From a virus (Duplodnaviria > Caudoviricetes), in the IMG/VR virus record IMGVR_UViG_3300048917_000233, positions 3,368 through 67,367 of that record: a stretch of DNA of 64,000 nt. The stretch is one strand, 5' to 3'. The notes under the pieces are model-generated. The model saw only the letters and a program-made list of their open reading frames with translations. It was not told the DNA's origin and ran no database searches. This document shows positions 1-64,000 of this stretch, one piece after another. Each line of letters starts with the position of its first letter. The first letter of the stretch is position 1. A program made the translations under genes and the position numbers.

Positions 1-117
1 ATGTATTTTGTTGAAAACATATCCTATCTATCAGAAGAAACTTTAAGATGCGTGTCTGAATTAATGAACAATATTAAAAGACAATACAAACAATTACAAA
101 CTATTTAAGCCATCCAT

Positions 118-378
118 ATGCAGCACGCAATAGGGAATAAGTATAAAACCTCAGACGATCTAATAAGCCTACTTAGCACTTTTCAATTAAAAGGCAAAGA
201 CTATTGTGTCTTAATCACAATAGCAGACGAAAAAGATACACATTATAAAGGGTATAATGGCAACAGATGCTCTCATCCAATCGAGGTAAACAACCCATAC
301 AGTCTATCAGAAGAAGAAATGAATGCATTAACAAACGGCATAGGATACGAGCCGTACTCCAAAATAGTCATGATTTAA
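118..378 (+). CDS. hypothetical protein
   Basis: 86-aa ORF in plus-strand small-gene block. Confidence 0.5.
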   Translation: MQHAIGNKYKTSDDLISLLSTFQLKGKDYCVLITIADEKDTHYKGYNGNRCSHPIEVNNPYSLSEEEMNALTNGIGYEPYSKIVMI

Positions 379-432
379 TCAACAAAATTAAAGACGGGGA
401 TAAAAATATTATAAAATATAAAATTAACTATT

Positions 433-651
433 ATGTCAAACTTAACCAATTTAGCATTCCCATTTATTGAGCCATCCAATAATGAAACCGGTAGCGTCTC
501 TATTGGCCTCACTAAACATGAATATGCAGCTATTTTGTTGACCGGGCATCTTGCGGCTAAATACGAATACCTTCCAACCATTCAGGAAGGAGATGACATT
601 GCAACAACTGCTCACTTTTTGGCGTCACAGGTTTTGGGTAAATTCAAATAA
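433..651 (+). CDS. hypothetical phage protein
   Basis: 72-aa ORF, A-rich start context, G(L/I)TKHEYAA segment. Confidence 0.65.
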   Translation: MSNLTNLAFPFIEPSNNETGSVSIGLTKHEYAAILLTGHLAAKYEYLPTIQEGDDIATTAHFLASQVLGKFK

Positions 652-751
652 TTTGGAGGCGCGTTTCTATTGGGTAATGGTTAACGGCCCTGAATGAGCT
701 GCCAGGTGAATGAGTGTAGCTCTATTTTTAAATTATCTAAATTTTATTAAT

Positions 752-1096
752 ATGGGTGAGATCGCGGATGGACTTATCAATGGAGACTTCGATTTTTATA
801 CGGGCGAATACCTTGGGCGTGGGTATGGCATACCAAGAACTAATAATAAATCCCTCCCATGGGAGAAAAGAAATAAAGGAAAAGGAGATAAAGATCCGAA
901 AGAACAAGCCTACAACGGAGTTAAGAAATACATTTCCATAAAATGGGATGGGCGTAAAGATATCCCGAGCATAAGAGATGTAATTAAGGAATATATGGGA
1001 GATTCTAATTTTGATCTAAAACAGAAATGCCTAGAAATTCAAAACGACTTTGGGACATTTGTTAAATTCATTAATCAGAAATTAAAAACCAAATGA
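752..1096 (+). CDS. hypothetical phage protein
   Basis: Start moved to ATG 752 (MGEIADGLINGDFDFYTGEYLG); stop overlaps next start. Confidence 0.7.
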   Translation: MGEIADGLINGDFDFYTGEYLGRGYGIPRTNNKSLPWEKRNKGKGDKDPKEQAYNGVKKYISIKWDGRKDIPSIRDVIKEYMGDSNFDLKQKCLEIQNDFGTFVKFINQKLKTK

Positions 1097-1317
1097 CCAA
1101 TATTAACTATTACACCATTCACCGTTCCGGCTGCTCTTTAAAACGCGATTCATTCATTGATCCTAATAGATTATACATTAACCACAATGCATACGAAACG
1201 CAGCCAATAATACTCTTTTGCGACTTCAAAGGCATTCAGGAGCCAATAGTTACCTGCTTTGAAGTGTTTATCGTAAACAGTGAAATAGATTATAGCGCCT
1301 ACCACTCATTAAATTAA
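1093..1317 (+). CDS. hypothetical protein
   Basis: ATGA overlap with previous gene. Confidence 0.6.
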   Translation: MTNINYYTIHRSGCSLKRDSFIDPNRLYINHNAYETQPIILFCDFKGIQEPIVTCFEVFIVNSEIDYSAYHSLN

Positions 1318-1323
1318 AAATAT

Positions 1324-1602
1324 ATGAACATTCAAAAAACAATCGAAACTCTTTTAACAAATACCTACGAAATAAAAAAGAGTTACCCAACAGTAGACAA
1401 TGTAAGGCATAATATATACGATGTGCCATATGCCGAACTAAAGATATTTGCGCAGAAAAATCACTTAACGCTGCATACTGATATTAGAGAAAAAAGAGTA
1501 CACGTTATCTACTCCCCAATAGTAGATAATAAAATGGATAGCGATATATGGCTATATTCAACTGTTGTAAACATTAAACCCGCTGAAATAACAGAGTTAT
1601 AA
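1324..1602 (+). CDS. hypothetical protein
   Basis: 92-aa ORF in operon. Confidence 0.65.
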   Translation: MNIQKTIETLLTNTYEIKKSYPTVDNVRHNIYDVPYAELKIFAQKNHLTLHTDIREKRVHVIYSPIVDNKMDSDIWLYSTVVNIKPAEITEL

Positions 1603-1625
1603 TTTAACCTCAAATAAACAAACAA

Positions 1626-1997
1626 ATGAAAACTAAATTATTAATTCTATCACTCCTTATTATCTCTCTTATTTGCGCCTTTGCTTTTAAGGGGCATTCC
1701 CAAACGTATGTATACGGCTCAAAGGAAGGGAATGTATCTAAAGTAATCCCCGCAGACTCCACTGGGAAGCAGCTCATAGCAGATGAAACCTGGATAACCC
1801 AATTAAAGACGGGGGCGAAAATCACCAGCTACTCAGAAAAGGCTTTTACAGACATTTCTATGAAGTTTGGCAATCAGTTCAAGAGAGTATCAATCGTGCA
1901 TAAAACCGACCGCCACGGGCCTTATAAGGAATATCAAATCTATTTATCACAAGAAGTTGCTGAAAATATTCGTAATTGGGCAAAAACAAATCTATGA
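1626..1997 (+). CDS. secreted protein with Sec signal peptide
   Basis: MKTKLLILSLLIISLICAFAFKGHS|Q, cleavage before Gln as is typical of Bacteroidota. Confidence 0.7.
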   Translation: MKTKLLILSLLIISLICAFAFKGHSQTYVYGSKEGNVSKVIPADSTGKQLIADETWITQLKTGAKITSYSEKAFTDISMKFGNQFKRVSIVHKTDRHGPYKEYQIYLSQEVAENIRNWAKTNL

Positions 1998-2127
1998 GTA
2001 AGTTCGACTGGGTTATATGCACAATAATCATACTAGGGGGATGGTTTGCCTTATTCTCTGGTTTGTATGAAATATGCGTTAATATGTTCTTGTGCCTTTA
2101 CATAATCATCACAATAAAATCAAAATA

Positions 2128-2508
2128 ATGGACGAACTTAAAATCATCAAAAAATTCGCTATCTGGGTTTCGATTCTTATGCTCATAATTTCCTCAATTG
2201 TCTGGTTTGCTAATAAATCAACCAGAGTTATAGATACTGCAATTATTCATTATGAGGAATTTCAAGAAATATACAATACCTGCCAAAAATTAAATACTGA
2301 TTTGGCTATCATTCAAGAAACTCCAGAAACTGATAAACAGTTTGAGCAATTTACTAAATCACAACGTATTAATTCCATAAAACAAAACCTAAACAGATGG
2401 GTAGAAGATTATAATGCAAAATCTAAAATGTGGAATCGTGCATTATGGAAATCAAGCTCATTGCCATATCAATTGGATGTAAATCAATTTTCAAACTATA
2501 AAAATTAA
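2128..2508 (+). CDS. membrane-anchored coiled-coil protein
   Basis: N-terminal TM helix, helical body, YNAKSKMWNR segment; start moved to ATG 2128. Confidence 0.75.
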   Translation: MDELKIIKKFAIWVSILMLIISSIVWFANKSTRVIDTAIIHYEEFQEIYNTCQKLNTDLAIIQETPETDKQFEQFTKSQRINSIKQNLNRWVEDYNAKSKMWNRALWKSSSLPYQLDVNQFSNYKN

Positions 2509-3078
2509 ATGATGTACAAGTTATTTGTTGGTATTATTTTCTTTTTTCTTATCAGTTGCGAACAACCGTCTACTAATACTACCGCCTTGGACGAGCAACA
2601 GCATACCGAGCAGAATCAACGCGGCCTATTAGCCACACAGCCGCCACCGACTATTACATGGTCACTGGAACGAGATAATTTAATTAAACGCTTCAAGCTA
2701 CAAAATGATCGTTCTGTTATGTTTTATATGTATGTGTTCGTTGAAGGAGTTGCCGATCCAATTGGCTATTACCAGGTGAATAAAGTCAGTTCTGTAAATA
2801 GTCAACTTACTTGTACTCAACAATTAGTTCAAGGAGATTACGGGGAAAGACGCGGAGATTTTGTAATGGAATCCCCCGCCGAAGACGGCAGTTACGGAAC
2901 TAATGGGAACGGGGTTTTTGGTTTCACTCCTGAAGAAATATACATTGAGCATAATATGAAATATATTGTATCGACGGTGCCCCTCTCTTTTACTAAGCCT
3001 GTAAATCGCCTTACTGTTATTAATCTGGAAACCCAAAAGCAACTTAAAACTTTAATGGACAAAATAAATACAAAGTAA
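2509..3078 (+). CDS. lipoprotein
   Basis: Lipobox FLISC; directly abuts upstream gene. Confidence 0.75.
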   Translation: MMYKLFVGIIFFFLISCEQPSTNTTALDEQQHTEQNQRGLLATQPPPTITWSLERDNLIKRFKLQNDRSVMFYMYVFVEGVADPIGYYQVNKVSSVNSQLTCTQQLVQGDYGERRGDFVMESPAEDGSYGTNGNGVFGFTPEEIYIEHNMKYIVSTVPLSFTKPVNRLTVINLETQKQLKTLMDKINTK

Positions 3079-3079
3079 T

Positions 3080-3325
3080 ATGACTTCACACCACTACCGT
3101 AGACAGTCAATTCATGCTGTTTTATTATGCCTCATTGTTATTATTGCCTTGTTAGCTTCTAGTTGCAGCCCCAAATACACCGGGTGCCCGTCGCATAAAG
3201 GCATGAGCGGCTATGGTTGGCTAAAATGCAGAGAAACCAAAAAAGTATTTATACTGGATAGTAATTGCGGTATAATATGCACTTTTACAGATCCAAAAGA
3301 TATGTTTCACTTAAAATACGAATAG
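3080..3325 (+). CDS. small putative lipoprotein
   Basis: Hydrophobic stretch followed by LASSC lipobox. Confidence 0.55.
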   Translation: MTSHHYRRQSIHAVLLCLIVIIALLASSCSPKYTGCPSHKGMSGYGWLKCRETKKVFILDSNCGIICTFTDPKDMFHLKYE

Positions 3326-3358
3326 CTTTCTCTAGTGTCTCATCATATACAGTTAGTT

Positions 3359-3390
3359 CCCCCTCCTAGTCCTGGGAGGGGGCATTTTTA
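3359..3390 (+). terminator. Rho-independent terminator
   Basis: CCCCCTCC/GGAGGGGG stem followed by CATTTTTA. Confidence 0.75.
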
Positions 3391-3410
3391 AACCTTACAA
3401 ACTTTATTCC

Positions 3411-3917
3411 ATGACTACCTCAGAATATATTAACCTATTCCATCAACAATATGAATACCTTTTAAATTTTTGTCAAACATGCGGTGTATCAAAGGAAGAA
3501 GCAGAAGATATAGCTCTGCATTCTTTTTATATTTTTTGGATTGGCAAGGAAAATATTCATATGCGAACCGCAAATACTTATCTATTTACGTTAGCTAAAA
3601 ATAAATGCATTGATATTATACGCAGGGGATACATAAAAAAAAGAATTTACAACCAACTGTCATACGCGGATAATTACATAGACCCAACCCCTTCTATTGA
3701 TTTAAAACACATTACCGCGCAATTACATGACATAATAGAATCATTGCCTCCAAAGCAGAAAGAGTACATTACACTTAGATACTTAGACGATATTTCAATT
3801 GAAAAAATAATTAGAGAAAGAAAAGACATAAATAGAAACACCTTAAGAAACACACTGAAGCAGGCGAGCGATAAAATCAGAAAAGAATTTAAAAACAGAG
3901 GCATTACTATAGGCTGA
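3411..3917 (+). CDS. ECF-type sigma-70 factor
   Basis: Region 2 (EEAEDIALHSF...YLFTLAKNKCIDIIR) and region 4 (IESLPPKQKEYITLRY...LKQASDKIRK). Confidence 0.85.
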   Translation: MTTSEYINLFHQQYEYLLNFCQTCGVSKEEAEDIALHSFYIFWIGKENIHMRTANTYLFTLAKNKCIDIIRRGYIKKRIYNQLSYADNYIDPTPSIDLKHITAQLHDIIESLPPKQKEYITLRYLDDISIEKIIRERKDINRNTLRNTLKQASDKIRKEFKNRGITIG

Positions 3918-3930
3918 TAGTAAAGTAATT

Positions 3931-4299
3931 TCATTGCGAGTCTATATAAAATATTATGATCTGGCTCTTTTTATTTACGGTTGGATAGTTTAAAAACCCT
4001 TCATTTTCTATTAATGCAAACTGTTTGCCGCCGTTTAACCAATAATTCCAATAAGGAGAATTGTATTTCTGCTTTACGCTATCCACCTTAAATGTGCCAT
4101 ATCCATCTACCACAACTGATTTGCTTGTTAGTTTTATTTCAAATGGCACTCCGTACTTAATTGTATCTATCCTCCACGAAAATGTAGTCGTGTCACTTCG
4201 CCAGCCTATTGTATGGACTTCTTTAACATGATAGGCTAGATTTATATTCGGCTGCGAATACCCAAAAACAGGGGCTAATAGGAGCAATAATAACCGCAT
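3931..4299 (-). CDS. secreted protein with Sec signal peptide
   Basis: MRLLLLLLAPVFGYS|Q; DTT, DTI and DSV sequons. Confidence 0.7.
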   Translation of the reverse strand: MRLLLLLLAPVFGYSQPNINLAYHVKEVHTIGWRSDTTTFSWRIDTIKYGVPFEIKLTSKSVVVDGYGTFKVDSVKQKYNSPYWNYWLNGGKQFALIENEGFLNYPTVNKKSQIIIFYIDSQ

Positions 4300-4321
4300 T
4301 GATTATTTTATTTAGGGGTTA

Positions 4322-4352
4322 ACAAAAGCGGCCCAATAAGACTAAAGGGCCG
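4322..4352 (-). terminator. Rho-independent terminator after endolysin
   Basis: CGGCCC/GGGCCG stem followed by CTTTTGTT on minus strand. Confidence 0.6.
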
Positions 4353-4389
4353 AGTAGTAAAACAGAATATCCATTAAAATTGCAGTGAA

Positions 4390-4995
4390 CTAAATTATAA
4401 TTGTTTTTGCTCTTTCATAGAACATTTTACGTTGATCGAGTCCATTTACGCCACCATTAACTTTTCTGCTTATATACTCAATGGGATGGATATTTATTAT
4501 TTCATATTTACCATCATCAGTTTTTCTTTTGTAAGGTAATAAGGTCGAATCATCCATATTAGATATTGTCAACAATCCTCTTTCTGTCCAAAATATACAG
4601 GCAGACCAAACTCCCCATTCAGGAGTCGCTAATAACTCTGGATTATATATGAATTTCATCGGCGCTCCGGCTTTCACCCCCATCAAACTATAATTGCGCC
4701 TGCCAGTCACTTGAATTGGCCCCCGTCCCTTAAACTTGATACCATCCCCCTTCGTATTATTACCAAGATCCAGCCGTCCTTCGTATTGTTGGCCCGTACT
4801 ATATTCCTCCATTGCATTAAATGAATCACTTTCATGCGCCAATTGAGCTAAAATATGACACAATTCCCCCTTGGTCTCTATGTCGTATTCTGGGAACCAA
4901 TGATTCATCCAAAGTGATAAACCGGCCAGATTTTTATAATTACTTCTCTTGCTGCCAGGAGCTAGTTTTTTTAAAAAATCTACCGTTATTTCCAT
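4390..4995 (-). CDS. endolysin, glycoside hydrolase family 19
   Basis: HILAQLAHES, EE, GDGIKFKGRGPIQVTGRRNY, SRKVNGGVNGLDQR motifs. Confidence 0.92.
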   Translation of the reverse strand: MEITVDFLKKLAPGSKRSNYKNLAGLSLWMNHWFPEYDIETKGELCHILAQLAHESDSFNAMEEYSTGQQYEGRLDLGNNTKGDGIKFKGRGPIQVTGRRNYSLMGVKAGAPMKFIYNPELLATPEWGVWSACIFWTERGLLTISNMDDSTLLPYKRKTDDGKYEIINIHPIEYISRKVNGGVNGLDQRKMFYERAKTIII

Positions 4996-5336
4996 TTTAG
5001 CCTAAAAATTATATTATAAAATAATGGGAATGAAGCATTCCACGTACACCCTAATCCAATAAAATGCTCATACCACGGCAATGCAGGTTTAGGAGCAAAC
5101 CATGCAATTATCACATCTGCAATTATACATCCCCACATTAAAGACTTACAAATATGCCAGCTATCAGGGCGATAACCAAGTATTAGCTTTACATAATTAC
5201 AAGATATGTCCTTGCACCACCATTGTTTATTGAGCTTTTTAAAAATACTCTTATCGAAGTTCGGGCTATTCTCAAATGTATCTTCACATGCGCTAAAGAA
5301 GCCGCCCATAAACATCAAGGCATATATCCAGATCAT
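4986..5336 (-). CDS. membrane protein (lysis region)
   Basis: Three hydrophobic segments; overlaps neighbouring genes. Confidence 0.65.
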   Translation of the reverse strand: MIWIYALMFMGGFFSACEDTFENSPNFDKSIFKKLNKQWWCKDISCNYVKLILGYRPDSWHICKSLMWGCIIADVIIAWFAPKPALPWYEHFIGLGCTWNASFPLFYNIIFRLKWK

Positions 5337-5671
5337 GGCTTTGCTGCATTTTGTTCGCTATCTATTATTACTTGCGCATCTTCTTTTTCCGTAGCATGAT
5401 GAATACCTATAACAATAGACAATACAATACACAGATATACCACACCTTTTCTTACATCATCATACGCAGGATCTTTCCATTTCGCAAGAGAAATAATCCA
5501 GCCGAAACTAACAAGCCCGTGACCAATCCAGATTGCAACTCTGGCGATGAGTGCCATTTGATTTACCGATGAATAAAAGAAATCAATAATCAACAGGAAG
5601 ATAGTAAATATCGCCCCTACTATTACCCATATTTCTAATTCATCATCTTTTCTTTTGTTTTGCGTTGTCAT
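5333..5671 (-). CDS. membrane protein, holin-like
   Basis: Three TM helices, charged termini, adjacent to endolysin. Confidence 0.55.
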   Translation of the reverse strand: MTTQNKRKDDELEIWVIVGAIFTIFLLIIDFFYSSVNQMALIARVAIWIGHGLVSFGWIISLAKWKDPAYDDVRKGVVYLCIVLSIVIGIHHATEKEDAQVIIDSEQNAAKP

Positions 5672-5675
5672 TATT

Positions 5676-6443
5676 TTAAAATTTTATTGAAAGAGGAAAT
5701 TTAATACTTGCTTCTACCATGTGCCCCTGATTACCATATAGCCAATTGGCCTCATACATTATGTTATATTTTGTTTGATACATAAATCCCCCACCTGCCA
5801 TCTTAGGCCAAGGGCCAAACAAAACATCCCATGACAAATAAAGTCTACCATGAGGTTTTAATTTATCTGAGGCATCCTTGGCTTCTTTAGCCAATGCATT
5901 TATTTTGTTGTAAAACCCAAGTTTCTCGGCATCCAGCTCCTTGAATCTTTTTAAGTAAATCTTATTTTGATTATCCCAATTATTCTGAAGGCTATTTAAA
6001 TCATTCTTGTATCTGAGTGATAAACTCGTGGTGGTTTCTAATTTAGAAAAGCAATCTTCACATTCAACAATGTAACCATGTGGCACAACCGTTGCCGAAG
6101 TATCTGCATACTGAGCTAATCTATGCTCATCAATCAGCTTTTTGTTTTCAACCAATGCTTTATCAAGTTCAAATTCAGTTTGCTCTTTTTGATTTTTTAT
6201 TAAAGCGAGTTGACCTCTTTCAAGCTCCAATGTATCTTGGAAATCTTTAGCAGCACTATCAGATGCGGCTTTATAATCTTTCAAAGCAGCCAATGCGCTG
6301 TCTGCAATATGCTGCGTCTTTTCTCTGGCCGCTACTTCTAATTTGCTTTGGTGGCACCCTTTAAATAAAAGAAACACAAGTAATAATATTCCTAGAATTA
6401 TTCCTGCAAGTAAAAGCGGGTGTATTTTAAGACTTACATTCAT
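5676..6443 (-). CDS. membrane-anchored coiled-coil protein, spanin-like
   Basis: N-terminal TM or possible lipobox (LFKGC), long coiled coil, beta-rich C-terminus; lysis-region context. Confidence 0.5.
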   Translation of the reverse strand: MNVSLKIHPLLLAGIILGILLLVFLLFKGCHQSKLEVAAREKTQHIADSALAALKDYKAASDSAAKDFQDTLELERGQLALIKNQKEQTEFELDKALVENKKLIDEHRLAQYADTSATVVPHGYIVECEDCFSKLETTTSLSLRYKNDLNSLQNNWDNQNKIYLKRFKELDAEKLGFYNKINALAKEAKDASDKLKPHGRLYLSWDVLFGPWPKMAGGGFMYQTKYNIMYEANWLYGNQGHMVEASIKFPLSIKF

Positions 6444-6464
6444 TTTATTGATTTAAACAGAAAG

Positions 6465-6575
6465 GCCGCTATCTCTAAAGTGGCTCATCAGACTACCTTT
6501 TTAAGGTAAACCTGCACTTTAAAAATAGCGGCGCTTCAAATTAATAAGTTTTGTCCGATGAGCAATTCAAAGATA
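6465..6575 (-). promoter_or_regulatory. -7 promoter plus structured 5' leader
   Basis: TATCTTTG at 6575-6568; outer stem 6465-6482/6515-6532; alternative 11-bp pairing 6483-6493/6553-6563. Confidence 0.6.
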
Positions 6576-6583
6576 TACAATAT

Positions 6584-6817
6584 TTATAACGGATCACCAA
6601 TATCTAGCCATCTTTTTTTCTCTCTAATGTCTAATTCCCTCATCCGACGTTCTTGATTTTGCTTAATAACGTAAAATACAAGCCGAGCAATGCCATACAA
6701 GACTGCCACAATAAAAAGTATATACCCCTTAACATTATCAACATTAAGAAGCATGACTAAACTATATCCAGTAGGTGGCAGGACAGTAAAAAGCCAAAGC
6801 AAAAATTTTGACTCCAT
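6584..6817 (-). CDS. holin-like small membrane protein
   Basis: Start at TAATG overlap (6817); two TM helices and charged C-terminal tail. Confidence 0.55.
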   Translation of the reverse strand: MESKFLLWLFTVLPPTGYSLVMLLNVDNVKGYILFIVAVLYGIARLVFYVIKQNQERRMRELDIREKKRWLDIGDPL

Positions 6818-7143
6818 TAATTTCGGAGGGTTTTTATAAGTTGTAGAATGGTAATGCTTAGAACCATCCAAAACATATAATCCACTACCATCAGCCTGTT
6901 CGCGTCCTGGCCTGAAGCCTGAGCTATTACTTCCCATGTGAATCTAATTAAAGAGAAAAAAAGAATTGGAAATATTTGTTTACGGTATTTAGGCTCTAAG
7001 GTGTAAATGGATAATATGAATAGGGGGTCTTTCCCCATTGCCCATATCCAATACATTTTTTTGTATATCGGTACGGTGAAATCTGCTAGTGCTAAGAAAT
7101 ATAATAGGCCGCCCATATACCATACAAAGCAGCCTATTATTAT
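6817..7143 (-). CDS. multi-pass membrane protein (start uncertain: 7143 ATA or 7116 ATG)
   Basis: About four hydrophobic helices; coupled to next gene by TAATG. Confidence 0.55.
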   Translation of the reverse strand: MIIGCFVWYMGGLLYFLALADFTVPIYKKMYWIWAMGKDPLFILSIYTLEPKYRKQIFPILFFSLIRFTWEVIAQASGQDANRLMVVDYMFWMVLSITILQLIKTLRN

Positions 7144-7144
7144 A

Positions 7145-7387
7145 TTACGGATTCCCTGTTGGATCTGAAGGGTGATTGCCGCCTGGGCCACCCTCATCAT
7201 CCGTACTAGCCACTTGTGTAGTTTCTGGCACAGATGAAACCACTTCAGGTACTTCATATTCATTTATTCGTTTTAAAAGACCACTCAGAAATTCATACAA
7301 CTCTTTATCTGCGGGTCTTGCATGAACTTCGTTATATGATCTCCATCTTTCTAATTGGTTTCGTAATTCTGATAGTTCTTGTGACAT
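7145..7387 (-). CDS. small protein with acidic Gly/Pro-rich tail
   Basis: Helical N-half, C-terminus DDEGGPGGNHPSDPTGNP. Confidence 0.65.
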   Translation of the reverse strand: MSQELSELRNQLERWRSYNEVHARPADKELYEFLSGLLKRINEYEVPEVVSSVPETTQVASTDDEGGPGGNHPSDPTGNP

Positions 7388-7390
7388 TTA

Positions 7391-7822
7391 TTATTGTTTT
7401 TTAGTGACAACTAGATCATCTTCTGCAACTTTATTAGCAAATTTAGCGGCGAATTTATCAGAAGTCAATACTCCTATATTCTTTAGGAACATAAATGCCC
7501 TATCGAATAATATCCCCTCCCCGATGACTATAGCAATCATCCATTTCATTTCAATATACTCATACTCCATTCTTATCAATAGCGGAATAGCCAATAAATT
7601 TGCCAATAATCTAAACAAATTCGAAGCAAGTAAAAACTTTGTACTCCATTTTTTTGGAGTATTATCACTGGATATATCTCTATTGCTTGCTTCAGCGAAT
7701 AGCGAAGCTGTTGCTGCAAAATAAGCTATAACCAAATACGCTAGAAATGCTCCTAGTGACCCATTACCAAGTATTACATTCCAGAAATCAGGATATTTAT
7801 TCATTATATATAGTTTACCCAT
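7391..7822 (-). CDS. membrane protein, holin-like
   Basis: Three TM segments; start moved to remove overlap with fibre gene. Confidence 0.55.
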   Translation of the reverse strand: MGKLYIMNKYPDFWNVILGNGSLGAFLAYLVIAYFAATASLFAEASNRDISSDNTPKKWSTKFLLASNLFRLLANLLAIPLLIRMEYEYIEMKWMIAIVIGEGILFDRAFMFLKNIGVLTSDKFAAKFANKVAEDDLVVTKKQ

Positions 7823-7845
7823 AAATATTACTTTAGCACAAATAT

Positions 7846-10800
7846 TTAAAATACACCCCAAGCCGATGTTGAAATAGCCATTATTTCTTTTACTTCATAT
7901 TGGGTCGTTAGCGTAAATGAAGTACTCCCGTCTATCGTATCACTACCAGCCCTCTGTATCGTAATTGTATTCCCACTATTATCCATTCGTTTGAATTTGT
8001 AATAAAGACCAACTACACCAGTAGCGGCTGGCAACGTAACCGTTACATTCCCCGATGTAGCATCTATAAGATAAACATAAGCCTGAGTATTAGCTGTTGT
8101 GTTAGAGGTTATTGTTAATGCTTTATAAAACACAGCACCGCCCGCTTGCAATATACCTACATACGTATTATTCCCTGTAGCGTACAAGGGAATAGTTGTG
8201 GGAACTGATACGCCTAACCCTACATTATTATTCGTATCTATGTAAACCCCCGGACCTTTAGTAAAAATAGTTGGCGTTGGAGTATATCCTAATTCCAAAA
8301 ACTTATCGCTGCCTAATCCTGAAGCCATAGAATAAACATGCGTACCAGTTGGATTAGATAATAATACGCAACTCGAATTTATGGCGTAATTAAATATCCC
8401 ATTGAATGTCAAGTTATGACTAGCTCCTGTTACCGTTCTATTCCCCGCCAATGTGCCGTCTGCATTATATATATTAGTAGCGCTTATTCCAGGCACGGCA
8501 GCTTTCTTAATATTACCACTATCATCCATGTAAAGCATGTTAACTGGCGTCCCTATACTATCGGCTTTTGCATTTATATTACCATTTACCGAAAGTTTTT
8601 CTGTACCTACTAAAGCTGATCTGTTAATCATCACAGCATCTGAAAATCTAGCCATAGAATTAACCTGAAATGGAGCCGACCCAGTAACTGTATTACTACC
8701 AACAACTACAAAAGGAGACAAGCCAAATCCTAGATTCAAATTAATACCAGTCGCCGCCGTTCTGTCATAACCAACAAGCACTGCTGTAGAAGATGCAACG
8801 CCGATCTCAGCAGCTGCACCAGCGTAACCCGTCCCAGATAAAAATCCCGTAAACCTACCAAACTTGCTGTTAACGCCACCCGATGACACTTGCAATAATT
8901 CATCTGTTCCGCCCGATGGAGTAGTGGTATTAATCATTACCGGTTCGCCGAGGAAGTTTAATGACAAGGGTTTGGGCGCTGATGCATCTCTGTCATAGCC
9001 GAATATTACTCCCTTCCCGCCTATATAATCTATTTCAACACCCTCGCCGGTTAACCCGCTTGGTGAACTACCAGTAGCACGTAGCGATGTACCTTTGATC
9101 ATACCGTTTACCTGTATTACTTCAACCGCTGTTGGGGATGTAACATTACCAAAGTAACCTCCACCTACCAAACTAATAGATGCCCCCTGTGGCGTGGGAA
9201 GAGTCGTGCTATTTTGTATTATTTGATCTTTTGAATACCTGATCACGTTACCAGTACTGTCTTGACCTATAACAACGCTTTTATACGTAGCAGTATCTGA
9301 GTTTCTTAGCTTTAACCGCTGAAATTCTACGTACCCATTTATTGACATGTTCTGATCCGTACTCATAACAGAATCGCCAATTTCTTTATAAATTGAATTA
9401 ACGTACACATACGCTCCATAATCATTTGGGTGTATCCCATCGACAAGCAAATTAGTAGGATTTCTATATAATTCAGCCGAATAAATATCAACCCACTTTG
9501 TGCCTTTCGCAATAGCAATACTATAGGTAGCGCCTCTAAATTTCTGCTGCTTGGCTAACGTGCTCGTAGGGAATGCAACAGGATCTATGTATGACGGAGC
9601 CAATATTACTATTCTACTTGCAGGCCATCCACGTGCTATAACAAGCGTATCTATGTATTTCCTATACGTAGTATCAAACGCCGTAGAATCAGTCCCTGCA
9701 TTATTTATGTCATTTACGCCCCACTCTAAAACTATCCATCTATACTTAGCCCGGCTAAAAACAGGGAGCGTTGGGATATTTGCCACGCCCTGATTTAGTA
9801 AGGTGGCACCACTGATCCCCGCATTAGACTCTATAGAGTTTAACTTATTAGACAATACAGTAGAGTACCTATTCCCGGTAGTTTGACCTACCCCAACCGT
9901 GATAGACGTACCCCTAAAGTGAACTGAATCTGCATTGTACGGGTCTTGATTTATTCGCAAATTCAACAATCTTGCACTATCAACAACGATAGTATTTGAT
10001 GTTTTATCATAAACAAACCCGGCATCTCCACCAAATGAACCGGCATCATTGAATTGAACTTGGGTATTGCTGCCTCCTGGCGAGCCACTGCCGCCAGTAG
10101 AATTAATTGTCTGATTGGGCCACGAGCCCGTAATGGTCACATTAGTTCCCGCCACTAATGATGGCGATGAAGTCCCAGTACCTCCATTTGCAATAGGCAA
10201 TATGCCAGTAACATGCGTTGTCAAATCAATTTTACCCCACGAAGGGGCAGTCCCAACGCCCCCGGATATTAAAGCATTTCCAGTTGAAACATCTGCTAAT
10301 TTACTCCATGTATTTGATGCGCTACCATAAAGAAGATCGCCGGTTGTCACCGTATTTTGCCCGGTGCCTCCGAACGTTGGACCTATTGTGGTTCCATTCC
10401 ATACTCCGGTCCCTATAGTCCCCAATGTAGTTATAGAGGTTTGCCCAACATACGTAGCAGCAATATCCACAACAGGAGTTGTAGTCGGATTGATTACGGA
10501 AATTCTATTGGTAGTCCCAGATACACTTGTAACAGTCCCCCCACCACCTCCTCCTCCAGCACTATCCAGAATAGCATGCTGAGTCCCATTTATCTTAAAA
10601 TAAATACTATCAATCCCGGGTATTCTAAATATCGTATCGACTGCTGGCCCTCCCGGTGGATTTCGAAGAGATATTAATCCAGCCCCATTATCTGTAAAAT
10701 CGCTATTATTGAATGTGGCCGCCCCCTTGGTGCCTGTATTATTTGCATCAGGAATACTTATTCCGCCTGTAGTTGAATTGTATACTATTGGCGAAGTCCC

Positions 10801-11460
10801 AGACAATAAACTTCTTACTTTCAAGTAAAAATTAGGAATCATTCCGGTATCTGTAGTAGCCACGGTTCCATTAGCTCGTACATATTGCGTAGATAACCCC
10901 GGCATAGTAACATTTAATGTGCCGCTTGTTGTTATAGGAGAACCGCTAACAGAAAAAGCAGACGGCATAGATAACGCAACACTTGTTACGGTTCCAGACC
11001 CTCCACCGCCACCACCGGATGAACGGCCTAATATCTGAAATGTGTATGGGCTTCCTTTAATTGTATATCCTACAGTAGAATCATTCACGCGATACATAGT
11101 ATCTACTAATCTTGTTGATTGCGCCAACCATTTGCCGATAGTATCAGTAATATTTAGTTTTAGGTTTATTCTATTGCTTAAAGAAGCCGTATCCCGATTT
11201 AACAGGCCGCGAAACCAGAGATGCCCCCCTGCACTAAACCAGAAAGCAGTATCACCCCCTTGTATTCTTACTAATTGTGTTCCTGGGTAACGCGCATTAA
11301 ATGTGTCAAGTATTGGATTAACTACGGGACTGTCTAAAATAATCCACGAAGCCTTTGTATTACCATTAAATATTCTTGAAGGGAATGTGCTACTAGGCAA
11401 TTGCGCCTTTGCTGCTATCCCGATACTAAAGAATAATAATATATATATTATGTATTTCAT
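7846..11460 (-). CDS. tail fibre/spike-like protein with SGNH esterase domain and N-terminal signal peptide
   Basis: Fibre motifs GTVTSV, TLGTIGTGVWNGT, ILPIANGGTG and C-terminal DATSGNVTVTLPAA; SGNH blocks GTSIT, WGVND, DGIHPN; MKYIIYILLFFSIGIAAKA|Q. Confidence 0.8.
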   Translation of the reverse strand: MKYIIYILLFFSIGIAAKAQLPSSTFPSRIFNGNTKASWIILDSPVVNPILDTFNARYPGTQLVRIQGGDTAFWFSAGGHLWFRGLLNRDTASLSNRINLKLNITDTIGKWLAQSTRLVDTMYRVNDSTVGYTIKGSPYTFQILGRSSGGGGGGSGTVTSVALSMPSAFSVSGSPITTSGTLNVTMPGLSTQYVRANGTVATTDTGMIPNFYLKVRSLLSGTSPIVYNSTTGGISIPDANNTGTKGAATFNNSDFTDNGAGLISLRNPPGGPAVDTIFRIPGIDSIYFKINGTQHAILDSAGGGGGGGTVTSVSGTTNRISVINPTTTPVVDIAATYVGQTSITTLGTIGTGVWNGTTIGPTFGGTGQNTVTTGDLLYGSASNTWSKLADVSTGNALISGGVGTAPSWGKIDLTTHVTGILPIANGGTGTSSPSLVAGTNVTITGSWPNQTINSTGGSGSPGGSNTQVQFNDAGSFGGDAGFVYDKTSNTIVVDSARLLNLRINQDPYNADSVHFRGTSITVGVGQTTGNRYSTVLSNKLNSIESNAGISGATLLNQGVANIPTLPVFSRAKYRWIVLEWGVNDINNAGTDSTAFDTTYRKYIDTLVIARGWPASRIVILAPSYIDPVAFPTSTLAKQQKFRGATYSIAIAKGTKWVDIYSAELYRNPTNLLVDGIHPNDYGAYVYVNSIYKEIGDSVMSTDQNMSINGYVEFQRLKLRNSDTATYKSVVIGQDSTGNVIRYSKDQIIQNSTTLPTPQGASISLVGGGYFGNVTSPTAVEVIQVNGMIKGTSLRATGSSPSGLTGEGVEIDYIGGKGVIFGYDRDASAPKPLSLNFLGEPVMINTTTPSGGTDELLQVSSGGVNSKFGRFTGFLSGTGYAGAAAEIGVASSTAVLVGYDRTAATGINLNLGFGLSPFVVVGSNTVTGSAPFQVNSMARFSDAVMINRSALVGTEKLSVNGNINAKADSIGTPVNMLYMDDSGNIKKAAVPGISATNIYNADGTLAGNRTVTGASHNLTFNGIFNYAINSSCVLLSNPTGTHVYSMASGLGSDKFLELGYTPTPTIFTKGPGVYIDTNNNVGLGVSVPTTIPLYATGNNTYVGILQAGGAVFYKALTITSNTTANTQAYVYLIDATSGNVTVTLPAATGVVGLYYKFKRMDNSGNTITIQRAGSDTIDGSTSFTLTTQYEVKEIMAISTSAWGVF

Positions 11461-11461
11461 A

Positions 11462-12040
11462 TTATACTGCGACTAATTGAATCATGTGAAAATTAAACAA
11501 CCATTCGTTCTGCACGGGGTTGCTAAACACCACTACCACATTAGTTGGATTGTATGTTGCCGTAAAGCTAAATTGGAGGGCATCGCCATAAGGCACTTCA
11601 TTCCCATCTAATGTTATTTCTAGGCTAGGGTTAACTACCCCGGCATAATTAAACGTTATTTGAGTATCTCCAGCATTCATCAATGCGCCTGGACGGCCTA
11701 CTCTGAATTGTGGATTGGGAGTTGCTATTGTCACGTTGCCTCCTGTTGTTGGATTAATGATATTACCAGTATTACCACTATTAAGAATAATCTTAGCCTC
11801 GCGAATGTATCTGCCACACAAATCATATAAATACAAACTAGTGTCATTTATACTTTCGGCGGTGCTATCAATACCATTCTTCCATTCAATAGACTTCCGG
11901 ACAAGTTCTATTAACCATGAAAGATTTGGTGCCTTGTCTCCTCCACGGAATAGCATGTTTTGAGAAATCCTATCAGCAGCCAAAAACTGGCTTATTTTCC
12001 CATAATTCAAATATGTTACTGTTGGTACGAAAATGCCCAT
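11462..12040 (-). CDS. putative virion protein (fibre attachment/hub-like)
   Basis: Between ejection genes and fibre; helical N-terminus and beta-rich C-terminus. Confidence 0.55.
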   Translation of the reverse strand: MGIFVPTVTYLNYGKISQFLAADRISQNMLFRGGDKAPNLSWLIELVRKSIEWKNGIDSTAESINDTSLYLYDLCGRYIREAKIILNSGNTGNIINPTTGGNVTIATPNPQFRVGRPGALMNAGDTQITFNYAGVVNPSLEITLDGNEVPYGDALQFSFTATYNPTNVVVVFSNPVQNEWLFNFHMIQLVAV

Positions 12041-12570
12041 TAGAAAAACATATTTTCATTGTTAATTAAATAGAACGCCCGATTAATTGCACTTTGCGCC
12101 GCAAATTGGTCATCATACAAAGTCGCCTGTTCTGCATTCTCCTTCTCATTGTACATAATCTGCATACTATCTTGCCATTGAGTGTCATTTAACAATGATG
12201 GACTAGCCGCCAATTGTTGCACTTTACCGTAAATGAAATCATTGATATAATTTAAAAACGTCACAACTTCCGTAGCTGTATAAATTGATCCCGGTTGCGG
12301 ATTATTAGACAACCACACAACATTGGCCGACAACGAATAATCAGTCAATAATACCCCAGTTATCGTAATGCTAGAGCCTGCGCTGAATGGGAAATCTATA
12401 TACATAGTAGTTGTTCCTGGTGGCACCAATGTCGTTGTATCTATTTTATATAGTCTGATTTGTCGGCCAGCAAAAGTACCTTGTCCCTCCCCAGAGTAAT
12501 CGGAGGTATCAGTAATAATAATATTCTGAATATTTGAGCTTTGTGTAACCGTGAATGTTCCTGTAAACAT
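12040..12570 (-). CDS. putative virion protein (tail hub-like)
   Basis: Beta-rich N-terminus, helical C-terminus; late-operon position. Confidence 0.55.
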   Translation of the reverse strand: MFTGTFTVTQSSNIQNIIITDTSDYSGEGQGTFAGRQIRLYKIDTTTLVPPGTTTMYIDFPFSAGSSITITGVLLTDYSLSANVVWLSNNPQPGSIYTATEVVTFLNYINDFIYGKVQQLAASPSLLNDTQWQDSMQIMYNEKENAEQATLYDDQFAAQSAINRAFYLINNENMFF

Positions 12571-12608
12571 TGCAAATCAGGCTTTAATTATTATATAAAA
12601 ATACTGTT

Positions 12609-13112
12609 TTATTTGCTTACCTTGACCATCACTTTTTTCTGAACCTCCGGACTAACTGCCATACTCGTAGTTGCCGGGATTTTCCCATTTAGCCCCTGAT
12701 TTATCACGCTTGCGCTTTCCCTAAATCCTTGCACTGGGCCGTATCCAAGTGATTTACTTTTTGCAATTATATTATTCACATCAGCATCATTAGATCCAAT
12801 ATTATAAAATGCCCTTAATTTATCCTCTAATGGTAATTTTACCACTTCTGGGCGTTGATTAAATATATAGGCATGGTTCATTACTTTTATGGCCTTATCT
12901 TGCCCCAGTTGCCCCACCAAAGACCCGAATATTGCCTTTTTATCTTCCGGGCTTAATGTATTCCCTTTACCGACAAGCTCTGCCAATCTATCTCGTAAAT
13001 CAAAATCCCCAGAAATTGGATTGTGAGGATTTAATAACATCCCCTCGGAGGTTACAGTTTTAACTGGATCTCCTGCTGGGGGTGCTACTTTCAATAAGAC
13101 TTTCTTTGCCAT
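12609..13112 (-). CDS. putative internal virion protein
   Basis: Follows large ejection protein; 167 aa. Confidence 0.55.
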   Translation of the reverse strand: MAKKVLLKVAPPAGDPVKTVTSEGMLLNPHNPISGDFDLRDRLAELVGKGNTLSPEDKKAIFGSLVGQLGQDKAIKVMNHAYIFNQRPEVVKLPLEDKLRAFYNIGSNDADVNNIIAKSKSLGYGPVQGFRESASVINQGLNGKIPATTSMAVSPEVQKKVMVKVSK

Positions 13113-13115
13113 ATA

Positions 13116-16100
13116 TTAACGAGTTTTGTGTGTACTATGTGATGTTTTGTGTTTTGTCGTTTTATGCCCTCCAACAGAACCTGTTGCGCCAGCCCCTCCG
13201 CCAGAACCTCCCTTCTCCTTACCTATAATACCAGTTTCTTTTAATATTTGCGGCTCAAATCTTCTCTTTACATCCTCCTCCAGCTTCTTAGCCTCATATG
13301 GGTTATTGAATGCGCCAATAGTATGTGCTATGGTTTCAACCACGGGTATTTGCTCTGTAAGAGCGCCTACGCTTGCCAGTCCAGCTTTTTCAATAGATTC
13401 AGGAGTAGAGGCATGTTTGTTTTCCCTGTAATTATCGTACACCCTTCTCGCTGTTGCCGCAAACTGAATTATTTCTAGCGGCAAAGCGTGCTGAACAGGT
13501 TTTGGTATCATCTTGCCGCCTACAGACATTTCATCAGAAATCAAATCCCCCTGATCGCGTTGCTTATTCGGGTTGAACTTGCTATAAAGTCCCCCAAACT
13601 GAGAATACCCATACCAGCCTATTAGCCACAATGCAGTTCCCAGAGTTCCTTGCTTCAGTTGACGCATTACTGAATCTGCTTCTTCAGGCGCAAGACTTTC
13701 AATCCCTTTTCGATACGCGTTGATTACGTCCACACCGCCTTTTATTAATCCAAAAGGAGATGTACTAACCATTCTACGAGCAATATTAGTAGGTACAGTA
13801 CTCACAGGGATCATAAAATCTGCCAAGAATTTATAGGTTGCCCCTATATTACCTGACGCCTCCATATCATGCTTCCATTCACCAAATCTCTTAGACAACC
13901 AGTTCTGCTCTTGAAATATCTCATATTGCGCTCTTTTATACGCGGCAGTCTCTAATGATTGCAATACCAAATCATCATTTATATCCAGCCCATTCCTTTC
14001 AGCCCATACTAATGCATTCTTTAGGGATGCCTCATAAACACCTCTTTTAAGAGGATCTTTAATTACTTGGTGTAAATCTGTAGGCAAGTACAGCCCCGGT
14101 ATATGTTCATAAGTACCTGGAGAGAATTTTTTACTAAGAGGCGATTCGCCGCTTTTCAAGATTTCCCATGAATTTTTTACAAATTTCTTAGGGTTGAAAA
14201 ATTCTTTATAGAACTTAGCCTCAGCCCCAGCATTAACAAACCCCTCTATTGGAGCCTTCTCAGCTACCCCCTTAAAGGCATGCCCATATATAGCGCCTAT
14301 CATTTGTTCCGGAATACGCTTTGCGGCTCCTCCAATAGTAGCAGCGGCAGCTAATTTCCCCAATACATTGTACCCGCTTAATACAGATAATCTAACACCT
14401 CTGCCTACCCACATTAATGCCTTTTGATACATGTTTTTCTGTGACTCAAATGCTCTCCTTTTCTCTATTCTTATTTTATAGTTGGCGTTTACAATTCGTT
14501 GCTTTTCTTTTAATATCTCTTCACTAAATGGGGTTTGTTTTTTTTCAGCAGGGAGCAAATACTTTTTATTCTTATATCTACTTTCCAGTCCCTTTCTTCT
14601 TTGTTGCAGTTTTTTTATTTCCTTTTGCACATCGGTTGTTAATATATCCTTTGCTGCGACTATAGCTTCTTTATTTTTTTCTCGTATATTATTTAGCCGA
14701 CCTCTTAAATCTTGCAATTTTTTATTTTTCTCTTGTTTTTTCTGTGGCGTGTCTTCTTCCATTTTGGTAGCTTCTGCAATTTTAGTCCACAAGTTAGCCT
14801 CAGTTCTAAAATCACGCAATCTTTGAGCAATTGGAGAAATAAGACCTTCTTGCTCCTTATATTTACCTGCAAGCAAGTTTACAATATCCGCCTTTGTTAT
14901 GCCGTCCAGTTCATCCTTCAGAACATCATGCAATCTATTAATTACTTCTTCTGTTTTTTGCACACCCTCTTCAGCATAACTCTTTATTAATTTGAATATT
15001 TCTGGAGTTATGGAAATAAGCTCTTTAGCAAATGGAAGAGGGACAGCAGTTAACCCGCTTTCGCCAGTTCTGCCTTTCTTAAGTTTATCAAGAATATCCT
15101 TCTTTATTTGACTTCTTTCTGCTTTAAAATCAGTAGATGTCTTCTTTGTATTTTTCGGCGCTCCTTGTTTCTTGACCGTATCTTCCGCAGCTTTATTCTT
15201 TTCTTCGGCCTGAAGTTTAGCCAATTTATTAAGCGCCTCATCTCTTTCCTTTAATGCGCGATCTAGTTTAGCCTGCACATCTTTTGGTATTTTACCACCA
15301 TACGCATCTTTTATAGTAGCTAAATCTCTACTAGCATTAAAACCATTATCGGTAACTATTTGTCGAATATTACCAACATCCGACCACGCTTTACCACTAA
15401 TAATATTAGCCTGCGTCGCTGCATCTATTTCATCAGATAATTGCTGCAATTGCTCATTTAATTCAGCCTTCTCTGTATCCGCGGTAGCATTTGCCAATCT
15501 TTCCCGCAGGTTAGTATCATGCTGCGCCAATTGATGCATATAATACAACATAGCCTTTGCCTCATCTGGCTGCATCCCTTCTTTAGTGTCCAAAATCCGG
15601 TTAACAATATCTATCGGATTAATCACGCTATTATCCACTAAACTTTTACCCTCCAAAAGCACTTCCTGATCCGTCCCCAGTTTACCTACCTCAACCGGTG
15701 GCAGCTTCCTTTCAAATCTGGTAGCCTTAGATATTATGTTCTTAATGCCAGTTTTTTTATCTCCCGGCTCCTCGATGAATGGCAATTCATACACCTCGTC
15801 AATTTTCAAATCAGCTACCCCTTCTTTACCCGTATTTTTACCTTCTTCTTTGAGTTCTCCTCCGACTTCTTCTCTGGGAGTGCTTTCGGGTTGGATGTTT
15901 CCTGCGCCCATTCCTTCGCCATCTGTGGTTTGTTGGCGAACATCCATTTCATTTGTGCTTTCGACTGGAACGGCATGTGATAATTCTTTATTTGTTATAA
16001 AATCTTTTGTTGTTTCATCAGTCCATTTACCACCTGTTTTTGACAAGGCATCGAGTGCCCTCATCACCTTACTATGACTTACTACATGGGTATCTTCTGG

Positions 16101-18797
16101 CAATGACTTCACGTATTCATAAGCCTTCTCCATTCTTGTCTTGAAACTCTCAGGAGACTCAGCGCCATCCGGCATGTATTTGCCCTCAAACCATTCTTTC
16201 TCTTTGAATGTTCCCTCTGGTTTACCTTCGTCGCTTCCAATGTTAGCTGTATTCAGTAATTCATTCCGCTCAATAGGCACTTCTTTACCGGTTATTCTTT
16301 TTGCTTCTTTAGCTGCTTCTTCAGCAGTTTGAAGCCCACGCTCTACCTCACTCGTTATTATTTTACTCTTATTATTTTCTGCTATGTATTGACCCAATTG
16401 TTTAGCCTCTTTCATCCCATCTTCGGTTAATGGAGATGGGCCTATCCCGTTTTCTTTACCGGCAGCGGTTTTTGCATCTTCTCCATGCTCACTCACCTCT
16501 ACATGGCCTACCTGCTCTGCATTAACCTTCCCCGCGCCCGCTTCCCCCGGCATAATAACCGAAACGTTCTTTGTAGATTTTACTTCTCTTGGCTGCTCTC
16601 TTGGGGCAATAGTTCTTACTTCAGGACGTTGTATTTCTCCTGGCTGAATCACTGATATTTTTGATTCTGCAACTTCAGGCGCAGGGAACAAATCCTTAGC
16701 ATAATCCACTACCGTTTCACCGTAATTATCCTTAACCGCTTGCTCATCTAATGGGTTAGCCAATGGCTTCCAATTTTCATCTCTATTTTGGGCCTGCTGC
16801 GCGATGGTCTGCCAGAATTTTATTGGATCTTTTTTGACTTCGGGGCCATATGTATCTGGCAGAATACCTTCGTCAACAAGTTCATGAGCAAAGTCAATAG
16901 CTTCCTTCTCTTTATCCTTACTTAATCCAGATACGAGTTTTTCTTGCTTAACCGTTTCTTTGGATAAGGCTAAATTTTCATCAACTAATTTATCAATCTG
17001 TTCTTTTATTGGCCCTTGTAATGATTTATGTGTTGCTTCTTTGCGCTGCTCTAATTCGGTTATTTTATCAATATTATCCTGAATCTTAAATCTGGCTTCT
17101 TCGGTTACATTAGGTGGGATTTGTGCATCTTTCTCTTTATATTCTTTTATCTCATTAAATGCCTGATTAGCCGCATCCTGCGTTATCTCACCAGTAGCAA
17201 CTTTTTCTTGCAAGGTTGAATTAATAGCTTCTTCAGGAACATTTTTAGTAAGCCCATTGAGAATAGTCTTATAGTTTATTTTGCTAAGACCACGGCCAAG
17301 TTTTAACGCAGCACCAATGCCTCCCGCCATGATAGCGTTACCATAAAAGGCATCAGCAGCACCGGCATCCCAATCTCTTTTGATACCCGCAGCTTGAGCT
17401 AACTTATTCTTCGCTATTTCTCCAGCAGCACCTAAGCCGCCCTGAGCCGCCGCATCAAGCGCAATTTTCCCAAATTCAACCCCGTTATTTTTAAGGAACT
17501 GCCCAACTGCTTTTTGATACCCCAAGTTGAATGTTGCTCCATTGATGGGTATTTCTGCAATCTTAGCTCCAATTAACCCCTGAGCAGCGCCTACCACAGT
17601 CCCTATTTCTTGGGCATTCTCGGCTTGGTTCCTGGCTTCATTCAAAGCCTCAAATTCCGGCCTTCCCTGATCCCGCAGTTCATTATATACCTGTTTGAAG
17701 GTTGCCCTATACTGGGCCTTTCTGTTTTCGTATGCCAAAAGTGAAGCAGCGGCTGCTGTTCCTAACTCCGGGTTACCAATAAACGTGCCCCCAACAGTTC
17801 CGGCAACTCCGGCCACTATTGGCGTTATTGGCATTTCAGCAATAGTATTTAGCGCCTCATTTAATTTACCTCTTGGTACTTTTATCGGCTGATCAACATC
17901 TGGATTATTTCGCTCATTCTCCAGCTCCATGATAACAGCAGCATCATTAGAGGTGTTCTTTAGAAAATCATGTTCCTCATCAGCTTTAAATTTATTCTTA
18001 ACCCCCTCTATGATAGAACCAACCATCCCCATAGGCTGAACTACGGCCTTAGTCTCCGGATCGTATACATATGTGCCTTTCTTTATGCCTTTCGCAACTT
18101 CATTAATTTTCTCTATTCTCTTATGGGCATTGGGGTCTGGATCGTTGGCCAGCTCATTGAATTTATCTACTTGATATGCACTTTCGGCCACCTCCTTGTC
18201 ATTCAAATCCTTTATGAATTTTCTTGACAGCTTAGGAGTAAGTATTGTACCTGTCTTAAAATCAGTTAATTCATCGCTTGTCACAGGAAGATTATACAAT
18301 CTTTCTTTTTCTCTTTGCAGAGCCTTTTGTTCGTCTTGCGGAGAAAGAATTATTCCTTTTTGTTTATACTCATTCCTAAGTGATTCTACAGTATAATTAT
18401 CCCTTCTGCTTTCTCTCAATTTCTTTTCATACTGAGCGTCGTTGCCAACTAAGGCTGTATTGACTTTTTCATGAGCTACTTTAGCCCTCCCCTGCTGTCT
18501 CTGTAGCTCATATGTTTTTTCGTCTGGGATATATTTAACTTCACCCTGTGAGATGTTTATTTTTTCATTTGGCGCAGATGGCACGACTACTGGCTCTCTT
18601 GGTATCGACCTAAAAGTAGGATCTAATAATTGAAATGCTGGCTGCTCTTGTTTAGGCTGTTGGGATGCACGTAATTTAGCCTCTAACCCTAATGGGTCAG
18701 CTTTTGATTTTAGTTGCGCCAATTTCTTTTCTAGCCCTAATGGATCAGGATCACCAGGCCCACCTATTTGGTCATATGTCGCTAATTCTTCTGCCAT
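13116..18797 (-). CDS. large internal virion/ejection protein containing a histidine phosphatase-like domain
   Basis: 1893 aa, helical, Gly/Ala membrane-like segments; EHG...LTEDG...SEVERGLQTA...GAES...R...VSHSKVMR block at about 16040-16510. Confidence 0.75.
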   Translation of the reverse strand: MAEELATYDQIGGPGDPDPLGLEKKLAQLKSKADPLGLEAKLRASQQPKQEQPAFQLLDPTFRSIPREPVVVPSAPNEKINISQGEVKYIPDEKTYELQRQQGRAKVAHEKVNTALVGNDAQYEKKLRESRRDNYTVESLRNEYKQKGIILSPQDEQKALQREKERLYNLPVTSDELTDFKTGTILTPKLSRKFIKDLNDKEVAESAYQVDKFNELANDPDPNAHKRIEKINEVAKGIKKGTYVYDPETKAVVQPMGMVGSIIEGVKNKFKADEEHDFLKNTSNDAAVIMELENERNNPDVDQPIKVPRGKLNEALNTIAEMPITPIVAGVAGTVGGTFIGNPELGTAAAASLLAYENRKAQYRATFKQVYNELRDQGRPEFEALNEARNQAENAQEIGTVVGAAQGLIGAKIAEIPINGATFNLGYQKAVGQFLKNNGVEFGKIALDAAAQGGLGAAGEIAKNKLAQAAGIKRDWDAGAADAFYGNAIMAGGIGAALKLGRGLSKINYKTILNGLTKNVPEEAINSTLQEKVATGEITQDAANQAFNEIKEYKEKDAQIPPNVTEEARFKIQDNIDKITELEQRKEATHKSLQGPIKEQIDKLVDENLALSKETVKQEKLVSGLSKDKEKEAIDFAHELVDEGILPDTYGPEVKKDPIKFWQTIAQQAQNRDENWKPLANPLDEQAVKDNYGETVVDYAKDLFPAPEVAESKISVIQPGEIQRPEVRTIAPREQPREVKSTKNVSVIMPGEAGAGKVNAEQVGHVEVSEHGEDAKTAAGKENGIGPSPLTEDGMKEAKQLGQYIAENNKSKIITSEVERGLQTAEEAAKEAKRITGKEVPIERNELLNTANIGSDEGKPEGTFKEKEWFEGKYMPDGAESPESFKTRMEKAYEYVKSLPEDTHVVSHSKVMRALDALSKTGGKWTDETTKDFITNKELSHAVPVESTNEMDVRQQTTDGEGMGAGNIQPESTPREEVGGELKEEGKNTGKEGVADLKIDEVYELPFIEEPGDKKTGIKNIISKATRFERKLPPVEVGKLGTDQEVLLEGKSLVDNSVINPIDIVNRILDTKEGMQPDEAKAMLYYMHQLAQHDTNLRERLANATADTEKAELNEQLQQLSDEIDAATQANIISGKAWSDVGNIRQIVTDNGFNASRDLATIKDAYGGKIPKDVQAKLDRALKERDEALNKLAKLQAEEKNKAAEDTVKKQGAPKNTKKTSTDFKAERSQIKKDILDKLKKGRTGESGLTAVPLPFAKELISITPEIFKLIKSYAEEGVQKTEEVINRLHDVLKDELDGITKADIVNLLAGKYKEQEGLISPIAQRLRDFRTEANLWTKIAEATKMEEDTPQKKQEKNKKLQDLRGRLNNIREKNKEAIVAAKDILTTDVQKEIKKLQQRRKGLESRYKNKKYLLPAEKKQTPFSEEILKEKQRIVNANYKIRIEKRRAFESQKNMYQKALMWVGRGVRLSVLSGYNVLGKLAAAATIGGAAKRIPEQMIGAIYGHAFKGVAEKAPIEGFVNAGAEAKFYKEFFNPKKFVKNSWEILKSGESPLSKKFSPGTYEHIPGLYLPTDLHQVIKDPLKRGVYEASLKNALVWAERNGLDINDDLVLQSLETAAYKRAQYEIFQEQNWLSKRFGEWKHDMEASGNIGATYKFLADFMIPVSTVPTNIARRMVSTSPFGLIKGGVDVINAYRKGIESLAPEEADSVMRQLKQGTLGTALWLIGWYGYSQFGGLYSKFNPNKQRDQGDLISDEMSVGGKMIPKPVQHALPLEIIQFAATARRVYDNYRENKHASTPESIEKAGLASVGALTEQIPVVETIAHTIGAFNNPYEAKKLEEDVKRRFEPQILKETGIIGKEKGGSGGGAGATGSVGGHKTTKHKTSHSTHKTR

Positions 18798-20297
18798 TTA
18801 TTTTATTATTCCTGCGTCAAGATATTGTTTTATTTTATCCTCAGAATACATCTTTTTTAACTGTTCATGAGTGTACGTTTTGCCATCTATATTATACTTC
18901 CTAGACTCGGGGGATGCCTGTTTATTGTCCTTTAATGATTTGCCATATGCTCCGGCCCCCATTATATCTTTCTTCCATCTTTCCTTAAATTCAGATTCCA
19001 ATATAGGCTTACTTATATCCATAAGCACTTTGGCTCTATTATTTTTATCTTTTACTATTTCTTCTGTTCTATTGTTTTTATCATCATATGAGTGCTCAAA
19101 GTATATTGGAGTTACTTTTGTTTTATCAGGAGATAATCTGAAATCGTCTGGATACATCATATGTCCTTTGCCATCCGGAATACCAAATAATTTCTTCATC
19201 CCTGGGGTCGCATTTATTTGATACTGATAAAATGGTTTGCCTACTGCTGGCTCGTATTTCACTTTATTATTTAATGCGTCTTTTATTACATTACCATACA
19301 GCTCATCTATTTTGTCATTTTGCTCTGATTCTCCCTTATTTTTAATACTTTCTCTTAGGCGAATTTCATCTTCTGCATATTTATGACGCAATGCGGCTGT
19401 GGCTGTGGCTAATCCAAGCTTATCATCTCCTTTTTCATATTCAATGCTCTTAATATCATGATCTAATATTGTTTTAGCCATGAACGCTTCCTTCGGAGAA
19501 TCTATTTCATTACCATAATACCTCTTATACACATCATTTAATTGCTGATATTGGATAGGGTCATGCTGCAATTCTTTGAACATTTTATTCGCCTCTACTC
19601 TCCAGCTCTTATCAGTATCGTAAATGTCAGATGCCTTTTGCCCAAAAATCATTTTATTTTGATCGCTATATTGATGCATAATCGGTGTTTGAGTTTGAAA
19701 ATTCCCAACATTCATCGGGTTACCGGGTATTTTATCTGGCTTTATCTCCCCAATTACATATTTTGAAAATTCTTCCCTCTCTTTAGTACCTATAGGTTTA
19801 GGCGGAACGACAATAGAATTAATATCCAAAGGTTTTCTGTCCGCATTACCTATTGGCAAAGCATCGTGCTGTATATCATCTATAATATTAGGATCGTCAA
19901 ATACATATGAAAAATCTTTATTGAATTTTAGCTTACCTACTTCTTCTGCATTTTTCTGTGCTCCCTTACTCTCATTGGCTAATGCCAATTGATCCTGGTA
20001 ACCATTCATGTATTTAGTATAAGCAGCTCCCTTGTCAAGTTTAGGATTAAGTATGGCGGCCTTATTTTGAATATAATGTTCTTGCCAATCCTTGTTCTTT
20101 TGCAATAAAGTTGGCACATCCTGAGAGCGCATTCCGGTGCTAGTAACATTCTTGTTTAAATCCTTAAAATAACTCTCTAAGGCATCATTCTTTGCATCCT
20201 CCTTGGCCTTCTGGCGTTCATAGAACGCTAGATACGGCTTTTGGTCAAAGACTACAGCCCCTACCTGATATGGATTTATATTGTAATTAACCGCCAT
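18798..20297 (-). CDS. internal virion/ejection protein
   Basis: 499-aa hydrophilic helical protein between pilot-like and giant genes. Confidence 0.6.
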   Translation of the reverse strand: MAVNYNINPYQVGAVVFDQKPYLAFYERQKAKEDAKNDALESYFKDLNKNVTSTGMRSQDVPTLLQKNKDWQEHYIQNKAAILNPKLDKGAAYTKYMNGYQDQLALANESKGAQKNAEEVGKLKFNKDFSYVFDDPNIIDDIQHDALPIGNADRKPLDINSIVVPPKPIGTKEREEFSKYVIGEIKPDKIPGNPMNVGNFQTQTPIMHQYSDQNKMIFGQKASDIYDTDKSWRVEANKMFKELQHDPIQYQQLNDVYKRYYGNEIDSPKEAFMAKTILDHDIKSIEYEKGDDKLGLATATAALRHKYAEDEIRLRESIKNKGESEQNDKIDELYGNVIKDALNNKVKYEPAVGKPFYQYQINATPGMKKLFGIPDGKGHMMYPDDFRLSPDKTKVTPIYFEHSYDDKNNRTEEIVKDKNNRAKVLMDISKPILESEFKERWKKDIMGAGAYGKSLKDNKQASPESRKYNIDGKTYTHEQLKKMYSEDKIKQYLDAGIIK

Positions 20298-20949
20298 ATT
20301 TAGCTAATGGTACTTTATATGTTGAAGACTTCGGATTTCCATATTCATATTTACTATAATCTGGTAGCGTATCTGAAGACTTAGTTTCAGATAATGATTT
20401 GCCCATTAAATATGACTGCCCGGCCCCATAAATATTCTGTAACCCAGCATTAGTCATTTGATTATTAGCCTGCGCTTTCATAGCTAATAAATTATATTGC
20501 TTTTCATAAGGCATCATTTTATTGATATTAAATGCTTGCCTTTCCTCTGCACCCATTGCCTGCGATGCAGAACCTAACTGTGAAAATTTTTGGTTCTGAT
20601 CTTGCTCTGCTGCCGCTAAAGCCTTTAACTGCGCGTCATTCTGCCCCTGAATCAACCCAGATATTCCGCCTAATGCGCTTCTTCTTCCTTGTAATCCGGC
20701 AATCCCCTGAGCTGTGCCCCTAGCAATATTTTGTGCTTGCATTTTATACAGATTGCTTTGTTGCGGAGATTGCTGGTATCTATTTAATGCCTGATTGTAA
20801 TAATCAGAAATACTTTTAGCCGGGGTATAGGTAGGCGTTTGCAACCCTTCCAATTGCTTTCGTGCCTTTCGTGCGCCGATTAATCCAACCCCAGTTTGGA
20901 TTAATCCACCCAAAGCCTGCGCACCTGATAATATATCCATTGGCCCCAT
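20287..20949 (-). CDS. DNA pilot/ejection protein
   Basis: Gly/Ala/Gln-rich with N-terminal amphipathic GGLIQTGVGLIG segment; follows nozzle gene. Confidence 0.65.
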   Translation of the reverse strand: MGPMDILSGAQALGGLIQTGVGLIGARKARKQLEGLQTPTYTPAKSISDYYNQALNRYQQSPQQSNLYKMQAQNIARGTAQGIAGLQGRRSALGGISGLIQGQNDAQLKALAAAEQDQNQKFSQLGSASQAMGAEERQAFNINKMMPYEKQYNLLAMKAQANNQMTNAGLQNIYGAGQSYLMGKSLSETKSSDTLPDYSKYEYGNPKSSTYKVPLAKYGG

Positions 20950-20960
20950 ATGTATACAAT

Positions 20961-23900
20961 TTATCTATTTGTAAAAGGAGAATCTATAAAATATAGATTC
21001 ACCGCCGTTAAAGTTGATAAGCTATTAGGATTTGTAGCTCTAAATTTTATTACAATTATATTCCCCTTCAAATAATCCCCCAACAAGCCTGATTGGGAAT
21101 TAATATCCCCCCAAAAAGCTGCGGAATACGTAGATTCTATATCAGCAAAATCCCCTGACACTAAATTACTTTGCTGTACAGTTGTGCCATAACTATAATA
21201 ATTTGTATATATACCCGGGCAATCCCAAATAGAGTTTGCGATTTCTGTTATACTTGCCCAGCTTTTCTTTTCTATTAACCCCGCATTAAATGATCTGGTT
21301 ATAAATGAATCATATGAAACGCCATAGAATTTATTCATAGCCCCAGCGCCCGCTTGATCGTGTACGTACATTTTACCATTCACCCAGCTATACAAACTAT
21401 TTTCAGCACATATGATACACTCTGGTGGATAAGAATAAGGACTTGTAAAACTATTCCTAGTTTCATCAAATGCCATAGTTTGTCCAGAAATTGGATTACC
21501 GAAAAGCGTACCCGGCTGCAACACACATAAATATTCTCCTACATTATCTTTTCTAATATTAAACGTACCTGTTATCCTAGAGATTCCACCATATGTATAA
21601 CTATAATCTTTTAAATATTTTGATATATTTTGAGTACTCCATGTCATCGTTTTATACGTCTCAGATAAATCAGTGATGCCATCTCTACTCAATCTGCATT
21701 GTTTCCCCTTTACCGGGTCTGCAAAATAATATACAAATCCACTTTGTACTACCGAATCAGGCTGATTGCCAACACCGAAATCTCCGGCGTAATACTGAAC
21801 ATTATTTTCAGTTATTATGTCTGTTGATGTAATAAGCTGCTGATTACCGGATGTATCTGTTATGAATTTTTTATAAACCCCGGTTTGGCCGCACTTACGT
21901 TCTTGAAAGAAAGTAAGTACTTTATCCCAAAACATCATCCTTTTTATAGCCCCATACTCTCTAACTAATTCATCGGAGTTTTGATCATAGAATCTACATG
22001 TTTGATTGATATTCGTATCCCTCTGGAAAGCCAAACTCCATCTATGCATTACAGGATACGTTACTTGATTTGCGTTTTCATTATATGCAAATGCTCTCCC
22101 GTTAGAATTTACAGAGCTAGGGAAGTAATCTGAGAAATTGGGATCAATACATCTTTGGGCGATAACATGATCTACCGTAAGCGTAAGATTTGTCGCCAAG
22201 AACGTACATTGCCTATCGCTATTATTATTTATACATTCAAACAATAGGAATATATGGTCATTAGCCAATGTAACAGAATCGGTTATACTCCCATCTGGAT
22301 TAGTGAACAAGGTGAGTGGGAATGTATATGTACCGGCATTTGAGGCATCAAACACCACAAGAGTAGATGAATCCCCGAATCTATTTTGAACCCGAAGCCG
22401 CCACGAATCCCCAGATCTGGCTGATGGGAATGTCACAGAAAAAGAGCCACCTATTTTAAATGTAGTTTCTAATAGGGCAGACTGAAACCACCTATTATCT
22501 GTAGTCGGGTTAAATGCATTGCCTACACCGGCATAAGCCACACTTTGTGGTGTTACATTCGCATCTGTAAATGTGGAGCTTATAAAATTCAATGGGACAA
22601 GAAATCTGAACCCATTCGCATTCGTAGTGGGAATATTCCATGTATAAACATTCCCGGTCTGAATTGCTCTAAGCCTAACATAATCATCTCCTTTATAGAA
22701 CTCAAATGTAGCGGGTTGGCTTAAATAAATTTGATCTTGAAGCTCCCCCTGGTGAACTCTATTGGATAAAGTCGGATTGAATATTGCGTATTTTTCACCA
22801 TACTCATAATATACATTCAGGTTATTTGCTACAGCCTGAGCTGGGGTATACAATTCAATAAAATAATTATCAAACCCTGTTGATCCAAAATCAAATGCTC
22901 CATCCGTAGCCGGAAGGATTATTTTAATAAATTGGCCTGATTTAGTATCCCCGTTAATATTCGGGCCTATTATAGACCCTATTATCTCAAAGTCTTTGGT
23001 AGACCCATACAAGTTAGCGGTTGTCCCATCTGGGTTATCTCGCTTAAAAAATCTTATTCTATCCCCCGTAGTAAAAGAATATCCCAATGGGCTTCCTGGA
23101 TTATTTATACCAAATTGTCTTAATGATTCAATACTTATATAGGCATATTTTACGAGTCCTGATACAGCAGTAACGTCCTTAAACGTTCTATCTGATACCC
23201 ATTGCACAAAGCTAGATTTACTTAAATTATTTGTTCTTACCCATTGATAATAATAAGCCCAGTCAGGTGGCTGATGATAAATACTTGCATTAAACTTAGT
23301 TATATCCCCAGTCGGGTTGCTCTCCGTATATGAATTAGATTGAACAGAAAATCCATTAGTATATACCACTCCATTAGTTCTACCTTTCGTATCAAAGTAA
23401 ACTAATCCAAACGCATATTTGCTGTTCCAATCATATGCATTAAATGAAGTATTTAGCGCCGAATTAACGCTACTTGAACCATTTGTAATAATTGATCTCA
23501 GTAGACCTACCCCCACTTTGAATATATACAGATCATTAGAAGATGAGCTTATGATTGTAAACCCATCCGCTATTGCGCTCACTCTTAACCCTTCAATTAC
23601 TGCCGCTGAATCATCCCCGGATAAAACCGTATACGATATATTGGTAGCATCATCAAAATAAACAGTATATACATCTCCTATTATCATTATGCCTCTAACT
23701 GCAACATGAATATCATTTGATGTAATCCCATTTATATTTGAAGCTAAAAGACCATAATAAATGCCATAATAATACGGCACCGAGCTATTTGATATTGAAC
23801 TCGTATTAGTCCCATCACCGAAGTTTGTCAAATTAGCATACCCCTCCGTAATATTCCCATAATCCAATACACTTCCGTTCAGAACTATCTGCGCTCCAGC

Positions 23901-24854
23901 TTTTATCGGAACCAAATCAAATAATTGAATACTTTCCTTTATATCAATATTTGTATATGCTCTGTCATTATAGAAAAGGAATGTAGCTATATCGTTATCA
24001 GGTATACCTTCAACTGATTTATCCAATGAGGCAACCAAATACCAATCGCTCATCGTAACCCCTAACGAATTAGATACTAAAATCTCTATCTTCTTTACAT
24101 TAGACGGCCCCGTCTTATAAACAACAGCTATCCTGCAATTCTTTGTCGGATCTGTGTCTATGGATTGATCGAACGCGTTCAATGGCAGCGGCATTTCGCT
24201 TTGAGAACTTGTAACCGATTTATCTTGGTCATCGAAGACCCATCTTATTTTAAACCTGAATAATTTTTTCCTTACATTATTTATGGTATTTGCAGGGTCA
24301 TTCTCATAAGCTACATAAGGAGGCGTATCTGATGGCTGCTTTGCCACATCCAAATACTGAGGGATTATAGTTCCATACCCACTCGCAAGTGCCCTATCAA
24401 TATTTATTTTCTTAGGCACCCCAAAACTATTTAGGTAATATAAAATATTACCCTGTACGGCATCGCCATAAATCATATTTACATGAATGATAGGATTGGC
24501 TGCCGTAAACTCCAATGATCCTACGGAAGCATTAACCCCCTCCTCTGCTATTCTATAGAATATTTGAGCGACTGTATCAAACATGTATATCGCCTTCTTA
24601 TTATCTGGGCGATAATTAAAGAAGAATATTCTTTTTTTAACAGAATCATAAAATCTTCCTATACATAAATTAGCCCCATCGTTTACAAGAAAAGGATTCA
24701 CTAACTCCCGAGTTCCAGGAGTATTTTCTGCTCTTAAATTAGGCAAAGTCCCCTTGAATACTACATTAAGTGCATCCTTATGATGAACGGATGGAATTAC
24801 CTCATCAGGATCATCATAATTTAAAATACCCGCAAATGGGAATGCCTGAACCAT
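20961..24854 (-). CDS. tail nozzle/stabilisation protein (P22 gp10/crAss muzzle-like)
   Basis: 1297 aa, beta-propeller-like termini (GGISRITGTF, MAFDETRNSFTSPYSY, SWVNGKMYVHD); position after ring genes. Confidence 0.75.
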   Translation of the reverse strand: MVQAFPFAGILNYDDPDEVIPSVHHKDALNVVFKGTLPNLRAENTPGTRELVNPFLVNDGANLCIGRFYDSVKKRIFFFNYRPDNKKAIYMFDTVAQIFYRIAEEGVNASVGSLEFTAANPIIHVNMIYGDAVQGNILYYLNSFGVPKKINIDRALASGYGTIIPQYLDVAKQPSDTPPYVAYENDPANTINNVRKKLFRFKIRWVFDDQDKSVTSSQSEMPLPLNAFDQSIDTDPTKNCRIAVVYKTGPSNVKKIEILVSNSLGVTMSDWYLVASLDKSVEGIPDNDIATFLFYNDRAYTNIDIKESIQLFDLVPIKAGAQIVLNGSVLDYGNITEGYANLTNFGDGTNTSSISNSSVPYYYGIYYGLLASNINGITSNDIHVAVRGIMIIGDVYTVYFDDATNISYTVLSGDDSAAVIEGLRVSAIADGFTIISSSSNDLYIFKVGVGLLRSIITNGSSSVNSALNTSFNAYDWNSKYAFGLVYFDTKGRTNGVVYTNGFSVQSNSYTESNPTGDITKFNASIYHQPPDWAYYYQWVRTNNLSKSSFVQWVSDRTFKDVTAVSGLVKYAYISIESLRQFGINNPGSPLGYSFTTGDRIRFFKRDNPDGTTANLYGSTKDFEIIGSIIGPNINGDTKSGQFIKIILPATDGAFDFGSTGFDNYFIELYTPAQAVANNLNVYYEYGEKYAIFNPTLSNRVHQGELQDQIYLSQPATFEFYKGDDYVRLRAIQTGNVYTWNIPTTNANGFRFLVPLNFISSTFTDANVTPQSVAYAGVGNAFNPTTDNRWFQSALLETTFKIGGSFSVTFPSARSGDSWRLRVQNRFGDSSTLVVFDASNAGTYTFPLTLFTNPDGSITDSVTLANDHIFLLFECINNNSDRQCTFLATNLTLTVDHVIAQRCIDPNFSDYFPSSVNSNGRAFAYNENANQVTYPVMHRWSLAFQRDTNINQTCRFYDQNSDELVREYGAIKRMMFWDKVLTFFQERKCGQTGVYKKFITDTSGNQQLITSTDIITENNVQYYAGDFGVGNQPDSVVQSGFVYYFADPVKGKQCRLSRDGITDLSETYKTMTWSTQNISKYLKDYSYTYGGISRITGTFNIRKDNVGEYLCVLQPGTLFGNPISGQTMAFDETRNSFTSPYSYPPECIICAENSLYSWVNGKMYVHDQAGAGAMNKFYGVSYDSFITRSFNAGLIEKKSWASITEIANSIWDCPGIYTNYYSYGTTVQQSNLVSGDFADIESTYSAAFWGDINSQSGLLGDYLKGNIIVIKFRATNPNSLSTLTAVNLYFIDSPFTNR

Positions 24855-24859
24855 TAAAT

Positions 24860-25627
24860 TTATATTTTAACCGTTAGACGACAATTTGTTTGTGCCCATT
24901 CGTACGCCTCTTGCAGATTGAATGGCCTATATCTACCCCAAGCTAACCTACGTTGATTATAAAATTCATGCTTCCTGTCTCTCTTATCCCCTGAATTGCC
25001 CCGCCTGCTTGATGGGATGGATCTTATATCCATCCACGCCAGTCCGGCCTTAAATGCCGCCTTGAATTGAATGGGTACATAATACTGCTGATCCTGTTGC
25101 GGAGAAGCAACATACTCTAGCATTATATAATCGTAAGAAAACGTTTCCCCTAGTAAGATAACACCAGCAGTCTTATCTATCTTAAAACTTCCAACAAATG
25201 GAGCGCCACTAGGCATCCCGTATAATGTAGTAAAGCTATTACCTGTCCAGAAATTATACCATATAGGTGTATTGAATAGAAAAAAATTGAATAAGGTATT
25301 ATCTTGTGTTTTCTGCAACCTGTCAGGGCTAAATGCAGCGTAACTAGTTAACTTATCATTGTATATTAAAGGGATTATCTCTCCAACATCATTCAACACC
25401 CCGACTTTTGAATACATCAAACAATCAGACGGCAATGTAACTGTGAAGTTCGGGTTAACCGGCAGCTTAACCGATCTTATTTGATAGAAAAAATCCAAAC
25501 CCATTTCTGTCATCAAATCAAACGAACATTGCCACAATTTAAAAAACTTGTGATTAGATTGCTCTGATTCACTTATATATGAATTTATGCAATCATCAAT
25601 AGGTATCCACGATTGGTGTTGACTCAT
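24860..25627 (-). CDS. tail ring/tubular protein
   Basis: VKLPVNPNFTVTLPSDCLMYSKV segment; position before nozzle. Confidence 0.7.
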   Translation of the reverse strand: MSQHQSWIPIDDCINSYISESEQSNHKFFKLWQCSFDLMTEMGLDFFYQIRSVKLPVNPNFTVTLPSDCLMYSKVGVLNDVGEIIPLIYNDKLTSYAAFSPDRLQKTQDNTLFNFFLFNTPIWYNFWTGNSFTTLYGMPSGAPFVGSFKIDKTAGVILLGETFSYDYIMLEYVASPQQDQQYYVPIQFKAAFKAGLAWMDIRSIPSSRRGNSGDKRDRKHEFYNQRRLAWGRYRPFNLQEAYEWAQTNCRLTVKI

Positions 25628-25628
25628 G

Positions 25629-25895
25629 TTAATTTAATTTAGCTATCAGCCACGACTGTTCTATTAAAAAATGCACCTCGCCATTTATAATAAATTCATC
25701 TCCGCATCCTTTAACCCTAAATGCCACATCCCCTGGCTTAAATTGCATGGGCGTTTTGATTGTGCCATTGCCTACAGCAATCACTTCCATTTTATTACTA
25801 ACCTCTCTATGTGCTTCTGAAACATAAATACCCCCAGCGGATAACTCGTCTGATGGGAATGGCTTTACAAGTACTTTGTTTTTTATAGGGGTCAT
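25629..25895 (-). CDS. groES: co-chaperonin GroES-like protein
   Basis: PIKNKVLVKP...SAGGIYV...EVIAVGNG...FKPGDV...LIEQSWLIA matches the GroES pattern. Confidence 0.85.
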   Translation of the reverse strand: MTPIKNKVLVKPFPSDELSAGGIYVSEAHREVSNKMEVIAVGNGTIKTPMQFKPGDVAFRVKGCGDEFIINGEVHFLIEQSWLIAKLN

Positions 25896-26537
25896 TTATA
25901 TTTGTTTTAAATTTTCTTCTTGCCCATCATTAACTGAATCTTGTGGATTCATTCTTTCTTTCATGCACTGGGTAAATATATGATCCCGAATCATCGGTAT
26001 ATAATCTGGCGGCACATTCAACTCAGAATTTAAGTTTGTCACATCACCGCCACTAATCACTTTCACTGTTGCTGTATATTGGCTAAGTATTAAGGGGGTT
26101 TTAGCTCTCACAACCTTCCCTTCCGGCAGATACATTATTTTATTTATAATTGGTGGCATGCTATCAAAATACCCCCATTGATTGATGCTTAAAGGTATTG
26201 CAGGTAAAGATGTAAATCCATCTGCCTTAAATCTCAACTCCGCTATGCCCATATTTGCGCTTATACCTACCGGTATTTCTGGCAGCGTAAACATCCAACA
26301 TAAATTATCAGTTGAGTCTTGTGTTATAGCGATCCCAGAATAGGTAGTATAAAACCCGTTATTGACATACCCAACGCCGTCTAATTGAATGGCTGATTTA
26401 TAGGCGGCCTGAGCGGCCAACGCTATTCCTTCTTGAAGATATAAATTGCATAAATTATATGTAATCTCAGAATCGTCAGTTGGTTTACCGCCGTAAATCT
26501 GCATTAAAACCGATTCTATTAATGCACCTCGTATCAT
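25896..26537 (-). CDS. tail ring/adaptor protein
   Basis: C-terminal ELNVPPDYIPMI adaptor-like segment; position. Confidence 0.6.
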   Translation of the reverse strand: MIRGALIESVLMQIYGGKPTDDSEITYNLCNLYLQEGIALAAQAAYKSAIQLDGVGYVNNGFYTTYSGIAITQDSTDNLCWMFTLPEIPVGISANMGIAELRFKADGFTSLPAIPLSINQWGYFDSMPPIINKIMYLPEGKVVRAKTPLILSQYTATVKVISGGDVTNLNSELNVPPDYIPMIRDHIFTQCMKERMNPQDSVNDGQEENLKQI

Positions 26538-27208
26538 TATTGACCCTGCATTTTTATTTGTTGACTATATTGCTCTACATCTCTCAATTGTAAATTGACT
26601 CCAACTTGCGCCAATGCCCTTACAAGGACTTCCATTTGATCCAGCTCCGACCATTCTGGCTGAACGCTTCCAACTGGATTATAAATAGGTCTATTATATG
26701 CATCCAATGTATAATTCCAAACCATTGTTGCTGGCTTTTTTATATACGAAAGCGTGGCTGATCCTAAATCAGTTGGATAAAATTGAAAACCATCTTTATA
26801 TATAAGGTATATCGGATTTGTTGCTATTGGATCAATATAACTATTCAGATGACTAAATAGCCGATCCTGCTGTATGTATTTAACTCGTTGCTTATATATC
26901 CCATAAACCATAGCATCTGAATTAAGATAATCAGTCGGATAAGCCCCATACCCATTGCCATTAATAGTTATATTAATAGGTGCTGGTATAAAAGGACTAA
27001 GCCGCTGACGAATATCTTGGTTTTGCCCAAATTCGACAGCGGCCAAAGGTCTTCCAGCGACATATTTCTGGAACTCGCCTAGAAGATAATCCATGTATGA
27101 TATAGATGCCGTATTTATTACCAGGTTGAAATCTTGCGGTCTTAAATTACCATTCTGATTTTTTCTGATAATGTATTTCATTAGGTCATACATCTGGTTT
27201 ATATCCAA
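26537..27208 (-). CDS. head-tail adaptor/ring protein
   Basis: IRKNQNGNLRPQDFNLVIN, YPTDY and YIKKP motifs; TTG start preceded by AAGGAGGT. Confidence 0.7.
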   Translation of the reverse strand: MDINQMYDLMKYIIRKNQNGNLRPQDFNLVINTASISYMDYLLGEFQKYVAGRPLAAVEFGQNQDIRQRLSPFIPAPINITINGNGYGAYPTDYLNSDAMVYGIYKQRVKYIQQDRLFSHLNSYIDPIATNPIYLIYKDGFQFYPTDLGSATLSYIKKPATMVWNYTLDAYNRPIYNPVGSVQPEWSELDQMEVLVRALAQVGVNLQLRDVEQYSQQIKMQGQ

Positions 27209-27221
27209 TGACTACCTCCTT

Positions 27222-28133
27222 TTATGTTGCTAATCTATCAAGTTCTTGTTTAAATTCTTTACCCTCTTTTGTGTTCGTCAAAGATAATTGCGTCAAATAA
27301 GTAATTGGATTTTCTCCTTTTGGCATATTACATGCTACGGCACCATTACTTCCCCAGTACACCCGACCATCATTTCTTGAAATATCCAATTTGCCCTCAA
27401 TAATCAGTTCCCTGATCTTATAATGAACATCTACTTCTTTTGAATCGAAACTCTTTTCAAACTCCGCTGCATTTCGTTTTGCCATCAGGAGATATTCCAT
27501 TCTCAATGAATCTTCCGATTTTGGAGCGCCTGTTATATCGTGCGTTAATTTACCTCCCAAATAAAATAGGTGCTTCTTCATTTTTTCTACCGGCTGCGTT
27601 TGCGCCTTCATCAACATTTCAATTTCCTTCATCTCTGCTGCCAGCCTTTCTTTATCAGCTGCTTCTGGATCATATAAAAAGAACTCCGTTTTGCTTACCT
27701 TAGTTCGGTTTGGGTTTAAACGGTTGTGACAACACAATTCCATAAACTCCAGCTTTGCTTTATCATAAGCCTGAACGTACATGTATCTTGATCCTTTTGG
27801 CCATTCCAGAAACTCCATCAATTTTGCGGCTTTGTTTTCTGGAATATCCTTTTGATCCTTCGCCCAAATGGATGGGACTCCTTTCAACAGTCGGATCATC
27901 TGTGGCCCCTTCTCTGGCTCTTTAGGATTTATCGCATAATCAATCGGCTGAATATAAACACCGCCAACATTTTTTTTCACTAACTTAAATATCACCAACT
28001 TATTTAAGTTTTCATCAGTTCCTTTTATTGATCCCTGAACCTTGGCTTCGGGTACATAATCTGCATCAATTGGTTTTGATTTTTCTTCTGGCTCTCCATT
28101 CATGGAGAACTGAACATGTTTAAGAGTTGCCAT
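27222..28133 (-). CDS. virion-associated protein downstream of major capsid gene
   Basis: 303 aa, helical C-half; position. Confidence 0.6.
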   Translation of the reverse strand: MATLKHVQFSMNGEPEEKSKPIDADYVPEAKVQGSIKGTDENLNKLVIFKLVKKNVGGVYIQPIDYAINPKEPEKGPQMIRLLKGVPSIWAKDQKDIPENKAAKLMEFLEWPKGSRYMYVQAYDKAKLEFMELCCHNRLNPNRTKVSKTEFFLYDPEAADKERLAAEMKEIEMLMKAQTQPVEKMKKHLFYLGGKLTHDITGAPKSEDSLRMEYLLMAKRNAAEFEKSFDSKEVDVHYKIRELIIEGKLDISRNDGRVYWGSNGAVACNMPKGENPITYLTQLSLTNTKEGKEFKQELDRLAT

Positions 28134-28195
28134 TTTTTTATTTTAATGTGGCGCATATTTAAGGGAGAACACCCACGCCAAAACATTATTAAATA

Positions 28196-28217
28196 GAGCC
28201 TCCAATTAAGGAGGCTC
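28196..28217 (-). terminator. terminator-like hairpin after major capsid gene
   Basis: Perfect 8-bp stem GAGCCTCC/GGAGGCTC with A/T runs on both sides. Confidence 0.75.
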
Positions 28218-28228
28218 TTTATTTCTAA

Positions 28229-29668
28229 TTACGCACTTACTATGTTGATAAACTGATTGGCGGCTACGCACCTCGTACCTCTATAGGTTGCCATTTCAAT
28301 ATTATCCCGCAGTGTACCATCCGTAGGATTGGTAGAACCACCACCCCAGTTCCATACACGAATACCATTACCTATCGAACCGCCTTTAGGAGGCTGCTGA
28401 GTCATCACAGTAATGTTTTTGTAAACGCGAGATGGAGTTTTTGCATCCGGGGTTTCACCCATTGGACACAGAAAACCAAAGTTGCGGTAGTAATCAGTGG
28501 CGGGCGTTAAGCCGGTATACGCTTCAGTATTGAAGTTGCGGTATTTCCCAATCTGGAAACGATAGCCATCAATATCAATCACCTTGAAGCCGTATGCCAC
28601 ACTTGCATCTTCTGATTTTTCTCCTTGGCCCCAAACAAATGCCCCAGCAGGGAATGTTTGGAAAATGCCATCTGAGAAGTCCTGGCGTTGGAAAATATCA
28701 GCCATCCACATATTTTGCTTAACACATCCATTCACATCCATAACACGGGTAAGCGTATGCAGGAACGGGATATCCAAATTACCTGGAGTATAGGTGACAG
28801 TTTCACCATCGGCCAAAATCTTTGGCAGGATGCCCTGTGTGCCAACAGAGGTGTCAGTGCCTAACCCTGTATTATCCACAGCATCACCAAACATCAATTT
28901 TCTTTCTACGTTATTCACGAAACGCTGAGATGCTTTTACCAACCCGAGATATGTGAAATAAGATGTACCAGCCTGAGCTGCACCGCCAATTGGAGATCCA
29001 CTCACGCCACTATCAATAAACACATCAGTCATTTCACCCAAATCTGTAGCAGACCACGTATCATGTACTTCAGTGATATCATTGTCATATTTCTGAGTCA
29101 GATATACCTGAGGGATGTTTGTTCCAGATGCTTCGCCAACATCCACGCGGCCGCCAAATATGATTACATCTGTAGCAAGCAATGTAGATGCTTGGCCAGC
29201 AGATGCTAATGATTGAGTAGACTGCTTCGGACGCAAGTTAAATGTGAAAGCATTTGCGGTTTCAACAATTGGCCCAAGTATTTCACCACCAACGCCAGTT
29301 GAAGCAATGTAAATTGTTTCTCCTACACGTAAAGGTGATTGAGTCCCTGAATTGAAGTGAAACGCAGAAGCAAGAGTACATGCTACGGTAGCTCCGGCTG
29401 TAGCTCCAGTAGCATTAGATGCCAACTGAATACCGATTTGAAGTTTACCCCGGCTCTCGAACCAGAAGAAGTTACGGTTCATAACTTGCTCCATGCCGCC
29501 ATAAGTAGCTAACCACCATGTCCAGTTTTCTGCTCCGTATTTTTCAACGAATTGCTTATAATACTGAGGTGTCAATAGCTGAAGATTGGACACTAACGTC
29601 CGATTCGCACCGCCCGATACTGATATATTACCAGGCTGCAATATATTACTGGTAGGAATGCCTGCCAT
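28229..29668 (-). CDS. major capsid protein
   Basis: 479 aa after scaffold; FFWFESRG, VERKLMFG, TQGILPKI motifs; followed by terminator. Confidence 0.85.
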   Translation of the reverse strand: MAGIPTSNILQPGNISVSGGANRTLVSNLQLLTPQYYKQFVEKYGAENWTWWLATYGGMEQVMNRNFFWFESRGKLQIGIQLASNATGATAGATVACTLASAFHFNSGTQSPLRVGETIYIASTGVGGEILGPIVETANAFTFNLRPKQSTQSLASAGQASTLLATDVIIFGGRVDVGEASGTNIPQVYLTQKYDNDITEVHDTWSATDLGEMTDVFIDSGVSGSPIGGAAQAGTSYFTYLGLVKASQRFVNNVERKLMFGDAVDNTGLGTDTSVGTQGILPKILADGETVTYTPGNLDIPFLHTLTRVMDVNGCVKQNMWMADIFQRQDFSDGIFQTFPAGAFVWGQGEKSEDASVAYGFKVIDIDGYRFQIGKYRNFNTEAYTGLTPATDYYRNFGFLCPMGETPDAKTPSRVYKNITVMTQQPPKGGSIGNGIRVWNWGGGSTNPTDGTLRDNIEMATYRGTRCVAANQFINIVSA

Positions 29669-29694
29669 TGTTTTTAAATTTAATTAATGAAAGA

Positions 29695-30906
29695 TTATAG
29701 ACTCCAAATACTTGCTGCCAGAGCTTGTGATTCATTTACAGGAGTTGGTTGTACTGGATTAACCGGCCCCAAGGATGGATTAACCCCTTTTAAGTTAATG
29801 TTATTCTGATTTTTAATCATGTACGCATACATCTGCGCTGCTGCTTCGTTGGCGGTTTTCTGAAGGATCTTATCCCTATTTTTAAGCAAATACAAATCTT
29901 CTTGCATCAGCGTTACGTGAGGGTTACCTTTTTCATCCCACCATCTCTTGTCAAAAAAACCATTAACATTAAAATCCTCTAACTCCTTTTTTGTGGCAAC
30001 TTGTTCCTCTGGACTCACGTTGTAACTTATTGGCAACTGAACTTCTCCGCTCTTTGCCGTTACATTAAATCCTTTGAAATTTTGATAACCACTTTCTAAT
30101 GCACCCAAATAAGCCGCTCTTGCAGTCTCGAAGGCCGCCAGATCTTCCTGGGTTGGTCCCGCTTGTTGCACTTGTGGCTTTTGAATATCTGGCAGAACTA
30201 TTTCGCTTTTGAATTTTGACAATTCAGGTTTAGCCAGCTTTGCGTCAATAATCATATCCTGTTGCTTTTCCTGAACCTGTCGCTGCCACCGATCCATGTC
30301 TACTGCATGTTCTTCATCAGTTTGAATATCTGTCTGTTCTGGCTTGGGTGGCATTGAGTATTGCCGGGCAAAAAGCCGGTCAATCTCCTGTGTAGAAAGG
30401 TCTTTATATTTGAATTGAAGGTTTGTTCGAATAATTTCAGCCGCTTGATTTGCATCAGCCACATCATATTTTTCCAGCCTTTCAAGTTGTTTCTTTCGGT
30501 TAAGGTAATCGTATACATCATCTTCTTTGCCTTCCTTTAAGGCATCAAAAAACCGCTTGCTTTCATCATTAGCCCATTGAATTTCCTGCTGGACTTGTAT
30601 CTGCTCTTTGGGCTTATTATATTCCTCCCATTTTGTTCTAAATTCATTTACCTCTAAACCGAACTCTCTCTTGAAATAATCATTCACATCTACGACCTCT
30701 TCCGCATCTTGGCTTTGCGTTGCGGCTGCCTGTACGTCATTTTCAGCTTGGGCCGCTGCGGCTGCCGGAGGCACTTGCTCTACATTTTGATAAGCAGTCG
30801 GGTTAAGGCTCCATAAATTGTCAGCCACAATTTGGCTAACCTCAGGCGCAGCCTGCACTACTTGTTCTTCAGGTTGCGTCACTACTGTTTCTGTTGCTTG
30901 TTCCAT
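29695..30906 (-). CDS. capsid scaffolding protein
   Basis: Acidic, Gln/Glu/Ala-rich helical protein directly before the capsid gene. Confidence 0.75.
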   Translation of the reverse strand: MEQATETVVTQPEEQVVQAAPEVSQIVADNLWSLNPTAYQNVEQVPPAAAAAQAENDVQAAATQSQDAEEVVDVNDYFKREFGLEVNEFRTKWEEYNKPKEQIQVQQEIQWANDESKRFFDALKEGKEDDVYDYLNRKKQLERLEKYDVADANQAAEIIRTNLQFKYKDLSTQEIDRLFARQYSMPPKPEQTDIQTDEEHAVDMDRWQRQVQEKQQDMIIDAKLAKPELSKFKSEIVLPDIQKPQVQQAGPTQEDLAAFETARAAYLGALESGYQNFKGFNVTAKSGEVQLPISYNVSPEEQVATKKELEDFNVNGFFDKRWWDEKGNPHVTLMQEDLYLLKNRDKILQKTANEAAAQMYAYMIKNQNNINLKGVNPSLGPVNPVQPTPVNESQALAASIWSL

Positions 30907-30927
30907 AAATTCAATGGGTTAGTTAAA

Positions 30928-30950
30928 GCTACAACGTTGTAGCAAAAATA
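30928..30950 (-). promoter_or_regulatory. -7 promoter element with perfect 16-bp palindrome
   Basis: TATTTTTG (30950-30943) followed by GCTACAACGTTGTAGC (30928-30943). Confidence 0.65.
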
Positions 30951-30961
30951 TAAAAAATATA

Positions 30962-31312
30962 TTAATACGGTCTGTTTACGAAAACTAAAACTTTAGTGGC
31001 CGCAGCTGAAGTCCCGCCAAATTGAATATATTGACAAGGGACCGTTACTTTATATAATCCAGCCGTAGTGACGGCGGTAACCGCAGTACCGGTAGCTAGA
31101 TTTGTGGCTTGAATTGCAGTATAATTAATACTAGCGAGTGCATTTGGGTTAGTGGAACCGGTTATTTCGTTGCCATCATTACTACCCGTAATATTAATTG
31201 TACCATTTGGTGTAACAAACTGGAAAGTCGCCGTTTCCCACTCTGACAAACAAAGTTTCACTCCATTATTAGCATTAAAATCTGCCGTAACATCTAATAT
31301 TCTTGAAATCAT
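30962..31312 (-). CDS. small beta-rich virion protein (decoration-like)
   Basis: Thr/Ala/Gly-rich, between portal and scaffold. Confidence 0.6.
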   Translation of the reverse strand: MISRILDVTADFNANNGVKLCLSEWETATFQFVTPNGTINITGSNDGNEITGSTNPNALASINYTAIQATNLATGTAVTAVTTAGLYKVTVPCQYIQFGGTSAAATKVLVFVNRPY

Positions 31313-31316
31313 ATAA

Positions 31317-31595
31317 TTAATATGTAATCGTTATAAGATCATTTACTTTCAAAACTCCGCTAGTATCAGAGTCGAATCTATTCTGTGGCAATGTCGGTAC
31401 AACCAGGAAGCTATGGCCAAATGAATCTATAGAATCAATCAACCCGGTTTTTGACGAGCTAGATATACTACAAGAATCCCCAACGGCAAGTACAGGCAAA
31501 ACACTAAGAGATTCAGCGCCACTTAACACTACCCTTACACCAGTCCCCTTGTAAGCTGGTTGCGCTACCGTTACGGTACAATTGATCGTTGCCAT
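31317..31595 (-). CDS. small beta-rich virion protein
   Basis: 92 aa, Ser/Val-rich, downstream of portal. Confidence 0.6.
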   Translation of the reverse strand: MATINCTVTVAQPAYKGTGVRVVLSGAESLSVLPVLAVGDSCSISSSSKTGLIDSIDSFGHSFLVVPTLPQNRFDSDTSGVLKVNDLITITY

Positions 31596-31629
31596 ATTTA
31601 ATATTTTATTGTGGTTGCATCATTTGTTG

Positions 31630-34038
31630 TTATTCCTCTTGTTGCTCCGACTGCTCTTGTCCTTCTTCTGCGTTTTGTTGCTGCTGTTGTTCGGCCATCG
31701 CCTGTTGCATTACACCCTGAACCATTTGCTTGTTTTGTTGAGCCAACGGTATCGTTATAGATGGGACAATCTGATTGATTATTTGCACCATGTCAGGAGG
31801 CATTTGCACACCAGCTTTCAATAGTTCAAAATATCCAGATAAAACAATTTCTTCTTTTTTAGCTTTAGATTGTTCTGTTATCTCCAGCGCCTTCATTTGA
31901 TTTTGGGCTTGCAACAACTGCATGTCTCCTTGCGCCTTTTGCTGTGCTGCCTGTGCCTGTACCTGGGCATTTTGTTCGCTTTGTTGCTGCGCCTTTTCGG
32001 ATTCGGCCCGGATCATTCGCTTCATTGAATTTCTAAAATACAAAGAAGCTAATTTGCTATTTTCTTTGGCTATTCGTTTCAGTTTAGCTGGATCTAAATA
32101 ATTAATAAGTGCAGGATTAGCCGCTAATGCCTGATTTACAGAGTTGGTCATTTCGGCTATCTCGAATTGATCCGGCAGCAACTCAAACTTAGTCGAGAAC
32201 TGCCTATCTGCCACATCTTCTTCTTTCAATAAGTGCCTGTAAACTTTTGCACCAAAACGTACTGAGTTATTCAATAAGCAGGCTACCTTCTTGGCGGTAT
32301 CTTCCATTATATACTTATAGGCATCATACATATAATCCGTAGCGAAAGCTGCTGTCTGCTGGGATGCCTGTACATTTTCCGAAGTAACACGCGGCTGCAC
32401 GGCCTGAGTGATTAAATTAGGATCTTCCCCCAATTGATCTTTTAACACTCGATACTGAAAGTCATATTGCTGGATAAGTCCCTGCATGGCTCCAATAAAT
32501 CCGGCATTTTGCAATTCCTGAATGGGAATCGGTAAAGGGTTCCCCTCTGCATCCCGACCACGATAATAGAGCCTACCGGTCTGTTCATAAACCTTTTGAA
32601 CATTAATAGGGCTGGAACCATCTGCCGCCAATCCCAAATCAACCTCATTGATAGCATCTATATTGATAGCGGCCCCAGGCGGGATCATAGTAGCTATGAC
32701 TTGTTGCATCTTTAAAATGATAACAATCATGGCTTCAATTGGCTGCTCTATTTTCTCAGGCAATGCGATATTGCGCATATCCTGATTTTGGTACATGTAA
32801 AGACTGATTGGAAATTCTACATCCCCGGATTCCTTGGGGTCTTGTGGCCGGATCATGTTATTATCCAAGCCCCATTCCAACATCTTTTGCGCATACCTTA
32901 CATATACGCCCTTATATAAATTCCACTTGTCTTTTTTTACGAACTCTTGGTTTTCATCCAGGCTATTTGGCTGTTGTTGCCTACGTTCTATGATAGTGCT
33001 TTTATTCTGTTTTGTGACAGTCATTAAGTACCCATCCTCATCAACCGACTTAATCCAGAAATAAATACATTCTACATTCCATTCGTCGTAAGGCCGGATA
33101 TAAGCCAATAACCAGTCATAATTCCATGTAAGTTTATCGAAGCGTTGATATTCCTGAGATGTTTGCGCGATTAAAAACAAATCCTCTTCTGACAATGTAC
33201 CACCAAACTCCTTCCCATATTTACGCCTGATTTCAGAAATTTTAAGAGACTTCACAAAGCCACGCATAGCCGTATCCCTCATGTCATCAAACTCAGAATA
33301 AGAGTATAAGCTATTCAACGGTTTAACCCATTCCACATGCACTACCCCATATTCATCCATCCACACATACGTAGAAACTAAACCGCATTCTATTGAATCG
33401 TGAAGTATCTTTTTCTTTAAAGTATCAAAAAAACCCTGTGATTGCAGGATATCATTAGTCCCTATTTCGTATTTAATTTCCTCCGGCAACCGCTGCCCGC
33501 TGATAGCCCATTCTTCTAAATCGTCCTTATCCTCTGCTACAAACTGGTCAGGGGGCACCAATGGAACTCCTGACTCTTGCTGAAGCTGCTCTAATTGCTT
33601 TCTGTTGTAAAGAACAAATTCAGCCTGTTCGTATTGTTCTTGTTTATCTTTAACAGATATTGGATCGGTAGCTGTAACTTGTATTTTCTCTATTCGCTGC
33701 ATCCATCTGCCTACTAAACCGGTAATAATCCGGTTAACTAAGAGTGGGGCACTATACTTTAAATTTGCATAATTGACCTTTCCATTAAAATTCAAAAGAT
33801 CAGCGAATTTTGCATATACATTAATCTTCCCAGCCGACCATAATATATTTGTTTTGAAACGATCATTCCGAAGAAATGAATACCCATTAGCAACCCCAGC
33901 AGAATATTTTTGCTCAATATCTAGTGCTAATTGCTTCCCGTATTTAGGGTCAAGTTTATCCTTGATATTCTTTGTGAGAAGAAAATCTTTATACGACTGC
34001 CCGGATATACCTATGCTTTGTAATTGATTATCAGACAT
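31630..34038 (-). CDS. portal protein
   Basis: 802 aa directly after TerL; Gln-rich coiled-coil crown and acidic tail. Confidence 0.85.
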   Translation of the reverse strand: MSDNQLQSIGISGQSYKDFLLTKNIKDKLDPKYGKQLALDIEQKYSAGVANGYSFLRNDRFKTNILWSAGKINVYAKFADLLNFNGKVNYANLKYSAPLLVNRIITGLVGRWMQRIEKIQVTATDPISVKDKQEQYEQAEFVLYNRKQLEQLQQESGVPLVPPDQFVAEDKDDLEEWAISGQRLPEEIKYEIGTNDILQSQGFFDTLKKKILHDSIECGLVSTYVWMDEYGVVHVEWVKPLNSLYSYSEFDDMRDTAMRGFVKSLKISEIRRKYGKEFGGTLSEEDLFLIAQTSQEYQRFDKLTWNYDWLLAYIRPYDEWNVECIYFWIKSVDEDGYLMTVTKQNKSTIIERRQQQPNSLDENQEFVKKDKWNLYKGVYVRYAQKMLEWGLDNNMIRPQDPKESGDVEFPISLYMYQNQDMRNIALPEKIEQPIEAMIVIILKMQQVIATMIPPGAAINIDAINEVDLGLAADGSSPINVQKVYEQTGRLYYRGRDAEGNPLPIPIQELQNAGFIGAMQGLIQQYDFQYRVLKDQLGEDPNLITQAVQPRVTSENVQASQQTAAFATDYMYDAYKYIMEDTAKKVACLLNNSVRFGAKVYRHLLKEEDVADRQFSTKFELLPDQFEIAEMTNSVNQALAANPALINYLDPAKLKRIAKENSKLASLYFRNSMKRMIRAESEKAQQQSEQNAQVQAQAAQQKAQGDMQLLQAQNQMKALEITEQSKAKKEEIVLSGYFELLKAGVQMPPDMVQIINQIVPSITIPLAQQNKQMVQGVMQQAMAEQQQQQNAEEGQEQSEQQEE

Positions 34039-34055
34039 TAATCAAGAAAGTTAAC

Positions 34056-34095
34056 CAAATATAACAATTTTCAAACAAAGCTACAACGATTGAGC
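34056..34095 (-). promoter_or_regulatory. portal promoter with operator copy
   Basis: TATATTTG (-7) at 34063-34056, TTTG upstream, GCTACAACGATTGAGC at 34080-34095. Confidence 0.65.
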
Positions 34096-36167
34096 TAATT
34101 CACGTTAAAATTTTGGCCCTGGGTATTTAAATAGCTCCGAACCAGCGGCTCAGAAGGCGGCTTTGGCTTACGAATTGGTTCCATCAAGCAAACCAAAAGC
34201 ATTAGAAATGACACCACCGTATCATAAGCGGTACGATCATAGGGATCAAATACTTTGGCGTTTTGTAATAATTCTTCAAAATCTATTAGGTCGCAATAAT
34301 TTTCAAAATAAGCTATGCCACAATCCAATTGTTTAGTCAAGCTAAATGGAGTAGTTGGGAAACCCTTAAACCTGTCCGCATTCTCCCGCTTAGTTGGATC
34401 AATAGTACTTAATGGATAAGTTCCTAAATATCCGACCTTCCCTCTATCCCTGAAATATGACAAATAATCATCACTATTATGTTCATACCATATTTTGAAC
34501 CCGAAATACTCTCCGGCCAACATCACCTGTTCATGAAGCGTCTCCTTAACCGCTGGCCTTCCGTATAAATGACCGATTGCTTTCCCGGTATTATATGGAT
34601 TCAGCATATCGGGCCTTAAACCAATCCAAGCAGATGCTTTTGATCCATACTTTCTACCTCCTTGGCTATTCGAATAGCCGTCCACTGCTATAGCTCCTAT
34701 CTCAACTCTATTTGGATACCGCAATTTATTTTCATACTTAAACTTGTTTTCTTGGCCTTTTTCGGGGAAGGCTGTAATTGTCCAATGGAAATTCTTTTCG
34801 CTCTCCTGAATATCTCTCCACCTTACTACCTGATCTAAGTCTCTATAGAAAATTACTTTACGCTTGTAAATTGGACTTTCTTCAAGCTCTTTAAGCCGTC
34901 TGTTTATATTGAAAGAATTGAATGCGCAATTAGTATTAGCGGCTTCAAACATTTCATCTACCGTACAAGGGTTCATGCGAATTTCCTCTTCCAGCAAATC
35001 CCCAGTTAGCCCTTCCCTTCTTTTTACCATTACATATTGTCGCGCACCCATTTTAATATCCTCCTCAGTAAGCTCAGATACTACTACGCCAGTTATGGGG
35101 TCTTTCTTTACCCACTTATCTACTAAGTATTGGAATTGTTCATGAGTTGGTTCTCCAATAACCGACATTCCATGCCGATCAATAAACCCTTCATATCCAT
35201 CATAAGCAGCGGAGAAATATGTAACAAACCTGTTTGGTGTTGGCTTGTTGGGATATTTAAATTGATTGGCTCCATCCCATGATTTCTTAAATGCTGCGCC
35301 ACCGCCCTTTGTCATCTCATTTACGGTAGATGGTGCCTCACAAAAGCCTACACGCTTTGCGCCCTTAATCATTGTCTTGCTGACTATTGAAATAAATTTA
35401 GCAAAATCAACCTCAGTTGGCCACTTACCACCCTCGTCTGCAAGGATTCTGGTCATCCTACCTCGGTCGTATGCGTTTAATACCGGTGCCCGATAGTTTA
35501 TTTTTGATTTCTGACCCCCATCTGTAGCCTCTCCGTTCTTTAATCTAGCAGCAAATACTAATTCAGTTACACTATCCGACCTATTAAGCTGTCTTGGTTT
35601 TAAGAATATTGGCAACTGATTGTAGCCATTACGAACCATGTCGGTGAATGTATCTCTACTATCCACATTCGTTTTACTTACTAAGCCACAATTACTATTA
35701 GTGAAGAATATACATTCGTAAACTAAATTTGATGTGGCTTGAGATGATGCACCTTCGCGTCTTTTTTTCCCACGAAAAATTCCCAAACACCATAATACAC
35801 TTTCCCAGTGATTTAAAAACAAAAAATACCGACGATCCGTATCGCGGTATTCTGGGTAAATATCATCTTCAAGTTTCCACCAATTGAGATAAAAGTAATT
35901 TTTACCTGTTATGAAAGTTGGAGAGCCGTTATTAAAAAACCAATACCCCTCTCTACACTTTATTACTTCTTCTCTGGCAAATTGCTCTTGTTCGGGTGTT
36001 AATAAAGCATTCCCATCATCATCATATTCTATCCTGTTAAAGAATGATGGCAATTCCCTGCGCCTCCATATTTGCTCCAGATTATCCTTACCCCATCCCG
36101 AAATTAATGTTTCCAATGGGTTATCCGGCGTATACGTCAACGACCCATATACATCTACATATAACAT
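34095..36167 (-). CDS. terL: terminase large subunit
   Basis: Walker A-like KKRREGASS, Walker B ILADEGGKW, nuclease IAVDGY and YDTVVS. Confidence 0.9.
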   Translation of the reverse strand: MLYVDVYGSLTYTPDNPLETLISGWGKDNLEQIWRRRELPSFFNRIEYDDDGNALLTPEQEQFAREEVIKCREGYWFFNNGSPTFITGKNYFYLNWWKLEDDIYPEYRDTDRRYFLFLNHWESVLWCLGIFRGKKRREGASSQATSNLVYECIFFTNSNCGLVSKTNVDSRDTFTDMVRNGYNQLPIFLKPRQLNRSDSVTELVFAARLKNGEATDGGQKSKINYRAPVLNAYDRGRMTRILADEGGKWPTEVDFAKFISIVSKTMIKGAKRVGFCEAPSTVNEMTKGGGAAFKKSWDGANQFKYPNKPTPNRFVTYFSAAYDGYEGFIDRHGMSVIGEPTHEQFQYLVDKWVKKDPITGVVVSELTEEDIKMGARQYVMVKRREGLTGDLLEEEIRMNPCTVDEMFEAANTNCAFNSFNINRRLKELEESPIYKRKVIFYRDLDQVVRWRDIQESEKNFHWTITAFPEKGQENKFKYENKLRYPNRVEIGAIAVDGYSNSQGGRKYGSKASAWIGLRPDMLNPYNTGKAIGHLYGRPAVKETLHEQVMLAGEYFGFKIWYEHNSDDYLSYFRDRGKVGYLGTYPLSTIDPTKRENADRFKGFPTTPFSLTKQLDCGIAYFENYCDLIDFEELLQNAKVFDPYDRTAYDTVVSFLMLLVCLMEPIRKPKPPSEPLVRSYLNTQGQNFNVN

Positions 36168-36499
36168 CAGTCTCTTTTTGTTGCTACGGTTTCTATAAAT
36201 GGTTTACGAGCTACGTCTTTATCTTCATCCCCAGTAATTCCGGCTATTGTTCCAAGTACTTTGGCAGAACTTGCAACTGTCTCACTTTTTTCCAATAGTT
36301 TAAATATGCGATCGAAACTCTTATCCTTTGGATCGTCTAGGTTTATGCTTTTCAATGAATTATCATTGAGCATATCGCCCATCTCATTCATTTTTCGATT
36401 TAGGGCATAATATAACTTAGCCGATCCGTTTTGCTCATAAACAGATAGTCGATCCTCTAGTACTTTTATCTTCTTTTCTAATTCTTTTTCATCAGGCAT
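36167..36499 (-). CDS. terminase small subunit
   Basis: 110-aa helical protein directly upstream of TerL with overlapping stop/start. Confidence 0.65.
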   Translation of the reverse strand: MPDEKELEKKIKVLEDRLSVYEQNGSAKLYYALNRKMNEMGDMLNDNSLKSINLDDPKDKSFDRIFKLLEKSETVASSAKVLGTIAGITGDEDKDVARKPFIETVATKRD

Positions 36500-37184
36500 G
36501 AATATACTCTTTTAAAGGTTTAGCATCTGAAACCGTTAACCCTACATGCAAATCGCCATTTAAAACCCGTTTAGTGTAATCATGGTGTAGGCAAACTATT
36601 TCTAATTCGCGTTGAGTTTTTAAATCTTCTTCTGATCTGAATCTTATAATATTTTTCTCACGTCCATTGCGGTCTTGAAAAATCATTCTGTAGTTACTAG
36701 CCTGTAAAGTCATACAGGCATTGTTAGCGTATTCGCCCGTAGTAACCCATAGGCAGTTTTTTATTGGAGTAGGCTCTATGTTATGCAATATGCCTTTGTA
36801 CGGTTTAAATATTTGCAGAGCGAAATCAAACCCTTTTAAAGGCATCCATTTTGAGTTTACTTCATCATACCATGCAAATGCTTCATCTTCTCTGATGGAG
36901 AAATAACGGATGTCACTTGCTTCTACTTCACCTGATAACGGCTGATAATTAAATACACGATTTGTGTCATGAGTGCAGGTGTGATGTACGATTACCTCAG
37001 AACCTTCTGGTATATTATCAGCAGATACAACAATGGCGTTTACCGGCCTAGTATATTTCTCATCAAAACAATCATATTTACGCTCTAACGCTATCTTAGT
37101 TCCATCTTCAAACGTCCAAGAATTTTTGTAATTCATGTCTATCCGCACCACTAACTTCCCTTCTACATGGGTTAATTTATTCAT
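36492..37184 (-). CDS. GroES-like protein (long form)
   Basis: AIVVS...EGSEVIVHH segment and position before terminase; recognised from memory of this phage gene type. Confidence 0.5.
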   Translation of the reverse strand: MNKLTHVEGKLVVRIDMNYKNSWTFEDGTKIALERKYDCFDEKYTRPVNAIVVSADNIPEGSEVIVHHTCTHDTNRVFNYQPLSGEVEASDIRYFSIREDEAFAWYDEVNSKWMPLKGFDFALQIFKPYKGILHNIEPTPIKNCLWVTTGEYANNACMTLQASNYRMIFQDRNGREKNIIRFRSEEDLKTQRELEIVCLHHDYTKRVLNGDLHVGLTVSDAKPLKEYIHA

Positions 37185-37405
37185 GCTTTCTGTTTAGCTT
37201 TTCTTATAATTGATCTAAATCTTTTCATATTTGATTTTCTATATGTAAAAGATTTATTAGCCATTAATAATAAGTCCTCTTCTGAAATACGGCCCCAAAC
37301 ATCTTTCAACGGATGTATGCTCCAAAAACGCTCCTGATCTTCCATTGTTATTGGGCCTATATCGCATGATACATGGACATACTCGGTATTTGATACGTCA
37401 GTCAT
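37181..37405 (-). CDS. hypothetical protein
   Basis: Coupled ORF. Confidence 0.55.
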   Translation of the reverse strand: MTDVSNTEYVHVSCDIGPITMEDQERFWSIHPLKDVWGRISEEDLLLMANKSFTYRKSNMKRFRSIIRKAKQKA

Positions 37406-37622
37406 GTGAGTCCACTATTAGGTATTTATTTTTATCTCTTGAATAGTTATCTGTTTTTTCAATACCATTTTCAACCATTCTAAGAGTAACCTGCTTATTC
37501 TTTACAGCTACTATTTTTAATTCAACAGGCTCTATAGATGTATCAGTTGGGTGCGGCATTAATATAGTCTTGCCTACATTTTTATGGAAGTCTTTACCTA
37601 GTATGTATTTTGGCATTCTGTT
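37398..37622 (-). CDS. hypothetical protein
   Basis: Start moved to MPKY; coupled ORF. Confidence 0.5.
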   Translation of the reverse strand, partial: NRMPKYILGKDFHKNVGKTILMPHPTDTSIEPVELKIVAVKNKQVTLRMVENGIEKTDNYSRDKNKYLIVDSHD

Positions 37623-37807
37623 TCTGATTTTAAATAGACAGGCCACCAAGTTATTTTATTACCGTCATAGTATTCTATATCTATGCAATTAACCGCACTA
37701 ACAATGTTTTTTATTTCCCCCATGTCAATTGCCAAGCCGCCAGTATCTAATACTATGATACCATGAGGGCAATTATCTGTTTGCTTTATCTTTTTATTAT
37801 CCACCAT
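37598..37807 (-). CDS. hypothetical protein
   Basis: 69-aa ORF in operon. Confidence 0.55.
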   Translation of the reverse strand: MVDNKKIKQTDNCPHGIIVLDTGGLAIDMGEIKNIVSAVNCIDIEYYDGNKITWWPVYLKSETECQNTY

Positions 37808-37818
37808 TTATTTATGTT

Positions 37819-38049
37819 TTAACGTTTAGGAGTCCACCAATCCGAGCAAAAGGCAGTAGGATCACTTGCCGGTATTTCGCCGCTTCCATTATTATACTTA
37901 CGATAATATTCATTTTCGCAATCCTTCCCGTCCCAGTATAAGCAGTTTGAGCAACTAGAACCCGGGCTAGTTACCTTCATGGCTGGTTTATGATCTTCTG
38001 GGTATTCTATTGGGCCTTTGCTTTTTGTCGTTTTCAATTTGACAGCCAT
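37819..38049 (-). CDS. small four-cysteine protein
   Basis: CSNCLYW...C...FCSDWW; upstream TAAATTTG at 38071-38064. Confidence 0.65.
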   Translation of the reverse strand: MAVKLKTTKSKGPIEYPEDHKPAMKVTSPGSSCSNCLYWDGKDCENEYYRKYNNGSGEIPASDPTAFCSDWWTPKR

Positions 38050-38068
38050 ATAGTTATGTTTACCAAAT

Positions 38069-38242
38069 TTAATGTTTATTATTTTTAATTCTCCATACTA
38101 CCATGACCTCATGATAAATACCCCACTTTTCTAAAGTGCTGTCTCCGGGTATTCTTTTGGAGAATAATATTCTTGAATCCGTACCCATAACGTCACAAAC
38201 AACTCCCAAAGGAGTAAACCAATATTGATAACAAACAATCAT
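38069..38242 (-). CDS. small hypothetical protein (57 aa, absent from ORF track)
   Basis: ATGA overlap with the GT stop; MIVCYQYWFTPLGVVCDV...KNNKH translated by hand. Confidence 0.55.
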   Translation of the reverse strand: MIVCYQYWFTPLGVVCDVMGTDSRILFSKRIPGDSTLEKWGIYHEVMVVWRIKNNKH

Positions 38243-39048
38243 GAGTTAAATATTTTTTCAACATAATACTCCAAGGATCGCTGAGTAAGAAAATCATAGA
38301 ACCCAGGGCCACTGCCAATTACATTTGGGATGGAATTGCAGACCTCTAAGACGCGAGGAATCTTCAATCCTTCGGCTACTTGGAATATGCTAGATTGGCC
38401 GCCAATGTAAACTTTACAATTATAAAGGGCAGTTGCGATCTCTAAGTAATCGGCAGCTTCTAACCTTTGAATATCCAGTTTGTTTTGCTTACAAAATACT
38501 TCATGCTCATTCGGCAATCCCACAAACATCACTTTATCTCCATACTGCTTTAAAAAGTTATAACTTACCAGCATGTTATTGTAACGTTCGGTACGGTTAA
38601 CAAGGATTTTACCTATTACTCTTTGGTCTATTTTATAAGGCACATTCAGCCACTCCTTACTTAAATCAGTAGCCATATCAGCCCATATGTACATCGGCCA
38701 ACGGTTTATGCACCCACCTGGCATTGTAGTTGCGCCTTCCCTAAGCAAGTCAAAATTGAAATCAATGCGCTCCCCATCCCATTCACGGAAATCTTCAATA
38801 TAATCCTGAGCTAATAAAAGGGGGCGTAGCGCCTTCAGCGTCGGGGAGTTCATCATTACCGGCTCCCCTTCTTCATTAAAGATAGAATATTTTGCTCCAA
38901 GATAAGCACCCGCCACCCCATAAGGCTGGTTAACTCGTTGATATATAATCCATTTGCAGTCATTATCTTTTGCGACCTGTTTCAATCCCGGTAGAATTGA
39001 TAGAAGGTCCCCTGCGGGGAAGCTGTGTAAAATCGTCGCTATTTTCAT
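38239..39048 (-). CDS. GT-B glycosyltransferase (GT9/heptosyltransferase-like)
   Basis: SFPAGDLLSILPGL N-motif and YIGGQSSIFQVAEGLKIPRVLE C-motif; start moved to 39048. Confidence 0.7.
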   Translation of the reverse strand: MKIATILHSFPAGDLLSILPGLKQVAKDNDCKWIIYQRVNQPYGVAGAYLGAKYSIFNEEGEPVMMNSPTLKALRPLLLAQDYIEDFREWDGERIDFNFDLLREGATTMPGGCINRWPMYIWADMATDLSKEWLNVPYKIDQRVIGKILVNRTERYNNMLVSYNFLKQYGDKVMFVGLPNEHEVFCKQNKLDIQRLEAADYLEIATALYNCKVYIGGQSSIFQVAEGLKIPRVLEVCNSIPNVIGSGPGFYDFLTQRSLEYYVEKIFNS

Positions 39049-39051
39049 TTT

Positions 39052-39067
39052 GCTCAAACGTTGTAGC
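39052..39067. promoter_or_regulatory. third copy of 16-bp operator in divergent intergenic region
   Basis: GCTACAACGTTTGAGC on minus strand. Confidence 0.6.
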
Positions 39068-39142
39068 TTTTTTGTACTTTTATGCCGTCCCCGGATTTGC
39101 ACCCGGTTAGACCCATTTGTTAACAATTTAAATTTTAAAGTC

Positions 39143-39415
39143 ATGGCAATGACAGGTCGTGTTATTTTTCACGGGTACAGAAAAAATCAATATGATTTAA
39201 AAAACCTTGCTGGCGGCCCTGCTACACAAGGCGTTCCACAAAACCTACCCGCTAATTTATGCTCAATCAGGCCAGTAGATCAGGCCACTACAGCCAATGG
39301 AGTAACTATGAACTCCATTATTGAACTTCTTCCGCCAGGTTTGTACAAAAACGGTCAATCTACTCTTTATTACAGCGCAGATACCGTTGCAACTTTACAA
39401 ACAAACGGCACCTAG
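39143..39415 (+). CDS. small protein, lone plus-strand gene (putative virion protein)
   Basis: A/T-rich start context, 90 aa Thr/Gly/Asn-rich, own terminator downstream. Confidence 0.75.
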   Translation: MAMTGRVIFHGYRKNQYDLKNLAGGPATQGVPQNLPANLCSIRPVDQATTANGVTMNSIIELLPPGLYKNGQSTLYYSADTVATLQTNGT

Positions 39416-39436
39416 TTTTTCACAGGTTCAGATTTT

Positions 39437-39949
39437 TCATGGGTTATCCCTAGCGATTAATTTCGCTGGGGATTTTTTCTTTCCCAATCTGCCAAGTTTT
39501 GATAAATCAACAGGCTGTTCCATTGCTCTTATTATCCCCCATTTTTTGATTCTTTTCCCCAGCGCTACATCCGACATACCTAACAGTTTAGCCCAATCTG
39601 TAATTATTCTTTTCTCTCCATTATATTCTATTATATTACTATCTGTTCTTTTACGCATATTCTCATCACCTGTAACAAACATACATGTATCAGGACTATA
39701 TATTTTCCCGCTCCCCTTAATATCCTTATCAAGTTGTAATCCCTTTTCCCATCCATTACTTATAGCCCACCTATAAAATGCTATAAAGTCAGTTTTCCAT
39801 TCATCACAAACAATTACACCAGCCCCGCCATACCATTTATAATTATCAGATCGTGATTTATAGCATCTATCCATCATTAGATGCCACAACTTATATACTG
39901 GATGTTTGGATAACCCATGTGTTTTTTGTCGCCCTACTAGCTTCTTCAT
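39437..39949 (-). CDS. HNH-type homing endonuclease-like protein
   Basis: HGLSKHPVYKLWHLMMDRCY...YGGAGVIVCDEW...LDKD...YSPDTCMFVT...N. Confidence 0.8.
   Translation of the reverse strand: MKKLVGRQKTHGLSKHPVYKLWHLMMDRCYKSRSDNYKWYGGAGVIVCDEWKTDFIAFYRWAISNGWEKGLQLDKDIKGSGKIYSPDTCMFVTGDENMRKRTDSNIIEYNGEKRIITDWAKLLGMSDVALGKRIKKWGIIRAMEQPVDLSKLGRLGKKKSPAKLIARDNP
39446..39482 (+). terminator. Rho-independent terminator for the inverted gene
   Basis: 11-bp stem ATCCCTAGCGA/TCGCTGGGGAT followed by TTTTTCTTT. Confidence 0.7.
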
Positions 39950-39950
39950 A

Positions 39951-40727
39951 TCAACTCCTTTTTTTAGCCCATTCTTTTATCAATGGGGGCAGTTCGCCTG
40001 TTATAGGAATAACATCTTGCTTATCAAACCACTTCCAAGGATCGAATACATCCATTCCTTCTAGCTTACTATCAACTCCACACTTGAATATATTGCCTTG
40101 CATCTCCCTGATCTTAGCTGGGTGTACTTCGCGTTTACGCACAAAACCCATATGCCAAATTTTTATCTTATCGAGGTAGCTATCAACGCAAGGAGCGGCG
40201 ATTGATTCCGCATCGTCGTATGCCCTGTAGCAGGTCTTTGTTAGGCGAACTATCTCGGTAGAACAAGGCAACCTGTGATGCGGAACATTAAGCTGGGCGT
40301 ACGGCGATCCCCACAAATTTATACGTTTGCACAAATATCCTTCCTGCCCTTCATCCATTGCTCTTCTTACCCATTCATAACTACTTGGGTCTAAAATTTC
40401 ATCTGATTGAAGATTGAATACATAATCTGTATCCAGCATTTCTATGGCATAATTGGTATAAATTGAAAGTCTGTGTTTAGTTTGAAAGCCCATTTTTAAC
40501 CAATCCGCGTCCTGCATTACTCTCACATAAAGCTGTCCACTTCTTATTGCTAATTCAAACGTATTGAAAATGTTGTATGATGTATTATCCCCATCCTGTG
40601 CAGTTGGCACCACACACACTACAACCTTATCACAAAATTCAAGTAGGCATTGGATTGATTGTATATAACAATAATCTAAAATATCACCATTTCGGATCAG
40701 GAGTGATCCACCAAGGCTTTTTGCCAT
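39951..40727 (-). CDS. GT-A glycosyltransferase (GT2-like)
   Basis: CDKVVVCV, DGDNT, DYVFNLQSDE (DxD-like) and IWHMGF motifs. Confidence 0.75.
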   Translation of the reverse strand: MAKSLGGSLLIRNGDILDYCYIQSIQCLLEFCDKVVVCVVPTAQDGDNTSYNIFNTFELAIRSGQLYVRVMQDADWLKMGFQTKHRLSIYTNYAIEMLDTDYVFNLQSDEILDPSSYEWVRRAMDEGQEGYLCKRINLWGSPYAQLNVPHHRLPCSTEIVRLTKTCYRAYDDAESIAAPCVDSYLDKIKIWHMGFVRKREVHPAKIREMQGNIFKCGVDSKLEGMDVFDPWKWFDKQDVIPITGELPPLIKEWAKKRS

Positions 40728-40730
40728 ATA

Positions 40731-41384
40731 TTATTTCTTTTTAAGTAAAGCAACATAAAATCCCCTCCACCACTCTTCGTTTCTATGCTGATCTTCGGTA
40801 TATGGTTCCGCATTCAGTAATTCCTCTTGAAATAATATTTCACACCCGCTATCAACAATGCCATCTATTGTCCCACGCTTTACTTCACCATACTGCCAAT
40901 CATCTACGCAAACGATAAATTCATTAGCCATTGAGGGTAGAAAATGTGTCATAGCTTTACGCTGGGCCTCATATCCATGATCTGCGTCAAAGCAATACAA
41001 ATCCACTTCATCGGCAAAGTTAGGCGGCAGGTCAAATGTTTCAGATACTTCTCCCAGCAACACCGTATCCGTTCCATCAATACACTTCATGGCATTTTGG
41101 ATGAATTGCTCTTCGACATTTTCGCCCGTTATTTTATCAGAAGCGAAACTATCGCCCCAGTAGGCTACTTCAATGTTAGGATTATTCCTTAATACAGAAC
41201 AGAAGATACCCCCTTTATGGGTTCCGTGCTCCATGTAACGCGTTGATAATGAACCTAAATTATTCATTAGATGGCGCAGCTTGATCGAAGAAAGTGCCGG
41301 TACATCCCATGCTACTTGATCCATTTTAGATTGATGGTTCTTTGCTCGTTGAATTGCGTCTTTTATTTGCTCGATTTTATCCAT
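40731..41384 (-). CDS. class I SAM-dependent methyltransferase (Methyltransf_24-like)
   Basis: YMEHGTHKGG motif I, DLYCFDADHGYE, IVCVDDW. Confidence 0.8.
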   Translation of the reverse strand: MDKIEQIKDAIQRAKNHQSKMDQVAWDVPALSSIKLRHLMNNLGSLSTRYMEHGTHKGGIFCSVLRNNPNIEVAYWGDSFASDKITGENVEEQFIQNAMKCIDGTDTVLLGEVSETFDLPPNFADEVDLYCFDADHGYEAQRKAMTHFLPSMANEFIVCVDDWQYGEVKRGTIDGIVDSGCEILFQEELLNAEPYTEDQHRNEEWWRGFYVALLKKK

Positions 41385-41559
41385 TGTATGAATTTTGAAA
41401 TAAATGATTCTCTTTTTTTAAATGCTTTATACTTTATAACTGTAGGTATATTGTCTTGGTTTGAACAAGTGCACAGTTCCGAATCTTGCTTATTGGTATA
41501 ACCCATATACCTTAGCTTTTGACACTTAGTACAAAATATAGTTCTATTATCGTAGTATT

Positions 41560-41817
41560 TCATACTTTAGAGAGTGCTTTTTGTATTTTTTGTTTGTGGA
41601 TTGTTTCTAGTATATCAGATAATTGATGTCTCCAATGAGACTCCAAGTTTTGTGAGGATACTGTACCTGCAATTCTTTCATTGTTCTCATAAATAGAAAA
41701 TGAATTTTCTGAATTAATTACACATGTATATTCTATTCCTAGAACATCCTTAACTACTGTATCCATTTTATCTTCCCATTTCATAATAATTAATTTAGTA
41801 TCCCAAAATATCAACAA
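41560..41817 (-). CDS. hypothetical protein
   Basis: ORF in operon; start uncertain. Confidence 0.5.
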   Translation of the reverse strand: MLIFWDTKLIIMKWEDKMDTVVKDVLGIEYTCVINSENSFSIYENNERIAGTVSSQNLESHWRHQLSDILETIHKQKIQKALSKV

Positions 41818-42091
41818 ATCTCATAATGGTTCGCAGGTCTTCTTTAGTTTTAAGGAATCCATAAAAACGAGTTTCTGAGTTTTCCCATTCATTGTAATCG
41901 CAGTCTTCATCTACTACATTAATCATTGCTTGGTATAAATCATCATCAAATAAAAAGAACCCCATTATCCATTCATTGCCAACTTCATCTGTTAGTGAGA
42001 ATGTTTCTACTTGTTTTTTTATTGGGCCATAGATTATTTGTTTTGTATCTCTATCCTGCCATCCGCGCTCGTATAAGTCTTCATATATCAT
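41795..42091 (-). CDS. hypothetical protein
   Basis: ATGA-coupled acidic ORF. Confidence 0.6.
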   Translation of the reverse strand: MIYEDLYERGWQDRDTKQIIYGPIKKQVETFSLTDEVGNEWIMGFFLFDDDLYQAMINVVDEDCDYNEWENSETRFYGFLKTKEDLRTIMRFVDILGY

Positions 42092-43515
42092 AACAATTCA
42101 TTTATAGCGTCAAGAAGATCGGATGTTTTAAATTGAACACATGGTGGATTTGCTTTATCATCTACACATTCTTGCCCGTCTACGGTTATGGATTCATGCC
42201 AGCAATACTTTAACGAACATAAGTTGTGTCCGGGTTTATGGTTGGTTATTACCTTGATATTTTTTTGATCTGGCCAGATATAATCAGGATTAACGTTGCC
42301 ATGAAAAACAATACACTTTCTACTTAATGCCACAGCTATATTCATTGGGCCACTGTCTATACCGATTAGGCATTCAGCACCCGCCAGCATGTACATCAAC
42401 AATGGCTCCGCTAATGTATTCATTTTGATAGCCGCCGTTTCTTCACTCTCCCCCTTCCCTATTTGGAACACTGTGTACCCTTTTGCTATTAGATATACAA
42501 CAACGTACTTCCAGTCAATCCCATAAATATTCCTCCCCTCCTGAAAGCGTTTATCTATATGCAGACACACATATTTATTTGGGAATAAAGTGGTTGATTT
42601 ATCTACTCCTACATTCAGCCTTGGGTTACGGATTATCCGCTCGCCTTCTGGCACTTCGCAGAAATCATAGTAACTTTTAAGGTGCAATTGCCTTGGATTC
42701 GATTCATACGACATTTCCAAATTATAAACCTTCGCTGTTGCTAATACTCTGGGATCAATTTGGCGAGGGAATAATACAGGGAAATAATGATTGTAGAACA
42801 GTGTTTCAAACTGAGGTAAAGTATCCAAGACAACTCGGTAACCTTTCTTGTGAAAATACTCCATGACCGGTTCGCACTGTATGCAGTCCCCCATTGCAGC
42901 AGGCCTACGAATTACTACCATTGGCCTATATGGTTCATGGAAGAAATTGTGGAAGCCGAATGTTTTACCCGTTGGTGTTCTCAACTCAAATGAGAATTGT
43001 TCGCATATTTCATCAGGAGCCCATTTAAGATCGTAGTTCTTTTCTAAATACCTCCTATAAACTCTACAGATGGCGACATCTTCAGGTGCGGTAGCATTTA
43101 TATGATCATCCATTGCTATTATTTTCATCAATCGTTTCGACCTCCACGAAAATCCCCCATTCCCGTTTGCAAGTCCATCATTTTCGATCCAAAGAGCCCC
43201 TGCGTAATCATATTGGTACAATCTTTCATCAAAGCAATCGCCGTTCAAAACCCACGAATCATGTTGAGTTACAAGAACAAAATCAGAACTTATTTGAACC
43301 CACGCTTGTTTTAATAGATATTCGCTATACTGATCTTTTGATTTTATTTCAGGAATAAGTACTACTCTTATCCCGTTTGGTCTAATATCAATATTAGTGA
43401 ATAATATCACCTCATCAAACTCGCATTGAGTCATGCTCTTTTTCAACGATGCAATTGCTGCACCAGGATTTATAGTATCAATAGCAATTAAAGTACAATT
43501 ATTTATTCTTATCAT
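42088..43515 (-). CDS. fused DUF5672-like (GT-A) and GT9-like (GT-B) glycosyltransferase
   Basis: N-half [33 protein letters not shown]; C-half [29 protein letters not shown]. Confidence 0.8.
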
Positions 43516-44351
43516 ATGTATCCCCATTTGAAGCCGCCCGCAGTTATTAACTTATTTCTACAAACAGCACCTATATGTGTTCTATGAACTCCTGTCTCAG
43601 ATTCTGCGATTCCTGCATTTGCGTAGGTTTTTATATAATTACCATTAATATCATATTGATTCACTTTTTTGCTCTGTGGGTGTCCGTCTCCTGCACCATA
43701 GGGTTTTATAATACCTACATTATCATCCCCATCGTACCTCCACTGATAATTTCCATGACTCCCATTTTTAGTTCTCGCAACTTTTGCAATACTGGTTTGA
43801 CATAACCCGGTCTCCCTTGCAGCTTCGCGTGTCCCCGCATATTCTTTAAGACAATTCCCGTTTAAATCATATTGCTTTATTTTTTTACTCTTATGATGGA
43901 GTGAACCAAACTTACCGAGCATGCTTTTGATCTTATTTTTATCAATTAACCCAATTTCATAGGCATGCTTTCTGTTTTCGCTAACTGTGTTCCACTCTAA
44001 CTGATGCACTCTATTGTCCGTTTTCACTCCTTTCTTATGATTTACTTCTGGCTTATTTTCCGGATTTAGGATGAACGTTCTTGCAATTAATACATGCGTA
44101 TTGATTAATTTTTTTTCTTTGCATTTGTTAAAAACAGTTACAAATAGATATCTCCCGTCGCCATCAAAGTTTTGCCTCATTATTTTGATCTTGTCCCACC
44201 TTTTGTGCTTGCCTAATGTTTTAATTCTACCAAATGTACTTGCCTCATAAAAGCCTTCGTATTGGGGGATAGATCTCCATTCCTCAACATACAAAACACC
44301 TTCGTGAACTTCGGATAAGTTCTCAAGCGACAGATTTTTCCAATGTGCCAT
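43512..44351 (-). CDS. NUMOD4-HNH-NUMOD1 homing endonuclease
   Basis: [48 protein letters not shown], two NUMOD1-like C-terminal repeats. Confidence 0.9.
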
Positions 44352-44362
44352 AAAAAAATACA

Positions 44363-44483
44363 CCCCGGACGCAGATGGCTGTCACTTTACTCAGTGAAGA
44401 GGTAGGTGCATCCACGCCGGGATTTATTTTTAATATGTTTGTTGATTTTGACACTAAATAAAGTTGACAGCGGAACAAATATA
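44363..44483 (-). promoter_or_regulatory. -7 promoter plus structured 5' leader
   Basis: TATATTTG at 44483-44476; outer stem 44364-44377/44407-44421; alternative pairing 44378-44390/44458-44471. Confidence 0.6.
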
Positions 44484-44510
44484 GGATATTTAACTAAATC
44501 GAATTAGTTT

Positions 44511-44720
44511 TTATTCGGTTGGGAGTTTTATTCCTTGATTTTTCAATAGAGCATCTTTTACGCTTTCAGGTAATTGATCGAAGTTTAGTCTATCATATTC
44601 ACCTGCGCCAAGATGATGCATGTAATATGGACTATAAAGATAGGTATGCCCATCAACGATAATTGTTTTCTGAAAGTTCCATAGTGTTGACTCTTGTTCT
44701 CGGGTTAGTAATATTTTCAT
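44511..44720 (-). CDS. hypothetical protein
   Basis: 69-aa ORF. Confidence 0.6.
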   Translation of the reverse strand: MKILLTREQESTLWNFQKTIIVDGHTYLYSPYYMHHLGAGEYDRLNFDQLPESVKDALLKNQGIKLPTE

Positions 44721-44733
44721 TTAGGTTGTTTTA

Positions 44734-44937
44734 CTAGGCACTAAGATATGATTTTGTTTTGTCGCAATTTTCACAGTTATTCAAAACTAAGCTATCTGGA
44801 GTTGGGTATTTTCTTCTGAACTCTTCTTTTGTGTAGAGTTTGTGGTTTTCTACATAATGGCCAACGCCATCAGTCCCTATTATGAATAATGTGTTTAATA
44901 GCTTATCTCTACGATCCAGGTATTCCGCTATTGTCAT
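44734..44937 (-). CDS. hypothetical protein
   Basis: 67-aa ORF. Confidence 0.55.
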   Translation of the reverse strand: MTIAEYLDRRDKLLNTLFIIGTDGVGHYVENHKLYTKEEFRRKYPTPDSLVLNNCENCDKTKSYLSA

Positions 44938-44939
44938 AG

Positions 44940-45347
44940 TTAAAGTGATTTTAAACGTTCTAAAACATCACTACTCGTGTGCCCATCCCATTCGGGGGCT
45001 TTAGCTAATTCCCTAATACATGGATCATTACATTCATCCCATTTAGACATAGGAAGGTGATACGATATTTGCTCTCCATTGTTTTTACCTATACCCATAA
45101 TAAACCAACCATCATACGTAGTTCCATCATGGTGTAACTTAGATTTCCATACTTCTAAATTATCTGTGTATTTGCCATATGGAATTGAGGTACACAAGGC
45201 AATGAATAATGCTATTCTATGTTCATACAACTCCCCGAATGTATGATACCCATCGCTTATTTTATTGGTATCAATGCCGGAATTTTTAATGACATTATTA
45301 ACCCCGTCTATCACTTTAATTGAATCTTCGTAACTCATTATTGGCAT
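44940..45347 (-). CDS. WDGH-motif phage protein
   Basis: SDGYHTFGELYEHR, WKSKLHHDG, QISYHLP, APEWDGHT. Confidence 0.7.
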   Translation of the reverse strand: MPIMSYEDSIKVIDGVNNVIKNSGIDTNKISDGYHTFGELYEHRIALFIALCTSIPYGKYTDNLEVWKSKLHHDGTTYDGWFIMGIGKNNGEQISYHLPMSKWDECNDPCIRELAKAPEWDGHTSSDVLERLKSL

Positions 45348-45364
45348 AATAGTTATTTGATTAG

Positions 45365-45601
45365 TTAATACTCGTTTTCTTTTTGCTTTAATCCAAGTAT
45401 AATGTATTCTTTTTTTAAGCCGGGTATTTCACATTCCAGGTATACGACTTCCATTTTTAGCTCCTTTCTATCCATCGTAACTTGAAAAGCAATCGTATCT
45501 CCTACTATATAATTTCTATCATCCTTTAGGCATATGAATGATTTCTTCCCATTGTTTAATAATTCATACAAGCCTTCTACAACTTCTAAAGTATGCGTCA
45601 T
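45365..45601 (-). CDS. ASCH/DUF3850-like protein
   Basis: LLNNGKKSFICLKDDRNYIVGDTI. Confidence 0.65.
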   Translation of the reverse strand: MTHTLEVVEGLYELLNNGKKSFICLKDDRNYIVGDTIAFQVTMDRKELKMEVVYLECEIPGLKKEYIILGLKQKENEY

Positions 45602-45603
45602 TA

Positions 45604-45903
45604 TTAATTCTTTTTAGGTTTAGTGATTGTGTCCTTTTTATTTTCTGCATTTATTTGCGCTTGCACTTGTCTTGAAATTTCAGCTTGAAGCGGAGTTAAA
45701 ATAGAATCATTGATAAGGGTTACTGTTTTTGAAGGCAGGTCAGAGTTTTTCAGGTTGTTCTTAGTAAACTCCAATCCGTTGGTGGCCTGCACCCAGAAGT
45801 TAATATCAGCTTCAACCTTGTAGGTTTTCTTTGTTTGATGAGACTGAAATGCGAGAAGGCCCATAAATACTACCGTTAACGCTAAAAATGACCAATTTTT
45901 CAT
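45604..45903 (-). CDS. secreted or membrane-anchored protein
   Basis: N-terminal signal peptide-like stretch; DSI and DTI sequons. Confidence 0.6.
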   Translation of the reverse strand: MKNWSFLALTVVFMGLLAFQSHQTKKTYKVEADINFWVQATNGLEFTKNNLKNSDLPSKTVTLINDSILTPLQAEISRQVQAQINAENKKDTITKPKKN

Positions 45904-45912
45904 GTTGTTGTT

Positions 45913-46167
45913 TTATTTTAATTGTTGTTTTGCTTTCTGAAATCCTTCTTCTGCCGATCCATTTCCTGTAATGCTTAATTTAATAGGCAATATTTCATAT
46001 CCTTCTTCAAGTAGAGTATTCAATGGTCTTGAAATACCTTTACTCGCAAGCATCTCAACCATCCCTACACAGGTTGCAAAATCTGGCGCTAATGAGAATA
46101 ATTGCGGATTACCGTCGTCTGCTATGAGACAATAAAACTCCTCTTCCTTTAGTTCTTGTAATTCCAT
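45913..46167 (-). CDS. hypothetical protein
   Basis: 84-aa ORF. Confidence 0.6.
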   Translation of the reverse strand: MELQELKEEEFYCLIADDGNPQLFSLAPDFATCVGMVEMLASKGISRPLNTLLEEGYEILPIKLSITGNGSAEEGFQKAKQQLK

Positions 46168-46170
46168 GAT

Positions 46171-46495
46171 TTATTTTTTAATGAATCTTAATGTACGAAG
46201 TTGTTTACGCAATTGCGGAATATCCATTCCCTTCTCATATTGCTTAAACGCCTCTTTTGGATCTTTGTATTGTGACCTGTCAAATGAATTAGAAAGTAAT
46301 GCAATCCTATTTTCAATTCTGTCAATTTCAAGATCAATATATTGAAGAGCCGGGCCGGTTTCCAAGTATGCTTTGATAGTTTTAAGATATTCTATTCTTT
46401 CTTCTACTTACCTGAGCTGGTTTTAATGGAGTTCCTGTAGTTATCTCTTCTGTAAGAGTTATTATTTCATTATTTACATCAAGAAGTGTTCTCAT
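46171..46495 (-). pseudogene. frameshift-split helical protein gene (or sequence error)
   Basis: ATG at 46495 is out of frame with ORF 46171-46365, whose frame is open back to about 46407. Confidence 0.4.
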
Positions 46496-46506
46496 TTGTT
46501 TAAAAT

Positions 46507-46866
46507 TTAGAAAGGCAAGTCGTCGCTTTGAGTTGAAACATCCCCGGAAATTGTTGGATGTGACGCTATAGGGTCTGAGTCTATATTAACATCCAAATTA
46601 TTTAGATCATTATCGTTTACTGGTTTTGGCCCATCAGATGGCTTGCAATTCCCAATATAAAATCCCTCCTCTCTATCTCTGTTATCTTTAGAAGGTGTTA
46701 CTTTTATGGACATTACATTACCGAATTTGTCCTTTTCTTGGTTAAGCCATACATTTACATTCACGTATATTTTACCATTTTGTGCTTTACTGAAAGCGGA
46801 ATGCTTTTGTTTAGCTTTTTCTATTAAATCAGTAAGGCAAATGCTACCATAAAATAATTGGTTCAT
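46507..46866 (-). CDS. single-stranded DNA-binding protein
   Basis: OB-fold-like N-half (GKIYVNVNVW, DKFGN, FYIGN) and acidic tail ending DDLPF. Confidence 0.75.
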   Translation of the reverse strand: MNQLFYGSICLTDLIEKAKQKHSAFSKAQNGKIYVNVNVWLNQEKDKFGNVMSIKVTPSKDNRDREEGFYIGNCKPSDGPKPVNDNDLNNLDVNIDSDPIASHPTISGDVSTQSDDLPF

Positions 46867-46869
46867 AAT

Positions 46870-47187
46870 TTAGTTTTTAATTTTAATTAACCAGTTTATA
46901 TCGAAAATTCTTTTAAGCGTCTTATTTGTTTCATTATCTCTAAGCAAAACCATTCTACCACTTTCACATTCCTCAAAAATATAAATACCTTCTATTATTT
47001 GAATCTTATCTACAAGAACTTTATAATTCCCCCCTTCTTTAAGTTTGACTGCTTCTCCTGGAAAGAATGTAACCCCGTTTCTGTCTTTGCCATAAGTAAC
47101 AGTGCATTTATGGCATACCGCATATTTACGATCTTCACAAATCATCTTAACTGACTCATTCTCTTCCATGCAATTAGAACACATCAT
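46870..47187 (-). CDS. hypothetical protein with Cys pairs
   Basis: CSNC...CHKC. Confidence 0.55.
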   Translation of the reverse strand: MMCSNCMEENESVKMICEDRKYAVCHKCTVTYGKDRNGVTFFPGEAVKLKEGGNYKVLVDKIQIIEGIYIFEECESGRMVLLRDNETNKTLKRIFDINWLIKIKN

Positions 47188-47525
47188 CGGCTTAGGTATT
47201 GTCTTGTTATAGAAAAAAATATTTTATCTTTCTGTCTATTTATGTTCATTAATAGCCAGTTTTCTGATAACCATTTATCCATGTAAGCCCATTCAAGAAA
47301 ATGTTTAAACCGGCTAGTTGCAACCTCATGAGTCCACTCTACATTTTTATCTTCGGCCCGTTTACGTAACGATTGAAGTATATTTTTTAAATCTCTAGAC
47401 GCAGACCCGTCAAAACTTGGTATGTCATGGAATTTACTTTTAGTAAAGTCAAAATAGATCCCTACTAATTCCTGCCAATACGGTTCTATTTTCTTTTCCT
47501 TCTTTTCTTTTTTAGCTTTTGCCAT
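47184..47525 (-). CDS. hypothetical replication-region protein
   Basis: Directly downstream of primase-helicase. Confidence 0.6.
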   Translation of the reverse strand: MAKAKKEKKEKKIEPYWQELVGIYFDFTKSKFHDIPSFDGSASRDLKNILQSLRKRAEDKNVEWTHEVATSRFKHFLEWAYMDKWLSENWLLMNINRQKDKIFFSITRQYLSR

Positions 47526-47527
47526 AA

Positions 47528-49411
47528 TTAAAACGGAGTTTCGTCAAAATATAAATCAGAATCATTATAGGGTAATCTTAATTCTTGCTGTTCCGTTTTT
47601 CTTCGTTCTCCTTGTGGGTTTAAATAAGGGAACTCACCTAATGGATCAACAAATCTTTTAATAGACCAAAGCATTTTCATATGCACTTCACCTGGTTTAC
47701 CGCCTGTTCTCCTTCGTTTAATTTTTTGTATGAATACTATTACTTCCGGGCTAGTTTTGTCTATATGGTGATTTGGTCTATAGTAAGAAATTATATTGTC
47801 TGCTTTATTAGCCCACATAGCACCCCCGGAAACATCATACATATCTACTGGCGGCAGGGATTTATCCTCTTGTCTGCTTGGCTTTACAGGGTGGGCTACG
47901 ATGTTATATGAAACGCTATTTAACAAGGAAAACCTTTTTACATCCTTTAAAATGTCAGACAGATACAAATCCTCTCTTTGAAACCCGCTACCTAATCTAT
48001 CCAATTGATTAAATGGATCAATTAATACGCCATCAATCCCTTTCTTTAAAACCAAATATCTAAACTTTTCATTTATGGAATGAATGTCATGGCCATCATC
48101 TGGGTATACGTAAAATATATGTTGATCTATAAACAACGCGGCTTGCACATACTCTTCTTCACTCATTTTATCAAGCCATTTGCCTACATACATTTCAATC
48201 ATATCATCATAAAAATCAGTGGCGGGATAATTCTCTGGACTAAATATCGCCCATTTCCACCCGTCATTGACACTCTTAGTAAGCATCATTTGAATTACTA
48301 AGGTTGTTTTCCCGTGGTTCGCATATCCTACAATGAGATTTATTTCTCCCTTTTTCCATCTAAAATAATCATCTAACTCTCCAAAATGAGTTTTAGGCGC
48401 TAATTGAATGCCGCTTCTAAAATTCATTAACATCGTATCAAATACATCATCCACGTAATAAATCCCATCAATTGGTATAGATTCTGCATTATTGACTACG
48501 TTTTTAACAACGTCTGGCCCTAAATAAATCAGCACCTCGTTTAAGTCTTTACATCTTCGCTTTAATCCGCTTTCTAGCGGTACACATTCCTCAATTGGGT
48601 AAGAAATTGTTTTACACCTTTCAACCCCCAACCTTCTTATCAACTCCTGCTTTAACTCTTCCCCAGCCTGATCCCCATCGGTAGCAATAACAAATACCTC
48701 TACTCCAATTAGCCATTCTGCGCAATTATCCAGGTAATCTAATTTTTGATTCCCCATTGACGCTCCGTTAGGCACAGACACCTCACACCATTTGCTATAT
48801 TCGTCATTAAGCACCTCGCCAGTTGCCTCATCAGCAATCGGTAATACGCCATATCCAGCCTCATAAAGGCTCATGCAGTCTATTTCGCCCTCAGTTATGA
48901 TGCAGTGTTTTTTCTCTCCGATCGTATTTAAGTTGAAAAGAATCAATTCTGCATCCTTGACCATTTTGAAATTTTTATGACCGTCCCGATATTTGATGTT
49001 TATCAACTGACCATCCCTCAAATAAGGAAAGCAAATGCAACTTTCCTTTTTCTGCGTCTGCGGCATCCATTCATCCCGGCAGAATATAATGAACTTATCA
49101 AGAGTAGTTTTACTAATACCCCTATTTTTAAACCACTTCTCGGCTTTTTCTTTTACCTGGACAGATCGCAATATGTCCTGTGGCGGCTTTACAGCCGTTT
49201 TAAGCTCGCGTTTTCTTTCTTGGCTCCTAACATTACCCCGGAACTCGCAGCCCGTATTATGGCATTTAAACTCGCCTGTGGTCACATTTACGGATAGAGA
49301 TCGGTCGCGCTTGTTTTTCCGTCCATCATGGCATTTTGGGCAAAAGGTTTTTTCTGAACCGTGTCTGCGTGTCAATTTTATTCCCAAATCTGACAATTTT
49401 TCGTAATACAT
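47528..49411 (-). CDS. primase-helicase (T7 gp4/Twinkle-like)
   Basis: Zn finger CPKC...CHNTGC, TOPRIM IITEGEIDC and ATDGDQAG, Walker A GYANHGKTT, Walker B LIDPFNQL. Confidence 0.92.
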   Translation of the reverse strand: MYYEKLSDLGIKLTRRHGSEKTFCPKCHDGRKNKRDRSLSVNVTTGEFKCHNTGCEFRGNVRSQERKRELKTAVKPPQDILRSVQVKEKAEKWFKNRGISKTTLDKFIIFCRDEWMPQTQKKESCICFPYLRDGQLINIKYRDGHKNFKMVKDAELILFNLNTIGEKKHCIITEGEIDCMSLYEAGYGVLPIADEATGEVLNDEYSKWCEVSVPNGASMGNQKLDYLDNCAEWLIGVEVFVIATDGDQAGEELKQELIRRLGVERCKTISYPIEECVPLESGLKRRCKDLNEVLIYLGPDVVKNVVNNAESIPIDGIYYVDDVFDTMLMNFRSGIQLAPKTHFGELDDYFRWKKGEINLIVGYANHGKTTLVIQMMLTKSVNDGWKWAIFSPENYPATDFYDDMIEMYVGKWLDKMSEEEYVQAALFIDQHIFYVYPDDGHDIHSINEKFRYLVLKKGIDGVLIDPFNQLDRLGSGFQREDLYLSDILKDVKRFSLLNSVSYNIVAHPVKPSRQEDKSLPPVDMYDVSGGAMWANKADNIISYYRPNHHIDKTSPEVIVFIQKIKRRRTGGKPGEVHMKMLWSIKRFVDPLGEFPYLNPQGERRKTEQQELRLPYNDSDLYFDETPF

Positions 49412-49412
49412 C

Positions 49413-50075
49413 CTACTCTACTTTGCCTTTGGTGATGTAATGGGGTTTGTAATCTCCTTCCCTGAACCTCTGTTGTTGGCCTAATCCTAATTCCTGGCTG
49501 CTGCCATCCTCGAAAAACACTTTCAACCCGTCGTCAGAAAATTTAACTCCGCGCAACCGGCTATTTTGTTTTCCTCCCACACCCTCCTTTCTTTCTTTAT
49601 CCTTATCCTTATCCTTATCCTTAGGGGTTAGATAACCCTCTGGCAACTCTTCTGTAAGGGTTATAAAGCCACTTCCATTAACAGCCTCTTTAAGTAATTG
49701 AAAGCCACTTAATATTTGCAAAGCAGTCCGGACTGGCGCTGCGTAAGGGTTAACTAACCCTTCCTTACCCTTATACTGAAATTGAATAAAACCTGTAACC
49801 CATATGTAACCCTTATCTAATATTCTGAGCCTCTCTTTGAATTGAGATTTGCCGGTATTTTTATCAAATTCTGTATTACAAGCAGTAACAAAATTTGCCA
49901 AATTGAACGTTTCTATACCCAAGTCTTCCATCAAATCGGTACATTCTATATTCCAAATACCTGCGTGGTCGCACTGATCTTTTATGTACAAAAAAGCTAA
50001 CTTATATTCAGGAGATAGTTTTCTGAACCAACGCTGTTTTTTCCAGATGTCGGTATCGCCAAATCTTTTCGCCAT
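49413..50075 (-). CDS. replication initiator-like protein
   Basis: N-terminal wHTH-like RFGDTDIWKK...LAFLYIKDQCDHAGIW; KDKDKDKE linker; upstream of helicase. Confidence 0.65.
   Translation of the reverse strand: MAKRFGDTDIWKKQRWFRKLSPEYKLAFLYIKDQCDHAGIWNIECTDLMEDLGIETFNLANFVTACNTEFDKNTGKSQFKERLRILDKGYIWVTGFIQFQYKGKEGLVNPYAAPVRTALQILSGFQLLKEAVNGSGFITLTEELPEGYLTPKDKDKDKDKERKEGVGGKQNSRLRGVKFSDDGLKVFFEDGSSQELGLGQQQRFREGDYKPHYITKGKVE
49624..49815. repeat. AAGGGTTA/TAACCCTT repeat cluster (candidate iterons)
   Basis: Two inverted pairs with 2-nt spacers plus three half sites within about 190 bp. Confidence 0.55.
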
Positions 50076-50087
50076 GTAGATTCGGGT

Positions 50088-50294
50088 TTAATAGGTTCCA
50101 GGAATAGATTCTTTTTTAGACTCTTTTGAGTCTAACATTCGGTAGTATTCATTAAGTCTGTTGTAAAGTGTTTTAGGATCAATCTGAAGTAGTTCGGCGG
50201 CTTTTCGCTTATTAAAGCGTGACTTTTTTAAGGCATCGACGATAATCTCATACTCCGCAGTCAAGGCTGCTTCGCTTAGGGGCTTTAAACTCAT
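50088..50294 (-). CDS. Fis-family helix-turn-helix protein
   Basis: ALKKSRFNKRKAAELLQIDPKTLYNRL. Confidence 0.85.
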   Translation of the reverse strand: MSLKPLSEAALTAEYEIIVDALKKSRFNKRKAAELLQIDPKTLYNRLNEYYRMLDSKESKKESIPGTY

Positions 50295-50456
50295 GATTTG
50301 TTTTTATAAGGGAATTGAGATACGAATATAGTGGAACAGAAATTGCGTACAAAATATTATTTACTCACATTCGGGAAAATTATCCATAATAGCACGAAAA
50401 GATAAATAGAACATTGGAGTGGTGCGGGTTTTTAAAGGTGCCTGGTTTTTCAATAA

Positions 50457-51014
50457 TTATTTTTCTGGGATATAAGTGTAATCATATGAGGTTCTGATTT
50501 TACCCGGGGTATATGAATGTGGCTCTAATTTTCTAATAACCTCATTCAGTTTATTTACTGCTTCTACGAGTTCCTTTTCTGGCTCCCAATCTTCATGAGC
50601 ATCACCGGTTATTGTTTCATAGTCTAATTCCTTGTATTTTATAGGTTCTGCATATACCAATTGAACATCTGATCCATTAAGTTCATGATCGAAAAGCCAG
50701 CAAATTAAATCATCTTCATGGAAGAAATATTCATCTCCATCCCAGGTACACAGGGGAGACCCATCCCACTCTTTAAAGGGAAGTTCATTGTAACGTTTAT
50801 GTGAACGTTTCCGGCGACAATCCTCACAATGAATCCATCCCTTTTTAGTATAATTATCGCAATTTTCGCACTTTTTGTGTGTACAGCCGGCATATCTAGC
50901 CAGATGTTCGTCTTTACCAAAAAATCTTCCATCAGAACTTATCCATCCAGATATATTAGTTCTAAACATTGCTGCTTCTGGTGTATCATATTTAATAACC
51001 CGTTCTTCTTTCAT
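50457..51014 (-). CDS. hypothetical phage protein with Cys cluster
   Basis: ARYAGCTHKKCENC...CEDC. Confidence 0.7.
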   Translation of the reverse strand: MKEERVIKYDTPEAAMFRTNISGWISSDGRFFGKDEHLARYAGCTHKKCENCDNYTKKGWIHCEDCRRKRSHKRYNELPFKEWDGSPLCTWDGDEYFFHEDDLICWLFDHELNGSDVQLVYAEPIKYKELDYETITGDAHEDWEPEKELVEAVNKLNEVIRKLEPHSYTPGKIRTSYDYTYIPEK

Positions 51015-51028
51015 AATATTTTCAATAA

Positions 51029-51274
51029 TTATTTTTTACGTTTCTTTTTCTTCGTCTTTTTATTAAGTGATGCAACTATACCCTGAAGGCCATGTGAAAT
51101 ATACCGTAAAGTCTTCCCGGTGCCTACTGTCGTTAAATGCCACCCATTACCTTCTGGGCATCTATAGGGAGACATTTTTATCTTATCATCATCCCATATA
51201 CCAATTGCGGCATTTCTTGCTTCGGTTTTAGTTTCAAAGGAATTTTTATAACAATTACATTTAATCTCTATCAT
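51029..51274 (-). CDS. hypothetical basic protein
   Basis: CNC...PYRCPEGNGWHLT; Lys-rich tail. Confidence 0.65.
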   Translation of the reverse strand: MIEIKCNCYKNSFETKTEARNAAIGIWDDDKIKMSPYRCPEGNGWHLTTVGTGKTLRYISHGLQGIVASLNKKTKKKKRKK

Positions 51275-51311
51275 GCTTTATCTTGTATTGGCATATTTTC
51301 AATAATTAGGT

Positions 51312-51695
51312 TCAAAATCCTTCTATCTCTGGATATACTAAATCAAAATCTACAGACTCAGAATAGTATCCATTTGATTCTCCGTACCAACGAATGTTTA
51401 CATATCCTTTTATAGTGGCTAGCTTGTAAAATGTCCAAGTAAAAGAGTCTTGATATTCCTTTGTAATCCCTTCTGGATTAGTATTGCTCGTGGTTTCTTC
51501 GGCTAATAATATAGGTTCCCCAATTAAATCCTGAATATCCCAACTAATATCATCAATGTAAACTCCTTCACAACAGTCCTGCCTATGATACATTTTATAA
51601 ATATTCCCGGAAGAGTCAGTAAATAGTATTTCATCCTTTGACTCGCTAACTTTTATTTCTGTAAGCGTTTTTTCTATTAGATAATTTATATTCAT
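51312..51695 (-). CDS. conserved hypothetical phage protein
   Basis: MYHRQDCCEGVYIDD...WTFYKLATIKG...SNGYYSESV. Confidence 0.75.
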   Translation of the reverse strand: MNINYLIEKTLTEIKVSESKDEILFTDSSGNIYKMYHRQDCCEGVYIDDISWDIQDLIGEPILLAEETTSNTNPEGITKEYQDSFTWTFYKLATIKGYVNIRWYGESNGYYSESVDFDLVYPEIEGF

Positions 51696-51728
51696 TTTAT
51701 TTATTTTCAATAATTAGTTACAGGAGTT

Positions 51729-52172
51729 TTACGTTCTATTTTTTACTACCCATTTTTCATGATCTTCTTTAGTTGCTGGCTCTATTTGAGAGGCAACAAA
51801 AAAATGCCCATTCAGGTTGAAAAGTATAGAGTTTTTGCCACCGACAATAGCGGCATTGTTATACATAATCAACAATACTTCCACCACATCACCACTGACA
51901 TAATAATTACTACCTGATACGACTTTAGCATATTTTATGGACGATAGCTGCTCTAAGGTTCTATGTTCCCACCATCTAAGTAGTCTAAAATGATCTTTGA
52001 AATGATTCGGTAATATTGAGCTATCATTATATAGTTTAATTTTCCCTTCAAATTCAAAAGCTTCTAATATACTTCCTTTATCAAATGGGCAGCCCGGATA
52101 ATCTCTAATCAGTTCATACCTTAATTTAAACCAATCCTTATGATACATGTAGTTTTTGTTTTGGTCTTGCAA
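51729..52172 (-). CDS. hypothetical protein
   Basis: 147-aa ORF. Confidence 0.65.
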   Translation of the reverse strand: MQDQNKNYMYHKDWFKLRYELIRDYPGCPFDKGSILEAFEFEGKIKLYNDSSILPNHFKDHFRLLRWWEHRTLEQLSSIKYAKVVSGSNYYVSGDVVEVLLIMYNNAAIVGGKNSILFNLNGHFFVASQIEPATKEDHEKWVVKNRT

Positions 52173-52343
52173 TTAGCTTTATGTCATCTAACCATATCGC
52201 TTTTGATTCACGAGATATGATGTTTTCACAAAAATAAAGGCCGCCTCGTGGCAATACCATGTAATGATAACTCATAGTAGCCATAGTTATTTTCCCGCTA
52301 TTAGCCATCCAACTTTCATTACTGTAGGTTACTATGATTGGTT

Positions 52344-52580
52344 TCATTTTATCCATTTGCCGATTTTTTCATCAAGTTGCTTTTCTATCGTTTGTTTATC
52401 TGGAGCATTCCATGCAGCATTTTCTGTTACTATCTTTTTAATCAATCCAAACCATATGCTTTTTCTAAATGTAACTTCATAGTGATGTGTAAATACAATT
52501 TGATTGCTTCTTTCATCATGCATAGCAAATGATTGATGATTTAACCTTTTATACGATAAAAGCATTTTCTTTGAAAACAT
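52344..52580 (-). CDS. hypothetical protein
   Basis: 78-aa ORF. Confidence 0.55.
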   Translation of the reverse strand: MFSKKMLLSYKRLNHQSFAMHDERSNQIVFTHHYEVTFRKSIWFGLIKKIVTENAAWNAPDKQTIEKQLDEKIGKWIK

Positions 52581-52599
52581 GTTTATTTATTTATTTAGT

Positions 52600-52809
52600 T
52601 TAATATTTCATGAATAAATCCAATTCATCATCATGGTATAAGTTGTGCCTACCATCCAAAAAATAATTCTCTAACCCAAATGCACCTATAGATACCAATA
52701 CAGGGGCAGGCTGGCCGCCATCTAAATGAGCAATTAATTTTGCTTCAACTCCTTTCCTGGTTTGAATTGGTATGCCTTGTTTGGCTCTTTCTAAATTAAA
52801 CGGTATCAT
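52600..52809 (-). CDS. hypothetical phage protein
   Basis: PFNLERAKQGIPIQTRKG...DLFM. Confidence 0.65.
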   Translation of the reverse strand: MIPFNLERAKQGIPIQTRKGVEAKLIAHLDGGQPAPVLVSIGAFGLENYFLDGRHNLYHDDELDLFMKY

Positions 52810-53819
52810 AATAATTCCATTATAAGTGAAGTAAACCCGGAGTCCCCGGTAATATACATCATGCCTTTTATGCGAGAAAATGTCAGTTCTTCATCTGGTG
52901 CAGTCTTAAGTAGTCGATTAAGTATAACTGCATCATATTGAAACTTATCACCCATACCGCCAATTACATCTATCTCTTTTTCATTATCCACTCCGTAATC
53001 ACTATTAACGGCTGACATTAATAGCTTTCCGTTAACTACTTCTAAATAAGGGTGACATAGCTTTAACTTTGACATACCCAAGCTCATTTCATTAAATGAG
53101 ATCAGCTCTGATTTTGGAGCATGGAATGAATCTTCCTTTTTATAACTAAAAAAGCTGCCCATATCGATATATGTAGCTTCTGTTTTTTGAAAACCATAAA
53201 GGACTTTCCCAGCTCTAAAAAAAAGTTTCTTTTCTGTTTGCGAAAAATCAGCAGGATCTATGTAGCTTACCTTTTCTGCAACACTTCTCGGGATGGCTGT
53301 TTTGGGTAATTCTCTATCTATTTTTCTATAAAAAGCGATAAATCCGTCAGATGCCATTATAGCATCTCCACCTATGAAAATATGAGATTTTCTAAGATCA
53401 TCACTTCCTTCTTGTGTGTATTTGGATGCTGATCCAAAAAGTTTAAGAATAACATCAGTTAATGATACGGTTTCTTTTGGTGGTTGCTCTATTTGTGGGA
53501 AAAGATTAATATCTCCTTGGCTAGATGAGGTCTTTTGTGATCCATCAGACATGATTACTTTATGACCATCTGCTGAAAATAATATCTCCGACGCGCTAGT
53601 GTATTCGATAAAATTAAAGAGTATTCTTTCTTCAACAAGAAATGCCCCAGTAAAATTAGATTCCTGAACTACAAACTCATGTAAGTTTGTCTTCGTAATA
53701 GATCCGTTATCAAATTTTATGTAATCAAGAATAGGGATGAGTCCGTTTTTTTTTATGTGCGAAGAGTTTTTCTTAAAGGATCTTATATCTGATACAGAAA
53801 CCTTTATAGTTTGTTTCAT
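52806..53819 (-). CDS. DNA polymerase sliding clamp (beta)-like protein
   Basis: 337 aa, three-domain pattern; IPILDYIKF, IMASDGFI, GVDNEKEIDV and terminal FTSLIMEL resemble DnaN. Confidence 0.7.
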   Translation of the reverse strand: MKQTIKVSVSDIRSFKKNSSHIKKNGLIPILDYIKFDNGSITKTNLHEFVVQESNFTGAFLVEERILFNFIEYTSASEILFSADGHKVIMSDGSQKTSSSQGDINLFPQIEQPPKETVSLTDVILKLFGSASKYTQEGSDDLRKSHIFIGGDAIMASDGFIAFYRKIDRELPKTAIPRSVAEKVSYIDPADFSQTEKKLFFRAGKVLYGFQKTEATYIDMGSFFSYKKEDSFHAPKSELISFNEMSLGMSKLKLCHPYLEVVNGKLLMSAVNSDYGVDNEKEIDVIGGMGDKFQYDAVILNRLLKTAPDEELTFSRIKGMMYITGDSGFTSLIMELL

Positions 53820-54206
53820 TTAAAATAATTTATTTATTTGAGAGTTAGCAATAGCTTGTATATTCCGGCTATGGTCTTGTATTGTTTGTGTAGACTTTAA
53901 TTTAGCATCCTCTATAATAGATGCTACTCCATCTAACGAGAGAATCATCCAAACAAAACCCATTCTGCCTGACTTAAGTGTTTTCTTCGTTCCGGGTTTA
54001 TACAGGATATTAGCTCTCTCTAATTCAGATAACCGTTTCCATACAATACTTTTTTCAACCTTCATCTTTTTAGCAATATCTTCAAATGTTCCGCTTCCTA
54101 ATTCGGATAATGCTAATATTATTTTCTTGTAAGTATCGCTTAGTTTAACCGGATCTAAACTTCTATATGCTTCTAAACTAGTTTCAGGCATTTGTTTCTT
54201 TGTCAT
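53820..54206 (-). CDS. winged-helix DNA-binding protein
   Basis: TSLEAY...GTFEDIAKKMKVEKSIVWKRLSELE...SGR; start moved to MTKK. Confidence 0.7.
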   Translation of the reverse strand: MTKKQMPETSLEAYRSLDPVKLSDTYKKIILALSELGSGTFEDIAKKMKVEKSIVWKRLSELERANILYKPGTKKTLKSGRMGFVWMILSLDGVASIIEDAKLKSTQTIQDHSRNIQAIANSQINKLF

Positions 54207-54298
54207 TTTACTTCTTTTTAAACGGATAAAACAAAATAACATTAGCTAGTATCAGGATTAACACAAGCGTTTCTGTGTTTGATAAATCGGGCCAGCTC

Positions 54299-54544
54299 TT
54301 ATACATGGTGGTCGGCTATTTCGTTTTCAATGTATTTCTTAAATTCATCAAAATGAATCTTTCGTTCTTCCTGCGAACATTCATCTAAATAAGGAAGATA
54401 GGATGTGGCTACATTTGAATCCTCCGTACCCCATACATTACCATCTTCTGTTTCAACCGTAACGAAAAAAGAAAAACCATTCCAGCTAACATATAAATCC
54501 CACTTGATCTTAGTTTGTTTTTTATCTGCATATCTTATGCGCAT
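54299..54544 (-). CDS. hypothetical protein
   Basis: 81-aa ORF. Confidence 0.55.
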   Translation of the reverse strand: MRIRYADKKQTKIKWDLYVSWNGFSFFVTVETEDGNVWGTEDSNVATSYLPYLDECSQEERKIHFDEFKKYIENEIADHHV

Positions 54545-54553
54545 AGTATTATG

Positions 54554-54763
54554 TTATAGTGATTGTAATAGAGCTTCTTTTGTTTCAAATATCATATGTT
54601 CTCTCATAGGATTTGGTAATTCATCAATGTGATACTTTATATCTGGATTACCTGTTTTAGAAATAACATGAGCCTCTATGGCTGTAATACGCTTTTTAGC
54701 AACACAGCCATTTCCAAGAAACCATACATAATTATCAATGTTGAATTTTGTTTCAATAGTCAT
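54554..54763 (-). CDS. hypothetical phage protein
   Basis: IETKFNIDNYVWFL...FETKEALLQSL. Confidence 0.65.
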   Translation of the reverse strand: MTIETKFNIDNYVWFLGNGCVAKKRITAIEAHVISKTGNPDIKYHIDELPNPMREHMIFETKEALLQSL

Positions 54764-54766
54764 ATA

Positions 54767-54979
54767 TTATATAGTATTAGTTTTAGGAACTGTATTTGCG
54801 GTTCTGGATATGGTTTTAAATATAGCCCAGGGTAATCGTTGTGTGATAGCCCTTAATCTCATCTTCTTGAACTCGTAATCATAATTAGATTTATATACCA
54901 ATTTACTATCGACAACCTTGCCATCTATTTCCAGCTCCAATCGCAATAATCTCCTTTGAGGGTCATCTTGTAAATCCAT
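54767..54979 (-). CDS. hypothetical protein
   Basis: 70-aa ORF. Confidence 0.55.
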   Translation of the reverse strand: MDLQDDPQRRLLRLELEIDGKVVDSKLVYKSNYDYEFKKMRLRAITQRLPWAIFKTISRTANTVPKTNTI

Positions 54980-54980
54980 A

Positions 54981-55178
54981 TCATAGTTTGAAGTCTGTTC
55001 CTAGTACTTTATTTATTTTGTCCAGATCTTTTTGAGTCCAATCCCGATGTTCATTTATCTTTTCTGATAATAACGATGAACTCATTCCTATTTGTTCCGC
55101 TAACCAGCGTTGATTGCGCGAGAAGTGAGACTTTATCTGCTCTCCGATTGTTTGTTTTTTGGTTGCTTTCGCTGTCAT
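54981..55178 (-). CDS. XRE/Cro-like helix-turn-helix protein
   Basis: NQRWLAEQIGMSSSLLSEKIN; first gene of the leftward operon. Confidence 0.75.
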   Translation of the reverse strand: MTAKATKKQTIGEQIKSHFSRNQRWLAEQIGMSSSLLSEKINEHRDWTQKDLDKINKVLGTDFKL

Positions 55179-55246
55179 TAATCACTAGTTTCATCAAAGC
55201 TATAAATTCATTTGGAAAAATAAAAATTATTTTTCACCTTTGATTC
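55179..55246. promoter_or_regulatory. divergent promoter region
   Basis: Strand switch; TAGCTTTG (-7) on minus strand at 55202-55195. Confidence 0.6.
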
Positions 55247-55738
55247 ATGGGAATAGAAGAAATAAGAAAATTGAAATCCGGGCTACCTAAGCCGCCGAAG
55301 GTTAAAAAGCCAATTCCTAAGAAAAGCAAAAAGAAGCTACGGCAAGAAGCTGAAGAAAAGAAGCTACGAGGTGATGATGATTCATTAACGGAGCAATGGT
55401 TTAAGGCCAGAAGAAAAGAATTAACCGGAACTTGTCAGTGCGGTTGTGTTCAACAGTCTCAAAAAAAGGATGATATTTTCTTCAGGGGTAGTTGTTGCCA
55501 TATTTTCCCTAAATCAGTATTTGAATCAGTTATGTACCATCCTTTAAATTGCATAGAACGCGCAATGTTTGGAGGATGCCACGCTAGACTAGACGAAGGG
55601 GGGTTAGATAAATGGCCGCATATGGCAGATTGGGATGATGTTAAAGAGCGATTTCACGCGCTGGCTCCCTTGCTTACTGACCAAGAACGAGCTACTAAAT
55701 TCTATTCAAAACTTGAATCGCTTGTGTATAAGCACTAA
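55247..55738 (+). CDS. HNH-like nuclease
   Basis: CQCGC...CCHIFPK...HPLNCI...CHARLD. Confidence 0.6.
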   Translation: MGIEEIRKLKSGLPKPPKVKKPIPKKSKKKLRQEAEEKKLRGDDDSLTEQWFKARRKELTGTCQCGCVQQSQKKDDIFFRGSCCHIFPKSVFESVMYHPLNCIERAMFGGCHARLDEGGLDKWPHMADWDDVKERFHALAPLLTDQERATKFYSKLESLVYKH

Positions 55739-55775
55739 CCTTTAATTATAATAAACAATCTAAAACAAAATTAAC

Positions 55776-56225
55776 ATGTTTACAAACGAACACGGCGAAA
55801 TCACTACAGCAGGCAGCATTTCAATTAGCGCATTTGCGATTGCATTCATTATCGGCTTAATTATTTTAGGCATGTGGGGATTCCCTAAATACAATGTATA
55901 CTCTCAAAGAAAAGCGGGAGAGGCTAATCTTGCCCATGCGCAAAGCTCAAAAGAAGTAGCGGTAGCAGAAGCTAAAGCAAAAATGGAATCTGCGGCCTAT
56001 AATGCGCAAGCTGACACTATTCGAGCTCATGGTATAGCCAGATCTAATCAAATTATAGGGAATAGCCTTAAAAACAATACAGAGTATCTACAGTGGCTTT
56101 GGATTGACGAATTAAAATCAACTCAAAACCAAGTTATTTATATTCCAGCAGGACAAATGGGTATGCCTGTACTGGAAGCTAATAGGCTGAATAAGCCGCA
56201 ACCACAACAAACAGATGAGAAATGA
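55776..56225 (+). CDS. membrane protein with band-7/SPFH-like coiled coil
   Basis: TM helix, then AEAKAK...AHGIARSN...YLQWLWID...VIYIP. Confidence 0.65.
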   Translation: MFTNEHGEITTAGSISISAFAIAFIIGLIILGMWGFPKYNVYSQRKAGEANLAHAQSSKEVAVAEAKAKMESAAYNAQADTIRAHGIARSNQIIGNSLKNNTEYLQWLWIDELKSTQNQVIYIPAGQMGMPVLEANRLNKPQPQQTDEK

Positions 56226-56602
56226 GTGAACTAGGAGAATACTACCAAATGATATTTTTACGAGAAAATTATTGGGCATATCCGCTTCCAGAAAGCGCAG
56301 AAGGCGCAGAGATAAGGGGTGAACATTCCGGCAGGCCATATCAATTACTTTCCTTTTATGGTGAAGCGGATGCTGTTGATCTCCCACCCGGTACCTGGCA
56401 GATAGTCTGTACGAGCAAGAACGCCACATATTTACAGGCTGCTAGTATAGTAGAACACTTTAGGGGAGGCTTCGTAGATTACGACGAAAACTCAATCCCG
56501 CGTGTATACGCATATACTTCGCCATTTGAATCGCTGAACTCCCTCCTTACCTCAAAAGAGTGTGATTTGAATATAAATTGGTTAATACTTAAAAAGCAGT
56601 AA
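56222..56602 (+). CDS. hypothetical protein
   Basis: ATGA-coupled ORF. Confidence 0.6.
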   Translation: MSELGEYYQMIFLRENYWAYPLPESAEGAEIRGEHSGRPYQLLSFYGEADAVDLPPGTWQIVCTSKNATYLQAASIVEHFRGGFVDYDENSIPRVYAYTSPFESLNSLLTSKECDLNINWLILKKQ

Positions 56603-56603
56603 G

Positions 56604-56981
56604 ATGAGACAGTACTATATAATCAGCTTAAAGCACACATCAAAAGGCGATACGGCATTATTGTTTTTCGGCCCCAACAATAGCGGGTACACGCATCATC
56701 GAGATCGAGCCGGGAAATACTCATACGAGGATGCTGTAAGGTTTAGCGGTCCTGATGCGCCAATGGTTGAATGCGAAAAGGTTGATCCATTCTGGATGAA
56801 TGCGGTTGATTTCGGCGACAAATTTATAGCCGTAGCAAATACTCAGCAGGTAAGATATGCATTAGGCATAAGCGATAAGGAAATGAAACCAAAGAAATAC
56901 GCCGGATGCAGAATGCAATTTATTAACACTCCGGTTCAACCTCAAACCACCACCAATGACACTACCACAGGAAACGCTTGA
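56604..56981 (+). CDS. hypothetical phage protein
   Basis: YYIISLKHT...FFGPNNSGYT...AGKY. Confidence 0.65.
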   Translation: MRQYYIISLKHTSKGDTALLFFGPNNSGYTHHRDRAGKYSYEDAVRFSGPDAPMVECEKVDPFWMNAVDFGDKFIAVANTQQVRYALGISDKEMKPKKYAGCRMQFINTPVQPQTTTNDTTTGNA

Positions 56982-57246
56982 AGCCATCGAGAAGGACGCA
57001 TCTGTTAAAACCAAGGCAAAGGAGGCCGAAATAAAAGACCGGTTTTATAAGCACTCGCCAAATAAGATAGCCTATTTAGATGGATATGAAACGGGGAGAA
57101 TTGAAGGCGCTACCGAATGGGCAGGGAAGGCGCAGGACTTAGCCGACACGCTTAAATGGATTCAAATGCATGCGCCAATTGAGCCGGTTGTCGATGACGC
57201 TATCAGTGCCGCCATCGCCAAATACAAGGAGGTGAGTAATGGGTAA
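56956..57246 (+). CDS. hypothetical protein
   Basis: 96-aa helical ORF. Confidence 0.6.
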   Translation: MTLPQETLEAIEKDASVKTKAKEAEIKDRFYKHSPNKIAYLDGYETGRIEGATEWAGKAQDLADTLKWIQMHAPIEPVVDDAISAAIAKYKEVSNG

Positions 57247-57886
57247 TAATGTTCTAATATCTATTTTTGATTACACCGGCAACGCGTCGATGCCGTACAG
57301 GGAAGCCGGGTGGGAGGTTATGCAGATTGATATACAACATGGGCAGGATATTATGGAATGGGATTATAAAATGTGGCTTATGGGCAACTATGGGACTGCC
57401 CCGTTCGATGATATAGGGTTGAGAATAGGGATAATCGCAATGATTCCTTGTACTGATTACGCCAATAGCGGAGCCAAGCATTTCAAAAGAAAGGATTCCG
57501 ATGGCTCTACCGAGAAAAGCCAAAAGTTAGTGGCTAAAACAAAAGAAATTATTGATTTTTTTGAAACCAAAGGTGTATTGATTTTTTGGCAAATAGAAAA
57601 CCCAATGAGCCGCATTCATAAATTAAATCCGTGGATGGGCAAACAGACATTAAAATTTAACCCTTGCGATTTTGCAGGATACGATCCGGCTCCAGAAAAA
57701 AGCAGGTATAATAAGAGAACGTGGCTGTGGGGCAAATTCAAAATTCCAGAAAGAAAATACCTTCCCCCATTTGGGAAAGATTATCCTGGGTTCAGAAAAT
57801 TAGGAGGTAAAAGCCTTAAAACTAAAAATCTACGTAGTATTACCCCGATGGGGTTTGCTTACGCTTTTTATCACGCAAATCATTAA
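57239..57886 (+). CDS. C5-cytosine DNA methyltransferase-like protein (short form)
   Basis: SIFDYTG motif I, IDI, MIPCTDYA (PC), WQIENP (EN). Confidence 0.75.
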   Translation: MGNNVLISIFDYTGNASMPYREAGWEVMQIDIQHGQDIMEWDYKMWLMGNYGTAPFDDIGLRIGIIAMIPCTDYANSGAKHFKRKDSDGSTEKSQKLVAKTKEIIDFFETKGVLIFWQIENPMSRIHKLNPWMGKQTLKFNPCDFAGYDPAPEKSRYNKRTWLWGKFKIPERKYLPPFGKDYPGFRKLGGKSLKTKNLRSITPMGFAYAFYHANH

Positions 57887-57898
57887 AGGAGGTAACCA

Positions 57899-58150
57899 AT
57901 GAATAAAGACACACAATTACCGGCTGAGGTGCTGGCCGACATAGAATTGAAGGCAGAACATGAAGCTGCTTTGCAATTCCATCCAGTTTATAGTCCAGAT
58001 CAAAACACAGCCTGCCGTATTTGTTACCGTAATGGAGCAAAGGAATACGCCACCAAGTTGCATCAGGAGCAGCAGGAGAATCAGAGACTAATGGCCCTTA
58101 TTAAATCCGTAAAGGATCAATTGGGGGCATGCAGGACATATAAATATTGA
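57899..58150 (+). CDS. hypothetical protein
   Basis: AAGGAGGT 5 nt upstream of start. Confidence 0.6.
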   Translation: MNKDTQLPAEVLADIELKAEHEAALQFHPVYSPDQNTACRICYRNGAKEYATKLHQEQQENQRLMALIKSVKDQLGACRTYKY

Positions 58151-58173
58151 ACAGCGAATCAAAACATTATTAG

Positions 58174-58656
58174 ATGGAACAAAGTAAACTATACTGCACG
58201 CTAACCGATACTGAATTGTCAGAAAAGGCCAAACACTGGATTGACAGATTGATAAAGTCAGGCGGGAAAGAATTTACCATGCAGGTGCCGGCCCGGCCAA
58301 ATGAGGATACCGATTTGATTCTTGCCGAACTGGAGCAACGGTTTTTGAAGTACTGCTACGAGAATACAGCCTTACAAGCTAAGTGTGAAAGGTATGAGAA
58401 AGCATTGACACAGATAGAGGCTTTAGGCGAAGGCGCGACCATATTGCATTTACGAACATGCAAAAAAGTAGCCAACGAAGCCCTATCCGCAGGAGATGGG
58501 AAGAAGGAGCCATCTTGCGATGAAATAGCCCTTGATAAATTAGCATCTCAGGTGTTGACGGACAATCAATTCGAACTGGAATATCAAGGTTTATGCATAA
58601 ACGATAAACGACGGTATTTAGATAACCATGTAAACCAAAAGGAGGATAAACTATGA
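58174..58656 (+). CDS. hypothetical protein
   Basis: 160-aa ORF. Confidence 0.6.
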   Translation: MEQSKLYCTLTDTELSEKAKHWIDRLIKSGGKEFTMQVPARPNEDTDLILAELEQRFLKYCYENTALQAKCERYEKALTQIEALGEGATILHLRTCKKVANEALSAGDGKKEPSCDEIALDKLASQVLTDNQFELEYQGLCINDKRRYLDNHVNQKEDKL

Positions 58657-59087
58657 CAACGGAAGAGTTATTGAAACCACGGTATAAGGTTATAAACATT
58701 TGGCCAGGGATGCATTTAGAGCCATTTGACAAAGATCAGGTTGTTGTTTTACAAGCTCATAAAGAAGAAGATGCAGAGGGATTTGTTTATAAACCTGACA
58801 AGCACAAGCCACGAAATTTCATGTGGAAATCGTTTTTTGATTTATTCCCCCACCTTTTCGAGCCATTACCCTGGTGGAAAGAGAGAAAGCCGGAAGATAT
58901 GCCACACTATGTGAAGCACATTGCTACGGGTAAGATGTGGAAGGTAAAAGAATACGATTTGCCTACTGGTGCCCATTTAATTGGAGTCGAAATTTCGAGC
59001 TATTGGGCCGTTATGAAGAATTTGGAACCAGCGACACTCGACGACTACAACGCCTACCTGCAAACCACTAACCAAAATAATGGATAA
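58653..59087 (+). CDS. hypothetical phage protein
   Basis: LLKPRYKVINIWPG...FPHLFEPLPWWKER; similar FRLLRWWEHR segment in 51729-52172. Confidence 0.65.
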   Translation: MTTEELLKPRYKVINIWPGMHLEPFDKDQVVVLQAHKEEDAEGFVYKPDKHKPRNFMWKSFFDLFPHLFEPLPWWKERKPEDMPHYVKHIATGKMWKVKEYDLPTGAHLIGVEISSYWAVMKNLEPATLDDYNAYLQTTNQNNG

Positions 59088-59365
59088 TGAGTAGCAAAAT
59101 ATTAGTTAGTACAGCAGCATTGTACAACTACCTGACAAACGTCTTGGAATTTAATATGCCAGAAATGAAGGTCAAAGTAGCTGATGGTGAGCTGCAAATA
59201 AACGGATTCCGGTACTTAATGGTTGACCATAAAGGAACCTTTGAAACTGAAGTTTCAGTAGAAAAGCTACGAAGGCTGCGCAAGGTGTTAAGTACGGTTA
59301 CCGATCAGCCAATTACCCTGCTTATTGAATACGATCAATTTGAAATACGTAGCATTCTTATTTAA
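59087..59365 (+). CDS. hypothetical protein
   Basis: Coupled ORF. Confidence 0.6.
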   Translation: MSSKILVSTAALYNYLTNVLEFNMPEMKVKVADGELQINGFRYLMVDHKGTFETEVSVEKLRRLRKVLSTVTDQPITLLIEYDQFEIRSILI

Positions 59366-59386
59366 CACCCACTCAAACAATAAATA

Positions 59387-59584
59387 ATGGCTAAAAATTA
59401 TTTCGCAGTAGTACATAAAGAAAGCGGCAAGTTTATTCTACATAATTCCCAACTTCCAATCTATTGGAATAAATCGGTAGCGGATGATGTTGCAAAAAGA
59501 AACAAAGGATACTTAGTGCAGCCAGTGGATATAAATTATTTAGAGAGGCTTATACTCAGCAAACCGAATAAAAAAGCTAAATAA
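59387..59584 (+). CDS. hypothetical protein
   Basis: 65-aa ORF. Confidence 0.55.
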   Translation: MAKNYFAVVHKESGKFILHNSQLPIYWNKSVADDVAKRNKGYLVQPVDINYLERLILSKPNKKAK

Positions 59585-59589
59585 CCAAC

Positions 59590-59979
59590 ATGGAAAAGAA
59601 ATACCCGATAGGAGGAACAGTGACCATTTTAATCAATGTTGATAGCAACACAATAGAATCTGTTTATGTTGATACCGCTGAAGCTATTGATGCCTGTAGA
59701 AACAACAGAAATCTATCACCTTTAACTTTCCCAGTAATCGGACGAGCCACCCCTCAAGGTATCGGATGGGTGAAGGGAGCGCCGCGGGAAATGAAACCAC
59801 ATTACGCGAAAGTACCAAGTAAGCTGTTCGATCACTTTACTTATAAAGCGATCATAATCCCTAATAATGATGCGGCTGGGTACTGGTGGGCTGTTGGTGA
59901 TGGCTTTGCATTTGATTTAAAATCGGAAGAAATAATTGAGCATTTAGACGAAAGCCAACCCCAGCCGGGAAGGGAATAG
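59590..59979 (+). CDS. hypothetical protein
   Basis: 129-aa ORF. Confidence 0.55.
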   Translation: MEKKYPIGGTVTILINVDSNTIESVYVDTAEAIDACRNNRNLSPLTFPVIGRATPQGIGWVKGAPREMKPHYAKVPSKLFDHFTYKAIIIPNNDAAGYWWAVGDGFAFDLKSEEIIEHLDESQPQPGRE

Positions 59980-60028
59980 TATACAGGATCACTGAAACTT
60001 AATCCTAAAATCTTAAACCTAGTGAGTT

Positions 60029-60571
60029 ATGGAATGCGCAGAACAAGAAATTCTACAAGGATTTCGTAAAGGCGACCCAGAATCATTCAGATACATATAT
60101 AATACATTCTATGTATCTGTTTATTTAAAAGCTAATAGGTACTTAAAATCAGAGGAAGAGGCGAAAGACATAAGAGCTAGATGCTTTACTAAATTCTGGG
60201 AGTTACATGGCAGGTTGGAATTTAATTCTATGGGAGATGTTTATGCGTGGCTCAATAAAACCGTATCCAATAGTTGTATTGATTTTTTACGAAGGCAAAA
60301 TATGGCAAGGACAAAAACAAAAATCATATATAGCAAATGGGTTGAAAACGACAAAGAGGTATATGAAGCAGATGAAAAAGAAGCGGCTATTATAGAAAGA
60401 TTACTGAAGCAAATAGATCAGTTACCGCCTAAATTCAAGCAAGTATTCAAAATGCGTTGGTTAAATGATCTTAAATTTAGGGAGATTGCAGAACAATTAG
60501 GAGCCGATGTCAGTACTATAAAAAAGAGATACGCTCGAGCTATTACCTTACTAAAAAGAACATTGATTTAA
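60029..60571 (+). CDS. ECF-type sigma-70 factor
   Basis: GDPESFRYIY...EEEAKDI...F...W...AWLNKTVSNSCIDFLRR...QLPPKFKQVFKMR...FREIAEQLG...TIKKRYARA. Confidence 0.9.
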   Translation: MECAEQEILQGFRKGDPESFRYIYNTFYVSVYLKANRYLKSEEEAKDIRARCFTKFWELHGRLEFNSMGDVYAWLNKTVSNSCIDFLRRQNMARTKTKIIYSKWVENDKEVYEADEKEAAIIERLLKQIDQLPPKFKQVFKMRWLNDLKFREIAEQLGADVSTIKKRYARAITLLKRTLI

Positions 60572-60607
60572 GATTTTTGATTAAGTGGTATTTTAAGGGT
60601 TAAAATT

Positions 60608-60645
60608 AACTCCCGGGTTGTCTAGCCTGGGAGTTTTTGTTTTTC
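60608..60645 (+). terminator. Rho-independent terminator at convergent junction
   Basis: 10-bp stem AACTCCCGGG/CCTGGGAGTT followed by TTTGTTTTT. Confidence 0.7.
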
Positions 60646-60933
60646 ACCTTGAAACTCCAATGCCTTAATCATCTCCAATATTCTCGTCCCAGAAACCATC
60701 CCTCCTGAGTTTACAATATATTCAAAAAGGCTATTCTTAAACTCTATCCATTTATCCATTGGGAAGGCTTCTATTTCTAATCTATAATGAAGATGATTGT
60801 CGTTTACTGGGTTTTCGTATTTAAACCCCGCTCCTATTCTCTCCCCTAGTATGGAGTTGGCATTATGTCTATAGTGCTCAGCGTATTCATTTGCGTCGTG
60901 TGGGAGGTGTTTATATTCAGTAATAAATCTCAT
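60622..60933 (-). CDS. hypothetical protein
   Basis: 103-aa ORF. Confidence 0.6.
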   Translation of the reverse strand: MRFITEYKHLPHDANEYAEHYRHNANSILGERIGAGFKYENPVNDNHLHYRLEIEAFPMDKWIEFKNSLFEYIVNSGGMVSGTRILEMIKALEFQGEKQKLPG

Positions 60934-61088
60934 AATGTATATTCAAGTTTTGAGTAATCAATTTCCTTTAGATCAGTCCTTATATAAAATGGATTCATAT
61001 TCATCCACCGTTCATGCTTTTTATTTTCGCATATAAAAAGGAGCTTTGATAGCTGATGGTAAACTACATCTCCTACTACTATGTTCAT
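60930..61088 (-). CDS. small hypothetical protein (52 aa, absent from ORF track)
   Basis: TAATG and ATGA overlaps at both ends; MNIVVGDVVYHQLS...LEYTL. Confidence 0.5.
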   Translation of the reverse strand: MNIVVGDVVYHQLSKLLFICENKKHERWMNMNPFYIRTDLKEIDYSKLEYTL

Positions 61089-61241
61089 TATTTAATTGAT
61101 TTATGCGGAAATTTTAAAAACCATAGCTTTAGATCAATGCAGTCTTGGGGGATAAAGTTCATGGCCCAAAGAATTAATTTGGTGCAGATATATAATTTAA
61201 TTTCTCGTTTCAATGATTTCATGTTAATTGCTTTGGTTGAA

Positions 61242-61979
61242 TTATTTAAAATAATCAACTCTGGTTTTACTCTTTTCCACCATATCATAATCATTATCTA
61301 CGCATATATAATTCCTGTTTGTTTCTTTACAAGCCATAGCCAATGTGCCGCTCCCTGAGCAGTTGTCTAAAATTAAATCCCCTTCCATCGAGTATGTTTT
61401 TATTAGATACGATATAAGAGCTACTGGTTTCTGAGTAGGATGTAATGCTGATATTTGTTTGTCTGTTGGAAATTTCAACACACTTTTAGGATACCTTTCC
61501 TGGCTGTCATATGTTGTTAACCCGTGCTTACCATAATTTGTGGTCATCTTGGAATTACGCTTGTGATGAGAAGTGCTTACTTTTCTTGTGTGTCCTGTTG
61601 TTTTTTGCGGATTATATATTGGCAGCTTTTTATAAAACACTAATATATCCTCATGACTTCTTAATGGCATCCTTTTAGCGTTCAAATGACCCGTAGGAGA
61701 TGTTTTTTCCCAAATTAAATTATATCTATGCATCTTTTCATTAGACAGCATTAATCTGGCTGAAAACTTATCCTGACCAAATAGAATGATGGCTCCATTC
61801 GGTTTTATTATTCTTTCATAGCTTTCCCAAAGTTTACTTAAATCAATTATGGAGTCCCATTTATTTTTAGTGACCCCGTATGGTAAATCACACAATATCA
61901 TATCTATGCTACTGCTCTTAATAAAACTCATTAACTCCAAGCAATCGGCATGATAAATATTATTCATTTCTATATTCAT
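61242..61979 (-). CDS. N4/N6 DNA methyltransferase (beta class)
   Basis: DMILCDLPYG, HEDILVFYK, HPTQKPVAL, ILDNCSGSGT. Confidence 0.9.
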   Translation of the reverse strand: MNIEMNNIYHADCLELMSFIKSSSIDMILCDLPYGVTKNKWDSIIDLSKLWESYERIIKPNGAIILFGQDKFSARLMLSNEKMHRYNLIWEKTSPTGHLNAKRMPLRSHEDILVFYKKLPIYNPQKTTGHTRKVSTSHHKRNSKMTTNYGKHGLTTYDSQERYPKSVLKFPTDKQISALHPTQKPVALISYLIKTYSMEGDLILDNCSGSGTLAMACKETNRNYICVDNDYDMVEKSKTRVDYFK

Positions 61980-61982
61980 TAT

Positions 61983-62354
61983 TTATGGTTTATTGATTAC
62001 TTCTAGTTCTATGCCCTCATAAGAAAACAACTCAGTAAGGCGTTCAATTTTGTATTCAGGGGTGGTTTTTGTGTCATCATTTATAGAAATAGCGTCTAGC
62101 GATAATCCGGAATTTATTTTTCCAACTAATCCCTCATGCGCAAATAGGGGGATTAATGTATCAAGTTCGGCTGGTTCTCCTTTCCTAAATAATTCGTCTT
62201 CTGAAACTCCCATTTGTATACTGAATAGCCCAAGACAACAACAAAATCCTTCATCGTTTTTAAGCGCTACTTCACCTTTGCCAACTTGATGTGAGCCACC
62301 AGCGCCACAAATCCATTTAGAATAATCAAGTATTAGTTTCTTTGGCTTGTTCAT
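61983..62354 (-). CDS. hypothetical phage protein
   Basis: LILDYSKWICG...FCCLG...AISINDD. Confidence 0.65.
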   Translation of the reverse strand: MNKPKKLILDYSKWICGAGGSHQVGKGEVALKNDEGFCCCLGLFSIQMGVSEDELFRKGEPAELDTLIPLFAHEGLVGKINSGLSLDAISINDDTKTTPEYKIERLTELFSYEGIELEVINKP

Positions 62355-62386
62355 TTTGTTTTATATTTATTTGAATAATGTCATGG

Positions 62387-62683
62387 TTACTTAATTTCTA
62401 TTCTTTGAGGATATGCGTGTAGGGTTAAGTATTCTTTAAACCTTTCCGCTTGTTCAGTATTCATATCAACAAGGCGATTAATTATATCCCAAGGATCAGC
62501 ACCTCTTACAGCGGCATCGATGATGTTCCTGAATAAAGGTATTTTTTTATACCTGTCATACCCATTTGTATATTTCTGGAGTAATTCAGCTCGCTTTTGA
62601 AGCTGGCGCTCCTGCTCATCGATGTAATTATCTTGGATTGCGGCCCTTGTGTCGGCATCCATATTGCTGTATGCATCACTCAT
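62387..62683 (-). CDS. hypothetical protein
   Basis: Start moved to MSDAY, 1 nt after upstream stop. Confidence 0.6.
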   Translation of the reverse strand: MSDAYSNMDADTRAAIQDNYIDEQERQLQKRAELLQKYTNGYDRYKKIPLFRNIIDAAVRGADPWDIINRLVDMNTEQAERFKEYLTLHAYPQRIEIK

Positions 62684-62684
62684 T

Positions 62685-62987
62685 TTAATAAAATTTAGGT
62701 TTATACCCTGAAATAATTGGCTCCTGAGTGTAGGCGTATTGTATTTTACCGCACTTTTTGCATTCGCGGCTCCACCTTTCTTTAGTGTCATCGCGATAAC
62801 CTTCTGGCTCTGTCCATACATCAGAACCTTGACCCACTGTTTTATATCCATATGGAACCCGAACTTCTTCTGGGTCATATTTCACTTCATCCCATTCGTG
62901 ACCGCAGTTTTCCATTGCCTGCTGCTCTTGTCTTGCTTCTTCTAAAAGGCGTTCCATGCGTCGCCTGTGATTCATGTTTTCTCTCAT
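62685..62987 (-). CDS. hypothetical protein with CxH...CxxC
   Basis: CGHEW...ECKKCGK. Confidence 0.65.
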   Translation of the reverse strand: MRENMNHRRRMERLLEEARQEQQAMENCGHEWDEVKYDPEEVRVPYGYKTVGQGSDVWTEPEGYRDDTKERWSRECKKCGKIQYAYTQEPIISGYKPKFY

Positions 62988-63194
62988 TTTAATTAATTTA
63001 TAGAGTTATTTTATAATTTTTGTCCCGTACAGGATTGCCAATACGATAGAATCAAATAGTAAAGCGAATAAAAACAATATGCAATATCCCGCAGACGCCT
63101 CTCCTATAAGTTTCTGTTTATCAATTGGTTTAAATTCATCCATTATCCCATATATCAACCACCAAATAGTCATAATTTATAGAGTTAAATAGTT

Positions 63195-63452
63195 TTATTT
63201 TGTTTTATACCTGCCTACTGGGTAGCTAGTATGTTTATAAGTTTTACCTTCCTCTGTCAATAGATGATCGAATGGATATGATGTTTGCTGGCGTATAAGG
63301 CCCAATTCAAGGTTAAGGGCTTGCCAAACTCGCCACTGTATTCGATGAGTTTCATGCCCTATTGATATTTGAAAATATCGGTCATCATGCACAATTACGC
63401 CACCTCGCTGCAATCTATCTACAACAAACCACTGAGCCTTAGTGAGTTTCAT
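63195..63452 (-). CDS. hypothetical protein (winged-helix-like)
   Basis: MKLTKAQ...LTEEGK. Confidence 0.55.
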   Translation of the reverse strand: MKLTKAQWFVVDRLQRGGVIVHDDRYFQISIGHETHRIQWRVWQALNLELGLIRQQTSYPFDHLLTEEGKTYKHTSYPVGRYKTK

Positions 63453-63924
63453 TTAATTTAGATTCAAGTTCTTCAATACGTTTTTTCTGATCCAGCGCCC
63501 ATGCCTTACGGCCATTGATTGTATCGCGCTCTTTTGGTATTTTTTCTTGTTTAATTTCCGAAATCCGTTTTTGAATAGCCTCGTTCCCCTCCAAGGGCTT
63601 TATTAGCTCGTTTACGCGCTCTTTTGGCAGCAGCATTGCTTTGGTAACTTGATCCTTATTTTCGGCGTTATAGAGCGCTACAGATTGCTCCGGAGTCAAA
63701 GGGTTGACTAAGCTGGGGGCATTATATGGCGAATTAGCCACCAGTTGCTTTATTTTTAGCAACGTTTCCTGTAGCCCGCCATGAGCCGTGAGTATTTTTT
63801 CAAAAATGCTTTCTTGATGCTCCTTGGTGCCCTTTCTGTAAAAGGCCGACCGGCACTTATTGGAACAAAACTTCGAGGTTGACCTTCTCTCCTGGTATTG
63901 GTTCTTACAATTTAAGCACTCCTT
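63439..63924 (-). CDS. zinc-finger protein
   Basis: CLNCK...KFCSNKCR; start moved to MKECL. Confidence 0.6.
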   Translation of the reverse strand, partial: KECLNCKNQYQERRSTSKFCSNKCRSAFYRKGTKEHQESIFEKILTAHGGLQETLLKIKQLVANSPYNAPSLVNPLTPEQSVALYNAENKDQVTKAMLLPKERVNELIKPLEGNEAIQKRISEIKQEKIPKERDTINGRKAWALDQKKRIEELESKLNETH

Positions 63925-64000
63925 CATAGCGATTATCGTTTCGTTCGCTAAGTACGCTAAAAAGGCCCATCCCACCAAATCTTTCTCTAAACCCCCTCAA

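Follow-up and report, generated by a model that had tools for sequence, protein, structure and literature searches.

The window analysed here, a 64,000-nt stretch of a 67-kb Caudoviricetes genome, carries on its minus strand a 1204-aa open reading frame, P0001 (7846..11460, (-)), which encodes a putative leader-bearing tail fibre with an esterase domain and shares its N-terminal 330 aa with 630 homologues. The ATG of P0001 lies at 11458-11460, and an in-frame TAG five codons 5' of it (11473..11475, (-)) makes an earlier start impossible, as the initial annotation of this DNA had recognised. This upstream stop and the conserved M-K start together rule out a mis-called start. P0001 is preceded by the gene for the 192-aa leaderless protein P0122 (11462..12040, (-)), whose stop codon TAA (11462-11464) ends 1 nt before the fibre ATG and which occupies the same place in relatives, and by the gene for the 176-aa leaderless protein P0123 (12040..12570, (-)), which is also syntenic in relatives and whose subtype follows the subtype of the fibre N-domain in eight of eight genomes. 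A complex prediction for P0122 (alignment A2) with fibre residues 20-150 gives a score of 0.00, which speaks neither for nor against binding. A frameshift or readthrough fusion of P0122 with the fibre, which would bury the leader, is rejected because relatives vary in how the two genes are framed and spaced, the junction being a 4-nt overlap, directly abutting, or in the same frame with a 9-nt gap. Directly downstream, a multi-TM holin-like protein (7391..7861, (-)), assigned from its sequence without a family match, overlaps the fibre stop, and a leaderless endolysin follows at 4390..4995 (-) (PHROG 181 endolysin, E 2.4e-38; N-terminus read). P0001 is the last large gene ahead of these holin-like and endolysin genes, and thereby closes the structural genes before the lysis region, as first described.

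Codons 1-19 of P0001 (11404..11460, (-)) encode MKYIIYILLFFSIGIAAKA, and the translation agrees with the earlier reading that this segment is followed by Gln (Gln20; 11401..11403, (-)), the predicted new N-terminus and an expected pyroglutamate. A Sec/SPase I signal peptide was defined by a basic n-region, an h-region of 7-15 residues, small residues at -3 and -1, and Gln at +1, the last being the Q-rule of Bacteroidota SPase I substrates (PMC5837995, PMC10653852). Judged by its sequence, the P0001 leader has this predicted anatomy, with the n-region MK(Y), the h-region IIYILLFFSIGIA of 13 hydrophobic residues, the c-region A-K-A and Gln at +1. The initial annotation had made its reading depend on homologous fibres keeping the signal, and 114 of 121 homologues keep both the leader and the +1 Gln, the other seven looking like 5'-truncated gene calls or fragments. 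Additionally, 64 of 82 more distant representatives (<=50% identity) carry a leader, and none of the 27 diverse sequences in alignment A1 departs from M1 or Q20. The -1 residue is A, S or G in 112 of 114 leaders (A 86, S 19 and G 5 in the family profile), the -3 residue is mostly A or V (A 47, V 40), and a helix breaker, G or S, stands at -6. Pairwise leader identity is only 32% and the pattern is nonetheless kept; the family alignment shows that the predicted leader is conserved as a property rather than as a sequence, far above chance, and is present and under selection.

A lipoprotein leader cleaved by SPase II is rejected, as the cleavage region reads AKA then Q, with no lipobox Cys at +1, and the single Cys of P0001 lies far downstream. 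Having one Cys only, P0001 would not need the periplasm for disulfide formation either. A conserved leaderless isoform made from an internal start is likewise unsupported, since only 30 of 112 homologues have a Met within 40 residues past the cleavage site and residue +2 is variable. Alternatively, the hydrophobic N-terminus might act as a membrane tether that stays uncleaved, or as a structural helix, with no export and with the fibre staying on the cytoplasmic side. AlphaFold2 does model residues 2-16 as a helix, a result that is uninformative here, but the short h-region, the helix breaker at -6, the small -3 and -1 residues and the invariant +1 Gln form the specific signature of Bacteroidota SPase I substrates (PMC5837995), and a motif that acts only outside the cytoplasm, described below, is enriched exactly in the leader-bearing fibres. 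We consider a tether or helix very improbable.

The Bacteroidota O-glycosylation motif D-(S/T)-(A/I/L/V/M/T), hereafter the sequon, is used only outside the cytoplasm. P0001 contains 18 sequons where 4.8 would be expected by chance (z 6.6), roughly a fourfold enrichment, and across the fibre family the enrichment is 2.83x, with control motifs at 0.5-1.2x. The variable parts of the family alone reach 2.06x, and the densest region, at 5.08x, is the mature N-terminal domain (residues 21-146; 11023..11400, (-)), which holds five conserved sequons at D70, D90, D106, D120 and D127. The third sequon position favours L, I, T and V and avoids G and P, matching the preference in published glycoproteomes (PMC12871550). 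In particular, the most conserved part of the protein, a fibre module at residues 157-265 (10666..10992, (-)), is common to many leaderless phage fibres and allows a direct comparison: leader-bearing fibres with this module have sequons at 2.92x (14 of 14 at z>=2.9), whereas leaderless fibres with it have them at 0.59x (0 of 45 at z>0.7). A set of 13 related loci gives ratios of 2.96x versus 0.75x, the enrichment being limited to leader-bearing fibres, and in this phage four of the five sequon-enriched proteins have leader- or TM-type N-termini. Because the leader co-occurs, without exception among module-sharing fibres, with enrichment of an extracytoplasmic glycosylation motif, these data support export. 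From the conserved leader, the invariant +1 Gln and the co-occurring motif enrichment, Sec export of P0001, as the initial annotation had proposed, is very probable. P0001 also has the D-(S/T)-hydrophobic motifs expected of a substrate of the Bacteroidota general O-glycosylation system, and its glycosylation is likely. O-glycosylation is the most specific rationale for export in these data, a tie absent from the initial annotation. Given the host secretion signal of P0001, and about four times as many sugar-attachment motifs as chance would give, the periplasm rather than the cytoplasm is probably where the host-recognition part of this phage and of hundreds of relatives matures.

The N-domain profile matches 711 representative proteins, with the domain starting nearly always at residue 20-25. 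An AlphaFold2 model of residues 1-330 built from 27 sequences has a mean pLDDT of 53.8, too low for a fold search. Further along the protein lies an SGNH/GDSL esterase domain (residues 517-682; 9415..9912, (-); Pfam PF13472, 59.8 bits versus a cut-off of 32.9), and P0001 qualifies as an SGNH/GDSL hydrolase both by this profile score above the curated cut-off and by its catalytic Ser, Asn and Asp-x-x-His, found in block I (G-T-S519), block III (N583) and block V (D674-x-x-H677). Profile and fold comparisons delimit a conserved C-terminal module at residues 955-1204 (7849..8598, (-)), of which the last ~95 aa are modelled (pLDDT 85-97) as a beta-sandwich resembling the C-terminal domains of T4 gp9 and gp10 and the tips of phage minor tail proteins. 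This fold matches T4 gp9 (1qex), gp10 (5iv5), CBA120 TSP4 and T4 gp34 with probability ~1.0, and superposes on viral tail-fibre and minor tail proteins with an rmsd of 1.4-1.8 Å over ~96 aa. About 40 of 119 homologues share the P0001 C-terminus, and the C-terminal Pfam domains differ among homologues (SGNH, SASA, BNR_2, Pectate_lyase_3 and Laminin_G_3). A type IX secretion cargo is rejected: no sorting domain (TIGR04183, TIGR04131, PF18962) is present, NCBIfam gives zero matches to the whole of P0001 at E<=1, Pfam gives nothing relevant for its last 155 aa at E<=10, and no T9SS C-terminal domain appears among the fold matches of its C-terminal domain. The earlier statement that P0001 has no such domain therefore stands, the C-terminus folding, in the model, as phage fibre domains do.

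A position at the end of the structural module, a conserved N-end, exchangeable C-terminal domains and a fibre fold are the features by which P0001 classes as a tail fibre or tailspike. The architecture, the modelled fold, the synteny and, by analogy, the leader-bearing virion proteins of Cellulophaga phages annotated from MS/MS data together back the fibre role assigned in the initial annotation, and we regard it as reasonably likely, with less confidence than export or glycosylation, that the product of 7846-11460 is the receptor-binding fibre of this phage and a virion component. The same export and sequon evidence applies equally to an exported, fibre-shaped enzyme outside the virion, which would deacetylate the surface glycans of the infected cell, perhaps blocking superinfection or keeping progeny from sticking to debris, with the receptor bound by a different protein, such as the 1297-aa nozzle-like protein of this phage, which matches a virion-protein PHROG. 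Among the best 150 profile matches the N-domain is never leaderless, as expected for work done only outside the cytoplasm, and the MAT fibres of Bdellovibrio have the same layout as cell-surface proteins. On the other hand, keeping the N-end while exchanging enzymatic C-ends is the hallmark of receptor-binding proteins in virions, the 67-kb genome yielded no second fibre-like gene, every relative has a P0001-type gene in the fibre position that follows the internal-protein genes, and the virion proteomes of cultured relatives annotate leader-bearing, tailspike-like proteins. On balance we think this non-virion enzyme unlikely, while giving it more weight than the other alternatives.

Cultured relatives bear on the host and on virion membership. 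Of 85 terminase matches, at 24-27% identity, one is an uncultured Caudoviricetes record and every other one is a Flavobacteriia phage; these relatives and the Q-rule itself, the only two lines of evidence on the host phylum, suggest Bacteroidota. A scan of genome contigs for hosts returned two tiny MAG contigs only and is uninformative, and the Bacteroidota promoter motif TAnnTTTG is unenriched in the window (57 matches versus 82 expected). No cultured phage matched the gene by megablast, or its N-terminal 330 aa or 151-270 module by tblastn, and the closest cultured terminase relatives, the elemo phages, have leaderless fibres. The Flavobacteriia podovirus Cellulophaga phage phi18:3 has a 227/499/1935-aa protein layout like the 220/499/1893 of this phage, and its gp085, gp086 and gp087 resemble P0001 in having a leader followed by Q, in lying just upstream of the lysis genes and in being tailspike-like. 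All three are annotated as structural from MS/MS, and gp086 is annotated as a pectate lyase in RefSeq. Homologues of these leader-bearing proteins occur in phi46:3, phi10:1, phi19:1 and phi19:3, and at the N-terminus of gp086, leader included, other Cellulophaga phages show 82-83% identity, their genes too being annotated as structural. The phi18:3 proteins have no detectable sequence similarity to P0001 and, unlike it, no sequon enrichment (1 observed versus ~3 expected in each), so export and glycosylation are separable.

The MS/MS annotation of the phi18:3 proteins does not show that their virion copies were exported or cleaved. Two pools could exist, an uncleaved precursor that escapes export late, folds in the cytoplasm and joins virions classically, and an exported, glycosylated pool that acts as free enzyme. 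Such a division would reconcile the virion proteomics with classical assembly, and it has precedent, as other phages are known to have depolymerase both free and bound to the virion. However, the scarcity of Met after the cleavage site and the variable +2 residue leave no conserved internal start, a trimer in the cytoplasm that kept its hydrophobic leader would be prone to aggregation or to capture by Sec, and the sequon density peaks in the N-domain, which suggests selection of the exported form there too. We judge two pools improbable.

The reading that we prefer, to which we assign a probability of roughly 0.45, is that P0001 acts as a receptor-binding fibre, is exported and probably glycosylated, and joins the particles once the holin opens the inner membrane. 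Specifically, the fibre precursor would carry a cleavable Sec/SPase I leader, be exported by the host Sec system and be cut by signal peptidase I after AKA, Gln20 would be cyclised to pyroglutamate, the host general O-glycosylation system would decorate many of the 18 D-(S/T)-hydrophobic sites in the periplasm, and the fibre would fold there, with heads and tails assembling fibreless in the cytoplasm. Because the endolysin is leaderless, the holin must open the inner membrane for its release; this opening would merge the two compartments and let the fibres dock. We infer that the fibre joins the virion, and docking only after membrane opening is deduced purely from the sub-claims of export, glycosylation and virion membership. 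Heavy glycosylation of the N-domain, which is both the expected docking part and the most sequon-dense, might hinder docking to the tail. Extended to the family, the proposal is still more tentative, at somewhat worse than even odds: a large, mostly uncultured group of Bacteroidota phages would have fibres that are Sec-exported, trimmed by SPase I, capped with pyroglutamate and coated in the periplasm with host O-glycans, possibly remodelled by conserved phage glycosyltransferases, and their particles would become infectious only after the holin merges periplasm and cytoplasm.

In the textbook view, the virions of tailed phages assemble wholly in the cytoplasm. The lack of signal peptides has even served as an argument for phage origin (PMC6199706). 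If the proposed route is true, virions would be put together across two compartments, with a dependence on when lysis occurs. Such a two-compartment route, with glycosylation by the host, is not known for tailed phages. Phage host range and stability would then depend on the host Sec, glutaminyl cyclase and O-glycosylation genes, which would become new targets of resistance and co-evolution, and production of recombinant fibres or engineered phages in E. coli would leave out modifications that their function may require. MS data are already available for cultured Cellulophaga phages, in which the idea can be tested directly.

The initial annotation knew of no described assembly route like this one, and the literature searched likewise holds no description of Sec-exported tailed-phage fibres and no discussion of the leaders of Cellulophaga virion proteins. 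The classical podovirus fibres and tailspikes (T7 gp17 position; Flavobacterium elemo phages) resemble P0001 in following the internal virion proteins and in being modular, and many leaderless fibres of this classical type share its 157-265 module, but they differ in having no leader, no sequon enrichment (the 0.59x given above) and cytoplasmic assembly. The Q-rule proteins of Porphyromonas gingivalis prophages are, like P0001, phage-encoded SPase I substrates with +1 Gln, and their signal peptides have been interpreted as an adaptation to the host secretion system; unlike P0001, that set comprises genes of unknown function, capsid proteins and spanins, with no tail fibres mentioned (Matrishin et al. 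2023, PMC10367356). The MAT fibres of Bdellovibrio bacteriovorus share with P0001 a signal peptide, a conserved beta-rich N-domain of ~130 aa and a layout of a trimeric phage-like shaft with swapped C-terminal tips, and they fold outside the cytoplasm (PMC10769870). Distinct from P0001, they are encoded by the bacterium, are shown on its own surface and do not lie in a phage structural operon (PMC10769870), and the Foldseek match to the MAT fibre Bd2133 (E 1.2e-2, probability 0.30) does not establish homology. Bd2133 expressed with a PelB leader formed fibres (Caulton et al. 2024, PMC10769870), which shows that export through Sec does not prevent a phage-like protein of ~1000 aa from forming a fibre.

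P0001, the 1204-residue tail-fibre/esterase protein of this phage (7846-11460, -), possesses a leader maintained by selection and coupled to a motif whose use is confined to the outside of the cytoplasm. Its N-terminus, MKYIIYILLFFSIGIAAKA followed by Q, runs from a basic start through a stretch of 13 hydrophobic residues to A-K-A, with Gln at +1, the signal-peptide-type arrangement described by the initial annotation. The ATG (11458-11460, -) lies one base after the TAA of the upstream gene (11462-11464, -), and because an in-frame TAG is located at 11473-11475 (-), the ORF cannot start further upstream, as had also been claimed, and a mis-called start is ruled out. Additionally, the C-terminus lacks a type IX sorting domain, in line with the absence of a T9SS domain reported earlier, and P0001 was therefore rejected as type IX cargo; fusion with the upstream gene, a lipoprotein, and disulfides as the need for the periplasm were likewise rejected. 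The initial annotation was right on all testable points, and the case is now much stronger than it was then.

Homologous fibres keep the signal. Specifically, 114 of the 121 proteins with the shared N-terminal 330 residues contain a hydrophobic h-region, small residues at -3 and -1 and the Gln, and the remaining seven are fragments or start within the leader. Across 27 aligned, diverse family members, neither M1 nor Q20 varies. Pairwise identity of the leader in the family is only 32%, yet its members keep K in second position, a hydrophobic stretch at -15 to -7, G/S at -6, A/V at -3 and A/S/G at -1, which is the way in which a functional signal peptide evolves. When 1.84 billion representative proteins were searched with a profile of the mature N-domain, 711 matched, and among the best 150 of these the N-domain begins at residue 20-25 wherever it is N-terminal, with no leaderless version seen. 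A leader followed by Q is clear in 64 of 82 newly found N-domain proteins, most others looking truncated. A leader so patterned makes it highly improbable that the N-terminus of P0001 is no export signal at all, and we regard export of P0001 as very likely.

The attachment site of Bacteroidota O-glycans is D-(S/T)-(A/I/L/V/M/T) in non-cytoplasmic proteins; such sites are almost always used, and engineered copies are glycosylated (PMC12871550). P0001 contains 18 of these sequons, with 4.8 +/- 2.0 expected from shuffles. The observed/expected ratio over 119 homologues is 2.83, compared with 0.8-1.2 for five control motifs, among them the reversed motif and N-for-D, and 0.5 for an E-for-D motif. 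The ratio is 5.08 in the shared N-terminal 330 residues and 2.06 in the unrelated variable parts, where L and I are favoured and G and P avoided after D-(S/T), as in published glycoproteomes. Of the five proteins of this phage that are enriched at z>3, four (the fibre and the products of 3931-4299, 5676-6443 and 45604-45903) begin with a leader- or TM-type N-terminus. The fifth is a leaderless 213-residue protein of the structural module (25896-26537, -; 3 sequons versus 0.6 expected, z 3.5), and enrichment is absent from the 1893-aa, 1297-aa, capsid and portal proteins. Across 13 related loci, the ratio is 2.96 for leader- or TM-type N-termini versus 0.75 for all other proteins. We consider glycosylation of P0001 likely. 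Other leader-bearing phage fibres (P0200, P0201, P0209, P0214 and P0219) carry up to 39 tandem units like DTxSLSNRINLKLNISDT. Each unit has two sequons, the total reaching 61 in 2151 aa, and these fibres look like heavily glycosylated shafts; P0001 has one copy of such a unit.

The strongly conserved fibre module of P0001 (about residues 157-265) is found in many other viral fibres. Fourteen of these have a leader followed by Q, on at least five unrelated N-termini, and all 14 are sequon-enriched (ratio 2.92, every z>=2.9), whereas none of 45 with ordinary cytoplasmic N-termini is (ratio 0.59, no z above 0.7), a complete separation among rows that are not phylogenetically independent. Unlike the leaderless, non-enriched fibres of the cultured Flavobacterium elemo phages, P0001 is leader-bearing and enriched.

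Behind the leader, the N-domain (residues 21-146) is joined by a Gly-rich linker to the fibre module, and further Gly-rich linkers lead to an SGNH/GDSL esterase domain (residues 517-682; Pfam PF13472, 59.8 bits versus a cut-off of 32.9) in which Ser519, Asn583 and Asp674/His677 are present. The C-terminal module, some 250 residues long, is common to about 40 of 119 homologues, and the last ~95 residues are predicted to form a beta-sandwich (pLDDT 85-97) that matches T4 gp9, gp10, CBA120 TSP4 and T4 gp34 in Foldseek and also resembles viral tail-fibre and minor tail proteins (rmsd 1.4-1.8 A). Homologues keep the N-end and exchange the enzymatic part (SGNH, SASA, BNR sialidase, pectate lyase, laminin-G), which is the usual receptor-binding-protein build. 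The gene order is fixed in divergent relatives, running from the giant protein through three small leaderless proteins to the P0001-type gene, usually with membrane and lysis genes next. In this phage, residues 771-915 of the giant virion-type protein (1893 aa; 13116-18797, -) form a histidine-phosphatase (His_Phos_1) domain, and in all relatives a homologous giant of 1700-2700 aa comes before the leader-bearing fibre. P0001 is a new member of the phage fibre and esterase families and stands apart within them by its sequon load and its conserved signal for export. No second fibre-like gene was recognised in this genome, and membership of P0001 in the virion is somewhat favoured; that P0001 is exported yet no part of the virion would fit the leader and sequons as well, but leaves the fibre build and gene order aside, and is rather unlikely. 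In 8/8 genomes the 176-aa upstream protein (12040-12570, -) is of a subtype (MFTG.. or MAFNG..) that matches the subtype of the fibre N-domain (11023-11400, -), a match that the giant protein does not show; the small upstream genes and the N-end of the fibre apparently travel as one module.

The window covers 64 kb of one virus record of 67,367 bases and encodes a large terminase, a portal and several proteins matching 'virion structural protein' PHROGs; its lysis region includes an endolysin that lacks a leader. Because the 85 terminase matches among cultured records (24-27% identity) are all Flavobacteriia phages (Flavobacterium, Cellulophaga, Maribacter) but one uncultured Caudoviricetes record, we infer that the host is a member of Bacteroidota. 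Export signals are also present in five small proteins (1626-1997, +; 2509-3078, +; 3080-3325, +; 3931-4299, -; 45604-45903, -), two of them with lipoboxes (LISC, LASSC). The leader of the 3931-4299 product ends in GYS|Q, and this protein has 3 sequons versus 0.2 expected and is conserved in the relatives L003 and L001. In the 255-aa product of 5676-6443 (-), which has 3 sequons and recurs in all relatives, an N-terminal TM segment precedes a conserved [KR]-G-C and a long coiled-coil-like region; this protein matched no family but looks like a spanin or lipoprotein. A DUF5672/glycosyltransferase-9 fusion (42088-43527, -), which adjoins a methyltransferase and has neighbours at 38239-41384, is kept at 42-87% identity in 4/5 related phage records with leader-bearing fibres and could remodel the fibre glycan or host surface glycans. 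A NUMOD1/NUMOD4 homing-endonuclease-like gene (43512-44363, -) separates the glycosyltransferase cluster from the early genes. Another phage type (L019, 9308-14501) encodes, after a 2720-aa giant protein, three consecutive proteins (829, 302 and 534 aa), each with a leader followed by Q.

Taken together, we propose that P0001 would be exported by Sec, cleaved at A19|Q20, converted to pyroglutamate at the new N-terminus (PMC5837995, PMC10653852) and O-glycosylated, as expected from established knowledge. More speculatively, particles may be put together in the cytoplasm without fibres and gain them after the holin opens the inner membrane, which it must do because the endolysin has no leader. 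We assign a probability of roughly 0.45 to this whole chain, from leader, export, processing and glycosylation to fibres joining particles after inner-membrane opening.

The common view is that phage proteins have no signal peptides (Benler et al. 2018, PMC6199706), and phages of P. gingivalis encode Q-rule proteins (Gln at +1) of unknown function (Matrishin et al. 2023, PMC10367356). No description of Sec-exported fibres of tailed phages was found in the literature searched; if true, this assembly route would be new for tailed phages. Cellulophaga phage phi18:3, a terminase relative (24.6%), has a 227/499/1935-aa protein layout matching 220/499/1893 here, and just upstream of its endolysin encodes gp085, gp086 and gp087, whose leaders end in GYS|Q, VSA|Q and LNA|Q. 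Each is noted 'annotation based on experimental MS/MS proteomics analysis'. Residues 1-118 of gp086, including the leader, are 82-83% identical in short-tailed and long-tailed Cellulophaga phages, in which gp086-type genes are annotated as structural or pectate lyase. Leader-bearing tailspike-like proteins therefore occur in purified particles, which by analogy raises the odds of a virion role, whereas export and cleavage of the virion copies are a separate matter. This bears on a reading with two pools of P0001, of which an uncleaved cytoplasmic one enters the virion: presence in particles would suit it too, and we hold it to be quite improbable. The three phi18:3 proteins show no sequon enrichment, and glycosylation is thus not a universal companion of export. 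The MAT fibres of Bdellovibrio (Caulton et al. 2024, PMC10769870) share the layout of P0001 but are bacterial. One of them, Bd2133, gave fibres when its residues 21-1031 were produced with a PelB leader (PMC10769870), and the formation of long phage-like fibres can thus follow Sec export.
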